This document shows positions 1 to 46,969 of a stretch of DNA of 46,969 bases, one piece after another. Positions within the stretch are counted from its first letter, which is position 1, and each line of letters begins with the position of its first letter. Source of the stretch: Candidatus Dojkabacteria bacterium (GTDB lineage Bacteria > Patescibacteriota > Dojkabacteria > JAHIVN01); contig JAQVGX010000001.1 in the NCBI GenBank assembly GCA_028696515.1, forward strand, positions 1 through 46,969. The letters are read 5' to 3'. The position numbers and the translations under genes are program-made. The notes beneath the pieces are model-generated. The model did no database searches. It was not told the origin of the DNA and saw nothing but the letters and a program-made list of their open reading frames with translations.

Positions 1-2
1 TA

Positions 3-683
3 TCCAGAGCCACATCAATCTCGCGATCAACAGTTTATCAGAGAATAGAAAACCTAAGAAAAGCCGGACTTGTTGTATTTGAATTCGGAGAAAAAGGACA
101 AGTAGTTAGAGCAATTCATCCTGACAAATTGAAAGAATTGATAGAGAAAAGAGTAGCAGACTCGAAAAAGTTATCCGACGAATTTCATTCGGTGCTACCA
201 GAATTGATAAATATCTATCAGCCAACAAGCACTAAAGCAAAGGTATTACACTTCCAGGGAAAGGAGGGCATACAGAGAATGATCTATGATTATGAGATGG
301 AGGCAAAATCTAAAGATCTTTATGGTTATACCACTGTGATGTTAGACAAGATTACCGGAAAAGCCTTCAATAGAAGGTATCATGAAAAATTCTACAAAAA
401 GGAATATAGAGATCATTTTCTGATGAGTGATAACAAAGGCAGCAGAGAATACTTCAAGGAAGTAAAAAAATATTGGCTCTATAAAGAGAAGCGTATTTTT
501 GTAAGAAAACTCCCGCAAAAGATTTTTGAACCGAAGGTAAATGTTTCAATGTATGATGATAAATACTCAATCGCTCTTATAAAGAAGGGAAAGCCATTTG
601 GGGTGATAATACAGAATGAAGAAATCGTACAGCATCAACTCGAGATATTTAAAATTTTATGGAATCAGTCACAAACAATCTAG
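3..683 (+). CDS. TrmB-like winged-helix transcriptional regulator (5' end cut by window edge)
   Basis: The frame of the listed 129-683 ORF stays open back to base 3. The extra N-terminal translation, SRATSISRSTVYQRIENLRKAGLVVFEFGEKGQVVRAIHPDKL, is a typical TrmB/MarR-type recognition helix plus wing. The gene sits directly upstream of an ABC exporter operon. Confidence 0.55.
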   Translation, partial: SRATSISRSTVYQRIENLRKAGLVVFEFGEKGQVVRAIHPDKLKELIEKRVADSKKLSDEFHSVLPELINIYQPTSTKAKVLHFQGKEGIQRMIYDYEMEAKSKDLYGYTTVMLDKITGKAFNRRYHEKFYKKEYRDHFLMSDNKGSREYFKEVKKYWLYKEKRIFVRKLPQKIFEPKVNVSMYDDKYSIALIKKGKPFGVIIQNEEIVQHQLEIFKILWNQSQTI

Positions 684-727
684 TTACTTAATTACCTAGT
701 TACCAAATTTTTAACAACTACCTGCTA

Positions 728-1678
728 ATGATCAAAGTTGACAATATAACAAAAGTATATACTTCAAGAAACACACTTGATAATTTGATGTTTCTTTTTG
801 GGTTTAAACGTAATTCTAAAAAACAAACAAAGGCAGTTGATAATATAAGTTTTCAGATAAACCCTGGAGAAATAGTTGGGATTATAGGTCCTAATGGTGC
901 AGGTAAAACAACAACAATAAAAATGCTGACCGGACTTCTGAGGCCAACCGAGGGTACTATAAAAATCGGGAAGTATACTCCATTTGAACTTTCCAGAGAT
1001 TTCAAACTTGCCATAGGTCTCTTCAGAGGGGAGGTGAGTTCGTTAGATGATGGAGTTATCATAAAGGATTCAATTGAGGAGCGACTGAGAATATACGGCA
1101 AGAAAAATTTGAAATCAAATCAATATGCAAAGAGACTCTTTGAAATAGCCGAGACAGATAGATTTCTTGGTGGAGTTCCGGAAGAACTATCACAAGGGCA
1201 GAGAACTTTGATAGAATTTGTGGCTAGCATTGTTCACAAACCTAAATATCTTTTCCTTGATGAACCAACAAACGGTCTCGATATAAATGCCGTAACAAGG
1301 TTCAAAGAAGTAATCCGTTATTTGAACAGTGAACTGGGAATAACTATCTTGATCACCTCTCACAATTTACAGCACGTTGTAGAACTTTCACACAGAATAA
1401 TTCTTATCAACAAAGGGAAAATTCTCATAGACAAGGAAACAGATGCGGTAATGCATAAAGACACGCTTGATCGCGTCATCAAGTTCTACATTGAATCAAA
1501 AGAAGGCACAGCAAATATGCCTAACAACATGAACCTGAATTATCCCTGGGTCACTGTAAAGGTGAATAAAAGTAATTTAGAAGATGAGATACTAAAAGGC
1601 CTTAAAAGATTCAAAGTCTCAGACATCAGGATAACTGAGCCGCCGGTAGAAGAGATATTTGCGGGGTATTATAAGTAA
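728..1678 (+). CDS. ABC transporter ATP-binding protein (ABC-2 / COG4586-like)
   Basis: Walker A GPNGAGKTT, signature LSQGQR, Walker B LFLDEPTNGLD, H-loop TSHN. ATG start at 728. Two polytopic membrane genes follow. Confidence 0.9.
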   Translation: MIKVDNITKVYTSRNTLDNLMFLFGFKRNSKKQTKAVDNISFQINPGEIVGIIGPNGAGKTTTIKMLTGLLRPTEGTIKIGKYTPFELSRDFKLAIGLFRGEVSSLDDGVIIKDSIEERLRIYGKKNLKSNQYAKRLFEIAETDRFLGGVPEELSQGQRTLIEFVASIVHKPKYLFLDEPTNGLDINAVTRFKEVIRYLNSELGITILITSHNLQHVVELSHRIILINKGKILIDKETDAVMHKDTLDRVIKFYIESKEGTANMPNNMNLNYPWVTVKVNKSNLEDEILKGLKRFKVSDIRITEPPVEEIFAGYYK

Positions 1679-1760
1679 AAGCAGTATAACAATAATTAAA
1701 CAATTGTTGAACGATTGCAGCTTAGAGAAGGAATCAATCATATTCAGTAAATACAAACTT

Positions 1761-2486
1761 ATGATAAAAAACCGTCTGATCAAAAATCTAAAATCTCCTA
1801 CCTACTACTTCTCTCAGGTATTCGGTTCAGCTGCATATGTATTTCTGATAGTTCTTTGGATTTTTCTTAGAGATCGAAGCAACTTAGGCGTAACAAATAC
1901 TCAAATCGTCATGTACTTTATCACCATCTACTCATTTAATTATCTTTTCACATTCAATTTTGTAGATGCAGTAGTAGCTCGACTAAAAGAAAAGTCTGAG
2001 CTATTCTGGCTGAATCCAACATCAGCTCTTAGGATATTCTTTAGCAAAGATTTCCTGCCGATAATTATTGACAATTTGCCCTTGGCATTTCTCTCTGTAG
2101 CAAGCTCCTTAGCTCTTCAGCTCATTAGCCCACAAGCTCTGATCCTTTTTCTGGGACTTATAATACTCACCCACATCTGTCATTTCTTTTTATCAATAAC
2201 ATTTGCTCTATTGAAATTCTATCTCAGATGGGAATGGGTTTCTTTCAGCTTGAGGTATATAGGGTTAACCTGGAACGGATCGTATTTACCGCTAATCTTT
2301 TTTAAGGGGATCTTCTATAAAATATTAATAGCACTACCTTTTCTACATTCAGGATTAGCTATTCAGTTACTACTAAACGAACAGCTCAATGTAACCTTCC
2401 TCCTCAATGTACTTGTTTTTACTTTAATTTTCGTACTCACAAGTCTTTATATGTTACATAACTTTAAGAAGTTCCAGCAAAACTAA
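1761..2486 (+). CDS. ABC-2 family transporter permease
   Basis: Almost entirely hydrophobic, with about 6 helices and no soluble domain. It follows the ATPase gene. I prefer the ATG at 1761; the track ORF starts at a TTG at 1659 that overlaps the ATPase stop, so the start is ambiguous. Confidence 0.6.
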   Translation: MIKNRLIKNLKSPTYYFSQVFGSAAYVFLIVLWIFLRDRSNLGVTNTQIVMYFITIYSFNYLFTFNFVDAVVARLKEKSELFWLNPTSALRIFFSKDFLPIIIDNLPLAFLSVASSLALQLISPQALILFLGLIILTHICHFFLSITFALLKFYLRWEWVSFSLRYIGLTWNGSYLPLIFFKGIFYKILIALPFLHSGLAIQLLLNEQLNVTFLLNVLVFTLIFVLTSLYMLHNFKKFQQN

Positions 2487-2534
2487 GCAACCGTTAACCA
2501 ACCGTAATACAATAGTTAAGCAATAGTCTTACAA

Positions 2535-3287
2535 ATGTCAATTTTACTAACCAGAATCAAAAAATTAATACGCCAGAACTTCTTACCTGAAAACCGTGTT
2601 CAAACTATCAGCGAGATCATAGCTGTTCTAGTCTGGATGGCTTCAACCGTAATATTCTATTATGTCCTGCAGGATATTTTCCCCGAGCAGGAGTTTTGGA
2701 AAGGTGCAAACTTTGCATCCATTATAGCCAGCTTCTTTATAGTAGACGGATTGCTTTTCAGCTTTTTGTTCAGGAATCTTTTCGAACTTAGTGAGCAAAT
2801 TGAAAGTAGAAAAATTGATCAGCGTCTTCTAATGCCAGTAGGATTCAAGAGTTATTCGGGCTTCCGAAAGATGCAGTTCTCGTCCCTGATTCAAATTCCC
2901 GTTTCTATCGTTTTGATCATCTTGACCATTAGATCACCGATTCCCGGTTTTCTATTCTGGACAGGTAGTCTAATCATCGGCTATCTTATCGCTTACCATC
3001 TTTGGTATATTCTTTCACTTCTTTCCTTCTGGATAAAAATAGGTGAGAAATCAACTTTTCTTTTCGAAGAATTCTCCCTCATAAGTATGTTTCCAGCTGC
3101 ACCATTTATAGCTTCAAAGCTGTACTTCTTTTTCTTTCCTTTTCTAACCTTCGCAAGCTTTTCAGCGAAAGGACTTCTTGAGGGAGGGTGGGAGAGAATA
3201 TATATTATGCAGTCAGCAGTACTTCTTGTTTTCGTTTTTACAGCAAAAATCCTAGAATATTTAGGAATTAAGAGATATCGTGCCTAG
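2535..3287 (+). CDS. ABC-2 family transporter permease (second subunit)
   Basis: Polytopic hydrophobic 250-aa protein. It is the third gene of the ATPase-permease-permease arrangement typical of COG4586/4587/3694-type exporters. Confidence 0.6.
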   Translation: MSILLTRIKKLIRQNFLPENRVQTISEIIAVLVWMASTVIFYYVLQDIFPEQEFWKGANFASIIASFFIVDGLLFSFLFRNLFELSEQIESRKIDQRLLMPVGFKSYSGFRKMQFSSLIQIPVSIVLIILTIRSPIPGFLFWTGSLIIGYLIAYHLWYILSLLSFWIKIGEKSTFLFEEFSLISMFPAAPFIASKLYFFFFPFLTFASFSAKGLLEGGWERIYIMQSAVLLVFVFTAKILEYLGIKRYRA

Positions 3288-3336
3288 ATTAAACGGCCAT
3301 TAGCAGAATAGGAAGCTATTTGCCTGGATAAACCAA

Positions 3337-3364
3337 AGAGGTGCTAATTTACATTAACACCTCT
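3337..3364. terminator. Possible hairpin between convergent genes
   Basis: AGAGGTG (3337-3343) pairs with CACCTCT (3358-3364) around a 14-nt loop. It lies between the convergent genes ending at 3287 (+) and 3389 (-). Only a weak T-rich tail follows on the minus strand. Confidence 0.2.
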
Positions 3365-3388
3365 CAGAAATCTAAACTTACTATCTTT

Positions 3389-3610
3389 TTAGTTATCGTG
3401 TCCGTAACCTATCTGTCGTTCATCTCTCGTTTCCTCGTCCCAGTTTCCTTCATCCTCACCATAGGATCCATCTTGGTCTTCATCCTGTGGTCTTTGTTGA
3501 ACACCAATACCCCCGGGTTCACCGACTTCAGCACTTGCTGTAGATGAGTAGAATGTTAACACTCCAGCTACAATCAGTAAAAAAAGAATAGCCTTTACGG
3601 AATTCTTCAT
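3389..3610 (-). CDS. Small secreted acidic protein (73 aa)
   Basis: The internal Met gives MKNSVKAILFLLIVAGVLTFYSSTASA|EV, a clean signal peptide. A D/E/G-rich 45-aa tail follows. The + strand ORF 3341-3547 looks like its hydrophobic shadow. Confidence 0.4.
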   Translation of the reverse strand: MKNSVKAILFLLIVAGVLTFYSSTASAEVGEPGGIGVQQRPQDEDQDGSYGEDEGNWDEETRDERQIGYGHDN

Positions 3611-3799
3611 ATATGAATAAAAGAAAAAATTAAGTACACACTGTAAGATACATACGGAAGAATTGATCACAGGGTACAAAGAAATTTTACATGAAGATTT
3701 TTTCTGATATCTAGAAACAGATCCAGAACTTCTATCTCACCTTTCGACCCTCTACATTTTAGCAGATCTCTTCCCTAGTCAAAAACGACATTATACTAG

Positions 3800-4432
3800 C
3801 TAGTATCCCATTTCAACCCCACTTACCGCCATACCTTCTACTATACCTCTTACTGCACCCAGCTCTCTTATAACTCGTACACCATGCTCTCGAACAATAT
3901 CCAACGCATGATCATCAGGTTCCCTAAGCGCTAACCAAATAGGCACTATTCCATTCTCGCTGCAGCCTATCATATGAATCAAGCTATCATCAATAAGTAC
4001 ATGCGCCCCAATTCGCAAACAAATTTCTAGTTTTGATGAAGTTTCTCCCTCATATTCACCCGTATAGTAAATGTCGCTAATCCCCAAAAACCATCTTTGT
4101 ATCCAGCTAGCTGTCCTTTCTGGATCATCATGACATGCAGTAACTACAACAACCTTGTCTCCTTGAGCTATCAAGCTTTCCACCAACTCAACTGCTCCCG
4201 CTGCAGGTTCAATGTTTATAAAAGAGTCTTGATGATAAAACTCCTTGACAATCGCAATCGCTTGCTCGAGCGTTCCACCCCAAATCTGCCCAAAATTTCT
4301 AACCCCTAATAATCGGCGCCAATCGTCTACTGGATGAACACCTTCCCACCGGAGATAATTTTCATTCACAAATTCTGCTAATGGTTCGAGGAAGGGCCTC
4401 AAAACATCATCTAGATCAAATGCAACTATCAT
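3800..4432 (-). CDS. HAD-superfamily hydrolase (nucleotidase-like)
   Basis: N-terminal nucleophile motif FDLDDVL (DxD). Later VVVVTA and LIDDS motifs, in the order typical of HAD / NT5C-like phosphatases. Confidence 0.6.
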   Translation of the reverse strand: MIVAFDLDDVLRPFLEPLAEFVNENYLRWEGVHPVDDWRRLLGVRNFGQIWGGTLEQAIAIVKEFYHQDSFINIEPAAGAVELVESLIAQGDKVVVVTACHDDPERTASWIQRWFLGISDIYYTGEYEGETSSKLEICLRIGAHVLIDDSLIHMIGCSENGIVPIWLALREPDDHALDIVREHGVRVIRELGAVRGIVEGMAVSGVEMGY

Positions 4433-4512
4433 ATAATTTTGAAGTAAACAAAACGAGGCAGAATGTTTTATGAATTATATAAATAGCACACATTAACGTC
4501 AATCTTGAACTC

Positions 4513-4600
4513 ATAGCTAGTTCAATGTCTGTAGTTGGTTCAATGCCTGTAGTTGGTTCAATGCTTGTAGCTGGTTCAATGCCCCAGCATTGAACCAATG
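4513..4600 (+). repeat. Four tandem 18-bp repeats ending in a hairpin
   Basis: Units are atagctagttcaatgtct, gtagttggttcaatgcct, gtagttggttcaatgctt and gtagctggttcaatgccc. They are followed by cagcattgaaccaatg, so TGGTTCAATGC (4572-4582) pairs with GCATTGAACCA (4587-4597). Confidence 0.85.
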
Positions 4601-4780
4601 CAGCCTAATATAGTATAATCCGTTCATGAACACTTACAGAAACCAAAATCTAATCCTCAAAAGTTCCTACAAAACAGGAGCTAATGTTTCTGTATTCTCC
4701 TTCTTCTTCGCCGGCTGACCGGCGATATTCTCATAAACCATAGTCGAATAATCAATTAGTTGTTGGTTCACTTAGACGAA

Positions 4781-4814
4781 GTAACTGGTTCAATGCCCCT
4801 GCATTGAACCAATG
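4781..4814 (+). repeat. Distal copy of the 34-bp repeat-plus-hairpin unit
   Basis: gtaactggttcaatgcccctgcattgaaccaatg matches 4567-4600 (gtagctggttcaatgccccagcattgaaccaatg) with 2 mismatches. The two copies are in direct orientation, with starts 214 bp apart. Confidence 0.85.
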
Positions 4815-4859
4815 TTACCTAACTATTCAATTAACTATTTAATCAATTACTTACAAAGC

Positions 4860-5975
4860 ATGAACATCAAACCAATAACCAAGGAACAGCTTAAAAAGTA
4901 TCTGTCTGTAAAAGATCTTGTAAATAGAAAAGGCGATTACGCCATAAAGCTATTGTATAACGAAATAAAGGAATATGTAGAAAGTTCTATTCCTGAAAGT
5001 GATGTAAGGGTCTATATCACCAATCCTATTGTTTCTGTAAAAGACAATTACGACCGGCTGCTTTTCAAGAAGGATAATGCAGGCAGATCATCTACATACA
5101 CGCATTACGTAACAAGGGAAAAAATGCTAAGAACTCACACATCTGCTTATATCCCCAGTATACTGGACAAATTAGCACGCGAAAAGAATTGGAACGATAT
5201 CACTATTGTCCTTCCGGGTCTTGCCTACAGAAGGGACGTAACGGATAAAATACATCTCGCAGTTTGTCATCAGCTCGATATCTGGAGAGTGACGAAGGGA
5301 AAGAAAATTACTAAGAAAGATCTGATGAAAACGGTTGACGGGATCATACAAGTCGGAGCTCCCGGCTGGAGAAAGAAAGTTATAGTATCTCGTCATCCAT
5401 ACACAAACGGCGGAGTTGAAATCGATCTAGTCAAGAATGGAAGGGAAATTGAAATCCTAGAATGCGGGCTGATCAAAGAAAAAATTCTGGAGAATTCTGG
5501 ACTAGATCCCAATATGTACTGTGGATGGGCTATGGGAATGGGACTTGATCGGCTGCTTATGACCAGAAAGAATATTCCCGATATCCGATATATTCGATCG
5601 ATAAACCCTAGAATAGCTGAGCAGATGAAAGACCTCGAGCCATATGTCAAAGTTTCAGACCAGCCGCCTATTTACAGAGATATGTCGTACTGTGTCCCCA
5701 ATGATTATGTCGAGGAAGATGTGAATGAGGACATCAGAAACGCCTTGGGGAGTAAAGTTGAGATGCTTGAAAGTATAGAGATCCTTTCGCAGACCACTTA
5801 CAAAAATTTGCCGAGAGAGGCAGCGGAAAGACTCGGGTGTCATAATGATCAGAAGAATATCTTAGTCAGAATTACCCTAAGACATTTGTCGAAGACGTTG
5901 ACCAAAAAAGATGCGAATGCGGTTTATGATCAAATATACAAAGAAGTGAATAAGGGTAGCGGGGGATATATTTAA
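4860..5975 (+). CDS. Monomeric PheRS-like class II aminoacyl-tRNA synthetase (PheS-type core fused to an FDX-ACB-like C-terminal domain)
   Basis: Motif 2-like GLAYRRDVTDKIHLAVCHQLDIW. Motif 3 GWAMGMGLDRLLMTRKNIPDIRYI, which carries the PheS hallmark IPDIR. The C-terminal ~95 aa (DMSYCVP...ILVRITLRHLSKTLTKKDAN) resemble the ferredoxin-fold anticodon-binding domain. I prefer the ATG at 4860 because the track start at 4812 lies inside the repeat hairpin. Confidence 0.7.
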   Translation: MNIKPITKEQLKKYLSVKDLVNRKGDYAIKLLYNEIKEYVESSIPESDVRVYITNPIVSVKDNYDRLLFKKDNAGRSSTYTHYVTREKMLRTHTSAYIPSILDKLAREKNWNDITIVLPGLAYRRDVTDKIHLAVCHQLDIWRVTKGKKITKKDLMKTVDGIIQVGAPGWRKKVIVSRHPYTNGGVEIDLVKNGREIEILECGLIKEKILENSGLDPNMYCGWAMGMGLDRLLMTRKNIPDIRYIRSINPRIAEQMKDLEPYVKVSDQPPIYRDMSYCVPNDYVEEDVNEDIRNALGSKVEMLESIEILSQTTYKNLPREAAERLGCHNDQKNILVRITLRHLSKTLTKKDANAVYDQIYKEVNKGSGGYI

Positions 5976-6522
5976 ATTTGAAATATTTGGCTTATTACCT
6001 TTGCCTTCATTGTTTTGGCCTTGGCGCAAAGTCGCCATCCTTATGCGGGCACGCAACTTTTCACCTTTAATCGTCAAACTTCGACGGCCCCTAGTGAATA
6101 GGCCTCTGAAAGACCTATCGTTGCAACAAAGCCACAAACTTATCTGTGCATACTGGGAAACGATATATATCCATCCGCCTTTATGAATCCAATTCGAACG
6201 GTCTTTTACCCTGACACTAGATCTGTTCCTGATTCAACCTCCATATTGAGATCTATGTACATTGTAAAACGAGAACAGCTAAATTCGTTTTTGGATCCTA
6301 CCTCAGTTGCTGATTATGTGGTATAGATAAACATCAAAGTTATCGTGTTCTGTAACAAGCTTCGAAATATTTCCAAACTAATGCAATTTAGTTATTGCGA
6401 ACTCATAAGTCTTCTTTATTAAGTATATATCCCAACCAATCTTTTCGTCGCACTGTAATTTCAGCACCTAGACCAATGTTATATATTTAGGATATAATCT
6501 AATCTGCTTTGTTTTTTTGATT

Positions 6523-7272
6523 ATGGAAACAGGATTTCATAGTATAAAAGAGTATATGGTAGAGGCGAGTAAATTGCCTGAACTTGTTCTTGAAACTCTC
6601 CAAGGCGTTTATAAGGAAATGGGAAGAAGCCTGCTTACATGTGCTCAACCTCTGGGCTTACTAACTGACAGATTGTATGATGAGTGTCAAAGGCTGAGCT
6701 TGACACCAAATATTCAAGGGCTTCAATCTAGAATTGGTCAAATTGAGGTATTAAAAGATCGAATATCTTTCTTGGTTGAATCTGGACTTCTACTTGAACA
6801 ACTAAGATATCCCCAAGCTGTTATTCGTCATCCTTCATATCAGCCGGTTCAAAGTATATGTCAGGCTTCAGTAAACGAAACTATAGCTCATCTTGCAGCA
6901 GCATGCGCCGTTGCATTTCATCCATTACCACAATTAGATAGAGCTTTTGTCCATTGTGTCCCCAAAGAAATCGTTCACTTATTACAAGTTTCTATGTTAG
7001 AGCCCTTACTGAGTGCTGGACAAAGAGGACCAGTAGAAGTTGCCTTGACAGTCGAAGCACTAGGTCCACAGACTATATCGCTAAAAGTGAAAAGCTCAAC
7101 TCCCGTTATTCAAGATGAAGCTTTGACCAGGGAATTTGATGTCCACCGAATGACGGCCCGGGCAATGGCACAAGCTCATGGACCCGGCTGGGATATCATT
7201 CAAAACGGTCATGTAGATGGAAATGTTTTAACACTTAGGTTTCCGGTAACACATGAGTACACGCTAGGTTAG
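6523..7272 (+). CDS. Hypothetical protein
   Basis: Long open frame with no overlapping competitor. The C-terminal part (ISLKVKSSTPVIQDEA...GPGWDIIQNGHVDGNVLTLRFPV) only vaguely recalls a degenerate GHKL ATPase fold and has no G-boxes. Confidence 0.45.
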   Translation: METGFHSIKEYMVEASKLPELVLETLQGVYKEMGRSLLTCAQPLGLLTDRLYDECQRLSLTPNIQGLQSRIGQIEVLKDRISFLVESGLLLEQLRYPQAVIRHPSYQPVQSICQASVNETIAHLAAACAVAFHPLPQLDRAFVHCVPKEIVHLLQVSMLEPLLSAGQRGPVEVALTVEALGPQTISLKVKSSTPVIQDEALTREFDVHRMTARAMAQAHGPGWDIIQNGHVDGNVLTLRFPVTHEYTLG

Positions 7273-7383
7273 AAAACAGAGTATTCTGATAAGTAAACTT
7301 ACAATCACATTTAAACAAGAGCATATCTTCACAGATCTTCTGAAATCCGATACAATATCTCTAGTTACATTTGAAAAGAGAAT

Positions 7384-7728
7384 ATGGAAGGTGATAAAAA
7401 CACTGAGGCTTCAAAATGGCTTCAAGGTAACAATAACCCCTCGGCTTTAGCCAGCAACAGATTTGGAACAACACAAAAAGCACTTGTTTTTGTTGAAAAG
7501 CTGTACGAACTAGGGGCACAGAAAGTTTTGATTGATAACATATTTAACGAAGAATCCAGAATTGAATCAGAAGGCGGTCCCTATGCTGATTCTATAATTG
7601 TAGAGTTACCTACTGATCCTGATAAAAGAACCAAACTATACGAATTATACAATGCTGAAGCTTTAAATGAAGGATTCGAGGAAACAGAAGACGATGGGGC
7701 AGACTCCTTAACTTTCTGGTGGGACTAA
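7384..7728 (+). CDS. Hypothetical small acidic protein
   Basis: 114-aa ORF with an ATG start. No family recognised. Confidence 0.4.
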   Translation: MEGDKNTEASKWLQGNNNPSALASNRFGTTQKALVFVEKLYELGAQKVLIDNIFNEESRIESEGGPYADSIIVELPTDPDKRTKLYELYNAEALNEGFEETEDDGADSLTFWWD

Positions 7729-7763
7729 ACAAACACATAAAATCTAAATTCAAAAATAACATC

Positions 7764-8507
7764 ATGAAACTCAAAGGCAAAACAGCTCTTATAACAGGTG
7801 CCTCCCGGGGAATAGGTAGAGCAATAGCTCTGGCGTTTGCTTCAGAAGGAGCCAATATCATAGTAAACTACAAAGAAAATATGAAAAAGGCTTTATCCGT
7901 AGCAAAGAAAATTCAAGAAGTAGGTGTAAAGGCTGAGATTGTAAGAGCAGATATATCCCAGTTTAGCGACCTCAAGCTATTAGTTGAAAAATCGATATCA
8001 GCAATCGGAAAGATTGACATTCTCGTTAACAATGCAGGGATCGGGCCAAGAGAAAATTTTGAGGAGTGTACTGAGGAAACTTGGAATTCGACAATTGATA
8101 CCAATCTTAAAAGCATATTTTTCCTGTCACAACTTGTCGCTAAACATATGAAAAAGCTGCGTAGTGGAAATATTATCAATATAGCCTCTCAGGCTGGTTT
8201 AGTTCACAATAATGTTCCCATTATTTATGGCTTATCAAAATCAGGAGTAATCTATTTGTCAAAATTCCTAGCAAATATTCTCGCCCCAGAAATCAGAGTC
8301 AACTGTATTTCTCCTGGACGTACCTCAACCGATATGACAGGCTACGCTACAAATCCACTGAAAAAAGCCGAGAGAGAGAAGAATATACCACTTGGCAGGG
8401 TTAATGAACCGGAAGATATCGCTAAAGCGGCCTTATTCTTTGCTACAGCTGATTCGGTTAATGTGACTGGGCAGGTTCTCTCAATCGATGGTGGAGAAGT
8501 TATTTGA
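7764..8507 (+). CDS. SDR-family oxidoreductase (FabG-like)
   Basis: TGASRGIGRAIA dinucleotide motif, NNAG, catalytic Y-x3-K (YGLSK), about 247 aa. ATG at 7764 (MKLKGKTALITG) fits the usual SDR N-terminus. Confidence 0.85.
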   Translation: MKLKGKTALITGASRGIGRAIALAFASEGANIIVNYKENMKKALSVAKKIQEVGVKAEIVRADISQFSDLKLLVEKSISAIGKIDILVNNAGIGPRENFEECTEETWNSTIDTNLKSIFFLSQLVAKHMKKLRSGNIINIASQAGLVHNNVPIIYGLSKSGVIYLSKFLANILAPEIRVNCISPGRTSTDMTGYATNPLKKAEREKNIPLGRVNEPEDIAKAALFFATADSVNVTGQVLSIDGGEVI

Positions 8508-8551
8508 TTAGGAATTTGATTTCTCAAATTCTAAGACGCTATAATTCTACA

Positions 8552-9070
8552 ATGTCAAATATTTACCACATATTCAGATCAGACCTCGAGGGATATGTTT
8601 TGTATCCTCTGAATCAATTGAAAAGTAAATTTCCAAAAGCCTACAAAAAACAGGTTGAGAAATACGAAGGAAGAGAGGAATTGATGAAACGGAAAATCCC
8701 AATCTTGAATTGCCTATGGAATGACGTTATTCACTTAAGCCCGGTTAACCCGCAAAAAATCAAAGAAGCACTACAGGAGGCTGGATGTAATTATAAACAA
8801 ATGAGCTACTGGGTAATTGACAGTTACAAATTGAATCCCCAAAATACTGTCGTCTTTCTTTATACTTCAGATGAAGGATATTTAAAAGAAGATTTTATTC
8901 CTTACTCTCCTGAGTTAGTGAATAAATACAATAAAGTTCCTCATGCTTCAAGAAGCTATTTTAAAAGTTGTGCCAAAGAGAAAAGAAAGCCTTTGTTTTT
9001 CCATAGAATTCCTCACGTGTTGTACAAGGGAACAATCGATACTAGGGATCTTGAAACATTAAAAATTTAA
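8552..9070 (+). CDS. Conserved hypothetical protein
   Basis: 172 aa from ATG 8552 (MSNIYHIF...). Compact globular composition. Function unknown. Confidence 0.45.
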   Translation: MSNIYHIFRSDLEGYVLYPLNQLKSKFPKAYKKQVEKYEGREELMKRKIPILNCLWNDVIHLSPVNPQKIKEALQEAGCNYKQMSYWVIDSYKLNPQNTVVFLYTSDEGYLKEDFIPYSPELVNKYNKVPHASRSYFKSCAKEKRKPLFFHRIPHVLYKGTIDTRDLETLKI

Positions 9071-9086
9071 ATATTATTTATAACTT

Positions 9087-9392
9087 ATGGTCATCCTCTA
9101 TATCACTCTCAACAACGATGATGAAGCCAGAAAGGTAGGGTACAAGCTACTTGAGATGAATCTGGCGAACTGTGTCAACTTCTTCCCCATAACATGCATC
9201 TATAATTATAAGGGAAAACTAGAGGAGGAAGGAGAAACAGTCCTAATCGTAAAAACTAAAAAAAGCAAGTTCGAAGAGATAGAAAAAGTCATAAAATCAG
9301 TGATAGATTATGATAATTTCATCGGCCAGTTTGTAGTAACAAAAGTAAACGACTCATTCTCAAGATGGATTGACCAAGTAGTAAAAGAATAA
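9087..9392 (+). CDS. cutA: CutA1 divalent-cation tolerance protein
   Basis: About 100 aa with the CutA pattern: ANCVNFFP, Y-x-Y/W-x-G-x-hydrophobic (YNYKGKL), then LIVKTKK. Confidence 0.7.
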   Translation: MVILYITLNNDDEARKVGYKLLEMNLANCVNFFPITCIYNYKGKLEEEGETVLIVKTKKSKFEEIEKVIKSVIDYDNFIGQFVVTKVNDSFSRWIDQVVKE

Positions 9393-9622
9393 TTATTACG
9401 TTTCTAAGGATCAAGGCAAGAGAACAGCCTGCTTGCCTCTGTTCAGTAAACGTAGAATGTATTATTTCATAGTACCAAACAGGTTTGAACCTGATCAATC
9501 AAGTTCAGATGCTCCCAAATAGTTCCCTTATTCCCCCTGGTGCAGGATCACACCCAGCACCAACTAAGTTTTACTTCTTTCCTTGAAATGTTATACTCCA
9601 ACTTATAACAAAAAGATAAGAT

Positions 9623-10582
9623 ATGAAACCACAAATTCTAGTCGTCGTATCGATAGCTTATGACATCATCTTTGCTATTCACGGTGATATACGAAATGAA
9701 ATCCCCCTCAAGAATGGCGCTATAGATAAAGTCAACCTCATGTTCACTGCTAAAAATAAAAATCAGTATTTCGGGGGGACAGCCGGGAACATCTCATACG
9801 GAATCGGACAGCTTGGTTCAAGCTCGATTCTTTTTTCTGTAGCCGGTGAAGATTTCGAAAGAGATTATAAGCCTCACCTTGAAAAAAATTTAACCGAACT
9901 AAAGCTTGTTATCAAAGAGAAAGAACACACAGCCACCTATTACGGTATTTCTGATGAGAAATATCAGCAGATAGGGATATGGCAGCCGAATGCATATGGC
10001 GACTGGATAGAAGAAGTATGTCTTACCGATACAATAGATGAAAAAGACCTGAATAGTGTCAAAGTTGCCATATTTTCACCTGGAACTGGGATCAGCACCC
10101 GAAACCATATAACCGAACTTCGTAAAATCAATTCTCAAGCAACAATAATATTTGACCCAAGCCAGGTTCTTTCGATATTTTACGACAAGCCACTACTAAC
10201 AGAATGCTTATCGCATTCAGATATCGTGATAGGGAACGACACCGAAATTGCCCAGTTCAAAACTATGTTTGACTTGGGTACAAAAGACCTTTTGAAGATC
10301 GGACTTAGATGCGTTATTGAAACCAAAGGAGGCGATGGATGTATTATCCACTCTTCCAAAGGCAGCACGAAAATTGATCCAGTTAAGCCAGCAAAGATTT
10401 TGGAAACAACTGGAGCCGGTGACGCTTTCAGATCAGGTTTAATTTTTGGATTGAGCAGGCAATATTCCATAGAAAAATCTTGTAAACTGGGAGCATACAT
10501 GGGAGCCAGAAGTGTTGAAGAATATTCGGGACAAATGTATACAGCAAACAAATCAATGTTGAAAACACTTAAACTTATTTAA
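9623..10582 (+). CDS. PfkB-family carbohydrate/nucleoside kinase (adenosine-kinase-like by context)
   Basis: N-terminal GG motif ([11 protein letters not shown]) and C-terminal [11 protein letters not shown] motif. It lies 16 nt upstream of ahcY. Confidence 0.8.
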
Positions 10583-10598
10583 CCTTTTACTATTTATC

Positions 10599-11993
10599 AT
10601 GAAAGATTTTATTGTCAAAGATCTGTCTCTCGCAAGCTGGGGACGCAAAGAGATCACACTTGCTGAGAATGAGATGCCTGGTCTTATGGCATTACGCAAG
10701 AAATATTCTAAAACAAAACCACTGAAAGGTGCACGGATTTGCGGATCTTTGCATATGACTATTCAAACAGCTGTCTTGATTGAAACACTTAAAGCATTAG
10801 GTGCAAAACTCCGCTGGGCAAGCTGCAATATTTATTCTACCCAAGATCATGCCGCTGCAGCTATAGCTAAAACCGGCATTCCTGTTTACGCTTACAAGGG
10901 GGAATCTCTTGTAGAATATTGGAACTTTGTAGACAAAACATTTACCTGGAGTGGTTTTGCAGGTCCAAATATGATCGTTGATGATGGGGGAGATGCAACA
11001 CTATTCTTACAGTGGGGTTATAAAGCAGAGGAAGACCCCAAAATATTAGACAGAAAAGCTTCAAATAAAGAAGAACAGATAATACTAAATCAGTTGAAGA
11101 AATCATTAAAGAAGGATTCAAAAAGATTTCACAAGATTGCCGAAGAGATGCGGGGTATCAGCGAGGAGACAACTACCGGCGTCCACAGACTTTATCAAAT
11201 GAGCGAAAAGAAAGAGCTGCTTGTCCCCGCTATGAATGTAAATGATTCTGTTACGAAATCAAAATTTGATAATCTCTATGGCTGCAGACATTCTGCAGTC
11301 GACGGAGTCATGAGAGCAACCGATGTTATGATCTCTGGAAAGATTGTAGTAGTTGCCGGCTACGGGGATGTAGGGAAGGGGACCGTACAAGCATTTAAAG
11401 GACAAGGAGCTAAAATAATTGTAACAGAAGTAGACCCTATTTGTGCCCTGCAGGCAGCAATGGAAGGATACACTGTAATGCCTATGGACGAAGCCTGCAG
11501 GATAGGTGACATTTTCATTACAGCTACTGGCTGCAAAGATGTTATAAGAAAAGAGCATATGCTGGGGATGAAAGATACTGCAATCATAGGCAATATCGGC
11601 CACTTCGATGCTGAAATTCAGATAGATGCTATGAGAAAATACAAGTGGATAAATATCAAACCTCAGGTTGATATGATCACGCTTCCAAATGGCAATAGGC
11701 TGATCATGTTATCAGAGGGAAGACTGCTAAACTTGGGAAATGCAACTGGCCACCCAAGCTTCGTCATGTCCAACAGCTTTACAAACCAGGTACTGGCTCA
11801 AATAGAACTCTTTACAAATTCCGGTAAATATAAACCCGGAGTATACACATTGCCCAAAAAACTTGATGAAGAGGTAGCAAGACTGCATCTAGCAAAAGTT
11901 GGTGCAAAACTTGATAAACTGACAAAAGATCAGGCAGACTATCTAGGGATACCAAAAAACGGACCTTTCAAGCCGGAACACTACAGGTACTAG
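10599..11993 (+). CDS. ahcY: Adenosylhomocysteinase
   Basis: Full-length 464 aa. [32 protein letters not shown] and the NAD fold [11 protein letters not shown] are all characteristic of SAH hydrolase. Confidence 0.95.
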
Positions 11994-12086
11994 TTTGAAT
12001 TTAACTTAAATCCTAGCCAGTAGCTAGCTAATAAGCAGTAAAGCTAACAGGCCGACTAGCCAAGCTGACTAGCTCAAGAACTACCT

Positions 12087-12833
12087 ATGGAATCTATTTT
12101 TACACATCTTCTAATCCTCCTGATTGGAATAGCTACCGGCTTCGTTGATTCTACAGTTGGAAGCGGAGGACTCATTTCAGTCCCTGCACTGATTTTTGCT
12201 GGACTGCCTCCTCAAACAGCTATAGCGACAGACAGATTCGGCATGATTGGTCAGATCATAACAGCTATAGCAAAATTCTCAAAAGCGAAAAAGATAAACT
12301 GGACATATGTTCCGATTTTTACAGTTCTCGGATTCGTAGGGGCACTGGCTGGAGCGAAGATTCTACTTGATATAGAGGGAGGACACTTTAATACTATTAT
12401 TGGAATACTTCTTTTTCTTCTACTCCCTTTAGTCTTTCTCAAGAACAATCTGGGCATAAAGAAAAGAAAAACTACAAAGACTAAAAAAGCAATAGGCCTC
12501 ATAATTTATCTACTCCTTATGATATTCAGCGGCTTCTTCGGAGCCGGCGCAGGACCTATCATTCTTTATACGGTCATCTATTTTCTAGGATTTACAATAA
12601 TCGAAAGTATAGCTACCGGGATGATTCCCTGGTTCGTCCTTTCAATTTCATCCATAGTAATATTTGCAATGAATGGGATCATTGATTATCAAAAGGGAAT
12701 ATTTTTACTGATGGGCATGGCAATAGGAGGTTATCTTGGCGCACATATTGCACTTAAAAAAGGAGACATCTGGATCAAAAGACTATTTGCCATAGTAATA
12801 ATTGTATCTAGCATAAAGTTGATTTTTTCCTAG
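12087..12833 (+). CDS. TSUP (TauE/SafE) family anion exporter permease
   Basis: 7-8 hydrophobic helices. Family-typical GSGGLISVPALIF and ATDRF motifs. Confidence 0.75.
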   Translation: MESIFTHLLILLIGIATGFVDSTVGSGGLISVPALIFAGLPPQTAIATDRFGMIGQIITAIAKFSKAKKINWTYVPIFTVLGFVGALAGAKILLDIEGGHFNTIIGILLFLLLPLVFLKNNLGIKKRKTTKTKKAIGLIIYLLLMIFSGFFGAGAGPIILYTVIYFLGFTIIESIATGMIPWFVLSISSIVIFAMNGIIDYQKGIFLLMGMAIGGYLGAHIALKKGDIWIKRLFAIVIIVSSIKLIFS

Positions 12834-13020
12834 AAAGAATTTCCATCTCCAATTTTATGAATCTGTGGGTAGCTAATAAGCTGAAAAGCTGACTAGCACT
12901 TACGCTCACCCGCTCATTGGCTCATAAGCTTATTTCCATTTTACTTCTCATCATATTCACTGTTATAATTATACCCGTTCTTTCAAACACTAAACTCTAC
13001 ATTTTACATTCTACATTCTG

Positions 13021-13998
13021 ATGGATCCTATCATCGAAGTAAAAAATCTAAAAAAGTATTACAAACAACACAAAAAAGAACCTGGGTTAAAGGGTTCTAT
13101 AAAGGCTTTGTTTAAAAGAAAGTACAAGACGATCAAAGCTGTAGATGATGTCTCTTTTACTATCGATAAAGGAGAAATGGTCGGCTTCATAGGTCCGAAT
13201 GGTGCTGGGAAAACTACAACACTTAAAGTACTTTCCGGACTTCTTTATCCAACCGCCGGTGAGGCCAAAGTTCTTGGATATATCCCACACAAGCGGCAGC
13301 CCGAATATCAAAAACAATTCTCGCTTGTCATGGGTCAGAAGAATCAGCTCTGGTGGGATCTGCCTGCTATCGAATCCTTCATTCTCAATAAAGAAATCTA
13401 TGAAGTCCCAAACGAACAGTACAAAAAAACAGTAGCTGAATTATCTGAACTGCTTGATGTCAAAGATGTGCTGAAAGTGCAGGTAAGAAAACTTTCCCTT
13501 GGTCAGAGAATGAAATGTGAGCTGATAGCTGCACTGCTTCACTCCCCAAAGGTTTTATTCTTAGACGAACCGACAATAGGACTTGATGTTGTCATGCAGA
13601 AGAAGATAAGGGAATTCTTTAAAGAATATAATAAAAAGTTTGAAACAACCGTCATTTTGACTAGTCACTATATGGATGACGTGAAAGAACTGTGCAAAAG
13701 GATAATCATGATCAATAAAGGTATAGTCGTATATGATGGAAGTTTGGAAAAAATTATACAAAAATATGCAGCAAATAAATACATTAAGATGGTTTTCTTG
13801 AAAGAAGTAGCAAAAACGGATATCGCCAAATTTGGCAAGGTCGTTGAACACGAACCGCTAAAGGCAACTATATCTGTTGAGAGAAAAGAAACTCCTCACG
13901 TTGCATCTGAAGTATTGCGAAATCTTCCTGTCGATGACTTGGATATTGCTGAACCGGAACTTGACGATATCATCCGCAAACTTTTTGAGAATAAATAG
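13021..13998 (+). CDS. ABC transporter ATP-binding protein (paralogue of 728-1678, no adjacent permease)
   Basis: Walker A GPNGAGKTT, signature LSLGQR, Walker B LFLDEPTIGLD, H-loop TSHY. The N-terminal layout matches that of the first ATPase. Confidence 0.9.
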   Translation: MDPIIEVKNLKKYYKQHKKEPGLKGSIKALFKRKYKTIKAVDDVSFTIDKGEMVGFIGPNGAGKTTTLKVLSGLLYPTAGEAKVLGYIPHKRQPEYQKQFSLVMGQKNQLWWDLPAIESFILNKEIYEVPNEQYKKTVAELSELLDVKDVLKVQVRKLSLGQRMKCELIAALLHSPKVLFLDEPTIGLDVVMQKKIREFFKEYNKKFETTVILTSHYMDDVKELCKRIIMINKGIVVYDGSLEKIIQKYAANKYIKMVFLKEVAKTDIAKFGKVVEHEPLKATISVERKETPHVASEVLRNLPVDDLDIAEPELDDIIRKLFENK

Positions 13999-14039
13999 CC
14001 AATTTCTTCCTCATAAATTGTGTCTCATCCCATAAAAGA

Positions 14040-14087
14040 GTTGTCAATATAACATTTATTGACAACGAAACGACTTTGCTCTATCCT
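14040..14087 (+). promoter_or_regulatory. Sigma70-like promoter with operator-like palindrome
   Basis: Perfect 10-bp inverted repeat GTTGTCAATA (14040-14049) / TATTGACAAC (14057-14066). The right arm contains TTGACA (14059-14064). After a 17-nt spacer comes TATCCT (14082-14087), about 58 nt upstream of the 14145 ATG. Confidence 0.4.
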
Positions 14088-14144
14088 AAATTCAAGGCTC
14101 TTATGAATAGGGCTTGTTGTTGACTCCTATTTAATAGAGAAAAA

Positions 14145-15704
14145 ATGATTATTTATAAGAATTTAGAGATAAAACTATCTGTTTTAATCAGTAAACACAA
14201 GCGTGAACTTATGTTTCTTCTTCTTTTACTCTTCACGCCAGGATTATTTTTATCACCCTATATAGAAGAAACTAAAGCTGGAGCAAATCCTACAATAGAA
14301 CAACAAATTAATATTTTGAATTCACTAAATAGTGTACAAACATCTTCATATGCCCCGACAGATAATTCGTTAGGACTTATTCATTGGGACGCAGATAAAT
14401 ACGCAGGTGCTACAATATATTTCGAGGCTGTAATGGCAAATACTGCCTGGAATGGTAAGACTTATGCTACTTTGAATTCATCATCAGGAGTCGTTGTAAG
14501 CGGATCCGAAATTTATAAGTCTGGTACAGGATATGGCCGTGTGAGATCAGGGGCTCTGACACTAACAGATGATACTGATTATACTGTACGTACAAAATTT
14601 AGTACTGCAGGAGGATATATAAAAGCAGCCCGATTAATAATAGTTCAAACAGATAGTGAGAAGATTATTGATACAAGTACACTAATTGAGGTGGGAAACA
14701 CTGAAAAAGGCACAAACAGTACTGCTACAGAATTAGAGAATAGAAAAATCTATTATTACGATAGCAGTACTTTTGATCCTGCTCCTACGAGTTATTTTGA
14801 GGCAGTAGTTAAAAGTTCTGATCCTACAATAGAACAACAAATCAATATTTTGAATTCACTAAATAGTGTACAAACATCTACATATGCCCCGACAGATAAT
14901 TCGTTAGGACTTATTCATTGGGATGCAGATAAATACACAGGATCAACTGTGTATTTCGAAGCTATATTGGCTAATACAGCATGGAATGGGAATACATACG
15001 CTGCCTTGTATACATCATCTGGTACAGTCGTAAGCGGATCTGAAATTAATAAATCTGGTTCAGGTTACAGCCGGGTGAGGTCGGGAGCTCTAACACTAAC
15101 TGATGATACAGATTATTCTGTACGCACAAAATATAGTACGGCAGGTGGTTATATAAGAGCAGCACGGCTTATCATAATACAAACAAGCAGCACAAAGATA
15201 ACAGATTCTAGTACGATGATTGAGTTAGGAAATACTGAAAAACATTCAAACAATACTGCTGCAGAATTAGACAATGAGAAAATATACTATTACGATGACA
15301 GCTCCTTTAGTCCAGCACCTACTAGTTACTTCGAGGCTGGGCTTAAAACCTCTGCCCCCACCATTGAACAGCAAATTAATGTATTAGATCAGAAATTCAG
15401 TGTAGTAAGTACAAGCTATTCTCCTACGGATAATTCTCTTGGTCTTATTCATTGGGATGCAGATAAATACACAGGAGCAACTGTATACTTTGAGGCTGTG
15501 CTAGCTAATGTTGTATGGAACGGAAGTACATACGCAGCCTTGTACGAATCGTCTGGAGCAGTTGTAAGTGGATCTGAGGTTAGTATGACTGGAAATGGAT
15601 ACAGCCTTGTGAGATCTAATGCCCTAACTTTGACAGATGACACTGAGTACACCGTACGTTCGAGATTCGGTACTGCCATGGAACAATCAGTTCTGCACGA
15701 TTAA
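14145..15704 (+). CDS. Giant repeat surface protein, N-terminal segment (same gene as 15824-18778, interrupted by a frameshift)
   Basis: N-terminal hydrophobic anchor or signal (LMFLLLLLFTPGLFLSP), then three 178-aa repeats. The third repeat breaks off at ...RSRFGTA and continues in another frame. Confidence 0.75.
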   Translation: MIIYKNLEIKLSVLISKHKRELMFLLLLLFTPGLFLSPYIEETKAGANPTIEQQINILNSLNSVQTSSYAPTDNSLGLIHWDADKYAGATIYFEAVMANTAWNGKTYATLNSSSGVVVSGSEIYKSGTGYGRVRSGALTLTDDTDYTVRTKFSTAGGYIKAARLIIVQTDSEKIIDTSTLIEVGNTEKGTNSTATELENRKIYYYDSSTFDPAPTSYFEAVVKSSDPTIEQQINILNSLNSVQTSTYAPTDNSLGLIHWDADKYTGSTVYFEAILANTAWNGNTYAALYTSSGTVVSGSEINKSGSGYSRVRSGALTLTDDTDYSVRTKYSTAGGYIRAARLIIIQTSSTKITDSSTMIELGNTEKHSNNTAAELDNEKIYYYDDSSFSPAPTSYFEAGLKTSAPTIEQQINVLDQKFSVVSTSYSPTDNSLGLIHWDADKYTGATVYFEAVLANVVWNGSTYAALYESSGAVVSGSEVSMTGNGYSLVRSNALTLTDDTEYTVRSRFGTAMEQSVLHD

Positions 15705-15890
15705 TAATTGTTCAAACAGATAGCACTAAGATTGATAATAGCAGTACACAAATAGAAATCGGAAATTATCAAACCGGAATTACAGATACCTCTTTTGTTT
15801 CTTTAACTGATGGGAAAATCTATATGTACGACCAAGATAAATACAATCCAAGTCCGGAGACTTCGGGAGATGTCTCATTTGAATCGACTT
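14289..15890 (+). repeat. Three tandem 534-bp (178-aa) coding repeats
   Basis: The unit starts CCTACAATAGAACAACAAAT at 14289 and 14823, and as CCCACCATTGAACAGCAAAT at 15357. The first ~115 nt of units 1 and 2 differ at only a few positions. Confidence 0.9.
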
Positions 15891-18778
15891 TAAAAATAGA
15901 TAACTCTGGAGATACAATATATGCAGAACTTTATAATAGGACCAACTCTACAACTGTGGCAACTCTATCGCATACTGGAGATACTGACTGGGTCTTAGTT
16001 TCGGCAGCTGATGTCGACGGAGATGCTGATTGGGATACAACAAACGATGATGACTACGAAGTTCGGGTTCGTTGCAGTGACGACAACGGAGGTGGGTGCA
16101 GCGGAAATATAGCAAATGCAAAGATTATTCTAGATCAGAGCGACAGCGGTGGTATCACAGATCTGCAACTAGTCCACCAACAGATAAATACTCTCTTTAC
16201 AGACTCTGATACAGGTTACAGCGATTCTGATTATTTAAGCAGATTCAATCCAGAACTTGAAAGTACACAAGTATCATTTGCCGGTTCAGATGTAAGCTAT
16301 TTTTTCGAAACAACCATGAAAACTGCCGGGGGGACTGGTTATGCACGCCTAAATAATGATTCAGCCGGAAGTGCTATCAGCAGCTCTGAGCTAACTACAA
16401 CTTCAGCAACATATGAGAGAGTACGGAGTAGCGAAATAACAAGTGACATGCCATCATATCCTGGTTACAACAGAGCCCAAAATCTTGATACACAAGTTAA
16501 AAACTCAGCAACCAATACTACCTCTGTATCAAACTCCTGGTTGGTAATCGAAGTCAATAACTTACTAACAGCCGGAGCTCCTACAGTTTATGCCGATTTA
16601 TACAACACAACAGATGATGTTCAGATATCCGGATCAGAAGTATCAACTTCATCGACGTCATGGACAAGGGTAAGGAGTTCATCGATAACATTGACTACAG
16701 GGAAAGAATATATTGTTAGAGTCCATACTTCGGATAGCAATAATGTCCCTTTTTATATAGCAAATGCAAAGATTATTCTAGATCAAAGCGCTGTTGATGG
16801 GGTTCTCAATCTTGAGCTTATACATCAATATATAAACACTTTGGCAACAGATAGTGATACTACATACTCATACACTAATTTCTATAACTTGTTCTCTCCA
16901 GCTAATTTAAGTGGGGGATCTTTCACTTATTATTTTGAGGCGACACTAAAAACCTCAGCTGGGACAGGGTACGCAAGGCTCTATAACCAGACAGATAATT
17001 CTATTGTTACAGGATCAGAACTTACTACTACCAGTAGTAACTATGAGAGAGTTCGAAGTGGAGATCTTAGTGCAAATATGCCTGTAGCAGGCAAAACACT
17101 CGATACACAGGTTAAAAATTCAGCTTCAAATACAACCAGTTCTTCAACAAGCTGGATAATAATACAGGCATCTGATTTAAGAATTTTGCCCAATTCTGCC
17201 CCTTCCTTTACCTCTACCCCAGTCGAAAACCCAGCCTCAATATCCACTACACCCACAGATGCAGGTTCAGGAGTCACGTTTGAAGCTACAGCAGAAGATC
17301 CCGAAAGTCATCAATATTTTCTGGCAATATGTAAAACAGATGGTGCCTCAGCTGGTGACGACTCAGCCCCAACTTGTACGGGTGGCGAATGGTGTGTTTC
17401 AAGTGTAGCAAATAGTGGAGAACAATCTACATGCACTTATACAACCCAAGCAGGAGACAGCGAATCAGAAGACTGGTATGCATTTGTATGTGACAAGGTA
17501 GCTGGAGGCGGTTTGTGTTCTTCTTCAAGCCAAGGGAGCGGAGACTCTGGGTCTCCCTTCAAGGTGAATCACACACCACTGTTCAGCTTAGCCAGCGGTA
17601 ACTCTGCTGACCCGGCTGGAACCATCACTTTCACATCAACTGCTTCGGATACTGACACAGACGGGACAGCAGATCAGGTAAAGATGGTTGTATGTACCAA
17701 TACAACAACAGCTGTTGTCTTAGGTTCACCTTCAACCTGTACAGGAGGAACTTTGTACTGTGAATCATCTCTTGGAGCAAGTGATCCTACTTGCAACTAT
17801 AACTTACCAAGTGTCATACAGGACGGGAATACAACATTTAGAGCATTTGTATTTGATAGTCATGACTTAGGATCTGCAAGTAATTATGTAAGCAACACAT
17901 TTACGGTTAATAATGTAGCTCCTTCAGTTTCCGGAGTAATCCTGAATGGAGGAAGTGATATCAGTCTTTCAAACCCGGGAGGGAATACAAACGTATCGGT
18001 AACAGCTACAGTAACTGACAATAATTCCTGTGAAGACGTTGCAGCAGGGAATGTAACAGCAAGCATATATCATGCATTAGCATCGGGGGGATATTCATCC
18101 TGCGACGATAACGGGGAAGATGATACAGATTCTTGCTACGCCTTAGAAGCCTGTACTTTAGATGGAGGTTCATGTACAGGAAGCAGTGATGCAACAGAAA
18201 CATACACTTGCACAGTAGCAGTAGCTTATCACGCTGACCCGACAAGTGGTGCCGGAACGTCAGATTCTCCCTGGTGGGATCATGAGTGGTACGGAACAGT
18301 AGAAGCAGAAGATGACACGGGACTTAGTGATGATATTGAGGTAGGAACACCAGTTGAGATGGAAGATTATATTGCACTAAATGTTACTTCTTCCATTAAT
18401 TACGGAGCATTACTTCCTGACCAGGACTCTGAGGACATATCTGTATATCCGGAAACAACTGTAACTGCCTATGGAAACGTCGGACTAGACAGTTACTTGT
18501 CCGGGGCAAACATGTGTGATGACTGGCCCACCTGCCTTGGAAATACGATCTCAGTAGGATTCCAGGAACATGCATTCTCAACTTTTATCTATGGAGCTGG
18601 TACAGATTTGGCAGGAACACCTACCGAGTACGAGCTCAACTGCACCAAGTCGACTTCAGCTGGCCAAGGCACAAAGATAATTTACTGGGGGATAGGGATA
18701 CCAAATGGCACTCTCTCCGGAGTTTACCAGGGCTCCAATACAATCGATTCAGTTAAAGGTGAAACTTCAGACTGGTAG
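15824..18778 (+). CDS. Giant repeat surface protein, C-terminal segment (frame open and homologous from ~15677)
   Basis: Upstream of the listed Met this frame reads HGTISSARLIIVQTDSTKIDNSSTQIEIGN..., which completes repeat 3 of the upstream ORF. More diverged modules follow (...YERVRS...IANAKIILDQS), then Cys-containing Ig-like C-terminal domains. Confidence 0.75.
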   Translation: MYDQDKYNPSPETSGDVSFESTLKIDNSGDTIYAELYNRTNSTTVATLSHTGDTDWVLVSAADVDGDADWDTTNDDDYEVRVRCSDDNGGGCSGNIANAKIILDQSDSGGITDLQLVHQQINTLFTDSDTGYSDSDYLSRFNPELESTQVSFAGSDVSYFFETTMKTAGGTGYARLNNDSAGSAISSSELTTTSATYERVRSSEITSDMPSYPGYNRAQNLDTQVKNSATNTTSVSNSWLVIEVNNLLTAGAPTVYADLYNTTDDVQISGSEVSTSSTSWTRVRSSSITLTTGKEYIVRVHTSDSNNVPFYIANAKIILDQSAVDGVLNLELIHQYINTLATDSDTTYSYTNFYNLFSPANLSGGSFTYYFEATLKTSAGTGYARLYNQTDNSIVTGSELTTTSSNYERVRSGDLSANMPVAGKTLDTQVKNSASNTTSSSTSWIIIQASDLRILPNSAPSFTSTPVENPASISTTPTDAGSGVTFEATAEDPESHQYFLAICKTDGASAGDDSAPTCTGGEWCVSSVANSGEQSTCTYTTQAGDSESEDWYAFVCDKVAGGGLCSSSSQGSGDSGSPFKVNHTPLFSLASGNSADPAGTITFTSTASDTDTDGTADQVKMVVCTNTTTAVVLGSPSTCTGGTLYCESSLGASDPTCNYNLPSVIQDGNTTFRAFVFDSHDLGSASNYVSNTFTVNNVAPSVSGVILNGGSDISLSNPGGNTNVSVTATVTDNNSCEDVAAGNVTASIYHALASGGYSSCDDNGEDDTDSCYALEACTLDGGSCTGSSDATETYTCTVAVAYHADPTSGAGTSDSPWWDHEWYGTVEAEDDTGLSDDIEVGTPVEMEDYIALNVTSSINYGALLPDQDSEDISVYPETTVTAYGNVGLDSYLSGANMCDDWPTCLGNTISVGFQEHAFSTFIYGAGTDLAGTPTEYELNCTKSTSAGQGTKIIYWGIGIPNGTLSGVYQGSNTIDSVKGETSDW

Positions 18779-18866
18779 AAAATATTTATATCAATTAAAA
18801 AGTATCTTTTCCAAACTTCTAAAATTATGCTACTATAACATGATATAAACTCAGATCTATAAATTC

Positions 18867-20159
18867 ATGCAAAGCACCGGAGAGGACCAGACAACACAAA
18901 TTGCAGAAGTGCAATATCTAATGGGAAAAATAGAGTCCTCAAATCTCCCAGCTCAGCTCAAGGATCAAGCCAATGTGATGCTCAGAAGAGTCCGAAGAAT
19001 GGCAAGACAGGGAAGAGCATCAAATGAATATGAGTATGTCGCCAGGTACATTGATTGGATACTAAGAGTCCCTTGGTATCGTATAACAAAAGACAACCTT
19101 GATTTACCAACAGTCAAGGGCTTTATGGATGAACTGCACTATGGAACAGAGGGCGTAAAGCAGATTATCCTCGAATATCTCTCCGTCATGCATGTGAAGA
19201 TGACACGAGAAAAGAAACTTTCTTTCCAGCCCCCTGTACTTTTATTCGTTGGAGATCACGGCTTAGGAAAGACATCTTTAGCAAAAGCAATTGCTTATGC
19301 GCTTGGTAGAAACTTTGTGAGAATCCCTATGGGAGCACTAAGTGCGGGTTCAGAACTTCGGGGAGTTCCGAAAGGAAATAACGAAGCTGAGCCGGGACAG
19401 ATTATCAAAGCTATTGTTCGATCAGAATCTCTAAATCCAGTGATCCTGCTTGACGAGATAGACAAGGTAAGCGGAGTAGCAGCCGAGCACCACAACTTCA
19501 TGGCTATCCTTCTTGAGATTCTAGATCTACAGCAGAATACTTCCTTTAGAGATCTATTTATAGATTTTCCAATCGATCTTTCACATGCTTTCTTCATTTG
19601 TACCGCAAATACAACAAAGACTATAACCGATGCACTTTTGGACAGGCTAGAAATAATAAGTTTCGATGAGTATAAACCTGAGGAAAAAATAATAATCGGG
19701 AGAGATTATCTGTTACCGAGAGTTTTGAAATACACAAAGATGACTTCTACAGAGATAAAAATTTCCGAAGGGGCCTGGCCTCCCATAGTTGAAACTTATG
19801 CAAAAGAAGCTGGTGTGAGAAACCTTGAAAAAACTCTTGATAGAATTGTTCGGAAAGCAGCACTAAGAATAGTATCTGGAAAAGAGCAAAGTATTATAGT
19901 AACTCCTGAGAATCTTGAAGAATATATGAAGGAAATTGTATCTATTACTGCTACTGCTTCTGCTCCCGAATCTTCTCAACTGAACGAACAAAAAACACCT
20001 GCTTCTTATGAAAACAGCCCCTCCTCACAATCCACAGTTGCAACTTCGCCTACTGTACCAGAACCAGTTGTTCCTCAACAAACAGAACAACCCCCAAATC
20101 CTACATCAACCGGAGCAAATATGCAGCCTCCTCCAAGATCAAATTCAGTAGGACTATAG
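18867..20159 (+). CDS. Lon-derived AAA+ ATPase lacking the LAN and protease domains, with a P/S/T/Q-rich tail
   Basis: Collinear with the Lon AAA+ module: HYGTEGVKQIILEYLSV, Walker A GDHGLGKTS, Walker B LLDEIDK, sensor-1 CTAN, LLDRLEII, EAGVRNLEK. No S16 Ser-Lys protease domain follows. The last ~60 aa are low complexity. Confidence 0.8.
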   Translation: MQSTGEDQTTQIAEVQYLMGKIESSNLPAQLKDQANVMLRRVRRMARQGRASNEYEYVARYIDWILRVPWYRITKDNLDLPTVKGFMDELHYGTEGVKQIILEYLSVMHVKMTREKKLSFQPPVLLFVGDHGLGKTSLAKAIAYALGRNFVRIPMGALSAGSELRGVPKGNNEAEPGQIIKAIVRSESLNPVILLDEIDKVSGVAAEHHNFMAILLEILDLQQNTSFRDLFIDFPIDLSHAFFICTANTTKTITDALLDRLEIISFDEYKPEEKIIIGRDYLLPRVLKYTKMTSTEIKISEGAWPPIVETYAKEAGVRNLEKTLDRIVRKAALRIVSGKEQSIIVTPENLEEYMKEIVSITATASAPESSQLNEQKTPASYENSPSSQSTVATSPTVPEPVVPQQTEQPPNPTSTGANMQPPPRSNSVGL

Positions 20160-20409
20160 TTCCACAAGATAACTAGCCGATTAGCCAAAGATCTAAACAG
20201 CCGAGCGACCAGTAAACTCTCCACATATACTATTAATTGATCAATTGTCGTTGGGATTTGCCCGCCCGCCTTCCTCCCTTCCGGCAGGCATGGTGGCGGA
20301 GTCATTGGTCCTTAACTACTATTGCCTTTCCTCTCCTTCCTCTGTAAAATACTTCCACCTGTTTTTCCTTTGCTTTGATTTTTTAAATTTAAATTTTGAA
20401 CTTATCACA

Positions 20410-21030
20410 ATGGGTATTCTTGAAACAGTAGGACACTGGGTCATAAGCCTCATTTCGGCCACAGGGTACTTTGGAGTATTTATCGCTATGGCTATAGAAT
20501 CCTGTCTGATTCCATTGCCATCTGAAGTAACGATGCCTTTTGCAGGTGCACTAGCCGCCAGCGGGGAACTGAATCTGATTCTTGTATCACTTGCTGGTGC
20601 ATTTGGCAATTTGGTCGGTTCCTGGGGAGCTTATTATATTGGAGTCAAATTCCCGGAATCAGCCATTATCAAATTTTTAGAAAAGTGGGGAAAGTTTCTA
20701 CTGATTAGTCCGCATGAATATGAAAAGGCAAAATCTTGGTTAAGTAAATATGGCAGCTTAGTCAGCTTCTTTTCGAGACTACTGCCGGGAATCAGAACTG
20801 TTATCTCTCTTCCCTGTGGAGTTGCGAGAATTAATTTTACAAAATTTTCAATTCTGACTTTTCTTGGGTCTTTGCTTTGGAGCTTCATCCTTGCTTTCAT
20901 TGGGTTCAAGCTTGGTGAGAACTGGGAGAGCATCAAGCAGTATTTCCACAAGCTGGATCTCTTCATCATCTTAGCAGGACTAACTGCAGTAGGATTATAT
21001 ATCTATATGCACTTGAGAAGGAAGAAGTAA
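20410..21030 (+). CDS. DedA-family membrane protein
   Basis: From ATG 20410: YFGVFIAMAIESCLIPLPSEV followed by LPGIRTVISLPCG, both typical of DedA/SNARE-associated proteins. The listed longer ORF starts in a GC-rich non-coding-looking stretch. Confidence 0.7.
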   Translation: MGILETVGHWVISLISATGYFGVFIAMAIESCLIPLPSEVTMPFAGALAASGELNLILVSLAGAFGNLVGSWGAYYIGVKFPESAIIKFLEKWGKFLLISPHEYEKAKSWLSKYGSLVSFFSRLLPGIRTVISLPCGVARINFTKFSILTFLGSLLWSFILAFIGFKLGENWESIKQYFHKLDLFIILAGLTAVGLYIYMHLRRKK

Positions 21031-21037
21031 AGAATTC

Positions 21038-21997
21038 CTAATAATATTGGAATCGAAAAATATTTCCACTTACCGGATCGTAGAAATGAGCCACCCTAAC
21101 ATAATCATTACTTCCCGGCTTTGAATAGAAAACATATAGAAGTCCATTGTTTTCTGGTAGTTTAACGTCTCTGTGCCTATGCTCGTAAAGAGGAATTGTA
21201 TTAGTCAATTGCACAGTTACTAAGTTCCCTTCCGCATACTGCCTTCGTGCAACCCTTACAGAAATTGGTTGATTTAGCTCATATACTGTGCTTCCAGCTA
21301 GCGGACCAAAACAGCCTTGATCTAAAGTGATAATTCCTCCATCAGGAGGCATATACACAAACAAAGGTTCTTCGAATACATGTAGAAGATCTTGCTGAGC
21401 ATGCCAAAGACGAACCCCTCTGATAACCTTGAACTCACCATCTGCAAATGATTCTTCGAGATAGGCCTCAACAACATACTCGCAATTTCTACCACCGTGT
21501 TTAACCTCTTGCATACCCCCACCTACATCAACAAGGAATTTGTCACCTTTTCGGACAGTCACTGTTGGCCGTCTTTGTATTCCTCGGGCTATATCAACTC
21601 GTCTATATGTCTCATATATTCTTAAATCCATAATGGAACCAACCTTGAAAACAGGATTACGTACTTGCTCAGAAAGGAAAACACTTTTGTCAAGCTCTCT
21701 TTTTGTTACGTGTATTGGTAAATCATATCTATATACTTCAGCGTCCCCAGCTGCTTGAAGAAGTGCTCCAAAAAGCATTTGATCTCTCACTACCCAGCCC
21801 CGAAAATCTACACTAGTACCTGCTTCTAAAATAACTGGAACATTCGTTGAAGTGTAAAACAAAGCATCTTCAGCAAGAACAAATCTTGCTGACCTTGTTG
21901 TCTCAAGATCTGGCAGAATAGCAGATTTTCCTAAAAGGCTCAAATCTCCCCAGGAGTCAGCCTCAACGGTACAAGGATAGCTTATAACCCTTTCCAT
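21038..21997 (-). CDS. Hypothetical protein
   Basis: 319-aa uninterrupted ORF directly downstream (same strand) of the LPETG protein gene. No signal peptide or known motif recognised. Confidence 0.5.
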   Translation of the reverse strand: MERVISYPCTVEADSWGDLSLLGKSAILPDLETTRSARFVLAEDALFYTSTNVPVILEAGTSVDFRGWVVRDQMLFGALLQAAGDAEVYRYDLPIHVTKRELDKSVFLSEQVRNPVFKVGSIMDLRIYETYRRVDIARGIQRRPTVTVRKGDKFLVDVGGGMQEVKHGGRNCEYVVEAYLEESFADGEFKVIRGVRLWHAQQDLLHVFEEPLFVYMPPDGGIITLDQGCFGPLAGSTVYELNQPISVRVARRQYAEGNLVTVQLTNTIPLYEHRHRDVKLPENNGLLYVFYSKPGSNDYVRVAHFYDPVSGNIFRFQYY

Positions 21998-22095
21998 ATT
22001 TCTTCGGAAGTAATATATAAATTATATCAACATGTCCGATAGTATTCAAGAGAGCGGAGATTGTACCTTATAGTGAAAAGTATAAAACTTGGGAG

Positions 22096-23703
22096 TTATT
22101 TTCGAGAAGTATAAGTCAGGGCCACAAAGTCCTTGATGCGGCTTTTCGGGCTAATTATATTCATAGATACAAACAACATGCCTCCAAACAATACTAGATC
22201 TACACCAAAAGCAAACCACTCAGATTGCTGATCTTCTGAAGCAGTATCCGGCAACTCCCCAGTTTCAGGAAGAAATTCATCCAGCTCTATCTCACATGAG
22301 CTGTCGCAGCCGTCTCCGTCAATTACATTCCCATCATCGCACTCTTCTCCAGTGTCAAGGTTCCCATCACCACAAAATGGTTCTTCTTCCTCTTCTTGCA
22401 ACGTTACATTTTGCTTCGTCAAATAAATAGTATTTCCTCTATCTCCCGGGTTATCAGGTCCTGAATTATAGATATCACTTACAAGAATGTATGGCGCATC
22501 ATAACTACTGAGTTCAAGATCCATGTAAAGATACAACATCCCAATGTATACGGTCTCATTATAATTCAAGGCTAGGTCCTTGGGAGTAAAGAGCTCTCCA
22601 TCAAGATACGTATAATATACATCAACAATCTGATCATCCCCGGAATACTCGCTTCTTGCCCAAGCAATGTTAGGGACACCCCTCGTATCAAGCTCCATGT
22701 CACAATCCCAGTAAGTGAAAACATTTGTCTCTGTATCAACTGTAACAGCATTTGATTCATTCCATCCAGCACCTTTCTCTAGAAATCTTATTTCTTCCCC
22801 CGTTTCAGCTCCGTCATCGTCATGATACATCCATGCCAGATATTCGTTGCCCGATGTATCTATTCTTATTACTTGATAATCGTTCCATATATCAGAGTTT
22901 GTGCTCTCGGTAATCTGCTCAACTGCGCCGAACGTCACACCCGAACCACTCTCCGTGTCATAAGAATAGTAAACATTGATAAAAAAACTGCCTGTATCGA
23001 GTAGTGAGAATGCAACATATGGATTTCCGTCTTCATCCAAATCAATCGATCCATCATAGGGACGATAACCGTCACCTGAACTTAATACCTCAACTACCGC
23101 TCCCCAACTCCCTCCACTATATGTAGTATAATATACACCAGACCCTGAGAAGTCCCAGTCGTCCTCAAATAAAACATGTACCGTGTTATCGCTATCAATA
23201 TCAGCATCAAGTAGATTTGAAGCCAAATCAAAATCAGGCATAACTGCAGCGACTCCGAAGTCTGCACCACTATTTACTGCATAATTTACTCCGGTCGAGT
23301 AGTCATGCCAAAAAGCATATGTCTCAGAATCACCAACCAGTACCTGTGGCATATAGTAATCACCACCACTCTCAAATTGGCCAAATACTCCCACAGTAGG
23401 ATCTCCTTCGACTCCGGTTTCGTCTTCCCAAGAAGTCCCATTCCATGCTAGATAGGAAAAAAACAAAGCCGGAAAACTGCCCCCGGAATAAACAATATGG
23501 GGCTGACTGCTTGAATCCATATACATGCTGCAATAACCGTCATCATCATCAACCAGGTAATCCTGAGATACTCCGTCTACTGCATACCAGTCAGAACGGT
23601 CAACGACATAACTTTGGGCTTCCACACTTTTGTTCAAAAAAGATAAAAGTAATAAGGAGAGGCTAGAGATTAAAAGCAGTCGCTTCATAATGTTTATGGA
23701 CAT
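22096..23703 (-). CDS. Secreted beta-propeller-like surface protein with a Cys-rich repeat and LPETG sorting signal
   Basis: Signal peptide MKRLLLISSLSLLLLSFLNKSVEA. Repeated D..G.p.(V/I)A(W/F)...YY blades. One Myxococcus-type repeat, CGDGNLDTGEECDDGNVIDGDGCDSSC. LPETG at 22258-22272, followed by a hydrophobic helix and a basic tail. Confidence 0.8.
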   Translation of the reverse strand: MSINIMKRLLLISSLSLLLLSFLNKSVEAQSYVVDRSDWYAVDGVSQDYLVDDDDGYCSMYMDSSSQPHIVYSGGSFPALFFSYLAWNGTSWEDETGVEGDPTVGVFGQFESGGDYYMPQVLVGDSETYAFWHDYSTGVNYAVNSGADFGVAAVMPDFDLASNLLDADIDSDNTVHVLFEDDWDFSGSGVYYTTYSGGSWGAVVEVLSSGDGYRPYDGSIDLDEDGNPYVAFSLLDTGSFFINVYYSYDTESGSGVTFGAVEQITESTNSDIWNDYQVIRIDTSGNEYLAWMYHDDDGAETGEEIRFLEKGAGWNESNAVTVDTETNVFTYWDCDMELDTRGVPNIAWARSEYSGDDQIVDVYYTYLDGELFTPKDLALNYNETVYIGMLYLYMDLELSSYDAPYILVSDIYNSGPDNPGDRGNTIYLTKQNVTLQEEEEEPFCGDGNLDTGEECDDGNVIDGDGCDSSCEIELDEFLPETGELPDTASEDQQSEWFAFGVDLVLFGGMLFVSMNIISPKSRIKDFVALTYTSRK

Positions 23704-23931
23704 GTACCTATAAATATAGTTGAATTCTTAAAATATTGCAACCTTTAGGATTTTTTGTTAGCATCACAGTATGAGCTTTAAATCATACTTCTACAAAATG
23801 ATTTTAGCAGCCCCCGCTAGGGGGAAATAAATTAACACCACAGTTCAAATAGCATCTTCACCAGAAATCAACTATAATATTAATTAACTTGGAACTATGA
23901 GTTTTGAGATATTAGTTTTTAGATATTAAAA

Positions 23932-25875
23932 ATGCACTCACTGGAAATAAAAAAGAAATACATCGAATTCTTTAGAAAGAAAGGTCACAAACAACTGGCC
24001 AATGTATCACTCTTACCTGACAACGATCCGACAGCACTATTTATAAACTCTGGAGTTCATCCGATAGTTCCAAACATACTTCAGGGATCACATCCCCTAG
24101 GAAAAAGACTGTGCAGTATCCAGCGCTGCATACGAACAACTGATATCGAAGAAACAGGAGATAATAGACACCATACATTATTTGAGATGTTAGGGAATTG
24201 GTCGATCGGAGATTATTTCAAAAATGAATCTTTAAATTGGTCGATGAAATTCTTTGTGGAAGTCTTGAAACTAGATCCCAAAAGAATATATGCTTCTGTA
24301 TTCAAAGGGGAAAAGGGAGTTCCTCGTGATGAACAATCAATTGCTGTTTGGAAAGAAATTTTTAAGAAATACGGCATAAGTGCAGAAGTTTATGATGAGA
24401 CAAAAAAAGACAATTCCAATGCAAGAATTTTCCCATTGGGCAAAGAAGACAACTTCTGGGGACCTGCTGGGCAAACCGGCCCCTGCGGTCCGAATAGCGA
24501 ATTCTTCTACTACTTTATGAAAGATTCTCCGGATTTTTCAAGATCTCGTCCGGGATTTAGGGATGGGGATGAATACGTAGAACTCTGGAATAATGTTTTT
24601 ATGGAGTACAACAAAGACAGCTCGGGGGCATTAACTCCTCTTAAACAGAAGAATGTTGATACTGGGGCTGGCTTCGAAAGAATCTGTCTAGTTATACAGA
24701 ACAGAGAGAAAGACGGATCGATGGATCCAAAGCATACAGTATATGATACAGATCTATTTGACTCTCCGCTTGCTTATATACGCAGCTTGATCGAAGATGA
24801 AAGCAAGAAATCAAATTATGAAGCCAACAGGGAAGACACTATAGAATTTGATCCTACTCTCACAGATATTGAAGACGTTGAGAGCGCTATCAGATCAATC
24901 AGGATAACACTAGACCACCTACGGGCCAGTACTTTTCTGATCGCTGACGGAGTCGAACCCTCAAACAAGGACCACGGCTACATACTCAGAAGACTGATAC
25001 GAAGAGCGATAAGACATGCAAAGCTTCTGAGGATAAATCAGAACTTTACAAAAGATTTAGCTAAGCTTTATATAGAAAAGTACAAGCCTCAATATCCCCA
25101 TCTGGCTACCAATTCTCAAAAGATAACCGATATCTTAGAAAAGGAGGAGATAAACTTCGAACAAACTATTCAAAGAGGAATTCGGGAAGTTGAGAAGCTC
25201 AAAGGTAAAGGAGGGGAAGTATCCGGCAAAGATTTATTCTTTATCTACGAAACATATGGTTATCCTCTTGAAATGGCTCTCGATGGGCTGCAGATCAGAG
25301 AGGAAAAAGAAAGAGAAAAATATATAAAAGAGTTTAATGTTGCAAAGAGCTTTCATCAAAAAGAATCACGAAAGGGCGCAGTGAAATTTGCAGGAGGTTT
25401 AGCAGATCATACCGAGATCTCAAAAAGATATCATACAGTCACCCACATTCTACTCAAAGCCCTGCAGATTAGTTTAGGTCAACATGTTCATCAGCGCGGG
25501 AGTAACATCACCGAAGAACGCCTCCGTTTTGATTTCTCTCACCCGGAAAAATTAACACAAGAACAAATAGGCAAAGTTGAAGAGATCGTAAATAAACAAA
25601 TAGAGTCCGGGCTTGAAATGGAAAGGAAGGTTATGCCAAAAGAAGAAGCTCTCAAAACAGGGGCAGAATGTGAGTTCCCTGAAAGATATCCTGCTACCGT
25701 TTCGGTCTACGTTCTGAAAGACCCTAAAACAGGCAAGGTATTTTCACAAGAATTCTGCGGAGGGCCGCATGTCGACAATACGAAAGAACTATCCGAATCA
25801 GGAAAATTTAAGATCATAAAAGAGGAAAGCAGTTCAAGCGGGGTTAGAAGAATCAGGGCCATTTTGACAAAATAA
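23932..25875 (+). CDS. alaS: Alanine--tRNA ligase (short form, 647 aa, no C-Ala/DHHA1 domain)
   Basis: N-terminal KKYIEFFRKKGH...DPTALFINSG...RCIRTTDIEETG..HHTLFEMLGNWS, motif 3 DTGAGFERI. Editing-domain zinc ligands HTVTH and CGGPH. The protein ends shortly after the editing domain. Confidence 0.9.
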   Translation: MHSLEIKKKYIEFFRKKGHKQLANVSLLPDNDPTALFINSGVHPIVPNILQGSHPLGKRLCSIQRCIRTTDIEETGDNRHHTLFEMLGNWSIGDYFKNESLNWSMKFFVEVLKLDPKRIYASVFKGEKGVPRDEQSIAVWKEIFKKYGISAEVYDETKKDNSNARIFPLGKEDNFWGPAGQTGPCGPNSEFFYYFMKDSPDFSRSRPGFRDGDEYVELWNNVFMEYNKDSSGALTPLKQKNVDTGAGFERICLVIQNREKDGSMDPKHTVYDTDLFDSPLAYIRSLIEDESKKSNYEANREDTIEFDPTLTDIEDVESAIRSIRITLDHLRASTFLIADGVEPSNKDHGYILRRLIRRAIRHAKLLRINQNFTKDLAKLYIEKYKPQYPHLATNSQKITDILEKEEINFEQTIQRGIREVEKLKGKGGEVSGKDLFFIYETYGYPLEMALDGLQIREEKEREKYIKEFNVAKSFHQKESRKGAVKFAGGLADHTEISKRYHTVTHILLKALQISLGQHVHQRGSNITEERLRFDFSHPEKLTQEQIGKVEEIVNKQIESGLEMERKVMPKEEALKTGAECEFPERYPATVSVYVLKDPKTGKVFSQEFCGGPHVDNTKELSESGKFKIIKEESSSSGVRRIRAILTK

Positions 25876-25924
25876 GCGAGTAGTGTAACAATGTAACAAT
25901 CTAATCATATAACCATACTTATCC

Positions 25925-26512
25925 ATGGTCACAATCGGCATCCAAGGCGGCAAGGGCAGTTTCAATGATGAAGCCTGCCAATATTTCTGTAAAGTGCATG
26001 ATGTTAAAAACTTTAGCATAAAGTATCTTTTTACCACAGAAAATGTACTAAGTAATCTACACTTGGGAAAAATAGATTATGGACAATTTGCTATAGAAGA
26101 CCCTCTTGGAGGCATAGTAAACGAATCCATTGATGCGCTTACCAAATATACATGTAAAATTGTCGATAAGTTTAAATACCCTATAAATCTGCACCTGCTG
26201 ACTCATAAAGATGTAAGGCTAGAAGATATCAAAATCTTCATGACTCACCCCCAAATCTTTAAGCAATGCAAAAATACTTTAAAGAAAAAATACCCTGATA
26301 AAGAAATACAGTTTGGCAAAGGGGAGATGATAGATCAGGCAAAGGCAGCTGAAAAGTTATCAAACGGTGAGATAGAAAATGATATTGCTATCATAGGCTC
26401 CAAAATTCTGATTGAAAAATATGAGGACTTGAAAATTATAGATGAAAATCTTGAAGATCAAGAAAATAATTCTTCGACATTTATATTCTGCACGCGCAGA
26501 TATATTGTCTAA
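25925..26512 (+). CDS. pheA: Prephenate dehydratase catalytic (PDT) domain protein, no ACT domain
   Basis: IGIQGGKGSFNDEA (compare GP.GTFSEEA), the conserved HPQ motif in MTHPQIFKQC, and a C-terminal N..STF resembling the N.TRF motif. Only 195 aa. Confidence 0.6.
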   Translation: MVTIGIQGGKGSFNDEACQYFCKVHDVKNFSIKYLFTTENVLSNLHLGKIDYGQFAIEDPLGGIVNESIDALTKYTCKIVDKFKYPINLHLLTHKDVRLEDIKIFMTHPQIFKQCKNTLKKKYPDKEIQFGKGEMIDQAKAAEKLSNGEIENDIAIIGSKILIEKYEDLKIIDENLEDQENNSSTFIFCTRRYIV

Positions 26513-26569
26513 ATACCTGCGTAAGACAAAACATTAGGATTTCTCCTATTATCGATACCAACTATTCAT

Positions 26570-26598
26570 TTGACTTAAAGCTGATTTCTAGGTATTCT
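26570..26598 (+). promoter_or_regulatory. Sigma70-like promoter of the 8.8-kb gene
   Basis: TTGACT (26570-26575), 17-nt spacer, TATTCT (26593-26598), about 39 nt before ATG 26637. Confidence 0.35.
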
Positions 26599-26636
26599 GT
26601 AGTCGAAAAAGCCTGTTGGATTTTGTTTTGTATACT

Positions 26637-29600
26637 ATGTTCAAATTGACAAAAAATACAACCATTCAACTCACGATAAAATTATTTATCCTATCCTCGA
26701 TACTAATCAGCTTTTCGTTCTCCCCGAGACCTGTGAATGCAGAACTGTACGAATGGGATACATCATTTAGTTCCGATGGCGTTGCAATCAATGCAAGTAC
26801 CGCCGGAGGAGATGGACATGAACAGATAAATGACATAGAAATTCAATCAGACGGAAAGTATATAGCCACTGGCTGGAGTGTTGGGATTCTAGATGCGTCT
26901 TCCAAAACTTATGCCGATTTAGCAGTTTTGAGATTCAACTCAAATGGTACACTTGACACTTCATTTGGAGGAACAGGATACGTAACAAGTAGGATTGGTG
27001 ATAATGAATATTCTATGAGTGCTGGGAACGCAATTAAGATACAAAATGATGGTAAATATATCGTAGTCGGAGCCAAATTCAGCGAAGATAGTATATTTGG
27101 TCATATGAATGTTGTCTTATGGAGATTCAATTCAGATGGAACACTTGATACTTCATTCAATTCTACAGGTTATAATATTTTCACAGATATAGAGGGTGTA
27201 GGTTTGGACTTAGAAATTGAGAACGATGGTCAGCCCGATATGTCATATATCGTTTCGGGAACTTCAGATGGATCAACTGCCATTTGGAAATTTGACACCA
27301 ACGGTGACATAGAACCAGGTTTTGGAAGTCTAGGTTCCCAAAAGGTCACAAATGGAGAAGGAAATTTCTCTTCCGACCTAGATTTTTTTGGATACTCAAT
27401 AACGTATTTGGGGGATCTTGATATCGACGGAGTAGATGACCTTGCTGTTGGAGAAAAAGAAGACAACGGGACAGGATCAGTACAAATAGTATTTATGAAC
27501 AGTGATGGAACTATCAAAAGCTCTTCAAAGATTGGTGAAGGTGAAGGAGGTTTTGGAGGATCATTAGATTCCAACGACGACTTTGGATTTTCTATCTCAG
27601 AAATAGGCGATCTTGATAACGATGGAGTCGTTGATATTGCAGTCGGTGCTCAGTATGACGATGACGAGAATGCGGATAGCGGTGCAATATGGGTAATATT
27701 TCTAAACTCGGATGGAACAGTAAAGGCAGAACAAAAGATTAGTGATACTGAGGGGAACTTTACTGGACAGCTTGATACCGCCGATTACTTTGGCTCTTCT
27801 ATCACAAATCTTGGAGATCTTGATGCAGATGGAGTACAAGATCTAGCAGTTGGAACTATGCGAGACGATGATGGAGGTACCAATCGTGGAGCTGTATGGA
27901 TTCTTTTCATGAACACCAATGGAACAGTAAAAGCTGAGCAGAAAATTAGCGATACCCAGGGTGGATTTCTAGGTACTATCTCAAACAATGATTCCTTTGG
28001 AAGAGTAGTAGAAAACATCGGCGATCTGGACGGAGATCTAATAACCGATATCGCTGTCGGAGCTCCATACGATGCAGGGAACAGTTCCGCCGAAGGGTCA
28101 ACTTGGATTCTATTTCTTAACACAGACGGTACAGTTAAGTCATATCAAGAGATTAATGATCTTCAAGGAGGATTTACTGGAGGACTAACAAGCGGAGATT
28201 TCTTTGGCATTTCTATTACTGATCTAGGAGATCTGGACACAGATGGAGTTCAAGATATAGCTGTCGGAGGCATTGGAGAAGATGGTAAGGTGGGAGGAGT
28301 TTGGATACTTTTTCTAAACTCAAATGGGACAGTTAAATCACATCAACTAATCAGCAACACAGCTGGAAGTTTCACCGGCGGTCTCGAACAATACGACTAC
28401 TTCGGAATATCACTTGAGAATATAGACGACTTTGATGGAGATGGTGTTCAGGATATCGCTATAGGGGCTACAGGTGGCGATTTTAATTCTGAAAGTGTGC
28501 CAAGCTGGAATGCCCGACGCGAAATACTGTGGATAATTTATCTAAATACTAATGGTACAGTAAAGGGCTTTGAGAAACTTCGAAATCCGGAAGGGCTTTT
28601 TCATGGATTTCTTGACGGACAGGACTACTTTGGCTCGGCAGTAACGAGTATAGGAGACATTGACTTAGATGGGTACGAAGATTTGGCTGTTGGTGCTCCT
28701 GGAGATGACGGTGGAGGGACAAATCAGGGAGCAGTTTGGATTCTTCATCTAAACGAGAATGCACAAGTCATAACTCACCAAAAAATCAGTGAAATAGAGG
28801 GAGGTTTTACGGGTGTACTGGATACTCTTGACTACTTCGGAACATCTGTTGCAAACATAGGAGATCTAGACAACGACGGTGTAATCGACTTGGCCGTCGG
28901 AGCCTATGGGGACGATGATGGCGGAAGCGGCCGAGGAGCAGTCTGGATTCTTTTTATGAATAGTGACAGCACAGTCAAATCAATACAGAAAATCAGTAAC
29001 ACAGCTGGCGGTTTTGGTGGAACCTTAGATAACGACGACTGGTTCGGATCCTCCGTTGCCCCATTGGGAGATCTTGATGGAGATGGTGTTGAGGATATTG
29101 CCGTTGGAGCAGAAAAAGATGACGATGACCACTCAGATGCAGGCGCAGTATGGATACTATTCCTTAATACAGACGGTACTGTAAAGAGTTACCAAAAAAT
29201 GAGCGACTCTACCGGCGGATTGATAATTGATCTTACAAGCACCAACTACTTTGGGGCATCAATAGCCAATATTGGTGATCTTGACGATGACGGAATTGTT
29301 GATATAGCAGTCGGAGCATACAATAGGACGGCTACTTCAAAAGGATCGCTTTCCATAATATTCCTAAATACCAATGGTACTGTAAAATCAGATTATGAAA
29401 TTACCTCAGGAACATTCCCGGTTACCATAGATAATTCAGACTGGTTCGGATACTCAGTCACCGATATTGGAGATGTGGATTCAGACGGAGTTCAGGATTT
29501 AGCTATCGGCATGCCAAGAGATGATGATGGAGGAACCGATCGTGGAGCTACTTGGATCACATTTATGAATACCAACGGAAGTGTAAAAACTGTGCAAAAA

Positions 29601-32600
29601 CTAAGTGATACTCAAGGACAGTTCGGCGCAACTTATGAAGATGGTGACTATTTTGGATCCGCTCTAGGAAGCTTGGCAGATCTTGATGGTAACGGGGAAA
29701 GAGAACTCGTGGTAGGTGTTGAACGTGAGAGTAATAATTACACCTATGGCGACAGAGGAGCTATCTATACTATTTCTATTGATGCCGATGGAACAGTTAA
29801 CAGAACTTCTTCTGAAGTTGGAGGCTACGGATACGCTATTTTCACTAGCGGAACATATGGAAATGATCTTTTAATTCAAAGTGATGGGAAATACGTTATA
29901 TGTGGAGTTGACTATTCAGGATCCTACGCTCGAGACTTTGCCCTTTGGCGTATAAACAGCGATGGAAGCTTGGACACAACGTTTAATGGGGCTGGATATG
30001 TTACACACACTCATGCTGCAGGAGGTGGACTAGAGGAATGCTCCACCTTACAAGTTCAATCTGATGGCAAATATATAGCAGCAGGGTATGCAAGCAGCCC
30101 TGATAACCATAGTACAAACTACGAAATGACTCTTTGGCGCTATAACACCAACGGATCTTTAGATACCACCTTTGACAGTGATGGATATGCCGTATATTCA
30201 AATGCTGCAGGCGGATACGGACATGATTGGGGGAAGAGCTTAGAAATTGAAAACGATGGCCAGCCTACTATGAAATATGTAGTCGGAGGTTACAGCTGGA
30301 ATCCTGACCTTGATCCTGATATAGCTGTCTGGAGGTTAAATGAAAACGGTTCTCTGGACACAACTTTTCATAATCAAGGATATATAACTCTGGGAAATTC
30401 GGCTGGCGGAAATGATTCAGATGTTATTACTGATTTGGAGATTCAATCTGATGGGAAGTATATAATGGGCGGTTACTCTACTGGAACTGACGGCACATTC
30501 GATGCTGCAATTTGGAGATTGCAGGAACAAGGGGCAACAGGAGGAACAGGGATAGTCGTTTTCGAGGATAAAGAGCCTTATACAAGTTTATCTAAAACCA
30601 AAAGTTTATCGTCTTCTAATGTATTGGGGGATAATCAAGAGAACTTATCCGATAACTCTGAAGAGATAAAACACAAGGTCCAGCCATTGAAAAATAAGGT
30701 TAATTCTACTATTTCAAACATAATTTATACAACAAATACTTTAAACAAAACTGAGGCCCTCTCCTCAAAGATTTTATTAATTATAGGAATAATATCAATA
30801 AGTGGAACTGCAATAATTTGGATAAAATTTAAAAGATTATCAACTCCAAAATATCGAGATTTTAATCCTTTCGGTTTATACAAAAAAGAAACAGTCAACT
30901 ATAAACATTTACTTAGGAAACTTGCCTTTTCAGCTAATTCAAATCGAAAGCTCTTTATCGTACTCATTACACTTATCTTTACGATTGTAAACCTTTCGGT
31001 CCTACCTTTCGCAAAGAACACAAATGCTGCCTGGGATACAACATTCGATTCAGACGGATTCCTCTGGTATGATGAAGGTTACGGGTGGGATATTGGATAT
31101 GATTTGGAAATACTTCCTAGCGGAAAAATCTTGGTAGCAGGTTTTGTTACAAATTCTAGCGGGAATTGGGATATGGCTTTATGGCAATATAATAGTGATG
31201 GAACTCTTGACACGGCCAATTTCAACACCCCAAATGGATATGTTACCCATGACAGTGCAGCCGGTGGGGGTGATAGAGATAGTAGTTATTCATTGGCAGT
31301 TCAAACAGATGGGAAGATACTAGTAACAGGTTATAGTCTAAATTCAGCCTCAGACGGAGACCTTGTGATATGGAGATACAACAGTGACGGAACGATGGAT
31401 GATACTTTCGGTGACGGCAGTTGCAATAACGGGGTTGGTGTAGGATCCGATATGGGATGTGTGGTTCACCACAATGCAGCTGGTGGCGACGGGTATGATT
31501 CAGCTACTACAGTACTAGTCAATGATGCTGGTAAGATAATAGCTGTTGGATCAAGTGAAAACTCTCCAAGTACCTACGATTATAGTCTCGTAGTTTGGCA
31601 GTACAATAGTGATGGAACTATGGATGATACCTTTGGTGACGGCAGTTGCAATAATGGAGTTGGTGTTGGATCAGATATGGGATGTGTAGTTTTTCCAGGG
31701 CTAACAGCAGATGCAGATAACTGGAGCGACGGAGCTGTATTACAATCAGATGGAAAAATTGTAGCTGTCGGTTCTGCAGACAATGATACAAACTATTATG
31801 ATATGGCAATATGGAGATTCAATACTGACGGGACATTGGATGATACTTTCGGAGATGGGACTTGTAGTAATGGAGCAGGTATTAGTGGTGATATGGGTTG
31901 CGCTATTCACCATAATGCTGCAGGTGGCAATGATGACGACTTTGGAATTGCTGTAGCGATTGATGGTAATAATAATATTGTTGCAGCTGGATACAGTTAC
32001 AGCTCAACAAATGGTACAGATCTAGCTGTTTGGAGGTACAATTCTGACGGTGAACTGGATACCTCATTCAGCTCAGATGGATATACCTCTCATAATAGTG
32101 CAGCTGGAGGATCCTGGTGGGATTCTGGAGAAGATCTTGTTATCCAGAGCGACAACAAAATTGTTATCTCCGGGCAAAGTGATGACTCTGACGGTAATAC
32201 CGATATGACTATCTGGAGATATCAGACCGATGGAACACTAGACCCTTACTTCGGAGACGGAACATGCGTAAATGGAGTCAATTCAGGACACGGCTGTGTC
32301 AACCACAATGGTGATGAGGCTATTGCTGGCTTTAATGATGACTATGGTGGAGGAATAGATATAGTCGCTGATGGTACTTTTATCGTAAGTGGACAGGCAC
32401 AAGAAACTAACGTACAAAACAGAGATATGGCTATGTGGAAATTCATCCAAAGAAGCTACCAGATACTAAATCTAGATTCGTCTCTCAATGCAACCGACAG
32501 TTCAGGAAATAATGTTGAGGACGGATCAGCATATGGGTTAGAGGGGTCTTATACCATAAACATCACTGATACTTCGGGTAACTATATCGGCGAAGTATTG

Positions 32601-35435
32601 ACTGACTTCTCAGCCGATCTTGATTGGGGAAGCGTTATGGGTGATATCGATATGACTGAAAGGAAGTCCGTTATAGATAATCTCAGCTCAGCAGATGGAA
32701 CTGCAGCTACACATACACTTTACGTTCCAAAGGGAACGAGTGATACATCAGTGGGCATTTGTCCAAGTGCCACAGACCTCGCAAGTGTCAACGAGACATG
32801 TCCCGGATTGGAAATAAAAACAGCTGCATTTCCAGACGCATCAGTTGTCACACTTGGAGGCAACGAATACTGGAAAATAACCGGCCTCACAAGCACTGGC
32901 GGATTCAGTACTACATTAACACTTGATCCTACAACTAATACATTTGATGATGAATTTGATATCATACCTAATGCTACTTGCTCTCTTCGAGAAGCTGTAC
33001 AGGCTGTAAATATTCAAGCAGCATTTGGCGGATGTGATGCTCCAAATGATCAAAATGCAGTTATTCTTGAAGCAGGGACATATCAGTTAGATATTCTTGG
33101 CAGAGATGAGGACAATAACACCTCCGGGGATTTAGACATACTGCATGATATATCAGTTATAGGAGATGGAGAAACGCAAACAGTCATTAAGGGGAACCCC
33201 GACGGAGCAGAAGAGAGTACAAGAGATAGAGTATTCCAGCTTCACGATACTTATTCAGCCAATTTCGCTTACCTCACAATAAGGGACGGCTATCAAGAAA
33301 TCCCTGATTCTGCATTATATTCACTTCAAGGGGCTGGTATTCGTGCCGGAGCTGGTGTCTCTTTGGATCTAAATCACATTACTGTTAGAAACAACATACT
33401 ATATGATGATGTAAATAGCGAGTGGGGAGAGGGTGCAGGTGTATGTGTTGACGGTTCAAATATAGATCTCAGCATTAATGACTCAAATTTAATTTATAAT
33501 ACTATTGATGCCTTTGAAGGGCATGGAAGTGGAGGTGGAGGCCTTGCAGTTCTGGGAACAGCCGGAACTCATGACGTTTATATCAACAATTCAACTTTTA
33601 ACAACAATGAAGTAATCGTAACCGACGAATGGGAGGCTTATGGAGCCGGAATCAACATCGATGAGGCAGATGTCGAGATCTACAATAGTGAGATCAATGA
33701 TAATTACCTTCAAACTTACGCATCAACATATGGAGCAGGATTAAACATCTGGTGGACTTACTCACAACCGGCAATAATTGAAGATACCTCAATATCCGGG
33801 AATACAGCTGAAATCATAGCTCCTTGGGACATTTTGATCTGGGGAGTTGGCTTTAATTCTTTCAATGCAGTAAATATTAACAGATGTGATATAAGCAGAA
33901 ATGTTCTAACTGGAACATCATTTGGAGACTATCTTGAAATTTGGGCTGGCGGAGCGTACGTAACAGACGATTCTATCGTTACAAATTCCACAATAAGTAA
34001 CAATCTCATTGATGTTAGGGCTTCAGAAAACAACAGTGAACTAATATATGGAGCAGGGATAACACTCGACGGAGATACTATAGAGTTAACGAATAACACT
34101 ATAAGTGGGAATGAGATTAATGTTACATACGATACCATCGATACCGACCCCTATGTAACTCCATATATCATGGGAGCTGGTGGTATGAACATCTCAAACG
34201 ATGCTAGGCTTTCATTCAACACTATAGCTGACAACTCTATTTTCCCTTCTACTTATAATTACTTTGATAAATTTGGTAAGATTGGCAGCGGATATTTTGA
34301 ATGGGGTTATTCTTCTCTCAAATCCAATGTCTTCGACAATGTTCAAGACAACAATTCTGATTGTTTTGACGAAAACTATTATTGGAATGGATATGTAAGA
34401 CTAACTTCAGAAGGCTATAATTTCAATTCTGACGGCTCCTGCGTAGGTCCGGATATACAACCTAGCGATGACATAAGCACTGATCCTCTTATACAACCAC
34501 TTGACGATAATGGCGGAGGATTAGAAACCCATGCCCTGCTCCAGGCGAGTCCTCCGGTAGACTATTCATCGAACTGCTATGACGCCTTTGGTAGATTGGT
34601 AACCAACGATGAGCGTTTGGAAGATCGTCCAGTTGATGGTGATGAAAATGGTTCAGCCGTATGTGACAGTGGAGCGTATGAATACAACCCCGAGCAATCG
34701 GTACCTTATTGCGGAGATGGAAACCTTGATGATGGAGAAGAATGTGACGACGGCAATAATCAGGATGGAGACGGGTGCAGTGCTATATGTGAAATTGAAT
34801 CTCAGGAACCATACTGCGGTGACGGAAATGTAGATCAAGATGAACAATGCGATGACGGTAATACAACAAGCGGAGATGGATGTTCATCCAACTGTGAATT
34901 CGAGGAGGGAATATTCCACAACTGTGATGAGCACCTTGACTTCACTTTTTCTTACAACTTTGGTAATCCTGCTTGGTGGGACTCTGGGAATGCACCTCCG
35001 GAAGACATCGACTGCACCTGGGAACAGACACAGGGAACTGAAACAATAATCTTTGATCCGGAGAATGAAACTACTGAAGCCTTGAGCGATAGTGCCTATC
35101 CTCTTCAAGTTTCTACTGAAATTGAATTTGAGAATACTCCAGCAAATCGAAATGAAACTTATGGTGTCAGGGCAGTTTGTGAAGGATGGGAAAGTCCTGA
35201 GGAAACTTTTCTGGCAGGAGAAAAAATTGACTGCTGTGAAGATAGCATCATACCTTTCTTGCCCGAAACAGGAGAATTACCTAATACATATAATTTTGAC
35301 CTGAGCACCAGATACTGGATTATGCTGGGAATCAATCTCATACTTCTGGGATTTTCTATGAGGATTTTATTTGATTATTTTGCAAGATTTAAATATGTTA
35401 ATCTTATCAAAATAACAAATTCAAACAGATCTTAA
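26637..35435 (+). CDS. Giant (~2930 aa) multi-domain surface protein: delta-60 repeats, 12 FG-GAP repeats, internal TM hairpin, delta-60 repeats, CSLREA/parallel beta-helix, 2 Cys-rich repeats, LPETG anchor
   Basis: Signal peptide MFKLTK...SFSPRPVNA|E. LDTSF..TGY / SDGKYI delta-60 periodicity. FG-GAP consensus D.FG.S...(I/L)GDLD.DG..D(L/I)AVGA 12 times. CSLREA at 32979-32996. CGDGN..(D/Q).E(E/Q)CDDGN...GDGCS..C twice. LPETG at 35259-35273, then a TM helix and a basic tail. Confidence 0.9.
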   Translation: MFKLTKNTTIQLTIKLFILSSILISFSFSPRPVNAELYEWDTSFSSDGVAINASTAGGDGHEQINDIEIQSDGKYIATGWSVGILDASSKTYADLAVLRFNSNGTLDTSFGGTGYVTSRIGDNEYSMSAGNAIKIQNDGKYIVVGAKFSEDSIFGHMNVVLWRFNSDGTLDTSFNSTGYNIFTDIEGVGLDLEIENDGQPDMSYIVSGTSDGSTAIWKFDTNGDIEPGFGSLGSQKVTNGEGNFSSDLDFFGYSITYLGDLDIDGVDDLAVGEKEDNGTGSVQIVFMNSDGTIKSSSKIGEGEGGFGGSLDSNDDFGFSISEIGDLDNDGVVDIAVGAQYDDDENADSGAIWVIFLNSDGTVKAEQKISDTEGNFTGQLDTADYFGSSITNLGDLDADGVQDLAVGTMRDDDGGTNRGAVWILFMNTNGTVKAEQKISDTQGGFLGTISNNDSFGRVVENIGDLDGDLITDIAVGAPYDAGNSSAEGSTWILFLNTDGTVKSYQEINDLQGGFTGGLTSGDFFGISITDLGDLDTDGVQDIAVGGIGEDGKVGGVWILFLNSNGTVKSHQLISNTAGSFTGGLEQYDYFGISLENIDDFDGDGVQDIAIGATGGDFNSESVPSWNARREILWIIYLNTNGTVKGFEKLRNPEGLFHGFLDGQDYFGSAVTSIGDIDLDGYEDLAVGAPGDDGGGTNQGAVWILHLNENAQVITHQKISEIEGGFTGVLDTLDYFGTSVANIGDLDNDGVIDLAVGAYGDDDGGSGRGAVWILFMNSDSTVKSIQKISNTAGGFGGTLDNDDWFGSSVAPLGDLDGDGVEDIAVGAEKDDDDHSDAGAVWILFLNTDGTVKSYQKMSDSTGGLIIDLTSTNYFGASIANIGDLDDDGIVDIAVGAYNRTATSKGSLSIIFLNTNGTVKSDYEITSGTFPVTIDNSDWFGYSVTDIGDVDSDGVQDLAIGMPRDDDGGTDRGATWITFMNTNGSVKTVQKLSDTQGQFGATYEDGDYFGSALGSLADLDGNGERELVVGVERESNNYTYGDRGAIYTISIDADGTVNRTSSEVGGYGYAIFTSGTYGNDLLIQSDGKYVICGVDYSGSYARDFALWRINSDGSLDTTFNGAGYVTHTHAAGGGLEECSTLQVQSDGKYIAAGYASSPDNHSTNYEMTLWRYNTNGSLDTTFDSDGYAVYSNAAGGYGHDWGKSLEIENDGQPTMKYVVGGYSWNPDLDPDIAVWRLNENGSLDTTFHNQGYITLGNSAGGNDSDVITDLEIQSDGKYIMGGYSTGTDGTFDAAIWRLQEQGATGGTGIVVFEDKEPYTSLSKTKSLSSSNVLGDNQENLSDNSEEIKHKVQPLKNKVNSTISNIIYTTNTLNKTEALSSKILLIIGIISISGTAIIWIKFKRLSTPKYRDFNPFGLYKKETVNYKHLLRKLAFSANSNRKLFIVLITLIFTIVNLSVLPFAKNTNAAWDTTFDSDGFLWYDEGYGWDIGYDLEILPSGKILVAGFVTNSSGNWDMALWQYNSDGTLDTANFNTPNGYVTHDSAAGGGDRDSSYSLAVQTDGKILVTGYSLNSASDGDLVIWRYNSDGTMDDTFGDGSCNNGVGVGSDMGCVVHHNAAGGDGYDSATTVLVNDAGKIIAVGSSENSPSTYDYSLVVWQYNSDGTMDDTFGDGSCNNGVGVGSDMGCVVFPGLTADADNWSDGAVLQSDGKIVAVGSADNDTNYYDMAIWRFNTDGTLDDTFGDGTCSNGAGISGDMGCAIHHNAAGGNDDDFGIAVAIDGNNNIVAAGYSYSSTNGTDLAVWRYNSDGELDTSFSSDGYTSHNSAAGGSWWDSGEDLVIQSDNKIVISGQSDDSDGNTDMTIWRYQTDGTLDPYFGDGTCVNGVNSGHGCVNHNGDEAIAGFNDDYGGGIDIVADGTFIVSGQAQETNVQNRDMAMWKFIQRSYQILNLDSSLNATDSSGNNVEDGSAYGLEGSYTINITDTSGNYIGEVLTDFSADLDWGSVMGDIDMTERKSVIDNLSSADGTAATHTLYVPKGTSDTSVGICPSATDLASVNETCPGLEIKTAAFPDASVVTLGGNEYWKITGLTSTGGFSTTLTLDPTTNTFDDEFDIIPNATCSLREAVQAVNIQAAFGGCDAPNDQNAVILEAGTYQLDILGRDEDNNTSGDLDILHDISVIGDGETQTVIKGNPDGAEESTRDRVFQLHDTYSANFAYLTIRDGYQEIPDSALYSLQGAGIRAGAGVSLDLNHITVRNNILYDDVNSEWGEGAGVCVDGSNIDLSINDSNLIYNTIDAFEGHGSGGGGLAVLGTAGTHDVYINNSTFNNNEVIVTDEWEAYGAGINIDEADVEIYNSEINDNYLQTYASTYGAGLNIWWTYSQPAIIEDTSISGNTAEIIAPWDILIWGVGFNSFNAVNINRCDISRNVLTGTSFGDYLEIWAGGAYVTDDSIVTNSTISNNLIDVRASENNSELIYGAGITLDGDTIELTNNTISGNEINVTYDTIDTDPYVTPYIMGAGGMNISNDARLSFNTIADNSIFPSTYNYFDKFGKIGSGYFEWGYSSLKSNVFDNVQDNNSDCFDENYYWNGYVRLTSEGYNFNSDGSCVGPDIQPSDDISTDPLIQPLDDNGGGLETHALLQASPPVDYSSNCYDAFGRLVTNDERLEDRPVDGDENGSAVCDSGAYEYNPEQSVPYCGDGNLDDGEECDDGNNQDGDGCSAICEIESQEPYCGDGNVDQDEQCDDGNTTSGDGCSSNCEFEEGIFHNCDEHLDFTFSYNFGNPAWWDSGNAPPEDIDCTWEQTQGTETIIFDPENETTEALSDSAYPLQVSTEIEFENTPANRNETYGVRAVCEGWESPEETFLAGEKIDCCEDSIIPFLPETGELPNTYNFDLSTRYWIMLGINLILLGFSMRILFDYFARFKYVNLIKITNSNRS
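27381..29720 (+). repeat. Array of 12 FG-GAP-type coding repeats (period ~62-70 aa)
   Basis: Runs from DFFGYSITYLGDLDIDGVDDLAVG to DYFGSALGSLADLDGNGERELVVG. Each unit is followed by AVWI(L/I)F(L/M)N..GTVK-type strands. Confidence 0.85.
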
Positions 35436-35460
35436 TAGTTGCTTTATAAGCAATCAAACT

Positions 35461-36831
35461 ATGAGAAAAAAGTTGGGAAAATTCGCAATATTAACGTCTG
35501 GGTTAGTACTTTTTTTGCAAATCTTTATGATTGCAGAAAACTTTACAGTTGAAGCTGCCACTATCACAGTAACCACAACTGCTGACGAATTCGGGCCAGG
35601 AAATGATTGTTCATTGAGAGAAGCTGTTCAGGCTGTGAATTCTGGGAGCCCGTATGGAGGATGCCCTGCTGGAGACGGATCAAACGACACCATCACACTA
35701 CCCGCGGGAACATTTACTCTGACGCTTGTTGGTAAAGATGAAGATTTAAATGCTACTGGAGATATTGATATAAGTGCAGATGTAACTATCATAGGAGCTG
35801 GAGCTAGCCAGACTATCATTAGCGGAAATGCAGGAGGGACAGCTGATGCTGACAAAGATAGGGTTTTCCATATAGCGGATAACGTAAGCGTGGAATTTTC
35901 AGATGTCACAATTCAAGATGGATACTATGAGAAGAGAAACGACCCGTTTAACTATACTGGATGGATTCATGGAGGAGGTATACTCTCGGGAGATGGATCT
36001 TCACTAAGAATCATAGATAGCGTAGTGCAAAATAATACAATACTCCGCGAAGACTCTCAAGCTTATGGCGGTGGAATATCTATTAGTGACGAAGATACAA
36101 CACTCCACATTGAAAACTCAAGTATTATCAATAATGAGCTTATCTTAGAAGATACAGACAAGGATGGATCTATGGGAGGTAGAGCTGCGGGTATAAGTGT
36201 CGAAGACATTTACGAAGGTATTGGCGATGATAATTCGGCTGGAGTAGATATTACAATCATTGATTCCGAAATAAGTGATAATACAGCTACTTGCGATATA
36301 GAACCTCCTGCTCTCTCCAGCTGGGCGTTCATAGAGGGCGTAGGATTGGAAGTGGATTATGTAAGAAGTTTCAGCATGGCAGACTCTCATATTAACAATA
36401 ATACAGCATATTTAAGAGATGGATATGTTAGTGCCTGGGGACCTGGGTTATTAATCTGGAGACTTGTGCAGGGAGGAACTATTCCTCAAATTTATGACTC
36501 CACAATAAACGGAAATACCTCCACAACTATTTCAGAAACTGACGTACTTGGATACGGAGCTGGTATTCTAAGTTATATTCCAATGGAAATAACAAGGACA
36601 CAGATAAATGGAAACGGACAAAATGTTACTTCTGGATGGGAATATGTTGAAAATTGGGGAGGAGGAATATTTATTGATGGCGGATCTGTTTCACAAACCT
36701 CGATAATTCGTCAGTGCACAATAAGCAATAACTATATCGATGTATCTATCGATACTGATTCTTCAGCAATGATTTTTGGGGCTGGCATATACCTAGATGG
36801 AGGAACCGTCGAAATTTCAACAACACGATAA
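35461..36831 (+). CDS. CSLREA/beta-helix surface protein, N-terminal segment (same gene as 36906-38018, interrupted by a frameshift)
   Basis: Signal peptide MRKKLGKFAILTSGLVLFLQIFMIAENFTVEA. CSLREA at 35608-35625. Collinear with aa ~2110-2500 of the giant ORF. It stops at ...VEISTTR* where the paralogue reads ...IELTNNTISGNE. Confidence 0.75.
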   Translation: MRKKLGKFAILTSGLVLFLQIFMIAENFTVEAATITVTTTADEFGPGNDCSLREAVQAVNSGSPYGGCPAGDGSNDTITLPAGTFTLTLVGKDEDLNATGDIDISADVTIIGAGASQTIISGNAGGTADADKDRVFHIADNVSVEFSDVTIQDGYYEKRNDPFNYTGWIHGGGILSGDGSSLRIIDSVVQNNTILREDSQAYGGGISISDEDTTLHIENSSIINNELILEDTDKDGSMGGRAAGISVEDIYEGIGDDNSAGVDITIIDSEISDNTATCDIEPPALSSWAFIEGVGLEVDYVRSFSMADSHINNNTAYLRDGYVSAWGPGLLIWRLVQGGTIPQIYDSTINGNTSTTISETDVLGYGAGILSYIPMEITRTQINGNGQNVTSGWEYVENWGGGIFIDGGSVSQTSIIRQCTISNNYIDVSIDTDSSAMIFGAGIYLDGGTVEISTTR

Positions 36832-36905
36832 GCGGAAATTGGATAGACTTCAACTGGAATACTCATGACCCCTTCCGTTGGGAGGAGATATTTGGAGGCG
36901 GTATT

Positions 36906-38018
36906 ATGAATTGGGGAGCCGAAGTTGAGCTCTCCTTTAATACTATAGCCAATAACTCTGTACCGGAAACCTACTTTTTAATTCCTCCCGAAACAAATCC
37001 CCAAAAACTTGGAAGCGGATACTTCGAATGGGGAACAACAGTTATGAAATCAAATATATTTGACAATGACCAAGACGGAAATCAAAACTTTTTTGACGAA
37101 TCAGTTTACTGGGATGTTCCTCCATCTCCAAATACAACCTCACTAGGATACAATATCGATAGCGATAATTCTCTAATTAGCGTGATAACACCAGGTACAG
37201 AAGACCTGTATGATGATCCCGAGATTGATCCTTTGGCAGATAATGGAGGCACATTGTATACCCATGCACTTCCATTGACTAGTCCAGCCTTAGATTATTC
37301 TACAGACTGTACAGATGCTGGAGGTACTCCTGTCACAACAGATGAACGCCTTATCTCCCGTCCAATAGATGGTGATGAAAATGGTTCAGCCGTGTGTGAC
37401 AGCGGAGCATATGAATACAACCCCGAGCAATCGGTACCTTATTGCGGAGATGGAAACCTTGACGATGGAGAAGAATGTGACGACGGCAATAATCAGGATG
37501 GAGATGGGTGCAGTGCAACTTGTGAATTTGAAGAAGGAATTTTTCACAACTGTAACGAACACCTTGATTTTACATTTGATTATAACTTTGGTGATCCCTC
37601 TTGGTGGGATAGCGGCAATGCTCCTCCTGAAGATATAGACTGTATCTGGGAACAGACACAGGGGACTCAAACAATTCTATTCGATCCTGAAGCTGAAACT
37701 ATCACCGCCGGTACAGACAGCTCATATCCTCTCAGCATTTCTACTTCAATTGAATTTGAGAACACACCAACAAACAGGAATGAGACTTATGGGACACGAG
37801 CTGTATGCGGAACATGGATCAGCCCTGAAGAAACTTTCCTTGCTTCGGAGAAAATAGATTGCTGTGAGGACAGTATCATCCCGTTCTTACCCAAAACAGG
37901 AGAATTACCGAGTACATACAATCTTGATCTAAGTACCAGATACTGGGTCATGCTTGGGATCAATCTTATTCTTCTTGGTTTTTCATCCAAGATTTTAATT
38001 GACTATTTCAAGAAATAG
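36906..38018 (+). CDS. CSLREA/beta-helix surface protein, C-terminal segment with Cys-rich repeat and LPKTG anchor
   Basis: This frame is open and homologous upstream of the listed Met (NNTISGNWIDFNWN...). It has one CGDGNLDDGEECDDGNNQDGDGCS repeat. LPKTG at 37887-37901, then a TM helix and KK tail. Confidence 0.75.
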   Translation: MNWGAEVELSFNTIANNSVPETYFLIPPETNPQKLGSGYFEWGTTVMKSNIFDNDQDGNQNFFDESVYWDVPPSPNTTSLGYNIDSDNSLISVITPGTEDLYDDPEIDPLADNGGTLYTHALPLTSPALDYSTDCTDAGGTPVTTDERLISRPIDGDENGSAVCDSGAYEYNPEQSVPYCGDGNLDDGEECDDGNNQDGDGCSATCEFEEGIFHNCNEHLDFTFDYNFGDPSWWDSGNAPPEDIDCIWEQTQGTQTILFDPEAETITAGTDSSYPLSISTSIEFENTPTNRNETYGTRAVCGTWISPEETFLASEKIDCCEDSIIPFLPKTGELPSTYNLDLSTRYWVMLGINLILLGFSSKILIDYFKK

Positions 38019-38044
38019 ACTAGGGAAACTTACTCTTATTTAAC

Positions 38045-39442
38045 TTAAGTCGTGGGAACACCTGAAAAAGGAGATACTGTAGCTCCCCCTTGATAGTCAA
38101 GAGGAACATCAACATTTATCACACCTCTTTTTGCATCCACCTTCATAAGACTATCATGAAAAGCCAGCTTGTCTTTTGGCACTAAACCGGAAGGAAACTT
38201 GTACCCTGTTGCAGAAGCAAGTAAAAGATAATCATTTTCCGGAACAAAGAACTGAAAAATACCATTTCTGTTTGCAATCTTTGAATCTACTAGCTCATTA
38301 TTCTCCGACTTGTAGAGCTTGACAAAACTAGGTGCTACCGGAGCTTTGGTTCCGCTGTCGTAGACATATCCCCATGCTCTTGGTTTCTTAGTCTCCCCAA
38401 GCAGTTTTAAAGACAAGAGGATAAAGTAAAGAATAGCAAACAATAAGTTGACAAAGTTAAATCTCAGAACTGTAACAAATAGATTTACTACAAACATAAA
38501 CGAAAGCATAAAGAAATTCCCCTGAAGAACAAAGGTTCTTAGTTTGACAAAAATTAATTTAAGAAACTGAAAGCTGATTCTAAATTTCTGGTCTTTAGAA
38601 TCAAGCGGGATGCTAAAATCGATTGTTGTATCATTCTGAATTGTAAATTCTCCGCCGGTGTATATATAACCCATTTTGTCTGAGTAGGTTGACTTGATTG
38701 AGCTTGATGGAAAAGAATATTCTTCATGTTGAACTTCTAATCTATATGTTCCCAACGAGACAGGGAATCCGTAACGGCCCTCCAAATCTGTAACAGTAGA
38801 CGCGATGAGAGTATTTGACTCTGCATCAAGAAGTCTTACGACAGCAAATGGAATAGGCTTGCTACCGCTTGAATCATATACCACGCCCCATAATCTTTTT
38901 AGAGATTTCTTTCCTAAGAAAGCTTGACTTACAAGACCAAATATACTGGCAGCTGTCGTGTTTGGGATAGAAAGTAGGGAAAGTACACTTAAAACTTGCA
39001 AACCTACGCCAGTTCCAACCACTATTTCTGTTGTGTTTACTGGATCACTTACAGTCTCAACAACAGACTTAAGTGCTTTATAAATAAATATATCTTCGCT
39101 GACACTGATTTTAATATCCCCGTCATTTTTAAAAGTTAAGCTTCTAACATCCATTATGGAAACAGTATTTGAAGAATTATTCTCATCACCAATTATTTGA
39201 TCATTTTCCAACTTGAAATCGCTATCGAGTTTCAATAATAAAGTTGCCCCATCTATCACCAAATCGGTTTCAGAGCAATCAAACTTCCCATCAATCATCT
39301 TATCCTGAGTCCAGATTGTATCTTTATTTATAGTTTCTTTTGAAGGACATTGATCAGCAGCATAAACATTACTGCTAAAATAGGAGAATGCCAACGAAGA
39401 TAAAAAGAACGTTATAATAAAGATGGCAGTATTTATTCTCAT
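38045..39442 (-). CDS. Polytopic membrane protein with two carboxypeptidase-regulatory-like (CarboxypepD_reg) domains
   Basis: Signal peptide MRINTAIFIITFFLSSLAFSYFSSNVYA. Several TM helices. Two copies of the G(V/Y)VYDS....P(I/V).....V(R/K)L.......(I/V).S...(D/N)..G.(Y/F).F pattern. Confidence 0.7.
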   Translation of the reverse strand: MRINTAIFIITFFLSSLAFSYFSSNVYAADQCPSKETINKDTIWTQDKMIDGKFDCSETDLVIDGATLLLKLDSDFKLENDQIIGDENNSSNTVSIMDVRSLTFKNDGDIKISVSEDIFIYKALKSVVETVSDPVNTTEIVVGTGVGLQVLSVLSLLSIPNTTAASIFGLVSQAFLGKKSLKRLWGVVYDSSGSKPIPFAVVRLLDAESNTLIASTVTDLEGRYGFPVSLGTYRLEVQHEEYSFPSSSIKSTYSDKMGYIYTGGEFTIQNDTTIDFSIPLDSKDQKFRISFQFLKLIFVKLRTFVLQGNFFMLSFMFVVNLFVTVLRFNFVNLLFAILYFILLSLKLLGETKKPRAWGYVYDSGTKAPVAPSFVKLYKSENNELVDSKIANRNGIFQFFVPENDYLLLASATGYKFPSGLVPKDKLAFHDSLMKVDAKRGVINVDVPLDYQGGATVSPFSGVPTT

Positions 39443-39523
39443 AATATTCCTTATTGCATTCGGTTTAGTTTACATCTATAATTTATAATATACTGACTTT
39501 AAATGCAATAAAGACTGCTCGGG

Positions 39524-42500
39524 ATGCTTGAACCTCAAATCGATCAAACAAACTATAGTCCTGAAAGAAAGCTCAAAATCGAAAATTTGGCAATATTTGT
39601 AGCACTGAGCGTCATCATTATTATTCTTTTTTTGTTACTCCGTGAGCCGGCAACCAATTTTGTTGAATCGATTGTAGAAAACGAACCATCGAAAGAAGAT
39701 CAACCTGAATCAGCAGTTAGCAGTTCAAAAACCATTGCTGAATACATAGGTGAGCTAAAAGAAGGAAATGCTATTACACTCACACCTACTATAAATGTAC
39801 TTGGAAATGTCATCAACGAAGAGGTAACAATTAACGACCTACCCGACACCGGTGAAGATGACCCTTGGGTAAATGTTATTGGCGACACGATGACAGGAGA
39901 TCTGACGATAACTGGGGGAGCTAACCTAATTCTTACTGATTCCGAAGACCTTGTTTTCAGCAACGTTTCACTCAAATCCTCACTTTCCAGACAAAACAGC
40001 GGAGCTTTCTTTGTAGGAACATTTGATGAATATGTCAATAGTGACAGCACCAACGTACAAGATGTGATGGATGATTTGGATGAAGCCATTGGCAGCCTTC
40101 AAAATAGAGTCGTTTATTGGAACGAAGCTTATAGCTGGGGAGACCACAGTATTGTTGGATATTTGACAGAAGAATCCGAAGAAACAGATCCTGTTTGGAC
40201 AGAAGCTGAGTCAAGCTACTTCAACATATCTGAAAACGAGTTAATTACTGGGTGGCCAAACTTTGCCGGGGGTCAGAGCGGTATAAGAGCACCTTTTAGA
40301 GTTGACAGTACATTTCTTGTGACAAATCTTAACGCTGATCTTCTCGACGGCTATCATGCCTCTGACTTTATGGGAGAAGGCGTAGATCTTTGGGTTGACG
40401 AGACAGGAGATACTATGTCTGGAATCTTAAATATGGGAGGTTACAGGATCGAAAATATAGCGGTACCAAACTCAAATGATGACGCAATTGATTTCGGCTC
40501 TGCTGAATCAAACTATATAAACGATGGAGCAGGAGAAATCAACGCTGTTGGAGATTTTAACTTTGCCGCAACAACTAATATCACAAATCTAAGCGCTGAT
40601 TATCTAGACAGCCAGGACAGCAGTTACTATCGCAATGTATCAAACATTAACGCCGGAACCTTAGGAAGTGCTTACTTCAGTGCATACTCAGATCTAAATG
40701 CCGAAGGATACGTGCCCGCTTCATCTACTACGATATGGACCAATACTAACGACGGGGCTGGCAGCGGACTTGACGCTGATCTGCTTGACGCTCAGACAGG
40801 CACCTACTATACAAACGCTTCCAATATAAACTCGGGCACATTGGGCACTGCTTATTATAGTGCATATGCTGATCTTACGGCCGAAAACTACCTGAATAAT
40901 GATGCCGGGACAGATCTACTGACACAAACCCAGTTAGATGGAAGATACATCAATAACACCGGAGATACTATGACTACCGCCGGATTGCCATTTTCCGGTA
41001 TTACAACTGATATTTATACTCCGAGCGGTGAAGCGCTTACTCTAAGTGCTCCTGGCGCACAAGATATAAATTTATACACAGGTTCAGGAGTAATAGGCAT
41101 AGGAACGACAACCTCTCTCGTTGAAGTTTCAAATGTATCGACTGCCTATTCTGATCATAAAGATCTCCTTATCAGATCAACCGGAACCAACCAGGCAACA
41201 TATTTTCGTGTTGCCCCAAATGGTACCCCGCCCGATTCAATTATATGGTCAACTGTGCAGGTCTTTGCTACAGACTGGTCAGCTGACCAGTCAAATGTTG
41301 AAGCCGTTGAGATGAGATTTAATCGGGATGCAGACGGCGCTCCAGGAAATCAATCAATTTTTCAAATTAACACCTATGCAGGAGGAACAGGAACCCTGCA
41401 TCCCCTTGCAATAACAGTAGACGATGAAGCATATAAAGGAATCTTCATCGATACCGGAGCAAATGTTGGTATTGGTTCAACTTCCCCTGCGCAAGAACTT
41501 GACGTAGAAGGAGACATCCAGCTCGATGCAAACGAGTCTGCAACTACAAATGGTTTATGTCATTCTGGAGCCAACTCGGATACAACTTTCACAGATCGCA
41601 ATATAGTAGCATGTTCATCAACCCCTGGTGATATAGCTGAATGGTATGACACAAAGGATGCCGAAGCCGGAGACATTGTATATACAACAGGTGAAAAAAT
41701 TACCTATATATCACCGGCTGTCAACGCCGAAACCGGAGAAGTTCTAAATCAGAATGAAAAGTTAACTGCAAGTATACTGGCAAAAAGCAACCGTCCTTAC
41801 CAAGCAAATATCTTGGGAGTAGTATCAACCTCTCCTTACGAATCTTTCGGCAAGGCTATCAATAAATATTCTTCAAACCCCAATCCTATAGCACTTACAG
41901 GACGCGTCCCAGTGAAAGTTGTCACTTACAACGGAGCTATAAAGCCGGGTGACCCTATCACAGCAAGCAGTATAGCTGGGGTAGGTATGAAAAGCACTAA
42001 ACCAGGGCATATCATTGGAATAGCATTAGACCATTATGACAGTATCAACCCTTATAAAGTTGGTAAAATACTGGTTTCCATCAACCTCAGCTGGTATGAG
42101 CCTGAGAGTTATCTCAAAAAGGTAAACGAAACAATTCAGGCATATGATATGTTGAGTACGCAGGGACAAATTGATATATTACCGGATCTCAATATAACCG
42201 ACACTTTAACAGCCAAAAATGCTTCAATCTTGTCGATTCAAGTGAAAGATATAACTGTTCAGAATAATCTTGAAGTTTCAGGAGTACTAACATCGAGGTC
42301 GATAAAAGCAGATACAATAGAATCTGCATTCTCCAAAAGTATCATTATCAAGCTGTCAGACCACTTGGGTAATACAGCATTCGAAGTACAAAACGATCAG
42401 AGCGAAAAAGTATTCAGCATTGATAGTAACGGAAAGATTTATATACTATCAGATTCTTCCAATACTTCTGTAGGATCAACAGTTTTATCTCCTGGAAATG

Positions 42501-42682
42501 AAGAGATAAGAGTAGAGACTAAGGCAGTAACATCTGACTCAAAGATATTTATTAGCCCGATTTCCACTTCTTCGATTCCGCCGAACGTATGGATTAAAGA
42601 AAAGGGAATTGGATTTTTCATCATCCGGCAAGAGGAAGTATCTGATCAAAACCTTGTGGTTGATTGGTGGGTCATCAATTAG
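39524..42682 (+). CDS. Membrane-anchored tail-fibre-like protein, paralogue 1 (1052 aa)
   Basis: N-terminal TM LAIFVALSVIIIILFLLL. LPDTGE at 39839-39853. GDTM(T/S)G three times, NADLLDGYHASDF, GANVGIGSTSP. C-terminal DIAEWY...AGDIV...ILGVVSTSP...LTGRVPVKV domain. Ends DWWVIN. Confidence 0.85.
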   Translation: MLEPQIDQTNYSPERKLKIENLAIFVALSVIIIILFLLLREPATNFVESIVENEPSKEDQPESAVSSSKTIAEYIGELKEGNAITLTPTINVLGNVINEEVTINDLPDTGEDDPWVNVIGDTMTGDLTITGGANLILTDSEDLVFSNVSLKSSLSRQNSGAFFVGTFDEYVNSDSTNVQDVMDDLDEAIGSLQNRVVYWNEAYSWGDHSIVGYLTEESEETDPVWTEAESSYFNISENELITGWPNFAGGQSGIRAPFRVDSTFLVTNLNADLLDGYHASDFMGEGVDLWVDETGDTMSGILNMGGYRIENIAVPNSNDDAIDFGSAESNYINDGAGEINAVGDFNFAATTNITNLSADYLDSQDSSYYRNVSNINAGTLGSAYFSAYSDLNAEGYVPASSTTIWTNTNDGAGSGLDADLLDAQTGTYYTNASNINSGTLGTAYYSAYADLTAENYLNNDAGTDLLTQTQLDGRYINNTGDTMTTAGLPFSGITTDIYTPSGEALTLSAPGAQDINLYTGSGVIGIGTTTSLVEVSNVSTAYSDHKDLLIRSTGTNQATYFRVAPNGTPPDSIIWSTVQVFATDWSADQSNVEAVEMRFNRDADGAPGNQSIFQINTYAGGTGTLHPLAITVDDEAYKGIFIDTGANVGIGSTSPAQELDVEGDIQLDANESATTNGLCHSGANSDTTFTDRNIVACSSTPGDIAEWYDTKDAEAGDIVYTTGEKITYISPAVNAETGEVLNQNEKLTASILAKSNRPYQANILGVVSTSPYESFGKAINKYSSNPNPIALTGRVPVKVVTYNGAIKPGDPITASSIAGVGMKSTKPGHIIGIALDHYDSINPYKVGKILVSINLSWYEPESYLKKVNETIQAYDMLSTQGQIDILPDLNITDTLTAKNASILSIQVKDITVQNNLEVSGVLTSRSIKADTIESAFSKSIIIKLSDHLGNTAFEVQNDQSEKVFSIDSNGKIYILSDSSNTSVGSTVLSPGNEEIRVETKAVTSDSKIFISPISTSSIPPNVWIKEKGIGFFIIRQEEVSDQNLVVDWWVIN

Positions 42683-42882
42683 TATAGGGAGAGATAGTAA
42701 TGATAATCCTATGACAGGGAAATGTTGACAAATTACATAGGCAAGGAAAAAGACAAAGCAGCCAGTTTGTTCTTCAAGTAAGGAAATACTTTAATCCTTA
42801 ACACATACCCGTCTTTCAAGCGGACCTCCCAACCTAACTCCAATGACTAAATCAACTCAATCAACACAGCCCTCAAATGATA

Positions 42883-42911
42883 TTGTAATGTCTCCCTTAA
42901 CTCTCTATAAT
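42883..42911 (+). promoter_or_regulatory. Sigma70-like promoter of paralogue 2
   Basis: TTGTAA (42883-42888), 17-nt spacer, perfect TATAAT (42906-42911), 41 nt before ATG 42952. Confidence 0.4.
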
Positions 42912-42951
42912 AATTAATAAATAAGTGAAGAAAACACCTTTTACTGCCTCT

Positions 42952-45900
42952 ATGAAGGAACAGAGTACAAACAATAAGTTGATTATTATAGCAGGACTGG
43001 TTGTTCTCGTTCTCATACTAGCATTACTTCTAAAACAACCAATTACGAGCCTCGTTAATCCATCAGCGCAGGACGATTCTTCATCTGATATCGAGGGGAC
43101 TCAAAGCAGAACAGTTACAGAGTATATCACCGAACTTAAAGAGGGCAAACCTTCTACCTTTACTCCAAAAATAGAAGTTCTCGGAGACGTTATTTATGAA
43201 GATTACTCTACAACCACTCTCCCAGAAACAGGTGAAACTACCATAGATGACATTTGGGTAAATACAACTGGTGATACTATGACTGGAAACCTCTCCATCA
43301 CCAAAGACGGTACTCTTGTTCTGCCCAGAATTGAATCTTTGATTTTTAATTCATCTACCTTAGGGGATACTAACTCAGCCTCAGACAGTGGTGCATTTCT
43401 GATAGGTGCTTTTGATGAATTTACAAACAGTGACAACACAAATGTTCAAGCCATTCTTGACGATCTTGATAAGGCTATTTCAGATCTGGAATCGTCTATA
43501 CCTTCTATAACTGAATCCGATCCTATTTTTTCAGCCAGTCCAGCTGCCTCAATTACGAATACATACATTTCTCATTGGAATGCAGCTTATTCTTGGGGTG
43601 ACCATGCCCTGATAGGTTACCTCACCTCAGAGTCTGATCCTGTTTGGACAGCAGCTGAACCCAGCTACTTTAATAGAACCCAGAATGAAACCGTAACCGG
43701 AATTCCTAGTTTCAATGGAGGTCTTAGCGGAAGTACAGCACCTTTTACAGTTGACAGCACATATATGATTTCAAATCTAAATGCCGACCTTCTTGATGGC
43801 TATCATGCTGCCGATTTTATGGGCGGAGGTATTGATCTGTGGATTGATGAAACAGGTGATACTATGCTTGGAGATTTGATACTAAGCGGAGCTGATATTA
43901 ACATTGGAACTAACAATTTAATAACCGGATCTAACTCTCTTTCTTCTTCTGAGTTAGATATTCTTGATTCTGGAATCAACTTTTCAGAGCTTAGCGGCAC
44001 ACTTGGCGATACTCAGATATCAGTAGGAGCCGTGGACTTGGATACGACTGAAGTAGCTGGAATACTTCCGATAGCAAACGGTGGCACCAATGCATCCTCA
44101 TATACGACAAATGAATTCCTCTGGTACAACGGAACAAGAATAGTATCAAGCGGATATGATCAAAACGATTTTATGCCAGCTGTTACCGACAATTGGGTAG
44201 ATGAGGCGGGAGATACTATGACTGGAACACTTATCTTCTCTGGGGTTGCTACTGATATAACAACTGCAGGCGGAGAGGCAATTACTATATCTGCACCTGG
44301 AGCTGGTCACATAATTTTGGATGCAGGAACTGGAAATGTAGGGATTGGTACCACCAATCCTTTAGCAACACTTGATCTTCAGGGGGATGGAATAATCCGA
44401 GGAGATCTTGTAATACGTGAAACGACACCGGATACTGAAGCTTGGGACTCTATCAGTACGATAAATGCTCCACTAGCAAGAGACAGTCATTCAGCAGTCT
44501 GGACCGGCAGCGAAATGATTATCTGGGGTGGGAGATATAGTTCTGGAGCTTATAATACGGGAGGTATTTACGATCCAGAAACGGACTCCTGGACAGCAAC
44601 AACTACCACAGCAGCTCCTACCGCAAGACAAGTACATGCGAGCATATGGTCAGGTAGTAAGATGATTATACTTGGAGGTCTTAGTGGAGGCGGATCTTGT
44701 CTAAGTTCAGGTGGTATCTATGATCCTGGCACAGACAGTTGGACAGCAACATCAACTACTGGTGCCCCAACTGATATATCAGACAAAACTACCATATGGA
44801 CTGGCAACAAATTCATAGTCTGGGGAGGAGTTTGCTCAGATCTCAATACTGGATCTATCTATGATCCTATCTTGGATACATGGACTTCAATTTCGACATC
44901 AGGGGCACCTACAGCCAGATCAGGACATACCGTAGTCTGGACCGGAAAGAAAATGATAGTTTGGGGAGGCATATCTGGAATCAACTATTTAAATAGTGGC
45001 GGAATGTACGATCCGGAAACAGATACCTGGACAACTATTACAACGACCGGAGCTCCATCAGCAAGAGCAGTCCCTGAACTAGTCTGGACAGGAGACAAAG
45101 TAATAGTCTTTGATGGGTTCAACTACAACTTTAATCCCTCTTCTCCTTCCTGGGGTGGTATCTATGATCCTGAAACCAATAGTTGGCTCTCAGTATCCTT
45201 TGGATCAGGAAGAGAAAGTGGTGCAGTTGTCTGGACAGGAAATAGAATGACCAGATGGGGAGGCATGACAGCAACTCCGGCAACAGTTTCCGGCACAGGT
45301 GTCATTTACGATATAGAAACAAACTCACTCGTATCCATGCTTGATGTAGGAGATCCATCAGCAAGATATGCACATACAGCGATTTGGACCGGAAACCAGA
45401 TCATCATATGGGGAGGAAACACATCATATGGTTATTTAAACGATGGAGGTATATATACATCACCTACAGAGAAAGGTGGAAAGCTTTATGTACAAGGAGA
45501 GGCTACCATCGATGACAATCTTTTTGTAAGTAAAACAATAACTGCTGGGGGAATTCACAGTGAGGGCGGAGCAGATATAGCAGAGTACTACCCCACAATT
45601 GATCCATCTATCGAAGCAGGAGATGTAGTCTCAATCAGCGATAATACTCAGATAGAAAAATCAAATACATTATACGGGTCAAAATTAATTGGGGTCGTAT
45701 CGACTAACCCGGGTGTTACCTTATCATCAAAAGAGACAAACCCTTCATCAAAAGAGTATCGTCTTGTAGCACTTGCCGGAAGAGTGCCAGTAAAATTTAC
45801 TACAGAGAACGGCACAGTAAAAGGAGGAGATTATCTAGTTTCTTCTTCTACGCCGGGAACAGCTATGAGTGCCTGCGGACCCAAATACTGCATGAGCGGA

Positions 45901-46545
45901 ATGTCAATCGGAACTGCTCTTGAAGATGTAAATTCTGACGGTCTAGTCCTTCTGTTCGTCAACCTTACCTGGTACCAACCAGAAAGCACTAGACTAAAAC
46001 TTGAAAAAATAATCGCTGAATATGAAGACGGAAATCTTGACATAATTGACAATCTCACGGTTACCCAAAAGCTAAGTGCCGACGTCGCATCCTTCAAATC
46101 TGTCACTATCAATGATCTAGTAGTTGATAATCGATTAAAGGTAGCTGGTTTACTGACAGCTTCAAATATTAGAACAGGCATCATTGAATCAATCAATACT
46201 TCTGATATCATAGTACGATTATCTGATCACCTTGGCTCCACTGCTTTTAGGATAGAAGATGAGAATGAGAAAATGATTTTTCAAATCGACAGCGCAGGGA
46301 AAATTCAACTAAAAGAAGATCCACAATCACCTTCGATAGGAGAAGGGACTATAACAAGTGGAAATGATCAAGTGAGAATCAGAACAAAGAGTGTCGGTGA
46401 CAATTCAAGAATCTTCATTACTCCTACTGTAACAACCGATAAACAGCTTTCAGTCACCGAGAAGGCCTCTGATGATTATTTCTTGGTAACAATATCATCC
46501 CCAGTGGACTATGATATTACCTTCGATTGGTGGATTATCAATTAA
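42952..46545 (+). CDS. Membrane-anchored tail-fibre-like protein, paralogue 2, with a 7-blade Kelch-like beta-propeller insert
   Basis: I prefer ATG 42952 (MKEQSTNNK...) because it matches the paralogue 3 start; the track uses GTG 42925. TM LIIIAGLVVLVLILALLL. LPETGE at 43219-43233. GDTM(T/L)G three times, NADLLDGYHAADF, GNVGIGTTNP. Seven W(T/S)G..(M/I/F)I.(W/L/F)(G/D)G blades. ADIAEYY...AGDVV...LIGVVSTNP...LAGRVPVKF. Ends DWWIIN. Confidence 0.85.
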   Translation: MKEQSTNNKLIIIAGLVVLVLILALLLKQPITSLVNPSAQDDSSSDIEGTQSRTVTEYITELKEGKPSTFTPKIEVLGDVIYEDYSTTTLPETGETTIDDIWVNTTGDTMTGNLSITKDGTLVLPRIESLIFNSSTLGDTNSASDSGAFLIGAFDEFTNSDNTNVQAILDDLDKAISDLESSIPSITESDPIFSASPAASITNTYISHWNAAYSWGDHALIGYLTSESDPVWTAAEPSYFNRTQNETVTGIPSFNGGLSGSTAPFTVDSTYMISNLNADLLDGYHAADFMGGGIDLWIDETGDTMLGDLILSGADINIGTNNLITGSNSLSSSELDILDSGINFSELSGTLGDTQISVGAVDLDTTEVAGILPIANGGTNASSYTTNEFLWYNGTRIVSSGYDQNDFMPAVTDNWVDEAGDTMTGTLIFSGVATDITTAGGEAITISAPGAGHIILDAGTGNVGIGTTNPLATLDLQGDGIIRGDLVIRETTPDTEAWDSISTINAPLARDSHSAVWTGSEMIIWGGRYSSGAYNTGGIYDPETDSWTATTTTAAPTARQVHASIWSGSKMIILGGLSGGGSCLSSGGIYDPGTDSWTATSTTGAPTDISDKTTIWTGNKFIVWGGVCSDLNTGSIYDPILDTWTSISTSGAPTARSGHTVVWTGKKMIVWGGISGINYLNSGGMYDPETDTWTTITTTGAPSARAVPELVWTGDKVIVFDGFNYNFNPSSPSWGGIYDPETNSWLSVSFGSGRESGAVVWTGNRMTRWGGMTATPATVSGTGVIYDIETNSLVSMLDVGDPSARYAHTAIWTGNQIIIWGGNTSYGYLNDGGIYTSPTEKGGKLYVQGEATIDDNLFVSKTITAGGIHSEGGADIAEYYPTIDPSIEAGDVVSISDNTQIEKSNTLYGSKLIGVVSTNPGVTLSSKETNPSSKEYRLVALAGRVPVKFTTENGTVKGGDYLVSSSTPGTAMSACGPKYCMSGMSIGTALEDVNSDGLVLLFVNLTWYQPESTRLKLEKIIAEYEDGNLDIIDNLTVTQKLSADVASFKSVTINDLVVDNRLKVAGLLTASNIRTGIIESINTSDIIVRLSDHLGSTAFRIEDENEKMIFQIDSAGKIQLKEDPQSPSIGEGTITSGNDQVRIRTKSVGDNSRIFITPTVTTDKQLSVTEKASDDYFLVTISSPVDYDITFDWWIIN

Positions 46546-46638
46546 TCAGTATGCGTCTCAATCCTAAACAAAGCTAGCGTGATGTTAAGCACCTGTTTAT
46601 ATTCTTATATGTTAATGTACTAAACCTATACAATTACT

Positions 46639-46667
46639 TTGCAGTTTCAGAACATAAACTTTATAAT
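46639..46667 (+). promoter_or_regulatory. Sigma70-like promoter of paralogue 3
   Basis: TTGCAG (46639-46644), 17-nt spacer, perfect TATAAT (46662-46667), 48 nt before ATG 46715. Confidence 0.35.
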
Positions 46668-46714
46668 GAGTATTAATATATCACAGAGAGTATAGATTTT
46701 GTTTAACCTCCTTC

Positions 46715-46969
46715 ATGAAGGAACAGAATAAAGGCAACAACCTCATATTTTTGGCAGGATTGATCGTTCTCGTCATTATACTGGCACTGCTTCTAAAACA
46801 ACCAATTGCATCCCTTGTTAACCCCTCCTCAAATGATACTTCTACTTCTGACGTAGAAGGCGCTCAAGGCAAAACAATTACAGATTATATTACTGAACTT
46901 AAGGACGGAAGAGTTTCTACTTTTACTCCAAAAATAGAGGTTTTGGGAGATATCATTTATGAAGATTAT
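46715..46969 (+). CDS. Membrane-anchored tail-fibre-like protein, paralogue 3 (3' end cut by window edge)
   Basis: Not in the ORF track because no stop is reached. The translation MKEQNKGNNLIFLAGLIVLVIILALLLKQPIASLVNPSS...TDYITELKDGRVSTFTPKIEVLGDIIYEDY is roughly 75% identical by eye to the N-terminus of paralogue 2. Confidence 0.8.
   Translation, partial: MKEQNKGNNLIFLAGLIVLVIILALLLKQPIASLVNPSSNDTSTSDVEGAQGKTITDYITELKDGRVSTFTPKIEVLGDIIYEDY

Follow-up and report, generated by a model that had tools for sequence, protein, structure and literature searches.

An SrmL-family ligase gene with a Phe-codon leader, additional to canonical PheRS, in a Candidatus Dojkabacteria bacterium

The srmL gene and its product

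The window considered here is the whole stretch of 46,969 nucleotides of contig JAQVGX010000001.1 (assembly GCA_028696515.1) from a Candidatus Dojkabacteria bacterium. An open frame spanning positions 4812 to 5975 on its forward strand contains the coding sequence of srmL (4860 to 5975), which encodes 371 amino acids followed by a stop codon and whose product is an equivalog match to NCBIfam NF051887. The start is the ATG at 4860, where the family alignment has Met1 in 95% of the homologues. An earlier sequence-only reading of this DNA had placed a protein of about 370 residues at 4860 to 5975, which the family-aligned start sets at 371, and all the strings that it quoted (GLAYRRDVTDKIHLAVCHQLD, GWAMGMGLDRLLMTRKNIPDIRYI, DMSYCVPNDY and NILVRITLRHLSKTLTKKDANAVYDQI) were found in the translation.

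SrmL joins a class II PheS-type catalytic core (4959 to 5624, forward strand, residues 34 to 255), delimited by Pfam and alignments, to a ferredoxin-fold anticodon-binding (FDX-ACB) domain (5655 to 5954, forward strand, residues 266 to 365; PF03147). The core is matched by Pfam tRNA-synt_2d with an E-value of 6.3e-32 (111 bits). The FDX-ACB call, on which the sequence-only reading had made its proposed fusion depend, was obtained with an E-value of 5.6e-9 and 36.8 bits, above the gathering score of 31.1. Within this domain, the alignment shows PheRS-type blocks preserved at R273-D274-x-S276-Y277 and R337-I-T-L-R341...R-T-L. We considered whether aromatic as opposed to aliphatic residues on the sheet of this domain could indicate an altered anticodon specificity, but dropped the criterion, since the same positions are also aliphatic in E. 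coli PheT. To our knowledge, a single chain with a PheS core and an FDX-ACB domain is the smallest known aaRS architecture.

The bacterial (alpha-beta)2 PheS/PheT enzyme and SrmL have class II motifs 2 and 3 in common, and the FDX-ACB domain is homologous to the PheT C-terminus, but SrmL is devoid of the coiled coil, the beta subunit and the editing domain. The absence of the N-terminal coiled coil, also proposed earlier, follows from the match to the bacterial PheS model, which covers positions 143 to 322 of the model alone. No pheT remnant adjoins srmL, as tblastn searches of positions 3200 to 7500 with the PheT of the same genome and with E. coli PheT gave chance hits (E >= 0.2).

The proposed likeness to monomeric mitochondrial PheRS in architecture is supported by the Pfam domains and by sequence and structural matches. 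Human FARS2 (PDB 3CMQ/3TUP; TIGR00469; 'PheRS-M') is likewise a single chain with a PheS core and an FDX-ACB domain, and mitochondrial PheRS is the best match of SrmL both by sequence (E 1e-23) and by fold (TM 0.74-0.77). The structure that best matches the AlphaFold2 model of SrmL (pLDDT 85.3, pTM 0.82) is that of human mitochondrial PheRS, 3CMQ (E 8e-27, TM 0.74, rmsd 3.6 A), the TM against 5MGV being 0.77, and a closed two-domain arrangement like that of the mitochondrial enzyme is predicted with confidence.

Family membership and phylogeny

With regard to its family, the product is a member of NF051887 ('PheS-related mystery ligase SrmL'), which it matches with 420.2 bits against a cut-off of 300, over positions 2-349 of 349, the full length of the model. 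Membership in the mitochondrial-type PheRS equivalog did not hold, since the score against TIGR00469 was 147.4 bits, below the cut-off of 258.35, whereas true members reach 264-359 bits. The score against the bacterial PheS model TIGR00468 (94 bits) is also below its cut-off (237.45). SrmL is thus a catalogued, though uncharacterised, family to which the window adds a further member, and no paper on 'SrmL' was found in the literature.

The window protein has 839 homologues, of which the best 120 show 55-62% identity, and the family comprises 117 clusters at 50% identity with E <= 1e-30, spread across phyla. In the tree, the SrmL-type proteins form a single clade with a support of 100 and a stem of 1.41 substitutions per site, which branches off a grade of genuine single-chain PheRSs and diverges down to about 30% identity. 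A signature derived here (His179, Tyr181, Thr182, Gly185, Glu198, Glu201, Gly203 and Ala224) is present in full in the window protein, invariant in alignments of 120 and of 32 close homologues, and common to 53 of the 64 tree rows that make up the SrmL-type clade. Named SrmL proteins, for example Arthrobacter WP_326956993.1, share with the window protein the pattern H179-P-Y-T-x-x-G ... E198-x-x-E201-x-G. The Patescibacteria subgroup to which the window protein belongs is distinguished by D/E196, W223 and a residue other than Pro at position 136.

Coexistence with a canonical PheRS

A search of the genome for canonical pheS and pheT, suggested as a check by the sequence-only reading, found both genes side by side on contig C77 of the same assembly (252 bits for pheS, above its cut-off, and 767 bits for pheT), and the composition of this contig is compatible with the same bin as that of the window's contig. 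Furthermore, pheT was detected, in full or in part, in 24 of the 25 other SrmL-carrying genomes tested and also in G301, the genome of the closest relative. SrmL is an extra copy beside the housekeeping (alpha-beta)2 PheRS and not the only PheRS of the cell. Of the two roles suggested earlier, the sole, minimised PheRS of a reduced genome has to be abandoned, while a paralogue with another role pointed in the right direction.

No dedicated tRNA lies in the window. The assembly encodes 49 ordinary tRNAs, one tRNA-Phe among them, and no recurrent tRNA adjoins srmL across 50 loci, those found near it elsewhere being mixed. When the ORFs of the 50 loci were clustered and the Pfam families of 129 neighbours of 42 loci were tallied, no family occurred in more than three loci, which indicates that srmL has no operon partner. 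Occasional neighbours elsewhere include AlaRS-core-like, TrhO-like, GNAT, IS1595 and relaxase genes.

The rebuilt phenylalanine pocket

SrmL retains the catalytic residues of motif 2 (R124, H137, Q138 and D140), E198, and those of motif 3 (G222-W-A224...R231), including the GWA start that had been likened to mitochondrial PheRS. The ATP-binding arginines R124 and R231 are invariant in the SrmL alignments, and the motif 2 Arg, H137, D/E140, E198 and the motif 3 Arg are kept across the whole clade.

The surroundings of the amino acid are different. In the alignments, the SrmL pocket is rebuilt around H179, Y181, T182, G185, E196, E201 and C136. The aromatic pair of the Phe-binding pocket, F232/F234 in the human and F258/F260 in the T. 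thermophilus enzyme (PMC3275996), corresponds to His179/Tyr181 in both pairwise and multiple alignments, with an invariant His179 in place of T. thermophilus F258. An invariant Glu201 replaces the pocket-floor Gly, and Ser has given way to Gly185. Motif 2 has lost its adenine-stacking Phe: the window protein has Cys136 at this position, close homologues have Val, Ile or Leu, and most of the clade has Pro. SrmL and mitochondrial PheRS are alike in the GWA start of motif 3 and in having Thr at the V261/T235 position, but the mitochondrial Phe232/Phe234, floor Gly, 'W-L-E' Trp and motif 2 Phe stand against His/Tyr, Glu, Glu and Cys in SrmL, which, unlike the mitochondrial enzyme, is not the only PheRS of its compartment and belongs to a separate clade with a long stem. 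Judged from these alignments, the SrmL pocket appears unlike that of any known PheRS.

Notwithstanding, T182 and A224 (E. coli T251 and A294) are kept in the SrmL clade, and in PheRS these two positions seal the Phe pocket at its para end (PMC3275996). Their conservation together with that of the catalytic residues is an argument that SrmL is an active enzyme, forming the adenylate of an aromatic substrate about the size of Phe. Among 32 homologues with 55-62% identity, some 100 alignment columns show no variation.

A Phe-codon leader upstream of srmL

All the features upstream of srmL lie on the forward strand. A repeat search identified three tandem 18-nt half-site repeats (TAGTTGGTTCAATGC-like; 4514 to 4583), which run into the first of two palindromes. 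This palindrome, CTGGTTCAATGCCCCAGCATTGAACCAATG (4573-4600), is carried by copy 1 of a 42-nt direct repeat (4567 to 4608) that overlaps the promoter -35 element. Copy 2 of the repeat (4781 to 4822), with the same palindrome at 4787-4814, lies between the terminator-like hairpin of the leader and the SrmL start and folds into a stable hairpin. The palindrome occurs twice in the whole 1.64-Mb assembly, both times at this locus, and at copy 1 it could be an operator.

A sigma-70-like promoter (TTGAAC, an 18-nt spacer and TATAAT; 4590 to 4619) matches 10 of 12 positions, and its -10 element ends 6 nt 5' of the ATG of a leader peptide ORF, an arrangement that would yield an mRNA with no, or hardly any, 5' untranslated region ahead of this ORF. 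A gap of 6-9 nt between these two elements is found in 8 of 14 homologous loci. The leader, MNTYRNQNLILKSSYKTGANVSVFSFFFAG followed by a stop codon (4626 to 4718), has 30 codons and ends in VFSFFFAG. Four TTC Phe codons, at 4695-4709, occupy positions within a run of five among the last seven sense codons. Leaders with Phe runs are located 5' of 24 of 43 homologues, as opposed to 6 on the reverse strand and to 2.6 or 3.0 expected from random windows and from shuffles, respectively. This enrichment is about 8-fold in the homologous loci and is seen for Phe alone among the 20 amino acids. The leader had been missed by the sequence-only reading.

Folding revealed a terminator-like element at 4708 to 4735, composed of the hairpin uCGCCGG-CUGA-CCGGCGa (4708-4725) and a U-rich but imperfect tail, AUAUUCUCAU. 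The hairpin has its 5' arm starting in the last Phe codon and the leader stop codon in its loop. In an alignment of 12 loci, 93% of the cells of the 7-bp hairpin are paired, and three of the seven pairs have changed on both sides. The U-tract of the window is too weak for a terminator scanner, whereas those of the homologues are clear. An antiterminator pairing was not found by folding the leader of the window, but leaders of a second class at other loci contain, within the ORF, a segment complementary to the terminator 5' arm, that is, a classical antiterminator, which covaries with that arm (GGGGGU:GCCCCC versus GGAGGC:GCCUCC). Such a design implies that a stalled ribosome switches the gene on ('stall = ON').

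No Rfam model matched positions 4300-6700, which speaks against a T-box or riboswitch there. A translational lock, in which the Phe-codon tract pairs with the srmL ribosome-binding site, was significant in 5-6 Saccharibacteria loci; it did not apply to the window or to its closest relative. The Phe leader is a trait of the Patescibacteria subgroup and is absent at distant SrmL loci, namely in Arthrobacter and at the P0129 locus. In Arthrobacter, srmL has a divergent MerR/TipAS-type regulator instead.

Proposed function and alternative explanations

The account that we favour, tentatively and as the best of several rather than as a probable one, is that SrmL is an accessory ligase acting on tRNA-Phe, induced by a shortage of Phe-tRNA and most probably making Phe-tRNA-Phe. 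Transcription of srmL would begin at the promoter directly 5' of the short leader peptide, whose final codons form the Phe run abutting the terminator-like hairpin. During a shortage of Phe-tRNA-Phe, a ribosome paused at these codons would cover the 5' arm of the hairpin, allowing transcription to proceed into srmL. SrmL would then acylate tRNA-Phe, most probably with Phe, using a remodelled active site that might, for example, be insensitive to whatever starves or inhibits the main PheRS, and its activity would restore the decoding of Phe codons. Both the acceptor, tRNA-Phe, and the amino acid, Phe, are our inference. For the window, the polarity of the switch would follow by analogy with the second class of leaders, as no antiterminator was found in the window and its U-tract is weak; a purely steric model could give the opposite polarity.

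This arrangement has parallels in known systems. The pheST operon of E. coli is preceded by the pheM leader and has, like srmL, a Phe-rich leader peptide followed by a terminator or terminator-like hairpin, but the putative attenuator of the window is compressed, and its hairpin overlaps the leader end. In Streptomyces coelicolor, an attenuator with Trp codons controls the auxiliary indolmycin-resistant TrpRS1 (Vecchione & Sello 2010, J Bacteriol 192:3565, cited in PMC4787780), so that a second synthetase gene beside the housekeeping one and a leader rich in cognate codons are present there too. The comparison concerns genes and leader; TrpRS1 itself is established as a TrpRS, and indolmycin is known to inhibit it. 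If SrmL is an inhibitor-insensitive or starvation-adapted PheRS, PheRS joins the synthetases with inducible auxiliary copies. In a large multi-phylum family whose function is officially a 'mystery', the Phe-codon leader is the first concrete and cheap experimental handle.

The specificity of the leader for Phe, the compensatory changes in the hairpin and the conserved promoter-to-ATG spacing favour an accessory Phe-tRNA-Phe supplier. The rebuilt pocket, a stem whose length appears typical of a change of function, and the lack of a Phe leader in the distant Arthrobacter SrmL argue against it. A less likely but substantial alternative is a neofunctionalised synthetase that ligates something other than Phe, candidates being a polar or substituted aromatic amino acid and other metabolites, to tRNA-Phe or to another RNA bound by FDX-ACB, with the Phe leader coupling or feeding back its activity to the state of tRNA-Phe. 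The changes at H179, E201, G185 and the adenine-stacking position are conserved across a clade that extends to about 30% identity behind a long, fully supported stem, and the enzyme coexists with canonical PheRS in nearly all carriers. Moreover, the NCBI curators themselves chose the label 'mystery ligase', and SepRS and PylRS, from the same aaRS subclass, show that the scaffold can take new substrates (AARS Online, PMC11580382). A non-Phe substrate would represent a new aaRS specificity. However, a Phe-specific leader is the regulation expected of a supplier of Phe-tRNA, T182 and A224, which define where the pocket ends for a phenyl ring, are unaltered, and eukaryotic cytosolic PheRS, in which both Phe residues of the pocket have likewise been exchanged (for Asn/Tyr), binds Phe nonetheless (PMC3275996). 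The lack of a dedicated tRNA and of recurring biosynthetic partner genes also weighs against a non-Phe ligase.

Rather unlikely is a rescue synthetase, which upon exhaustion of Phe-tRNA-Phe would charge tRNA-Phe with another aromatic amino acid, more polar than Phe and accommodated by the His179/Glu201 pocket. If true, Phe codons would undergo a regulated substitution, programmed genetically, in host-dependent Patescibacteria as well as in other bacteria. A role other than tRNA aminoacylation, with another acceptor or a regulatory function as in EpmA/PoxA (EF-P), GluQRS (tRNA base), HisZ or AsnA, seems a little more doubtful still. Such roles are common among truncated or diverged aaRS paralogues (PMC4787780), and the active site is altered, with the adenine-stacking Phe gone; on the other hand, the anticodon-binding domain is complete and well conserved, the closed two-domain arrangement is confidently predicted, a conserved partner gene is lacking and the Phe-codon leader is hard to explain if it is unrelated to tRNA-Phe.

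That srmL is the decaying or inactive remnant of a mobile element is very improbable: the distribution is sporadic and homologues elsewhere adjoin IS1595 transposase and replication-relaxation genes, but the frame is intact, the invariant columns already point to strong purifying selection and conservation extends to the regulatory leader. The sole, minimised PheRS of a reduced genome, which the architecture would fit if taken alone and for which true examples exist, retains a practically negligible chance, given the canonical pheS and pheT of the assembly, the pheT genes of other carriers and the position of the window protein inside the SrmL clade, apart from these sole-copy enzymes.

Single-chain PheRS as the only PheRS of some Patescibacteria

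In 17 near-complete Patescibacteria genomes, for example from Doudnabacteria, a single-chain PheRS is the only PheRS. These proteins share their architecture, length and phylum with the SrmL of the window but, unlike SrmL, retain the canonical pocket (F-P-Y/F-T-x-P-S, W, G). It is from the grade formed by these enzymes that SrmL branches off in the tree. They score 220-258 bits against the SrmL model, below its cut-off, and 247-264 bits against the mitochondrial model, near or above its cut-off. Additionally, they replace pheST and adjoin a stand-alone tRNA_bind gene, whereas SrmL coexists with pheST.

No report of a bacterial single-chain PheRS was found in the literature searched, and the mitochondria-type form has been stated to be unique to organelles (PMC3275996). 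The occurrence of a single-chain enzyme as the only PheRS in several Patescibacteria lineages contradicts this statement and bears on the origin of the mitochondrial enzyme. It also matters for genome annotation, since NCBI names these proteins 'hypothetical'.

A single-chain PheRS-like protein in a genome that also encodes a canonical PheRS

The open frame at 4812-5975 (+) contains an ATG at 4860 from which a protein of 371 aa is translated. The start can be placed there because the first methionine of 95% of 120 homologues aligns to this codon in the family alignment, which upholds the gene coordinates (4860-5975) and the length of about 370 aa proposed in the sequence-only reading; all the motif strings quoted in that reading are also present in the translation. 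Pfam assigns a PheS-type class II core to residues 34-255 (E 6e-32) and an FDX-ACB domain to residues 266-365, the latter with 36.8 bits against a gathering score of 31.1. Among solved structures, chains of human mitochondrial PheRS come first (E ~1e-23) and bacterial PheS ranks behind them. The AlphaFold2 model of the protein, SrmL (pLDDT 85.3, pTM 0.82), superposes on human mitochondrial PheRS in its closed form, 3CMQ, across both domains (TM 0.74, rmsd 3.6 A). The domain calls and the structural match bear out both the fusion of a PheS-type core to FDX-ACB and its likeness to the monomeric mitochondrial enzyme, as first recognised by eye; no pheT fragment was found beside srmL, again as had been noted. 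The single-chain arrangement is thus confirmed.

The window spans the whole of contig C22, one of 128 contigs in a Patescibacteria-type assembly of 1.64 Mb that is 86% complete. A search of the whole genome located a canonical pheS (252 bits, over the cut-off) adjoining a pheT (767 bits) on another contig, C77. The composition of both C22 and C77 is consistent with the bin, and C22 also carries housekeeping genes for AdoHcy hydrolase, AlaRS and a PfkB kinase. The Dojkabacteria MAG that carries the closest homologue (62% identity) likewise has pheT, as do 24 of 25 further homologue-carrying genomes, 21 of those 24 with scores over the cut-off. srmL is therefore an additional paralogue, one of the two alternatives initially raised, and the same genes refute the other, that of a minimised sole PheRS in a reduced genome.

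Family membership and distribution

SrmL matches the NCBIfam equivalog NF051887, "PheS-related mystery ligase SrmL", over its full length (420 bits, cut-off 300), and fails the models for mitochondrial (TIGR00469, 147 against 258) and bacterial PheS (94 against 237). A literature search for the name SrmL found no paper, and the family is one catalogued by NCBI without a characterised member, of which the window gene is a further member. A word-indexed protein search gave 839 homologues at E <= 1e-5; the best 120 of these have 371-417 aa, 55-62% identity and both domains, and their named sources are Saccharibacteria, Saccharimonadales or Dojkabacteria. An exhaustive HMMER search showed a wider family, with 2581 clusters at E <= 1e-3, of which 117 reach E <= 1e-30; its full-length relatives extend down to ~30% identity, and one of them, an Arthrobacter protein in RefSeq (WP_326956993.1, 36% identity), bears the NCBI name SrmL. 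When 185,579 species genomes were scanned by pattern, 46 srmL loci were detected, nearly all in Patescibacteria, and the few others, on short contigs, are probably mis-binned. The gene is sporadic: of 301 genomes sampled evenly across the phylum, the window's genome alone scores over the cut-off.

A phenylalanine-codon leader upstream of srmL

A sigma-70-like promoter (TTGAAC, 18-nt spacer, TATAAT; 4590-4619) ends 6 nt before the ATG of a 30-codon leader ORF, MNTYRNQNLILKSSYKTGANVSVFSFFFAG* (4626-4718), whose four TTC codons (4695-4709) lead directly into a 7-bp GC-rich hairpin (4708-4725) with the leader stop codon in its loop and the tail AUAUUCUCAU. A small ORF with three or more Phe within 6 residues precedes srmL at 24 of 43 homologous loci; the controls gave 6 (reverse strand), 2.6 (random windows) and 3.0 (shuffles), and no amino acid other than Phe stands out. 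In most of the leaders, which end in ...FFFFGFFAA*, the 5' arm of the hairpin is made up of the final two codons, and a U-tract follows the hairpin. The arms read CGCCGG/CCGGCG in the window and its Dojkabacteria relative and UGCUGC/GCAGCA in others; in the hairpin alignment 93% of the cells are paired and both sides have changed in three of seven pairs. In 8 of 14 loci 6-9 nt separate the end of the -10 hexamer from the leader ATG, so that the mRNA from which the leader is translated is probably leaderless.

Other loci have a second type of leader (class 2; ...KNFFM.SSLGGLAGFTK*), with a separate strong terminator and, within the ORF, a 6-nt complement of the terminator 5' arm that co-varies with it (GGGGGU:GCCCCC, GGAGGC:GCCUCC) and is equalled by only 1-4 of 300 shuffles. 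With this antiterminator, these leaders have the design of a classical attenuator, which sets the polarity: ribosome stalling at the Phe codons would lead to read-through. In the window leader no antiterminator was found and the U-tract is weak; we infer the same polarity from homology and from steric masking of the hairpin 5' arm, a steric model that on its own leaves the sign of the switch unfixed. At five Saccharibacteria loci (L023, L030, L033, L039 and L040) the pyrimidine-rich Phe-codon tract of the leader pairs with the purine-rich ribosome-binding region of srmL (-15 to -16 kcal/mol, equalled by 0-3 of 200 shuffles), which suggests a second, translational lock that a stalled ribosome would open. 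This pairing is absent in the window.

A 42-nt direct repeat (4514-4608, including half-sites, and 4781-4822) contains the perfect palindrome CTGGTTCAATGCCCC[A/T]GCATTGAACCAATG. Its copies, preceded by three tandem 18-nt half-sites, flank the -10 of the promoter-like site, the srmL leader and the terminator-like hairpin. Within the 1.64-Mb assembly the palindrome is confined to these two copies, and the closest homologous locus (L021) lacks it; it may serve as an operator for a regulator or be the scar of a module insertion.

Active site, phylogeny and possible function

The 120 close homologues were aligned with 11 single-chain PheRSs of other Patescibacteria and with reference sequences (E. 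coli PheS, the genome's own PheS and human mitochondrial fragments), to which 69 full-length representatives were later added; pocket statements refer to alignment with residues described in the literature. Retained are the motif 2 Arg (R124), H132, H137, D/E140, Thr182, E187, E198, G203 and, in motif 3, G222-x-A224...R231. Thr182 and Ala224 are the equivalents of E. coli T251 and A294, which define the end of the phenyl pocket (PMC3275996). Elsewhere the pocket is rebuilt: throughout the SrmL clade a pocket Phe (T. thermophilus F258, human F232) is replaced by His179, a Ser by Gly185, the pocket-floor Gly by Glu201 and the Phe following Ala224 by Leu or Met. The adenine-stacking Phe of motif 2 is Pro in most members and Val, Ile, Leu or Cys in the Patescibacteria subgroup (Cys136 in the window protein), in which the invariant Trp of "W-L-E" has also become Asp/Glu (E196 in the window protein) and Gln138 is Met in 81% of sequences, the window protein retaining Gln.

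In a maximum-likelihood tree all SrmL-type proteins form one clade (SH-aLRT 100) with a stem of 1.41 substitutions per site, which emerges inside a grade of single-chain proteins with the canonical pocket. The clade and the grade are also set apart by their NF051887 scores (375-474 and 220-258 bits, respectively); two distant SrmL-type proteins score 274 and 299 bits. Together, the pocket changes and the tree fit a shift in function with strong conservation thereafter. This pattern is not decisive, because eukaryotic cytosolic PheRS has both pocket Phe residues replaced (Asn/Tyr) and yet still binds Phe (PMC3275996).

Through the Phe codons of its leader, SrmL is tied to the supply of acylated tRNA-Phe. 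Taken with the catalytic residues that are kept, the intact anticodon-binding domain and the unaltered end of the pocket, this makes an inducible auxiliary synthetase for tRNA-Phe the most economical reading of SrmL. A possible analogue is Streptomyces TrpRS1, an auxiliary resistant/stress synthetase whose gene has a Trp-codon attenuator, according to work cited in PMC4787780. The rebuilt pocket and the long clade stem would speak for the use of a different substrate, a reading that we consider rather unlikely, and a function without tRNA involvement is less likely.

Single-chain PheRS as the apparent sole PheRS in some other Patescibacteria

In 19 genomes of the 301-genome sample, from at least 9 families, a ~380-aa PheS+FDX-ACB protein is the only PheS-like gene. 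Neither a full-length pheT nor an editing domain was found in any of the 17 that were tested, which are near-complete and represent at least 8 families. PheT matches there are confined to the FDX-ACB of the fused gene and to a 108-184-aa ORF matching the tRNA-binding (B2) domain of PheT, which adjoins the fused gene in 13 of the 17 as a separate tRNA_bind gene of ~130 aa; in one such locus (L011:959-2496) this ORF (959-1351) ends 6 nt before the synthetase. These single-chain PheRSs (example loci L010-L020) keep the canonical pocket in the alignment and score 247-264 bits against the mitochondrial PheRS model, near or above its cut-off. They make up at least 6862 clusters at 90% identity, from sources named Doudnabacteria or "Patescibacteria group", and carry the NCBI label "hypothetical protein". 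In at least 17 near-complete genomes of Patescibacteria, a mitochondria-type single-chain enzyme thus seems to serve as the sole PheRS. The mitochondrial enzyme has been regarded as the only known monomeric class II PheRS (PMC3275996), and a literature search found no report of a bacterial one; its presence in Patescibacteria contradicts the confinement of monomeric PheRS to organelles.

Genomic neighbourhood

srmL has no conserved neighbour gene: no ORF cluster recurs across 50 loci, none of the neighbouring Pfam families is shared by more than 3 of 42, and no recurrent tRNA gene neighbour was found. The tRNA set of the window's genome is ordinary and includes a single tRNA-Phe(GAA). IS1595 transposase and relaxase genes adjoin some srmL copies. 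A TrhO-like gene (UPF0176_N, Rhodanese and Rhodanese_C Pfam domains; a putative tRNA U34 hydroxylase) lies at most one or two genes from srmL at three Patescibacteria loci and in Arthrobacter (e.g. L022:9168-10061 and L071:5420-6295), a nearness that may be coincidence. The distant Arthrobacter locus (L071/L072) is devoid of a Phe leader and has a divergent MerR/TipAS-type regulator gene (2273-2713, -), with the palindrome CTTGACGTTACGTCAAG between this gene and srmL, which hints that SrmL of Actinomycetota may be under antibiotic- or xenobiotic-responsive control.

In the window, the divergent gene upstream of srmL (3800-4432, -) encodes a 210-aa protein resembling NT5C, a 5'-nucleotidase-like member of the HAD superfamily (Pfam E 3e-4, under the gathering score); no link with srmL was seen at other loci. 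The 540 nt downstream (5976-6516) are without a convincing ORF or an Rfam match at E <= 1, and a promoter-like site (6469-6498) precedes a gene for a 251-aa protein without a family match (6517-7272). The AlaRS (23932-25875, +) has only 647 aa, with tRNA-synt_2c and tRNA_SAD, its C-terminal C-Ala domain being apparently missing. Very large ORFs on the same strand encode 2939 (26616-35435), 984 (15824-18778), 1052 (39524-42682) and 1206 aa (42925-46545); those of 984 and 1052 aa have no Pfam match at E <= 1e-5, and the 1206-aa product contains Kelch beta-propeller repeats.

Follow-up and report, generated by a model that had tools for sequence, protein, structure and literature searches.

A 46,969-nt stretch of the genome of a Candidatus Dojkabacteria bacterium (contig JAQVGX010000001.1, hereafter the window) contains one giant ORF for a surface protein, in the middle of which two hydrophobic segments enclose a strongly basic loop, with the start of a second exported domain directly behind them. 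This raises the question of whether two surface-protein precursors have been joined in frame into one gene, and whether that gene gives rise to one surface protein or to two. Whether such ORFs yield one chain or several products bears on how they are annotated and modelled. A life attached to host cells is assumed for Patescibacteria, which makes their giant surface proteins prime candidates for a role in contact with the host. In the literature on Patescibacteria sortase substrates and on bacterial internal signal peptides, we found no description of this architecture.

Architecture of the giant ORF

The ORF runs from an ATG at 26637 to 35435 on the + strand, as do all features given below, and encodes 2932 aa. 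This start (MFKLTKN...) is that of the database call P0001 and is better than the TTG at 26616, from which an earlier note on this DNA had counted its residues. In an exact-sequence database look-up, the ATG form of the window protein corresponded to P0001, and the TTG form had no record. Apart from its numbering, the sequence statements of that note were all correct, and translation placed the two hydrophobic segments, the loop and the junction KNTNA|AWDTTFDSDG at the coordinates it had given, with AWD beginning at 31029.

A Kyte-Doolittle scan of 2939 codons (19-residue window, cut-off 1.6) detected only four hydrophobic segments, which were the N-terminal signal peptide (peak 1.83), the two internal segments, TM1 (2.21) and TM2 (2.52), and a segment after LPETG (1.89). 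Sums of Hessa scale values, used without position weighting, were about +0.3 (TM1) and about -0.6 (TM2) against +2.8 for the N-terminal signal peptide, and by this measure both internal segments exceed the signal peptide in hydrophobicity. As predicted from the translated sequence, a signal peptide leads into ectodomain 1, which is followed by a stop-transfer TM and a basic loop; a signal-peptide-like TM then precedes ectodomain 2, and an LPETG sorting signal closes the protein.

The predicted N-terminal Sec-type signal peptide, MFKLTKNTTIQLTIKLFILSSILISFSFSPRPVNA, occupies 26637..26741, as supported by translation, its hydropathy peak and the P0001 start. Its cut is predicted by the -3/-1 rule at VNA|E, in the sequence VNA|ELYEWDTSFSSDG, which agrees with the end that had been described for it. 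Ectodomain 1 (26742..30536) is strongly acidic, has only 2 Cys, and consists of delta-60 blades, about 11-14 FG-GAP blades and further delta-60 blades, according to Pfam DUF5122 and FG-GAP, NCBIfam TIGR02608 and a motif map. It is connected to TM1 by a low-complexity, Ser/Asn/Lys-rich stalk (30537..30770), which is 50% identical to that of the orthologue described below and was modelled by AF2 at a pLDDT of about 23 without secondary structure. On the other side of the junction, ectodomain 2 (31029..35258) starts with AWDTTFDSDG and contains a delta-60 propeller, an Ig-like region, a CSLREA plus choice-of-anchor Q beta-helix region, Cys-rich DUF4215/myxo_disulf repeats and a C-terminal domain, as judged from Pfam, NCBIfam and a Cys map. 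It has 31 Cys, and its first blades were modelled at pLDDT 85-94. Delta-60 repeats are present in both halves of the protein (TIGR02608, 486 bits over 12 stretches in NCBIfam; PF17164, 309 bits over 10 stretches in Pfam), and the matches to NF041518 (choice-of-anchor Q, 46 bits against a cut-off of 25) and TIGR04214 (CSLREA, 26.3 bits against a cut-off of 25) fall in the second half only.

The C-terminal sorting signal (35259..35435) comprises LPETG (35259-35273), a spacer of 14 residues, the hydrophobic segment WIMLGINLILLGFSMRILFDYF (35316-35381, from translation and hydropathy), the basic tail ARFKYVNLIKITNSNRS and the stop codon, a layout that is the same in two homologues, P0002 and P0121. 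No LPXTG-anchor model was matched in an NCBIfam scan of the last 78 aa with E up to 1, and among the ORFs of the 47-kb window there was neither a sortase domain nor a signal peptidase gene. The C-terminal end of an LPXTG-protein model gave a weak, sub-threshold match (E = 0.019) over the TM1 region, which, taken with 'LNKTE' six residues before TM1, could point to a decayed sorting signal; this hint was set aside because it is conserved in neither P0002 nor P0121.

The internal hairpin

TM1 (ILLIIGIISISGTAIIWI, 30771..30824) is predicted to be a stop-transfer anchor that passes from outside to inside, based on its hydropathy peak and Hessa sum, its presence in P0002 and P0121, and an AF2 helix of low confidence. 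The following loop (KFKRLSTPKYRDFNPFGLYKKETVNYKHLLRKLAFSANSNRK, 30825..30950), predicted to be cytoplasmic, has 12 K+R and 2 D+E in 42 residues and a net charge of about +10, and the protein as a whole has 4.4% K+R and 15.6% D+E. TM2 (LFIVLITLIFTIVNLSVLPFA, 30951..31013) would pass from inside to outside as an internal signal or re-initiation segment, as suggested by its hydropathy peak, its conservation, and its alignment to N-terminal signal peptides of stand-alone delta-60 proteins. Behind it lies the c-region KNTNA (31014..31028) with a predicted signal peptidase I site at 31028/31029 (TNA|A), which is supported by the -3/-1 residues in three homologues and by an AF2 coil at low confidence. 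In the window, the peptide spanning the junction is NTNAAWDTTFDSDG..., and the peptide that would begin at the predicted mature N-terminus after TNA|A is AWDTTFDSDGFLWYDEGYGWDIGYDLEILPSGK.

An AF2 run on a 530-aa fragment over the junction, with a 3-sequence alignment, returned TM1 and TM2 as long helices, the c-region as coil and the stalk as disordered, with pLDDT below 60 in this region, so that its backing for the hairpin is weak. The expected location of the flanking domains points to the same arrangement. Ectodomain 1 must be outside because it follows a signal peptide, and ectodomain 2 because it has 31 Cys, Cys-rich repeats and LPETG; two domains outside require an even number of membrane spans between them, and two are present. 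We consider an out-TM-in-TM-out topology very likely.

TM2 is located at aa 1439-1459 of 2932, not at an N-terminus. As the earlier note had described, the loop contains no stop codon and no in-frame ATG, GTG or TTG; it is also free of ATT, ATA, ATC and CTG. The number of start-type codons in 30825-31028 is zero, where about one would be expected in a 42-codon stretch like the loop, and the chance that a stretch of that length and composition stays open is about 0.03-0.06. Since TM1 and the predicted cut have no start-type codon between them, the only kind of signal that TM2 can be is an internal one.

Conservation and distribution

P0002 is a syntenic orthologue with 71% identity over 100% coverage, and it aligns to the hairpin without gaps, with a loop of exactly 42 aa. 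Its gene is identical at every nucleotide in four separate assemblies. P0121 is a diverged paralogue in the same genome as P0002, 54% identical over the second half, in which ectodomain 1 is reduced to one blade and which retains TM1, a 43-aa basic loop, TM2 and VDA|AWD. Thus the loops of the three homologues measure 42, 42 and 43 aa and hold 12-14 K+R each, a share of 29-33% versus 4.4-4.9% in the whole proteins. Because synonymous sites between P0002 and the window are saturated (pS ~0.8), dN/dS of the loop was dropped, and pN and identity alone are informative. By these measures, TM2 is the best-conserved part of the junction, with 65% identity to the orthologue and pN 0.19, compared to 29% and 0.48 for the N-terminal signal peptide, and the residues IT..FT.VNLS..PF are invariant among the three homologues. 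Since the hairpin is gapless in an orthologue at saturation and occurs again in a paralogue, it is not an assembly error. The claimed continuity of the ORF was confirmed, with the loop open in the window, in P0002 and in P0121, and this comparison indicates that the giant gene is real and that selection maintains it as a single ORF.

The distribution of the hairpin was examined by an exhaustive hmmsearch of 1.84e9 representative proteins with a 3-sequence hairpin profile, and by two contig scans with degenerate patterns on GTDB genomes and JGI metagenomes. Neither the proteins nor the contig scans contained the hairpin beyond the two paralogous loci of one other genome. The remaining protein matches of the profile covered the delta-60 part only, as did the 18 residues matched at locus L009. 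Of the 289 homologues retrieved, only the three family members and the unrelated P0017 have two internal hydrophobic segments with a basic loop. Judged from these searches, the hairpin arrangement is conserved and very rare.

Signal-peptide features of TM2

It had been proposed that TM2 reproduces the layout of the protein's own N-terminal signal peptide. TM2 does resemble the normal N-terminal signal peptide of a delta-60 protein, and HMMER matched it to those of P0245 and P0247, two stand-alone delta-60 proteins in which the predicted cuts lie 1-4 residues before the (L/W)D..F..DG start of the repeat. TM2 is preceded by a positively charged n-region, ending in ...SNRK, ...ANRK and ...LAKY in the three homologues, and has an h-region of 18 residues before Pro, or 21 counting PFA, followed by a proline break, small residues at -3/-1 and an adjoining delta-60 repeat. 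For comparison, the h-regions of ordinary signal peptides in the window have 15-18 residues, a range at the top of which TM2 stands, and that of this protein's own N-terminal signal peptide has 13 and is less hydrophobic. The predicted sites TNA|A, AKA|A and VDA|A obey the -3/-1 rule in all three homologues and share the pattern (T/A/V)-x-A|AWD, in which -1 and +1 are always Ala, -8 is always Pro and -3 is T, A or V; in P0002, AWDPAFDGDG follows the predicted cut. Conservation of this site is of little statistical weight, because the sample is three sequences from two genomes. With its basic n-region, proline break, small -3/-1 residues and adjoining delta-60 repeat, TM2 looks like a cleavable type I signal peptide with a long h-region. 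A signal peptidase I cut at TNA|A is therefore probable, and the conserved -3/-1 site tips the balance slightly towards cleavage.

Alternative explanations

The long ORF would be an artefact if two ordinary adjacent genes had lost a stop codon or a frameshift in the linker by sequencing or assembly error. The loop is A/T-rich, and the downstream tandem paralogue (35461-38018) has a 1-nt frameshift, so that indels, real or artefactual, do occur in this contig. However, a gapless 42-codon loop is open in P0002, which comes from another population and is the same in four assemblies, the loop of P0121 is open too, and the window loop offers no start codon for a second gene. Such an error is scarcely credible, and the comparison already largely refutes it. 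Alternatively, the second half could also, or mainly, be made by internal initiation in the loop, with TM2 serving as an ordinary N-terminal signal peptide. The loop of P0002 has an in-frame ATG (HMSFGTRRK...) and that of P0121 has two (RMIKKMASNKR). No Shine-Dalgarno motif was found upstream of the window genes, so its absence in the loop is no counter-argument and the analysis is uninformative on this point. The Met positions differ between homologues, however, and the window loop and TM2 have no ATG, GTG, TTG or near-cognate start; the sequence itself already excludes internal initiation for the window, and we consider this route very unlikely. It is also very improbable that the hydrophobic stretches do not span the membrane and are, for example, buried structural elements of one continuous secreted chain. 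Although low AF2 confidence in the region would allow this, both stretches comprise 18-21 uncharged residues with Kyte-Doolittle values above 2.2 beside a loop whose extreme basicity contrasts with the marked acidity of the protein. They lie between the disordered stalk and the start of the propeller, outside any folded domain, and the pattern is kept in the three homologues.

A further possibility keeps the same topology and makes TM2 a permanent, uncut helix. A chain of about 2900 aa would then show both ectodomains, tied to the membrane by the hairpin, with ectodomain 2 also fixed to the wall via LPETG. By both measures no segment of the protein is more hydrophobic than TM2, which is also longer than the N-terminal h-region; its 18-21 residues are at or above the usual limit for a cleaved signal, although signal peptides of this genome ordinarily have h-regions of 15-18 residues. 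Both segments were modelled as long helices, and TM2 is conserved above its surroundings, its invariant polar residues (T, T, N, S) forming a face of the kind typically seen where helices pack. Since it is better conserved than the N-terminal signal peptide and has invariant polar residues, a lasting membrane role is suggested; this conservation would still fit cleavage, as TM2 would stay on the ectodomain 1 product. Against an uncut TM2 stand the small residues at -3/-1 and the Ala at +1, which persist in each of the three homologues amid variable neighbouring positions, and the proline break with its c-region of 5 residues. Moreover, a free, processed N-terminus is normal for sortase substrates. 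We regard an uncut TM2 as tenable but not probable.

Proposed processing and origin

In the reading that we prefer, with TM2 cut as an internal signal peptide, the N-terminal signal peptide would direct ectodomain 1 across the membrane through Sec, TM1 would halt translocation, and the strongly basic loop of 42 aa would be kept in the cytoplasm by the positive-inside rule. TM2 would then act as an internal signal with which export resumes for ectodomain 2, sortase would process the C-terminal LPETG signal, and signal peptidase I would cut at TNA|A, giving two products from one gene. The first, of about 1430 aa, would be acidic and integrin-like and would have the TM1-loop-TM2 hairpin as its membrane anchor; the second would be a cell-wall-attached protein of about 1410 aa. 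We lean slightly towards the view that signal peptidase I does cut after TM2 and leaves one membrane-anchored and one sortase-anchored product. The full proposal, that one gene makes two surface proteins with different anchors through a signal peptidase I cut at a conserved internal signal peptide, appears to us evenly poised. The same balance applies to the division of modules in such a two-product outcome, in which the FG-GAP/delta-60 module may stay hairpin-anchored and the second module may be fixed to the wall by sortase.

The ORF had been read as two complete precursors joined head to tail. The layout fits this description, and the second half alone looks like an ordinary precursor from signal peptide to LPETG. 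Descent from two separate genes was not borne out in the same way, as no split two-gene version was found in the exhaustive protein search or in the two contig scans. The suggested check of whether orthologues encode the locus as one gene or two yielded a single gene for both P0002 and P0121, and no two-gene relative was recovered. Since a split relative was not found, we infer the fusion from the architecture; its most likely origin is that two adjacent surface-protein precursors were fused in frame, and the best reading of the data is that the fusion would be old.

Significance and comparison with known systems

Were the internal site cut, the gene would provide a clear bacterial case of a secreted polyprotein that the general secretion machinery, namely signal peptidase I and sortase, separates into its products, with a fixed 1:1 output of a membrane-anchored module and a wall-anchored adhesin-like module. 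It would also represent a cellular, monoderm counterpart of viral glycoprotein-precursor processing, in a lineage of Patescibacteria. If the site is not cut, the protein would be only an unusual two-ectodomain membrane protein, of modest interest. Gene callers and topology predictors are concerned as well, since a junction of the type 'anchor plus signal peptide' inside an ORF is not necessarily the mark of a missed stop codon. Cleavage of giant proteins was raised as a possibility in the giant-gene preprint, by C39 and S8 protease domains and not at internal signal peptides.

The giant protein is built from the same standard domains as canonical LPXTG, delta-60, FG-GAP and choice-of-anchor Q surface proteins. 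In ordinary members a single signal peptide at the N-terminus is paired with a single anchor at the C-terminus, whereas the giant protein adds the internal hairpin. Its layout is the same as that of viral glycoprotein precursors such as bunyavirus Gn-Gc, alphavirus p62-6K-E1 and flavivirus prM-E, which consist of a signal peptide, an ectodomain, a stop-transfer TM, a short cytoplasmic segment, an internal signal/TM and a second ectodomain with a C-terminal anchor. These precursors are cut by host signal peptidase after the second hydrophobic segment, and two membrane-associated products result from one ORF. They are, however, viral proteins of eukaryotic ER systems, whereas the giant gene is cellular and bacterial, its second product would be sortase-anchored, and its cleavage is predicted. 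Among bacteria, the cytochrome b-c1 precursor FbcH of Bradyrhizobium japonicum reportedly has an internal signal peptide that is cut, as is said to have been described by Thony-Meyer et al. in PNAS in 1991. There, one bacterial gene gives two membrane proteins by a cut of an internal signal peptide at the start of the second moiety; in contrast to the giant protein, the first moiety is a polytopic cytochrome b of a respiratory complex, with no exported ectodomain and no sortase signal.

The polyprotein-like strategy had been called rare in bacteria, and this needs qualifying, since LtaS, a polytopic protein, is cut internally by signal peptidase I (SpsB) at a point that separates its membrane domain from its extracellular one (PMC12260438). 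The cut, made by the enzyme of a monoderm bacterium, lies just beyond the last TM of this multi-pass protein and frees a large extracellular domain (PMC12260438), which resembles the arrangement proposed here. LtaS differs in having five N-terminal TMs, no first ectodomain, no cleaved N-terminal signal peptide and no LPXTG, and its cleavage inactivates an enzyme rather than producing two functional surface proteins.

Sequence of the giant ORF and its junction

A giant ORF of 2939 codons lies on the forward strand of the window (46,969 bp, 39.9% G+C) at 26616-35435, and its database form, P0001, takes the ATG at 26637 as start and is 2932 aa long. Retranslation reproduced every element of the internal junction described in the earlier note, namely TM1 (ILLIIGIISISGTAIIWI, 30771-30824), a loop of 42 codons (30825-30950) and TM2 (LFIVLITLIFTIVNLSVLPFA, 30951-31013), followed by KNTNA↓AWDTTFDSDG with AWD from 31029, as well as the N-terminal signal peptide ending VNA↓ELYEWDTSFSSDG. 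Its statement that the loop lacks stop, ATG, GTG and TTG codons also held when the codons were checked, and no other near-cognate start codon was present there. An LPETG motif is located at 35259-35273 with a hydrophobic segment downstream. According to a 19-residue Kyte-Doolittle scan, the whole giant protein has only four hydrophobic peaks: the N-terminal signal peptide, TM1 (2.21), TM2 (2.52) and the post-LPETG segment. Approximate Hessa-scale sums were about 0 kcal/mol for TM1 and TM2 each, which is compatible with membrane insertion, and the N-terminal signal peptide was less hydrophobic than either on these values. The 42 loop residues include 12 K+R and 2 D+E, against 4.4% K+R and 15.6% D+E in the whole giant protein.

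Conservation in an orthologue and a paralogue

The hairpin lies in one open frame and is no artefact. The earlier note had asked whether orthologues encode this locus as one gene or two, and P0002, a full-length orthologue (2919 aa, 71% identity) from Patescibacteria MAGs, is a single gene, preceded as in the window by the genes for alanyl-tRNA synthetase and prephenate dehydratase. It showed 0 nucleotide differences among four separately assembled contigs. The hairpins of the two proteins align without gaps and both loops have 42 aa, while synonymous sites between them are saturated (pS ~0.8); a 42-codon stretch of the loop's composition would stay open with a chance of ~3-6%, and ~1 start-type codon is expected in it. 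Identity was 29% in the N-terminal signal peptide, 50% in TM1, 40% in the loop and 65% in TM2 with its c-region.

The orthologue's genome also encodes a paralogue, P0121 (positions 1170-6338 of locus L005; GCA_043816305.1, contig JBDRHZ010000025.1), with 54% identity over the second half of the giant protein; it speaks against an artefact independently of P0002. Its true start is upstream of the called one, at an ATG yielding a normal signal peptide, MYIHYKYKQRLKKILFPFFIIPLFFLLLPSKCVNA↓APYQ, after which come one hybrid delta-60 blade and a stalk. The junction then runs through TM1 FIIILVLIPLFLITLFLVF, a 43-aa loop (14 K+R, 0 acidic residues), TM2 LTVFITIIFTLVNLSIIPFS and RNVDA↓AWDPTFDSDG. About 1200 aa of ectodomain 1 are lost, apparently by a repeat-mediated in-frame deletion with the hybrid blade as its remnant, and the hairpin is kept. 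Since P0121 has the hairpin too, the hairpin is older than the P0121 duplication, and it has outlived this large in-frame loss from ectodomain 1 as well as ~46% amino-acid divergence of the second half. The window genome lacks a counterpart of P0121, as a 984-aa ORF (15824-18778) directly precedes the AAA/Lon-lid gene at 18867.

Distribution of the architecture

The hairpin architecture is very restricted in distribution. A search profile built from the three hairpins (P0001, P0002 and P0121) was run against 1.84 billion representative proteins and matched only the P0002 cluster in full length, the remaining 51 matches covering the delta-60 part only. In GTDB genomes and JGI metagenomes, scans with degenerate patterns recovered only the loci of P0002 and P0121, apart from one further locus that matched 18 delta-60 residues. 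Neither the profile search nor these scans found relatives with the two halves as separate genes. The architecture supports the reading of two precursors fused in frame, as the earlier note had proposed, and such a fusion is the probable origin of the gene. Of the 289 homologous surface proteins retrieved, only P0001, P0002, P0121 and P0017, a 4686-aa FG-GAP protein on a 6.2-Mb contig, have two internal hydrophobic segments paired across a basic loop. In P0017 a PEP-CTERM-like anchor is joined to a signal-peptide-like segment (aa ~165-235), the motif VPEPTLGTLLTAGLLGLLVIARVRRS being directly followed by SRVANGLLVFIGALALSQPADA↓VF and then FG-GAP repeats; this is an independent in-frame junction of anchor plus signal peptide, unrelated to the P0001 family.

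Surface-protein genes around the giant gene

The 3' third of the giant gene has a partial paralogue in tandem (35461-38018, forward strand; 63% identity to giant aa 2488-2917). This copy carries a signal peptide of its own and a CSLREA motif, ends in LPKTG, TM and KK, and is missing from L001, the P0002 locus. Around 36815-36830 its reading frame shifts by 1 nt, giving two ORFs (35461-36831 and 36906-38018); either the copy is a pseudogene or the shift is an assembly indel. Two large forward-strand ORFs, 39524-42682 (1052 aa, ending DWWVIN) and 42925-46545 (1206 aa, Kelch repeats, ending DWWIIN), have similar C-terminal ends and hydrophobic N-terminal segments resembling uncleaved signal anchors. 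Together with a DUF4215 protein on the reverse strand (22096-23703), these genes and the giant gene form a surface-protein gene cluster. Within the giant gene, LNKTE (30738-30752), six residues ahead of TM1, may be a decayed LPXTG motif; neither P0002 nor P0121 shares it. The C-terminal end of NF053819 (NCBIfam, sortase-dependent surface protein) matched the TM1 region below threshold (E = 0.019).

Domains and predicted topology

The domains of the giant protein are those usual in large surface proteins. Ectodomain 1 comprises delta-60 blades, ~11-14 FG-GAP blades and further delta-60 blades, with 2 Cys only, and ectodomain 2 a delta-60 propeller, a CSLREA and choice-of-anchor Q region and Cys-rich DUF4215/myxo_disulf repeats, with 31 Cys. 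Ectodomain 1 should be outside the cell because it is downstream of the signal peptide, and ectodomain 2 because it is disulfide-rich and ends in LPETG, a hydrophobic segment and a basic tail. An even number of membrane spans is thus expected between them, and exactly two candidates exist, on either side of the extremely basic loop, whose predicted position on the inner side agrees with the positive-inside rule. An AF2 model of a 530-aa fragment over the junction, based on an alignment of three sequences only, gave a disordered stalk (pLDDT ~23), one long helix each for TM1 and TM2, coil over VLPFAKNTNA and confident blades after the junction (pLDDT 85-94). Because confidence was low across the hairpin, it supports the topology weakly.

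Cleaved signal peptide or lasting anchor

We lean towards reading TM2 as an internal signal peptide cut by signal peptidase, with a predicted site after TNA. TM2 is preceded by a basic n-region, and in the three homologues Pro at -8 and Ala at +1 are invariant and positions -3/-1 are T/A, A/A and V/A, while adjacent positions vary. The 18 residues before Pro compare with h-regions of 15-18 residues in ordinary signal peptides of the window. In HMMER alignments, two stand-alone delta-60 proteins, P0245 and P0247, also matched TM2 with their N-terminal signal peptides, and their predicted cuts fall, as in TM2, 1-4 residues ahead of the repeat start. Alternatively, TM2 could stay uncut as a lasting membrane helix, giving one product instead of two: no segment of the giant protein is more hydrophobic, it is conserved far above the N-terminal signal peptide, and its polar face (T, T, N, S) is invariant, as expected of a lasting helix-helix contact. 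The conservation, however, fits cleavage as well, as after the cut TM2 would be kept as part of the hairpin holding ectodomain 1 in the membrane.

In the window genome, the lack of a start codon in the loop excludes a separately translated second half; loop methionines are present in P0002 and P0121 at non-conserved positions. No Shine-Dalgarno-like motif was found upstream of any of the 20 gene starts examined in the window, so ribosome-binding sites are uninformative on internal or coupled initiation.

Comparison with known systems

Viral glycoprotein precursors such as Gn-Gc and prM-E are resolved by signal peptidase, and the giant protein has the same layout. In the bacterial FbcH cytochrome b-c1 precursor, signal peptidase I cuts at an internal signal peptide. 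LtaS, also bacterial, is cut by signal peptidase I between its membrane and extracellular domains (PMC12260438), and a preprint on giant bacterial genes raised possible cleavage of giant proteins by protease domains. None of Gn-Gc, prM-E, LtaS and FbcH unites what is predicted for the giant protein: cleavage of an N-terminal signal, one ectodomain ahead of a hairpin and a second one anchored by sortase.

What the first reader, a model, noticed from the sequence alone, without database searches (positions are those of the whole stretch)
39524..46969. Tandem family of N-terminally membrane-anchored proteins built from phage tail-fibre modules (candidate cell-surface fibre or attachment system)
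Three consecutive same-strand genes make up the family: 1052 aa, ~1197 aa, and a third cut by the window end. Two of them have their own TTGxxx-17-TATAAT promoter. They share a short cytoplasmic N-terminus, a single TM helix and a ~60-aa spacer, followed by motifs I associate with phage tail fibres and tailspikes. Those motifs are GDTM(T/S/L)G three times per protein, NADLLDGYHA(S/A)DF, and G(A/N)NVGIG(S/T)T(S/N)P. The centre is unrelated between paralogues. The last ~330 aa are conserved again. They begin with (G/A)DIAE(W/Y)Y...AGD(I/V)V...(I/L)(L/I)GVVST.P...L(T/A)GRVPVK(V/F). This resembles the intramolecular-chaperone autoproteolytic C-terminal domains (Peptidase_G2 type, D-Y-A-E-Y-F ... 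G-x-F-V ... I-L-G-V-V-S) of phage appendages. The proteins end with a further ~190-aa conserved region and DWW(V/I)IN. No capsid, portal, terminase, tail-tube, baseplate, integrase or lysis genes are nearby, and the neighbours are alaS and other cellular surface proteins. So this appears to be a cellular gene family that displays tail-fibre-like trimers from the cell's own membrane, with cassette-like exchange of the putative receptor-binding centre. In a small-genome, possibly episymbiotic organism this is a strong candidate for a host- or prey-recognition apparatus. I am not aware of a characterised system with this architecture.
Basis: partly seen in the sequence, partly recalled or inferred. 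Interest (0 to 1): 0.8.

Follow-up and report, generated by a model that had tools for sequence, protein, structure and literature searches.

The report
Membrane-anchored phage-fibre-like surface proteins
A tiny, probably host-dependent bacterium (Candidatus Dojkabacteria) encodes a tandem family of cell-membrane-anchored proteins built from phage tail-fibre parts plus a phage-type self-assembly domain; they are good, untested candidates for how such bacteria grip their partners, and a similar idea is already known from the predator Bdellovibrio.

Summary
Genes g1 (39524-42682, 1052 aa), g2 (42952-46545, 1197 aa) and truncated g3 (from 46715) are paralogues. Each has one N-terminal hydrophobic helix. 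g1 and g2 share a shaft and about 370 C-terminal residues, but their centres are unrelated (a Kelch propeller in g2).

The shaft matches phage tail fibres. The first C-terminal domain (C1) is a distant relative of the phi29 gp12 autochaperone (Peptidase_G2). Its invariant D-x-A-E aligns with the first residues of the cleaved gp12 fragment, and the predicted fold agrees.

The genes are cellular. No phage genes lie in 39 kb upstream. In two syntenic relatives the fibre pair is followed by His_Phos, GT2 and MurB genes.

The orthologue pair compared is under purifying selection, and a centre has been swapped between genomes. The C1 family is widespread in Patescibacteria. Some members place 100-390 cytoplasmic residues before the helix, so it acts as an anchor.

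Trimerisation, self-cleavage and a role in host attachment are all untested. The closest known system is the Bdellovibrio MAT fibre family, so this is a new variant of a known kind. Interest 0.6.

The parts
39454..39482 (+). Promoter-like site upstream of g1 (TTGCAT-17-TATAAT)
   Evidence: Read from the sequence. It is a consensus match only and was not listed by the scan, because the -35 box matches 3 of 6.
39524..42682 (+). g1, 1052-aa fibre-like protein (PHS44_00145)
   Evidence: ORF. It is identical to P0001, named Candidatus Dojkabacteria.
39584..39640 (+). g1 single hydrophobic helix (aa 21-39), read as an N-in signal anchor
   Evidence: Kyte-Doolittle 19-residue mean 3.08, and the only such segment. 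It is conserved in the orthologues L001a and L082a. Relatives have long cytoplasmic domains before their helix.
39641..39853 (+). g1 acidic/Ser-rich linker plus the conserved 'EYIGELKEG..TP.I.VLG' segment (aa 40-110)
   Evidence: Alignment of g1 with g2. Among the 120 hits of the first search, this stretch was matched only by P0001 and P0002.
39854..41080 (+). g1 shaft made of phage tail-fibre modules (aa 111-519)
   Evidence: phrog_5342 'tail fiber' E=7e-11. 119 of 120 database hits map to this region, and many carry tail-fibre Pfam domains.
41081..41620 (+). g1 variable 'centre' (aa 520-699): one NVGIGT-type repeat module
   Evidence: Unrelated to the g2 centre. It is 89% identical to the orthologue, the best-conserved segment. 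The module recurs in 9,981 representative proteins. The AF2 model has low confidence.
41621..42109 (+). g1 C1 domain (aa 700-862), a gp12/Peptidase_G2-like assembly domain; putative cleavage site G702|D703 at nt 41627-41632
   Evidence: The profile hits 3gqh_A at its residue 1. AF2 pLDDT exceeds 90 here. Foldseek finds 3gqh_A and BFVD 'Preneck appendage protein' entries. D and E are invariant.
42110..42679 (+). g1 C2 module (aa 863-1052): helix, long beta-hairpins and a terminal beta-sandwich ending in DWWVIN
   Evidence: AF2 model. Weak Pfam K1-lyase_C hit, E=0.018. The terminal motif is conserved in distant relatives. No viral-contig relative reaches this module.
42883..42911 (+). Promoter-like site upstream of g2 (TTGTAA-17-TATAAT)
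   Evidence: A consensus match only.
42952..46545 (+). g2, 1197-aa paralogue (ATG start preferred over GTG 42925)
   Evidence: g3 and L001b start at the equivalent position, and DNA similarity to g3 begins 13 nt upstream of the ATG.
42979..43035 (+). g2 hydrophobic helix (aa 10-28)
   Evidence: Kyte-Doolittle mean 3.17.
44425..45501 (+). g2 variable centre: Kelch beta-propeller (aa ~492-850)
   Evidence: Pfam Kelch families, E=1.4e-42. DNA repeats with a period of about 147-150 nt.
45559..45987 (+). g2 C1 domain (aa 870-1012); putative cleavage site A874|D875 at nt 45571-45576
   Evidence: Peptidase_G2 at 21.8 bits, E=1.4e-4, below the 25-bit cut-off. phrog_19602 'tail fiber' matches aa 873-990.
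45988..46542 (+). g2 C2 module ending in DWWIIN
   Evidence: 36% identity to g1 C2. K1-lyase_C hit, E=0.018.
46638..46667 (+). Promoter-like site upstream of g3 (TTTGCA-18-TATAAT)
   Evidence: A consensus match only.
46715..46969 (+). g3, the first 85 codons of a third paralogue, cut by the contig end
   Evidence: 73% identity to the g2 N-terminus. Its probable continuation is P0327 on another contig of the same MAG.
38045..39442 (-). Divergently transcribed 465-aa membrane protein with CarboxypepD_reg domains; a conserved neighbour and possible partner
   Evidence: Pfam hit. The same gene sits in the same position and orientation in L082. L001 has a cut, unannotated ORF there. Any functional link is inferred only.

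Best explanation
g1, g2 and g3 are cellular genes of a Candidatus Dojkabacteria (Patescibacteria/CPR) bacterium. They encode surface fibres assembled from parts that are otherwise typical of phage receptor-binding proteins.

Proposed mechanism:
1. Each chain is inserted through the Sec pathway as a type II protein, N-terminus in and C-terminus out. It is held by one N-terminal helix.
2. An acidic linker of about 70 residues carries the chain across the wall.
3. A shaft of about 400 residues, made of tail-fibre repeats, projects outward.
4. An exchangeable module follows. It is an NVGIGT module in g1 and a Kelch propeller in g2. It is a beta-helix in the relative P0024.
5. The last ~370 residues are an assembly device. 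C1 is a distant phi29-gp12-type (Peptidase_G2-like) intramolecular chaperone that brings three chains into register. C2 is a beta-rich extension ending in a K1-lyase-C-like beta-sandwich cap.
6. Most likely C1+C2 is cut off at the conserved (G/A)|D-I-A-E once the trimer has formed. The exchangeable module would then be the distal tip.

The fibres most plausibly bind a partner cell, prey cell or polysaccharide surface.

Shown here: the domain order, the homologies, the cellular context, purifying selection on g1, and module swapping. Inferred: membrane topology, trimer formation, cleavage, and the adhesive function.
For: Paralogy and mosaic structure.

A single N-terminal hydrophobic helix occurs in all paralogues and orthologues. 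Relatives with the same C1+C2 end carry 100-390 cytoplasmic residues before their only helix. These residues include MerR-type HTH or Phage_int_SAM domains. The helix therefore cannot be a cleaved signal peptide in those proteins.

Tail-fibre nature of the shaft:
- phrog_5342 'tail fiber' E=7e-11.
- Hits carrying PF21882, PF13884, PF03903 and PF12571.
- Annotated tail fibres of cultured cyanophages and Alteromonas phages, 46-61% identity over 44-74 aa, E down to 3e-10.

Relation of C1 to gp12:
- The profile of 16 sequences hits PDB 3gqh_A. D-i-A-E aligns to residues 1-4 (DFAE) of the cleaved fragment, E=0.0038.
- Mature gp12* ends at residue 691 (PMC6542822).
- 6 of 16 family members hit Pfam Peptidase_G2.
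- g2 C1 scores 21.8 bits. Relatives P0135 and P0137 score 26.0 and 26.6 bits against a cut-off of 25.
- The AF2 model has pLDDT 84 overall and above 90 in C1.
- Foldseek finds 3gqh_A with probability 1.00 and E=6.7e-3. In BFVD it finds 'Preneck appendage protein' entries at E~1e-9.
- D and E of D-x-A-E are invariant in 43 sequences.

Cellular context: searches cover the window. Searches cover the syntenic loci downstream. One search covers two further CPR loci.

Selection: synonymous sites are saturated and dN is 0.06-0.25 between g1 and its orthologue. The centre is the most conserved part, at 89% identity. g2 and the gene at its position in L082 share the N-terminal part (73%) but not the centre (22%).

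Distribution: about 20 of the 25 genome loci are from Patescibacteria.

No defence-system match was found.
Against: - No multimer model, no localisation data and no proteomics exist. Trimerisation, topology and cleavage all rest on homology.
- The Peptidase_G2 signal is sub-threshold for g2 and absent for g1, whose C1 has a ~40-aa insertion.
- C1 is not the end of the protein. The same fold also occurs in phage capsid cement proteins, which are not cleaved.
- The closest Pfam match of the C2 end, the K1-lyase C-terminal sandwich, is a retained trimer lock (PMC8822698).
- As I recall (Xiang et al. 2009, not readable here), release of the gp12 fragment needs ATP, which is absent outside the cell.
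- The putative tip module of g1 could not be modelled (pLDDT 58). It is a common repeat unit rather than an obvious binding domain.
- No ligand or partner organism is known.
Confidence: 0.6

Rival explanations
1. The architecture is the same, but the C-terminal C1+C2 region is not cleaved. It stays on as a permanent trimerisation cap. The conserved C2 beta-sandwich (DWWVIN) would then be the true distal tip, and the variable centre a lateral or accessory domain.
For: C1 is followed by 190 further conserved residues, ending in a motif kept across distant relatives. The terminal sandwich weakly matches K1-lyase_C, which is a retained trimer-locking dome (PMC8822698). The C1 fold also matches uncleaved capsid cement proteins. 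P22 tailspike keeps its C-terminal autochaperone (PMC3357383).
Against: D and E of D-x-A-E are invariant in 43 sequences. The motif aligns exactly with the start of the cleaved gp12 fragment. Between orthologues C2 is the least conserved segment (65%) and the centre the most conserved (89%). That is the pattern expected if the centre is functional and C2 disposable. Many relatives end right after C1.
Confidence: 0.25
2. The genes are left-over or recently acquired tail-fibre genes of a prophage, tailocin or other phage-like element, with no cellular surface role.
For: The shaft modules and C1 are phage-typical. 221 IMG/VR contigs encode C1 relatives. A cultured jumbo phage, PA5oct, has a C1-like domain in a virion protein. 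The window ends inside g3, so its own downstream side is unseen.
Against: No phage structural, packaging, integrase or lysis genes lie in 39.5 kb upstream. In two syntenic relatives the fibre pair is flanked within 0.1-0.2 kb by cellular genes on both sides. An N-terminal membrane helix replaces any virion-attachment domain. ORFs of more than 1000 codons remain intact although synonymous sites are saturated. No viral relative reaches C2.
Confidence: 0.05
3. The proteins are exported and the hydrophobic segment is removed as a signal peptide. The fibres would then be released or held on the wall by other means, and would act as enzymes or as matrix or S-layer-like components rather than as specific adhesins.
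For: Some CPR relatives have classical signal peptides instead, for example L093, L094 and L099. The relative P0024 carries a Beta_helix/NosD module typical of depolymerases. The neighbourhood is rich in other surface proteins, including an LPXTG protein.
Against: The hydrophobic core is 18-19 residues long and has no A-x-A-like site directly after it (sequence). Family members have long cytoplasmic domains in front of the helix. No catalytic domain was detected in g1 or g2.
Confidence: 0.1

Closest known systems
Bdellovibrio bacteriovorus MAT (mosaic adhesive trimer) fibre family (Caulton et al. 2024, PMC10769870)
   Same: Both are chromosomal, non-phage, multi-paralogue families of long fibres resembling phage tail fibres. 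Both have a conserved cell-proximal N-terminus and mosaic, swapped distal modules. In many MAT members a C-terminal self-cleaving intramolecular chaperone is present. Both share the GNVGIG-type repeat, with a weak profile hit to 8ond_A (Bd2133), E=0.074. In Bdellovibrio the function is prey recognition.
   Different: MATs have a cleaved signal peptide and a conserved ~130-aa beta-rich N-domain, in a diderm predator. The window's proteins have an uncleaved-looking membrane helix plus an acidic linker, in a presumably monoderm CPR cell. The MAT chaperone is Peptidase_S74 (SDxxxK). Here it is a gp12/G2-like domain (D-x-A-E) followed by an extra C2 module. There is no significant overall sequence similarity.
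Bacillus phage phi29 pre-neck appendage gp12 C-terminal autochaperone (Pfam Peptidase_G2, PDB 3GQH/3SUC)
   Same: C1 aligns to the fragment from its first residue (DFAEYF against DIAEWY/DIAEYY). It shares the downstream G-x-V and GV(I/V)S elements and the predicted fold. It also sits C-terminal to a fibre or spike.
   Different: The score is sub-threshold (21.8 bits for g2, no hit for g1). g1 has a ~40-aa insertion. C1 is followed by 190 more residues. The carrier protein is membrane-anchored and cellular, not a virion appendage. Cleavage and ATP dependence are unknown.
Phage tail fibres and tailspikes with removable C-terminal chaperones (K1F endosialidase and T5 pb1, Peptidase_S74)
   Same: The logic is the same: attachment end, then shaft, then receptor-binding tip, then a disposable C-terminal trimerisation domain. 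Many database relatives of the shaft carry PF13884.
   Different: No S74 domain is present in g1 or g2. The N-terminus is a membrane anchor. The genes are not in a phage genome.
Trimeric autotransporter adhesins (YadA/Hia type)
   Same: These are cell-encoded trimeric fibrous adhesins with modular, exchangeable head and stalk cassettes, and a terminal domain that drives trimerisation.
   Different: Trimeric autotransporter adhesins are anchored by a C-terminal outer-membrane beta-barrel in diderms. Here the anchor is an N-terminal inner-membrane helix and the polarity is reversed. No homology was detected.

Membership tests
Peptidase_G2 (phi29 gp12-type IMC autoproteolytic domain, PF11962) | Match to the Pfam model at or above the gathering score (25 bits) | tested here: inconclusive
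   g1 has no hit, either full-length or as C1 alone. g2 C1 alone scores 21.8 bits, E=1.4e-4. Family relatives P0135 and P0137 score 26.0 and 26.6 bits. 6 of 16 aligned members hit, best E=1.2e-4.
Peptidase_G2 (phi29 gp12-type IMC autoproteolytic domain, PF11962) | Acidic D-x-x-E motif at the N-terminal boundary, where gp12 is cut (mature gp12* = residues 1-691; fragment starts DFAEYFES) | tested here: met
   D703-I-A-E706 in g1 and D875-I-A-E878 in g2. The profile alignment puts D-i-A-E on residues 1-4 of 3gqh_A. D and E are invariant in alignments of 16 and 43 sequences. The gp12* boundary is from PMC6542822.
Peptidase_G2 (phi29 gp12-type IMC autoproteolytic domain, PF11962) | Fold of the gp12 C-terminal fragment | tested here: met
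   The AF2 model has pLDDT above 90 over C1. Foldseek finds 3gqh_A at E=6.7e-3, probability 1.00, TM 0.48 normalised by target, and 3suc at E=0.06. BFVD 'Preneck appendage protein' entries score E~1e-9 with TM up to 0.63. The match is modest, and the same fold also matches capsid cement proteins.
Peptidase_G2 (phi29 gp12-type IMC autoproteolytic domain, PF11962) | Domain forms the extreme C-terminus of a trimeric fibre or spike | tested here: not met
   In g1 and g2 C1 is followed by the 190-aa C2 module. Many relatives do end right after C1.
Peptidase_G2 (phi29 gp12-type IMC autoproteolytic domain, PF11962) | Post-trimerisation self-cleavage and release of the domain | not testable with these tools
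   This needs proteomics or recombinant expression with D-to-A and E-to-A mutants.
Bdellovibrio MAT fibre family | Cleaved signal peptide followed by the conserved ~130-aa beta-rich N-terminal domain (PMC10769870) | tested here: not met
   The N-terminus here is a short cytoplasmic tail, an 18-19-residue helix and an acidic linker. Among the 120 hits of the first search, the N-terminal 110 aa matched only P0001 and P0002.
Bdellovibrio MAT fibre family | C-terminal Peptidase_S74 chaperone (SDxxxK) or one of the known non-S74 tips | tested here: not met
   No PF13884 hit in g1 or g2. There is only a weak profile hit to Bd2133 (8ond_A), E=0.074, over a GNVGIG-type stretch.
Bdellovibrio MAT fibre family | Multi-paralogue chromosomal family with mosaic distal modules | tested here: met
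   At least four family members are in this MAG: g1, g2, g3/P0327 and P0121. Centres are swapped between paralogues and between genomes.
Bdellovibrio MAT fibre family | Surface display and binding of prey or partner | not testable with these tools
   No culture, imaging or binding data are available.
Phage/prophage/tailocin tail fibre (virion component) | Tail-fibre sequence modules | tested here: met
   PHROG tail-fibre families. Hits with tail-fibre Pfam domains. Annotated tail fibres of cultured phages.
Phage/prophage/tailocin tail fibre (virion component) | Encoded within a cluster of phage structural or packaging genes | tested here: not met
   Window genes are cellular. Syntenic loci L001 and L082 have cellular genes on both sides. 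Two further CPR loci are also cellular.
Phage/prophage/tailocin tail fibre (virion component) | N-terminal domain that attaches to a baseplate or tail | tested here: not met
   The N-terminus is a membrane helix plus linker. No Pfam or PHROG match covers aa 1-110.

The most novel reading that the evidence does not exclude
Patescibacteria have domesticated phage receptor-binding fibres as their own host-recognition organelle. These would be membrane-anchored trimeric fibres matured by a gp12-like self-removing chaperone. Their swapped tip cassettes would set partner range, much as tail fibres set phage host range. In some lineages the same fibre is fused, through its single helix, to a cytoplasmic DNA-binding domain (MerR-type HTH or integrase SAM-like). 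That would give a direct line from surface contact to the chromosome.
Probability: 0.2. Interest if true: 0.85.

Novelty: new variant of a known kind. Interest (0 to 1): 0.6.

Why it matters
How ultrasmall CPR/Patescibacteria find and hold their partner cells is largely unknown beyond type IV pili and unnamed 'adhesins' (PMC11665869).

This family gives concrete, testable candidates. It has a defined anchor, a defined putative cleavage site and exchangeable tips, and it occurs in many CPR classes. If the fibres bind partners, tip cassettes could be used to predict host range from metagenomes.

It would also show that the Bdellovibrio solution, cell-owned phage-like fibres, arose independently in a monoderm episymbiont. 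The anchor and chaperone here differ from those in Bdellovibrio.

The finding also extends the gp12/G2-type autochaperone from virions to cellular surface proteins. As I recall, the phi29 authors raised this possibility for bacterial adhesins, but I could not read that paper here.

Tried and rejected
- Full-length Pfam gave only Kelch (g2) and a weak K1-lyase_C hit. A single-sequence PDB search gave nothing meaningful.
- PADLOC gave no defence-system match for g1, g2 or three neighbours.
- tblastn against cultured phages found nothing for g1 C1 or the g1 shaft. Only g2's shaft and a relative's C1 gave hits.
- The exhaustive search with g1's centre was dominated by the NVGIGT repeat and did not reveal a specific tip family.
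- AF2 of that centre reached only pLDDT 58. I ran no fold search on it because the result would be meaningless.
- P0121's contig could not be fetched. That biases the taxonomic survey towards close relatives.
- The protein comparison output for L001b against g2 did not show the main alignments. I recomputed them with BLASTP.
- dN/dS ratios could not be given for most segments because dS is saturated.
- No tRNA gene is in the window.
- I rejected the prophage remnant, the wrong-start artefact and a defence system as explanations.

Full report
**1. What is there**

The window is the complete 46,969-bp contig of a metagenome-assembled Candidatus Dojkabacteria genome. g1 is identical to NCBI protein PHS44_00145.

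Three same-strand ORFs fill its 3' end:
- g1, 39524-42682, 1052 aa.
- g2, 1197 aa from ATG 42952 (a GTG at 42925 is also possible), ending at 46545.
- g3, from ATG 46715, cut after 85 codons.

g1 and g2 align over aa 40-553 (38% identity, E=2e-89) and aa 686-1052 (35%, E=1e-56), with nothing alignable in between. g3 is 73% identical to the start of g2. The DNA similarity begins only 13 nt before the ATG.

One deviates: g1's third copy reads GDTMTT. Each gene has a perfect TATAAT with a TTGxxx-like -35 box 35-70 nt upstream. Such sites are not enriched over shuffles in the region, so this is weak evidence.

**2. The N-terminus**

Each protein has exactly one strongly hydrophobic 19-residue window (Kyte-Doolittle mean 3.1-3.2) within the first 40 residues. 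An acidic, Ser-rich linker follows.

The segment is kept in the orthologues L001a and L082a, and in L001b. The stretch just after it is conserved between paralogues. A wrong start codon therefore cannot explain it.

More distant proteins with the same C-terminal domains carry 100-390 cytoplasmic residues in front of their only helix:
- P0050 and P0106 have MerR-type HTH domains.
- L083 and L086 have Phage_int_SAM domains.

In this family the helix therefore acts as an N-in signal anchor. For g1-g3 themselves, the topology is inferred.

**3. The shaft**

g1 hits PHROG tail-fibre families (phrog_5342, E=7e-11). 119 of the 120 best database relatives align to aa 111-540. Many of them carry tail-fibre Pfam domains: gp53-like, Peptidase_S74, T4 gp36 and DUF3751.

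g2's shaft matches annotated tail fibres of cultured cyanophages and Alteromonas phages. These matches show 46-61% identity over 44-74 residues, with E down to 3e-10. The similarity is modular (3-40% of the query), as expected for fibre repeats.

**4. The centre**

- g2 has a Kelch beta-propeller (E=1.4e-42), with DNA repeats of about 147-150 nt.
- g1 has one copy of a module ending in GNVGIGTTsPxxxLxVxG.
- That module is repeated 10-50 times in giant proteins and occurs in 9,981 representative proteins.
- It could not be modelled as a monomer (pLDDT 58).
- A relative, P0024, has a Beta_helix/NosD module in this position.

**5. The C-terminus**

It splits into C1 (about 165 aa) and C2 (about 190 aa).

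A 16-sequence C1 profile hits PDB 3gqh_A, the cleaved C-terminal fragment of phi29 gp12. D-i-A-E aligns to its residues 1-4 (DFAE), E=0.0038. Mature gp12* ends at residue 691 (PMC6542822).

Pfam results for Peptidase_G2:
- 6 of 16 members hit the model.
- g2 C1 alone scores 21.8 bits.
- Relatives P0135 and P0137 score 26.0 and 26.6 bits, against a cut-off of 25.
- g1, which has a ~40-aa insertion, does not hit.

An AF2 model of g1 aa 678-1052, built from 43 sequences, has mean pLDDT 84 and above 90 across C1. Foldseek finds phage capsid cement proteins and 3gqh_A in the PDB (probability 1.00, E=6.7e-3). In BFVD it finds phage proteins, including 'Preneck appendage protein' entries, at E=1e-10 to 1e-9 with 21-26% identity.

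D and E of D-x-A-E are invariant in 43 sequences.

C2 consists of a helix, long beta-hairpins and a terminal beta-sandwich. The sandwich weakly matches K1-lyase_C, a trimer-locking dome in that enzyme (PMC8822698). The terminal (D/N)WW(V/I)IN motif recurs in Dojkabacteria, Roizmanbacteria, Woesebacteria and Saccharibacteria proteins.

In IMG/VR, 221 contigs encode C1 relatives but none extends into C2. A C1-like domain sits in a virion protein of the jumbo phage PA5oct.

**6. Context**

Upstream genes are cellular. They include ABC transporter genes, PheRS-like and AlaRS genes, AdoHcy hydrolase, PfkB, prephenate dehydratase and a AAA/Lon-like ATPase. There is also a cluster of surface proteins.

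The window ends in g3, but two syntenic relatives show the far side. These are JGI contig L001 and Patescibacteria MAG contig L082. Their gene order is: giant DUF5122/FG-GAP protein, CarboxypepD_reg membrane protein on the opposite strand, two fibre genes, then His_Phos_1, GT2 and MurB. L001 starts inside a cut, unannotated ORF at the position of the CarboxypepD_reg gene, so the genes upstream of the fibre pair were confirmed only in L082.

Two further CPR loci, L089 and L083, are also cellular.

**7. Evolution**

Between g1 and its orthologue, synonymous sites are saturated and dN is 0.06-0.25. The centre is the best-conserved part (89% identity) and C2 the least (65%).

g2 and the gene at its position in L082 share the N-terminal part (73%) but have unrelated centres (22%). 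L001b combines a g2-like N-terminus with a g1-like C-terminus. This is direct evidence for module exchange.

The same MAG holds further members. P0121 is the C-terminal 412 aa of another paralogue. P0327 starts at the equivalent of g2 aa 106, about 20 residues after the window breaks off. It is probably the rest of g3. It has four ~67-aa repeats and a Cys-rich end with no C1/C2.

A genome scan biased towards close relatives returned 25 loci, about 20 of them from Patescibacteria classes.

**8. Interpretation**

The best reading is a cell-owned, N-terminally anchored fibre whose C-terminal 370 residues are an assembly device. The order 'conserved anchor and shaft, variable module, conserved C-terminus' is what one expects if the C-terminus is a disposable chaperone. 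The variable module would then become the tip, as in phi29 gp12, K1F endosialidase, T5 pb1 and the S74-type Bdellovibrio MAT fibres (PMC3357383, PMC10769870).

The main rival keeps C1+C2 as a permanent cap. A prophage remnant and a secreted, signal-peptide-cleaved protein are less likely.

Adhesion to a partner is plausible from the CPR lifestyle and the Bdellovibrio precedent, but it has not been tested.

**9. Novelty**

The concept, phage-fibre-like adhesins encoded by a cell, is established for Bdellovibrio. Three things differ here: the anchor (membrane helix), the chaperone type (gp12/G2-like plus C2) and the lineage (CPR). I found no description of this family in the searched literature. 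It is a new variant of a known kind.

Noticed in passing
P0050, P0106 (metagenome proteins); L083:7535-12232; L086:7382-11893: Relatives with the same C1+C2 end have a cytoplasmic DNA-binding domain, then a single membrane helix at aa ~100-390, then the extracellular fibre. The DNA-binding domain is a MerR-type HTH or a Phage_int_SAM domain. This looks like a membrane-tethered DNA-binding protein fused to a surface fibre.
   Followed up: partly
P0327 (PHS44_06265) and P0121 (PHS44_04765), other contigs of the same MAG: P0327 begins about 20 residues after the point where g3 is cut, so it is probably its continuation. It has four ~67-aa repeats and a Cys-rich C-terminus without C1/C2. P0121 is the C-terminal 412 aa of yet another paralogue.
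   Followed up: partly
window 41081-41620 (g1 aa 520-699): The module ending in GNVGIGTTsPxxxLxVxG is a repeat unit of giant proteins of 2,000-7,400 aa, with up to 51 matched stretches per protein. 9,981 representative proteins match at E<=1e-3. Its structure and role are unknown.
   Followed up: partly
window 36906-38018: This 370-aa DUF4215 protein ends in LPKTGE, a hydrophobic stretch and KK. That is a sortase LPXTG sorting signal, implying a wall-anchoring sortase system in this organism.
   Followed up: no
window 26616-35435, 35461-36831 and 22096-23703 (-): A surface-protein island lies upstream. It holds a 2939-aa FG-GAP/DUF5122 beta-propeller protein with DUF4215 repeats, a 456-aa signal-peptide protein without Pfam hits, and another DUF4215 protein. 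The giant protein is syntenic in L082.
   Followed up: no
window 38045-39442 (-): A 465-aa membrane protein with two CarboxypepD_reg-like domains is transcribed divergently from g1, 81 nt away. It keeps this position in L082, and L001 has a cut, unannotated ORF there. It is a possible functional partner of the fibres.
   Followed up: partly
window 4812-5975 and 23932-25875: A 387-aa protein combines the PheRS class II core with an FDX-ACB domain, an arrangement that resembles single-chain PheRS. The AlaRS is short, at 647 aa.
   Followed up: no
window 15824-18778: A 984-aa ORF has no Pfam match.
   Followed up: no

Follow-up and report, generated by a model that had tools for sequence, protein, structure and literature searches.

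The two tail-fibre-like surface proteins encoded in the window (the whole 46,969-nt stretch of DNA analysed here) carry an N-proximal LPxTG motif, which, judged from the sequences compared, is real, under selection and one case of a lineage-wide class spread over about a dozen unrelated surface proteins. We propose, with a probability of about 0.55, that LP(D/E)TGE of the fibres works as a sortase-recognition pentapeptide within an inverted sorting signal, where sortase would cut to free the ectodomain. The motif class itself is far from random, has been kept across genera and is a gain of this lineage. A sortase as reader of the motif, the cleavage and the fate of its two products are what we infer in addition. 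The features of the window that bear on this proposal are the following.

22258-22272, minus strand: classical C-terminal sorting signal F-LPETGELP of a 535-aa protein (22096-23703), with TM segment and basic tail
35259-35273, plus strand: classical C-terminal sorting signal F-LPETGELP of a 2939-aa FG-GAP/DUF5122 giant (26616-35435), with TM segment and basic tail
37887-37901, plus strand: classical C-terminal sorting signal F-LPKTGELP of a 370-aa protein (36906-38018), with TM segment and basic tail
39524-42682, plus strand: fibre paralogue 1, a surface protein of 1052 aa that resembles tail fibres and is anchored at its N-terminus (ORF, translation)
39587-39640, plus strand: signal-anchor TM helix of paralogue 1, residues 22-39, after R15, K16 and K18 (translation)
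39728-39823, plus strand: conserved extracellular stub block of paralogue 1, KTIAEYIGELKEGNAITLTPTINVLGNVINEE, residues 69-100 (alignment)
39839-39856, plus strand: N-proximal LPDTGE of paralogue 1, residues 106-111, putative sortase site (translation, alignment)
39881-39898, plus strand: first GDTMTG fibre repeat of paralogue 1, residues 120-125 (translation)
42925-46545, plus strand: fibre paralogue 2, 1206 aa from a GTG, with an ATG at 42952 (ORF, translation)
42979-43032, plus strand: signal-anchor TM helix of paralogue 2, residues 19-36 (translation)
43108-43203, plus strand: conserved stub block of paralogue 2, RTVTEYITELKEGKPSTFTPKIEVLGDVIYED, residues 62-93 (alignment)
43219-43236, plus strand: N-proximal LPETGE of paralogue 2, residues 99-104, putative sortase site (translation, alignment)
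43270-43287, plus strand: first GDTMTG repeat of paralogue 2, residues 116-121 (translation)
46715-46969, plus strand: start of fibre paralogue 3, 85 aa comprising the TM helix and stub block; the window ends five residues before the expected motif

The sequence-only reading had located an LP(D/E)TGE in both fibres, about 65 residues after the TM helix and just before the first GDTMTG, and translation agrees: LPDTG lies at 39839-39853 and LPETG at 43219-43233, the spacer from helix to motif measures 66 residues in paralogue 1 and 62 in paralogue 2, and the first GDTMTG follows the motif after 9 and 12 residues, respectively. The three neighbouring C-terminal signals that it had listed were likewise recovered at their positions, each followed by a TM segment and a basic tail. 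Paralogues 1 and 2 each possess a single N-terminal hydrophobic helix with Lys/Arg on its N-side, which, by the positive-inside rule, would give an N-in topology. This sole helix and the basic residues are located upstream of the motif, no hydrophobic segment is present downstream of it, and the translations, which end in ...DWWVIN and ...DWWIIN, contain no C-terminal sorting signal. The AF2 model of the fibre N-terminus has a pLDDT of 35, and the signal-anchor helix of paralogue 2 is its only confident part. Paralogue 3 resumes at TGDTMTG on another contig (C36), about 19 residues, including the motif position, falling into the C22/C36 assembly gap.

In profile searches the fibre proteins gave weak matches to PHROG tail fibres (7e-11 and 1e-4), paralogue 1 had no sequence match in Pfam, NCBIfam or PDB, and a Kelch propeller occupies about residues 500-840 of paralogue 2. 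The GDTMTG and ETDPxF..NWNxAYSWGDH repeats are common to hundreds of fibre-like proteins, many of which carry homologous internal repeats of the form ..DIWVNxxGDTMTG. Peptidase_S74 appeared as a weak precomputed match in the distant fibre P0088 only.

Four of five sequences of the fibre family keep the motif, with L, P, T, G and E identical across the four in the alignment, and P0088 has it as well; the conservation that the sequence-only reading had put forward for checking holds in these and fails in P0077, the only distant homologue sharing the fibre N-terminal block, which has QEPGGVE at the motif position. Its observation that LP(D/E)TGE is retained while the surroundings differ was borne out, since the residues before the motif are TIND in one paralogue and STTT in the other and a 3-residue indel follows directly after it. 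LPDTGE of paralogue 1 is identical in the same-genus orthologue P0008/P0012, and the motif of paralogue 2 is kept in a 65%-identical orthologue (P0014/P0011), in which the next residues have changed from TTIDDIW to VIVEDLW. P0088 (L171), which belongs to another lineage, consists at its N-terminus of a basic tail, a TM helix, 11 residues, LPLTGE, 15 residues and GDTMIG. Most invariant alignment columns, distant P0077 included, are found in the stub block. The support that the fibre family gives the motif is modest; two paralogues alone cannot settle the question of chance, which was settled by a genome-wide count of LPxTG after N-terminal helices.

Among about 1470 ORFs of G000, 32 LPxTG were found, of which 14 belong to C-terminal signals, 10-11 are N-proximal (no further than 100 residues beyond a hydrophobic helix at the N-terminus) and about 7 are others. 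The control, made up of the 23 remaining orderings of L, P, T and G, gave a mean of 0.22 N-proximal occurrences (maximum 2), and for 10 N-proximal LPxTG the Poisson P is about 6e-14 against the permutation mean and 5e-5 against the worst permutation, while the roughly 7 remaining LPxTG equal the permuted-motif background of about 6.4. In L?xTG words of the N-proximal windows, the second residue is P in 11 cases, and no other residue is found there more than 3 times. An independent census of 644 kb from another genus (G002) yielded 5 N-proximal LPxTG against 0.17 expected. The enrichment was absent in two other Patescibacteria genomes examined; in G177, which has no C-terminal LPxTG, the N-proximal class was not seen either, and among the genomes compared it occurs only in those using C-terminal LPxTG. 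Moreover, the N-proximal x is mostly E or D and the +1 residue mostly E, the same preferences as in the C-terminal signals of the genome.

At least 10 LPxTG sites, N-proximal or internal, make up the class; they belong to exported proteins of these genomes that are unrelated to one another, including VWA/DUF11 proteins, proteins with MopE-type Cys repeats, DUF3048 proteins, four families without a Pfam match (the C13/C20 paralogue pair among them) and the fibres. The motif is thus a member of a genome-wide class and not fibre-specific, and proximity to C-terminal LPXTG giants, to which the sequence-only reading had given weight, is not relevant context. Helices of the carriers are long (about 18-25 hydrophobic residues) and anchor-like, and the residue after LPxTG is usually E, D or S. 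Basic residues before the helix and extracellular-type domains after it (Kelch, VWA, MopE, fibre repeats) would place the motif on the extracytoplasmic face. The spacer between helix and LPxTG is 7-36 residues in most carriers; in the fibres it is long (62-66) and holds a conserved block, and their motif is farther from the membrane than that of other carriers, a feature that speaks against simple cut and release. In the C44 family, a structural model places the motif, on weak evidence, in a stretch lacking structure that links the TM helix to a folded beta-sandwich. In the CAP family LPxTG follows the CAP domain at about residue 193, and in the C2 family it lies at about residue 370.

L, P, T and G are invariant in the C44 family (8/8 sequences, down to 50% identity), the MopE family (4/4), the CAP family (4/4) and the VWA/DUF11 family (nine of the nine distinct sequences encountered, with identities as low as 48%). 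These conserved families span three genera, the flanks drift, x varies (K/V/E/A, R/K/L, I/T/E/V), and overall only 13-32% of the columns are invariant in the carrier-family alignments. Several paralogues or orthologues in the DUF3048, C36, C13 and C119 families are without the motif, which, together with its loss in P0077, implies that it is dispensable for folding and export. None of 29 CAP-family homologues from other Patescibacteria has an LPxTG in the same linker, indicating that the motif was gained in this (Dojkabacteria-like) family.

No sortase gene is present in the window, as the sequence-only reading had noted; its suggestion to search the genome led to four sortases elsewhere, with PF04203 matches above cut-off on contigs C123, C108, C46 and C40. 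All four carry the His, the TLxTC-like Cys motif and the Arg, and they are generic sortase_fam members, none reaching a class A-F cut-off; none of them is a direct neighbour of a carrier gene, which counts against the proposal. The genome also encodes at least 14 classical C-terminal signals with the same LPxTG(E) flavour. Signal peptidase I is encoded as well, and a second release route is not obviously needed, which may be held against cut and release.

Under the proposed mechanism, the signal would read, in order, basic cytoplasmic N-tail, one signal-anchor TM helix, spacer and LPxTG, usually followed by E, D or S, and would be the topological mirror of the classical LPXTG, TM helix and basic tail. 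This mirror-image order would put the motif on the membrane's outer face, where membrane-anchored sortases work. One of the four sortases would cut between T and G (T109/G110 in paralogue 1), freeing a fibre ectodomain of about 940-1100 aa from its anchor with an N-terminal Gly exposed, and the short stub-LPxT acyl-enzyme would be resolved by water or a wall nucleophile. Sortase would stand in for the role that signal peptidase I plays on ordinary secreted proteins, perhaps in a regulated manner, and the purpose of the mirror-image signal is probably to let sortase detach carriers from their membrane anchor. The VWA/DUF11 and C119 families possess both the N-proximal LPxTG and a C-terminal L[PVA]xTG with TM segment and basic tail; after the cut, their members would be wall-linked proteins whose N-terminus has been set free.

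By definition, and in searches and annotation, a sortase signal is a C-terminal feature. Compared with the classical C-terminal signal (LPXTG, hydrophobic segment and basic tail; TIGR01167/PF00746), the carriers share the pentapeptide and its x/+1 preferences, and similarly their motif would face outwards, with a few to some tens of residues between it and a TM helix that has basic residues at its other end. Unlike it, their order is inverted and N-terminal, the fibre motif being located at residues 99-110 of 1052-1206-aa proteins and not near the C-terminus; the sortase would carry the anchor stub and not the passenger, which would be released with a Gly N-terminus and not wall-linked. A sortase reaction in which the attached N-terminal fragment is a mere membrane stub looks wasteful, a point against cut and release. 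Similar to signal peptidase I, the proposed cut would remove an N-terminal membrane-embedded export segment; it differs in falling 7-66 residues past the helix, at a sortase motif and not an AxA site. In laboratory sortase-cleavable N-terminal tags, the order is tag, LPXTG and protein, and cleavage exposes an N-terminal Gly usable as a ligation nucleophile; the carriers have the same layout, the tags being engineered. Sortase-assembled pilins carry a C-terminal LPXTG signal, a pilin-motif Lys and a dedicated class C sortase in their operon, and the fibres do not qualify as such pilins: they have no C-terminal signal, the window has no sortase, and no sortase reaches the class C cut-off.

To our knowledge, no natural LPXTG close to the N-terminus of a large surface protein has been described other than that of the M26 proteases. 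Streptococcal and Gemella M26 zinc metalloproteases (IgA1 protease/ZmpA, ZmpB, ZmpC and ZmpD) have an atypical N-terminal LPXTG, which is needed for proper localisation, with the bulk of the protein C-terminal of the motif (PMC3518915; PMC9637739; Bender & Weiser 2006 as cited there). The Zmp order was described as signal peptide, LPXTG, two TM segments and a second signal-peptidase site (PMC3518915). The fibres resemble them in having an N-terminal LPXTG on a large surface protein whose bulk is C-terminal of the motif. However, the Zmp motif precedes its TM helices, whereas the fibre motif comes after the only TM helix; the Zmp arrangement belongs to one protein family, whereas at least 10 unrelated families are concerned here in one lineage. 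No M26 or G5 domains were found in the fibres by Pfam search. No natural system of the N-tail/TM/LPxTG layout is described in the literature searched, nor do we know of one.

As for alternatives, a reader other than sortase might recognise the N-proximal LPxTG, such as another protease, a partner that binds the wall or S-layer, or a system for glycosylation or other modification, the likeness to a sorting motif being convergent or incidental. Such a reader would fit the lack of genetic linkage between carriers and sortases, a layout that breaks the defining order of sortase signals, and the stub regions conserved in the fibres and the C44 family. However, the selected word is exactly L-P-x-T-G, with x/+1 preferences as in the 14 classical signals, and among the genomes compared only those with C-terminal LPxTG show the N-proximal class, which is missing from G177; we consider this explanation unlikely. 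We know of no LPXTG reader other than sortase established in bacteria.

Ligation beyond release, in which the new N-terminal Gly of the ectodomain attacks another sortase acyl-intermediate to give head-to-tail polymers or giant-LPET-G-fibre composites, seems doubtful to us, and equally doubtful is the wider notion that the lineage uses sortase as a natural protein ligase, the exposed Gly resolving acyl-intermediates of C-terminal L[PVA]xTG proteins. Sortase transpeptidation classically uses an N-terminal Gly as its type of nucleophile, head-to-tail polymerisation would be open to the two carrier families that also possess a C-terminal L[VA]xTG(E) with TM segment and basic tail, and three C-terminal LPXTG genes adjoin the fibres. 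Most carriers, fibres included, nevertheless lack a C-terminal signal, their genes lie dispersed across many contigs with no pairing to particular LPXTG genes, natural pili rely on Lys isopeptides, and the product would regenerate LPxTG, again a substrate, making the reaction reversible. Fibre-onto-giant ligation in particular is speculation, and its fusion product would be left without an obvious cell anchor. If the ligase reading were true, it would yield peptide-bonded polymers (for example of the VWA/DUF11 adhesin) or fibre-on-giant appendages, and an appendage or pilus assembly chemistry unlike the Lys-isopeptide pili of Gram-positives.

It is still less probable that attachment of the stub is the purpose, sortase joining TM-stub-LPxT to peptidoglycan as a covalent membrane-wall tether and the ectodomain being secondary. 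This is the default outcome of sortase chemistry and would suit the conserved stub blocks; in a variant that concerns CAP and C2 proteins, the fragment on the N-terminal side forms a real domain, and its classical wall anchoring is plausible. However, in 8 of 10 N-proximal carriers the stub comprises only the TM helix and 7-36 poorly conserved residues, and we know of no role for a peptide both membrane-embedded and wall-linked. The conservation of the fibre and C44 stubs suggests that there the stub may be more than a disposable anchor.

Finally, chance, neutral inheritance or a structural quirk of the fibre N-terminus (e.g., a decayed LPLTGGTMTG-type repeat) with no processing role is very improbable, since the motif in only two independent paralogue lineages, its absence from P0077, the commonness of LPLTGGTMTG as a tail-fibre repeat word (P0157) and about 6 random LPxTG per genome are outweighed by the enrichment across the genome, the invariance between genera in unrelated families other than the fibres and the independent P0088 case.

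If the inverted sorting signal proposed here is true, an uncultured, host-dependent, ultra-small lineage would have repeatedly evolved a mirror-image signal on at least 10 unrelated surface proteins, and sortase would gain a further physiological function, acting as a protease that releases or matures signal-anchored proteins at a specific site, possibly also as a ligase. Surface-proteome predictions for Patescibacteria would then miss the N-proximal LPxTG class, and protein engineers would obtain natural substrate/enzyme pairs for their N-terminal-Gly-exposing reaction. For the fibres, the cut would decide whether they stay membrane-tethered, are shed or pass to the wall, and tethering versus shedding bears on how epibionts may contact their hosts.

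The Patescibacteria draft genome G000, of which the window is contig C22, comprises 1.64 Mb in 128 contigs and is 86% complete. The two fibre genes of the window and the LPxTG motifs of their products are placed as follows.

39524-42682, forward strand: fibre paralogue 1, 1052 aa, hydrophobic helix at residues 22-39 (translation)
39839-39856, forward strand: LPDTGE of paralogue 1, residues 106-111, to the right of the conserved block
42925-46545, forward strand: fibre paralogue 2, 1206 aa, hydrophobic helix at residues 19-36 (translation)
43219-43236, forward strand: LPETGE of paralogue 2, residues 99-104, to the right of the conserved block

In both translations a few basic residues are followed by a single long hydrophobic helix, a low-complexity linker and a conserved block of ~32 residues (KTIxEYIxELKEG...TPxIxVLGxVIxE), and LP(D/E)TGE precedes the first GDTMTG repeat by 9 residues in paralogue 1 and 12 in paralogue 2. 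The motif positions proposed by the sequence-only reading were thus confirmed, as were the C-terminal LPXTG signals of three neighbouring genes (22258-22272, 35259-35273 and 37887-37901), all three of which come with a basic tail and TM segment. GDTMTG and ETDP..NWNxAYSWGDH modules are common to both fibres and to hundreds of fibre-like proteins in a representative library. Paralogue 2 contains a Kelch propeller, PHROG tail-fibre matches are weak for both proteins, and paralogue 1 has no sequence match in Pfam, NCBIfam or PDB. From these features, the two are best described as putative N-terminally membrane-anchored, tail-fibre-like surface proteins. The single-sequence AF2 model of the fibre N-terminus (pLDDT 35) is usable for the TM helix only.

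Paralogue 2 could start at GTG 42925 or ATG 42952 (MKEQSTNNK...), the latter being likelier because its equivalent is the start of both paralogue 3 and P0014, an orthologue. Paralogue 3 begins at 46715, leaves the window at 46969 after ...IIYEDY, five residues short of the motif position, and continues on contig C36 from TGDTMTG, so that ~19 residues including the motif position fall in an assembly gap; no long repeat common to paralogues 2 and 3 that could explain the C22/C36 break was found. This short protein of ~640 aa (46715-46969 plus C36:1-1575) ends in a Cys-rich segment that replaces the ...DWWVIN module. In addition, C121:121-1359 encodes the C-terminal part of a fourth paralogue, 57% identical to the last 414 residues of paralogue 1.

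The fibre family with this N-terminus is tiny. In a full HMMER scan of 1.8 billion cluster representatives, only P0014, P0001, P0023 (the fragment of paralogue 3) and P0077 share the N-terminal block, and the remaining matches cover fibre repeats only. Residues 1-220 of paralogue 1, used in a word-indexed search, returned just one close orthologue, genome-contig and metagenome-contig scans for the fibre N-terminus returned same-genus orthologues only, and a search of 401 genomes for fibre relatives across the phylum gave only weak noise. The conservation that the sequence-only reading proposed to check holds in the orthologues, which keep LPDTGEDDPW, or LPETGE followed by VIVEDLW where paralogue 2 has TTIDDIW. 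It fails in P0077, which shares the TM helix and stub block (the conserved block between anchor and motif) at 28% identity yet has QEPGGVE at the aligned position, and the motif is therefore not obligatory. A distant fibre of another lineage, P0088, reads basic tail, TM helix, 11 residues, LPLTGE, 15 residues and GDTMIG once an in-frame upstream extension is added. It lies on a Logan contig amid DAGK, glycosyltransferase and LigT genes, this LigT being only 29% identical to that of G000. The called start of this 1856-aa protein falls within the TM helix (region L171:2432-2860, SRR13394437). Some 40 further codons upstream are open in frame and supply the basic tail together with the N-terminal half of the helix, so that the true start probably lies upstream, at a codon other than ATG. 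Taken by themselves, the fibre data are suggestive but thin.

The motif is not confined to the fibres. A census of every LPxTG in the ORFs of the whole G000 genome gave 14 classical C-terminal signals, about 7 scattered occurrences, equal to the background of ~6.4 from the remaining 23 permutations of these four letters, and 10-11 occurrences within 100 residues downstream of an N-terminal hydrophobic helix. In this N-proximal window (about 36-41 thousand residues, 422 ORFs), the 23 permuted motifs occur 0.22-0.26 times on average and at most twice, and the Poisson probability of 10 N-proximal LPxTG comes to 6e-14 (5e-5 when the worst permutation serves as the expectation). In the L?xTG words there, the second residue is P in 11 cases, and no alternative residue is seen more than 3 times. 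ORF calling was mechanical, by longest ORF with an overlap filter, and a Kyte-Doolittle threshold defined the helices; because identical ORFs and windows were used, the permutation control is insensitive to these choices. A second, independent census, in G002 (644 kb, another genus), found 5 N-proximal LPxTG where 0.17 were expected, and one of the five belongs to a family unseen in G000. Besides the fibres, the following proteins of G000 carry the motif.

C56: VWA/DUF11 protein, cut by the contig end
C80:624-2651: protein with MopE-type Cys-rich repeats
C79: DUF3048 protein
C13 with a paralogue on C20, C36, C44 and C119: carriers from four families without a Pfam match
C80:10597-12030, minus strand: CAP-domain protein, conserved internal LPxTG at about residue 193, directly past the CAP domain
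C2:2418-5150: protein of contig C2, conserved internal LPxTG at about residue 370

Basic residues precede the helix in all carriers of the N-proximal motif, in which the helix-to-motif spacing is 7-36 residues (62-66 in the fibres). Motif peptides of carriers include TINDLPDTGEDDPW, STTTLPETGETTID, ELQDLPKTGSEPRL and STFTLPQTGEETTI, and IIPFLPETGELPNT is a C-terminal-signal counterpart. The internal sites of the CAP and C2 proteins are conserved in G002 as well.

Three other genomes of the same family, G003 of the same genus and G001 and G002 of other genera, were searched with a chimera of carrier N-termini and the orthologues were then read; with G000, these four species genomes are the collection's representation of the family. 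L-P-x-T-G is kept in four of four genomes by the C44 (x = Q), CAP (I/T/E/V), MopE (R/K/K/L) and VWA/DUF11 (K/V/E/A) families. Invariant columns make up just 13-32% of these alignments, but the four motif columns are always among them. Four extra C44 homologues from the protein database (50-81% identity) all have LP[QE]TG, and six VWA/DUF11 orthologues (48-62% identity) include three that are the G001-G003 proteins already counted; LPxTG stands at residues 36-40 in every distinct VWA/DUF11 sequence. Elsewhere the motif is patchy, being present in two of four DUF3048 orthologues and two of three for C36, and missing from some C13 and C119 paralogues.

Several carriers have further features. The full-length VWA/DUF11 orthologues P0168-P0173 all have the N-proximal LPxTG, and at least four of them also have a C-terminal LVNTGE, LARTGE, LVKTGE or LVKAGE with a TM segment and a Lys/Arg-rich tail; this RrgA-like VWA and Ig-domain adhesin thus has a possible sortase signal at each end. 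Three tandem genes at C119:15-5396 all encode an LVPTG, TM and RFR cassette toward the end, beyond which the two complete genes have an additional cytoplasmic tail; N-proximal LPDTG is present in 382-2580 only, and paralogues in related genomes read EEEVTPEE instead. The CAP protein consists of an N-terminal signal/TM helix, the CAP domain, a linker, an Ig-like domain and C-terminal TM helices, with LAKTG between two TM segments of the C-terminal membrane part. The C2 protein, of ~910 aa (924 aa for the ORF on G002:C11), has TM helices at both ends, and its C(D/E)FQLPxTG at about residue 370-377 is kept in two genera.

A class general to Patescibacteria was rejected: one genome lacks it, another shows no N-proximal enrichment, and CAP homologues elsewhere lack the motif. 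The former, G177 (complete, 724,554 bp, same class), has three sortase genes and neither C-terminal nor N-proximal LPxTG, and its sortases must therefore read a different motif. Only 2 LPxTG occur in its whole proteome (stitched from L069-L105), and one candidate sortase signal ends ...SLPKTAKLSILL...KREI. The latter, G355 (L172-L211; another family of the phylum, 788 of 878 kb read, 4 sortases), has a few C-terminal signals and one N-proximal motif against 0.52 expected. Its minus strand has two ORFs, of 1208 aa near 593215 and of 174 aa near 351687, whose products start with a few residues and an LPKTG or LPLTG that leads straight into a TM helix; since no signal peptide stands upstream, these motifs would be cytoplasmic, barring an unusual topology. 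The CAP protein is widespread, with chimeric-query matches in 293 of 401 Patescibacteria genomes, the matches listed being mostly to the CAP segment. Its linker reads LPITG, LPTTG, LPETG or LPVTG in this family of genomes (orthologues L039-L041), and in 29 homologues of other families (L107-L135) the equivalent linker is variable and none has LPxTG; the motif is therefore a gain of this family. The N-proximal class occurs, in this small sample, only in genomes using C-terminal LPxTG, though not in all such genomes.

According to previous studies, LPXTG in the M26 zinc metalloproteases of streptococci and Gemella follows a signal peptide and is itself followed by two TM segments and then another signal-peptidase site (PMC3518915; PMC9637739). 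In these proteases the motif lies upstream of the TM helices in a single protein family, whereas in G000 the TM helix comes first and the carriers belong to unrelated families. Full-text literature searches yielded no description of an N-terminal signal with the TM helix before LPXTG, the Zmp/IgA1 protease being the sole N-terminal LPXTG case; the "N-terminal LPxTG" of PMC5152845 refers to ordinary C-terminal signals, and a recent CPR pilus paper concerns donor-strand-exchange pili, not sortase. The G000 motifs differ from the classical sorting-signal family in position, and their arrangement works like a laboratory sortase-cleavable N-terminal tag.

Sortases, present in 356 of the 401 Patescibacteria genomes sampled, are encoded by G000 at four loci.

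C123:2152-3036: sortase
C108:16793-17458, minus strand: sortase
C46:12797-13735, minus strand: sortase, 313 aa, long N-terminal extension
C40:1273-1953: sortase

All four have the His, a TLxTC-like motif (LTLYTC, IKLITC, LTLMTC, VTLQTC) and the Arg. The enzymes on which the sequence-only reading depended thus exist; as to class A-F, NCBIfam places them in the generic sortase family only, under every class cut-off. No sortase adjoins any carrier gene; all four have housekeeping or unrelated genes as neighbours, and the idea of a dedicated sortase encoded beside the carriers was rejected. Immediately downstream of ftsA and ftsZ, on the other strand and beside a sigma-factor gene, is the C46 sortase (C46:10250-13735), which is a housekeeping, division-site context. 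A sortase replacing an absent signal peptidase I was also rejected, as G000 encodes SPase I. An AF2 model of C44 places LPQTG between the TM helix and a beta-sandwich (pLDDT 70-84), in a segment that is unstructured and of low confidence, weak evidence that the motif may be accessible.

The order of basic tail, TM helix, short spacer and LPxTG mirrors a classical signal, and the motif would therefore lie on the same side of the membrane as in such a signal, at a similar distance. The sortase acyl-intermediate holds the part of the chain N-terminal of the scissile T-G bond; with an inverted signal this would be the anchor stub, and the ectodomain would depart with a Gly N-terminus, the fibre fragments then beginning GEDDPWVNVIGDTMTGDL and GETTIDDIWVNTTGDTMTGN. 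Sortase-mediated release of the ectodomain is accordingly the reading we favour on the sequence evidence, with a probability of roughly 0.55. That something besides a sortase reads the N-proximal LPxTG seems unlikely; N-proximal motifs and classical signals of G000 are alike, with x mostly E or D and +1 mostly E. Ligation of the new Gly N-terminus to another sortase intermediate, which the sequence-only reading raised for fibres and giant neighbours, is chemically possible, and the two families with double signals make head-to-tail polymerisation conceivable; however, for the fibres the results lend it no support, a giant-fibre fusion would be without an anchor, and we consider it rather improbable. 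Anchoring of the stub as the purpose of the cut would agree with the stub being held by the enzyme, and is still harder to credit. Chance is very improbable in the face of the permutation counts.

Release or maturation of signal-anchored proteins is the simplest outcome, because the acyl-intermediate takes the N-terminal part, and it fits all carriers. Those with an additional C-terminal TM helix would stay anchored by it after the cut. The VWA/DUF11 and C119 proteins, members of families that have in addition a C-terminal L[VA]xTG(E) with TM segment and basic tail, would become wall-linked with the N-terminus freed. A cut in the CAP or C2 protein would leave a real domain as the N-terminal fragment, and ordinary wall anchoring of this fragment might be possible. 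For the C2 protein, a cut at the internal site would yield two halves, each separately anchored.
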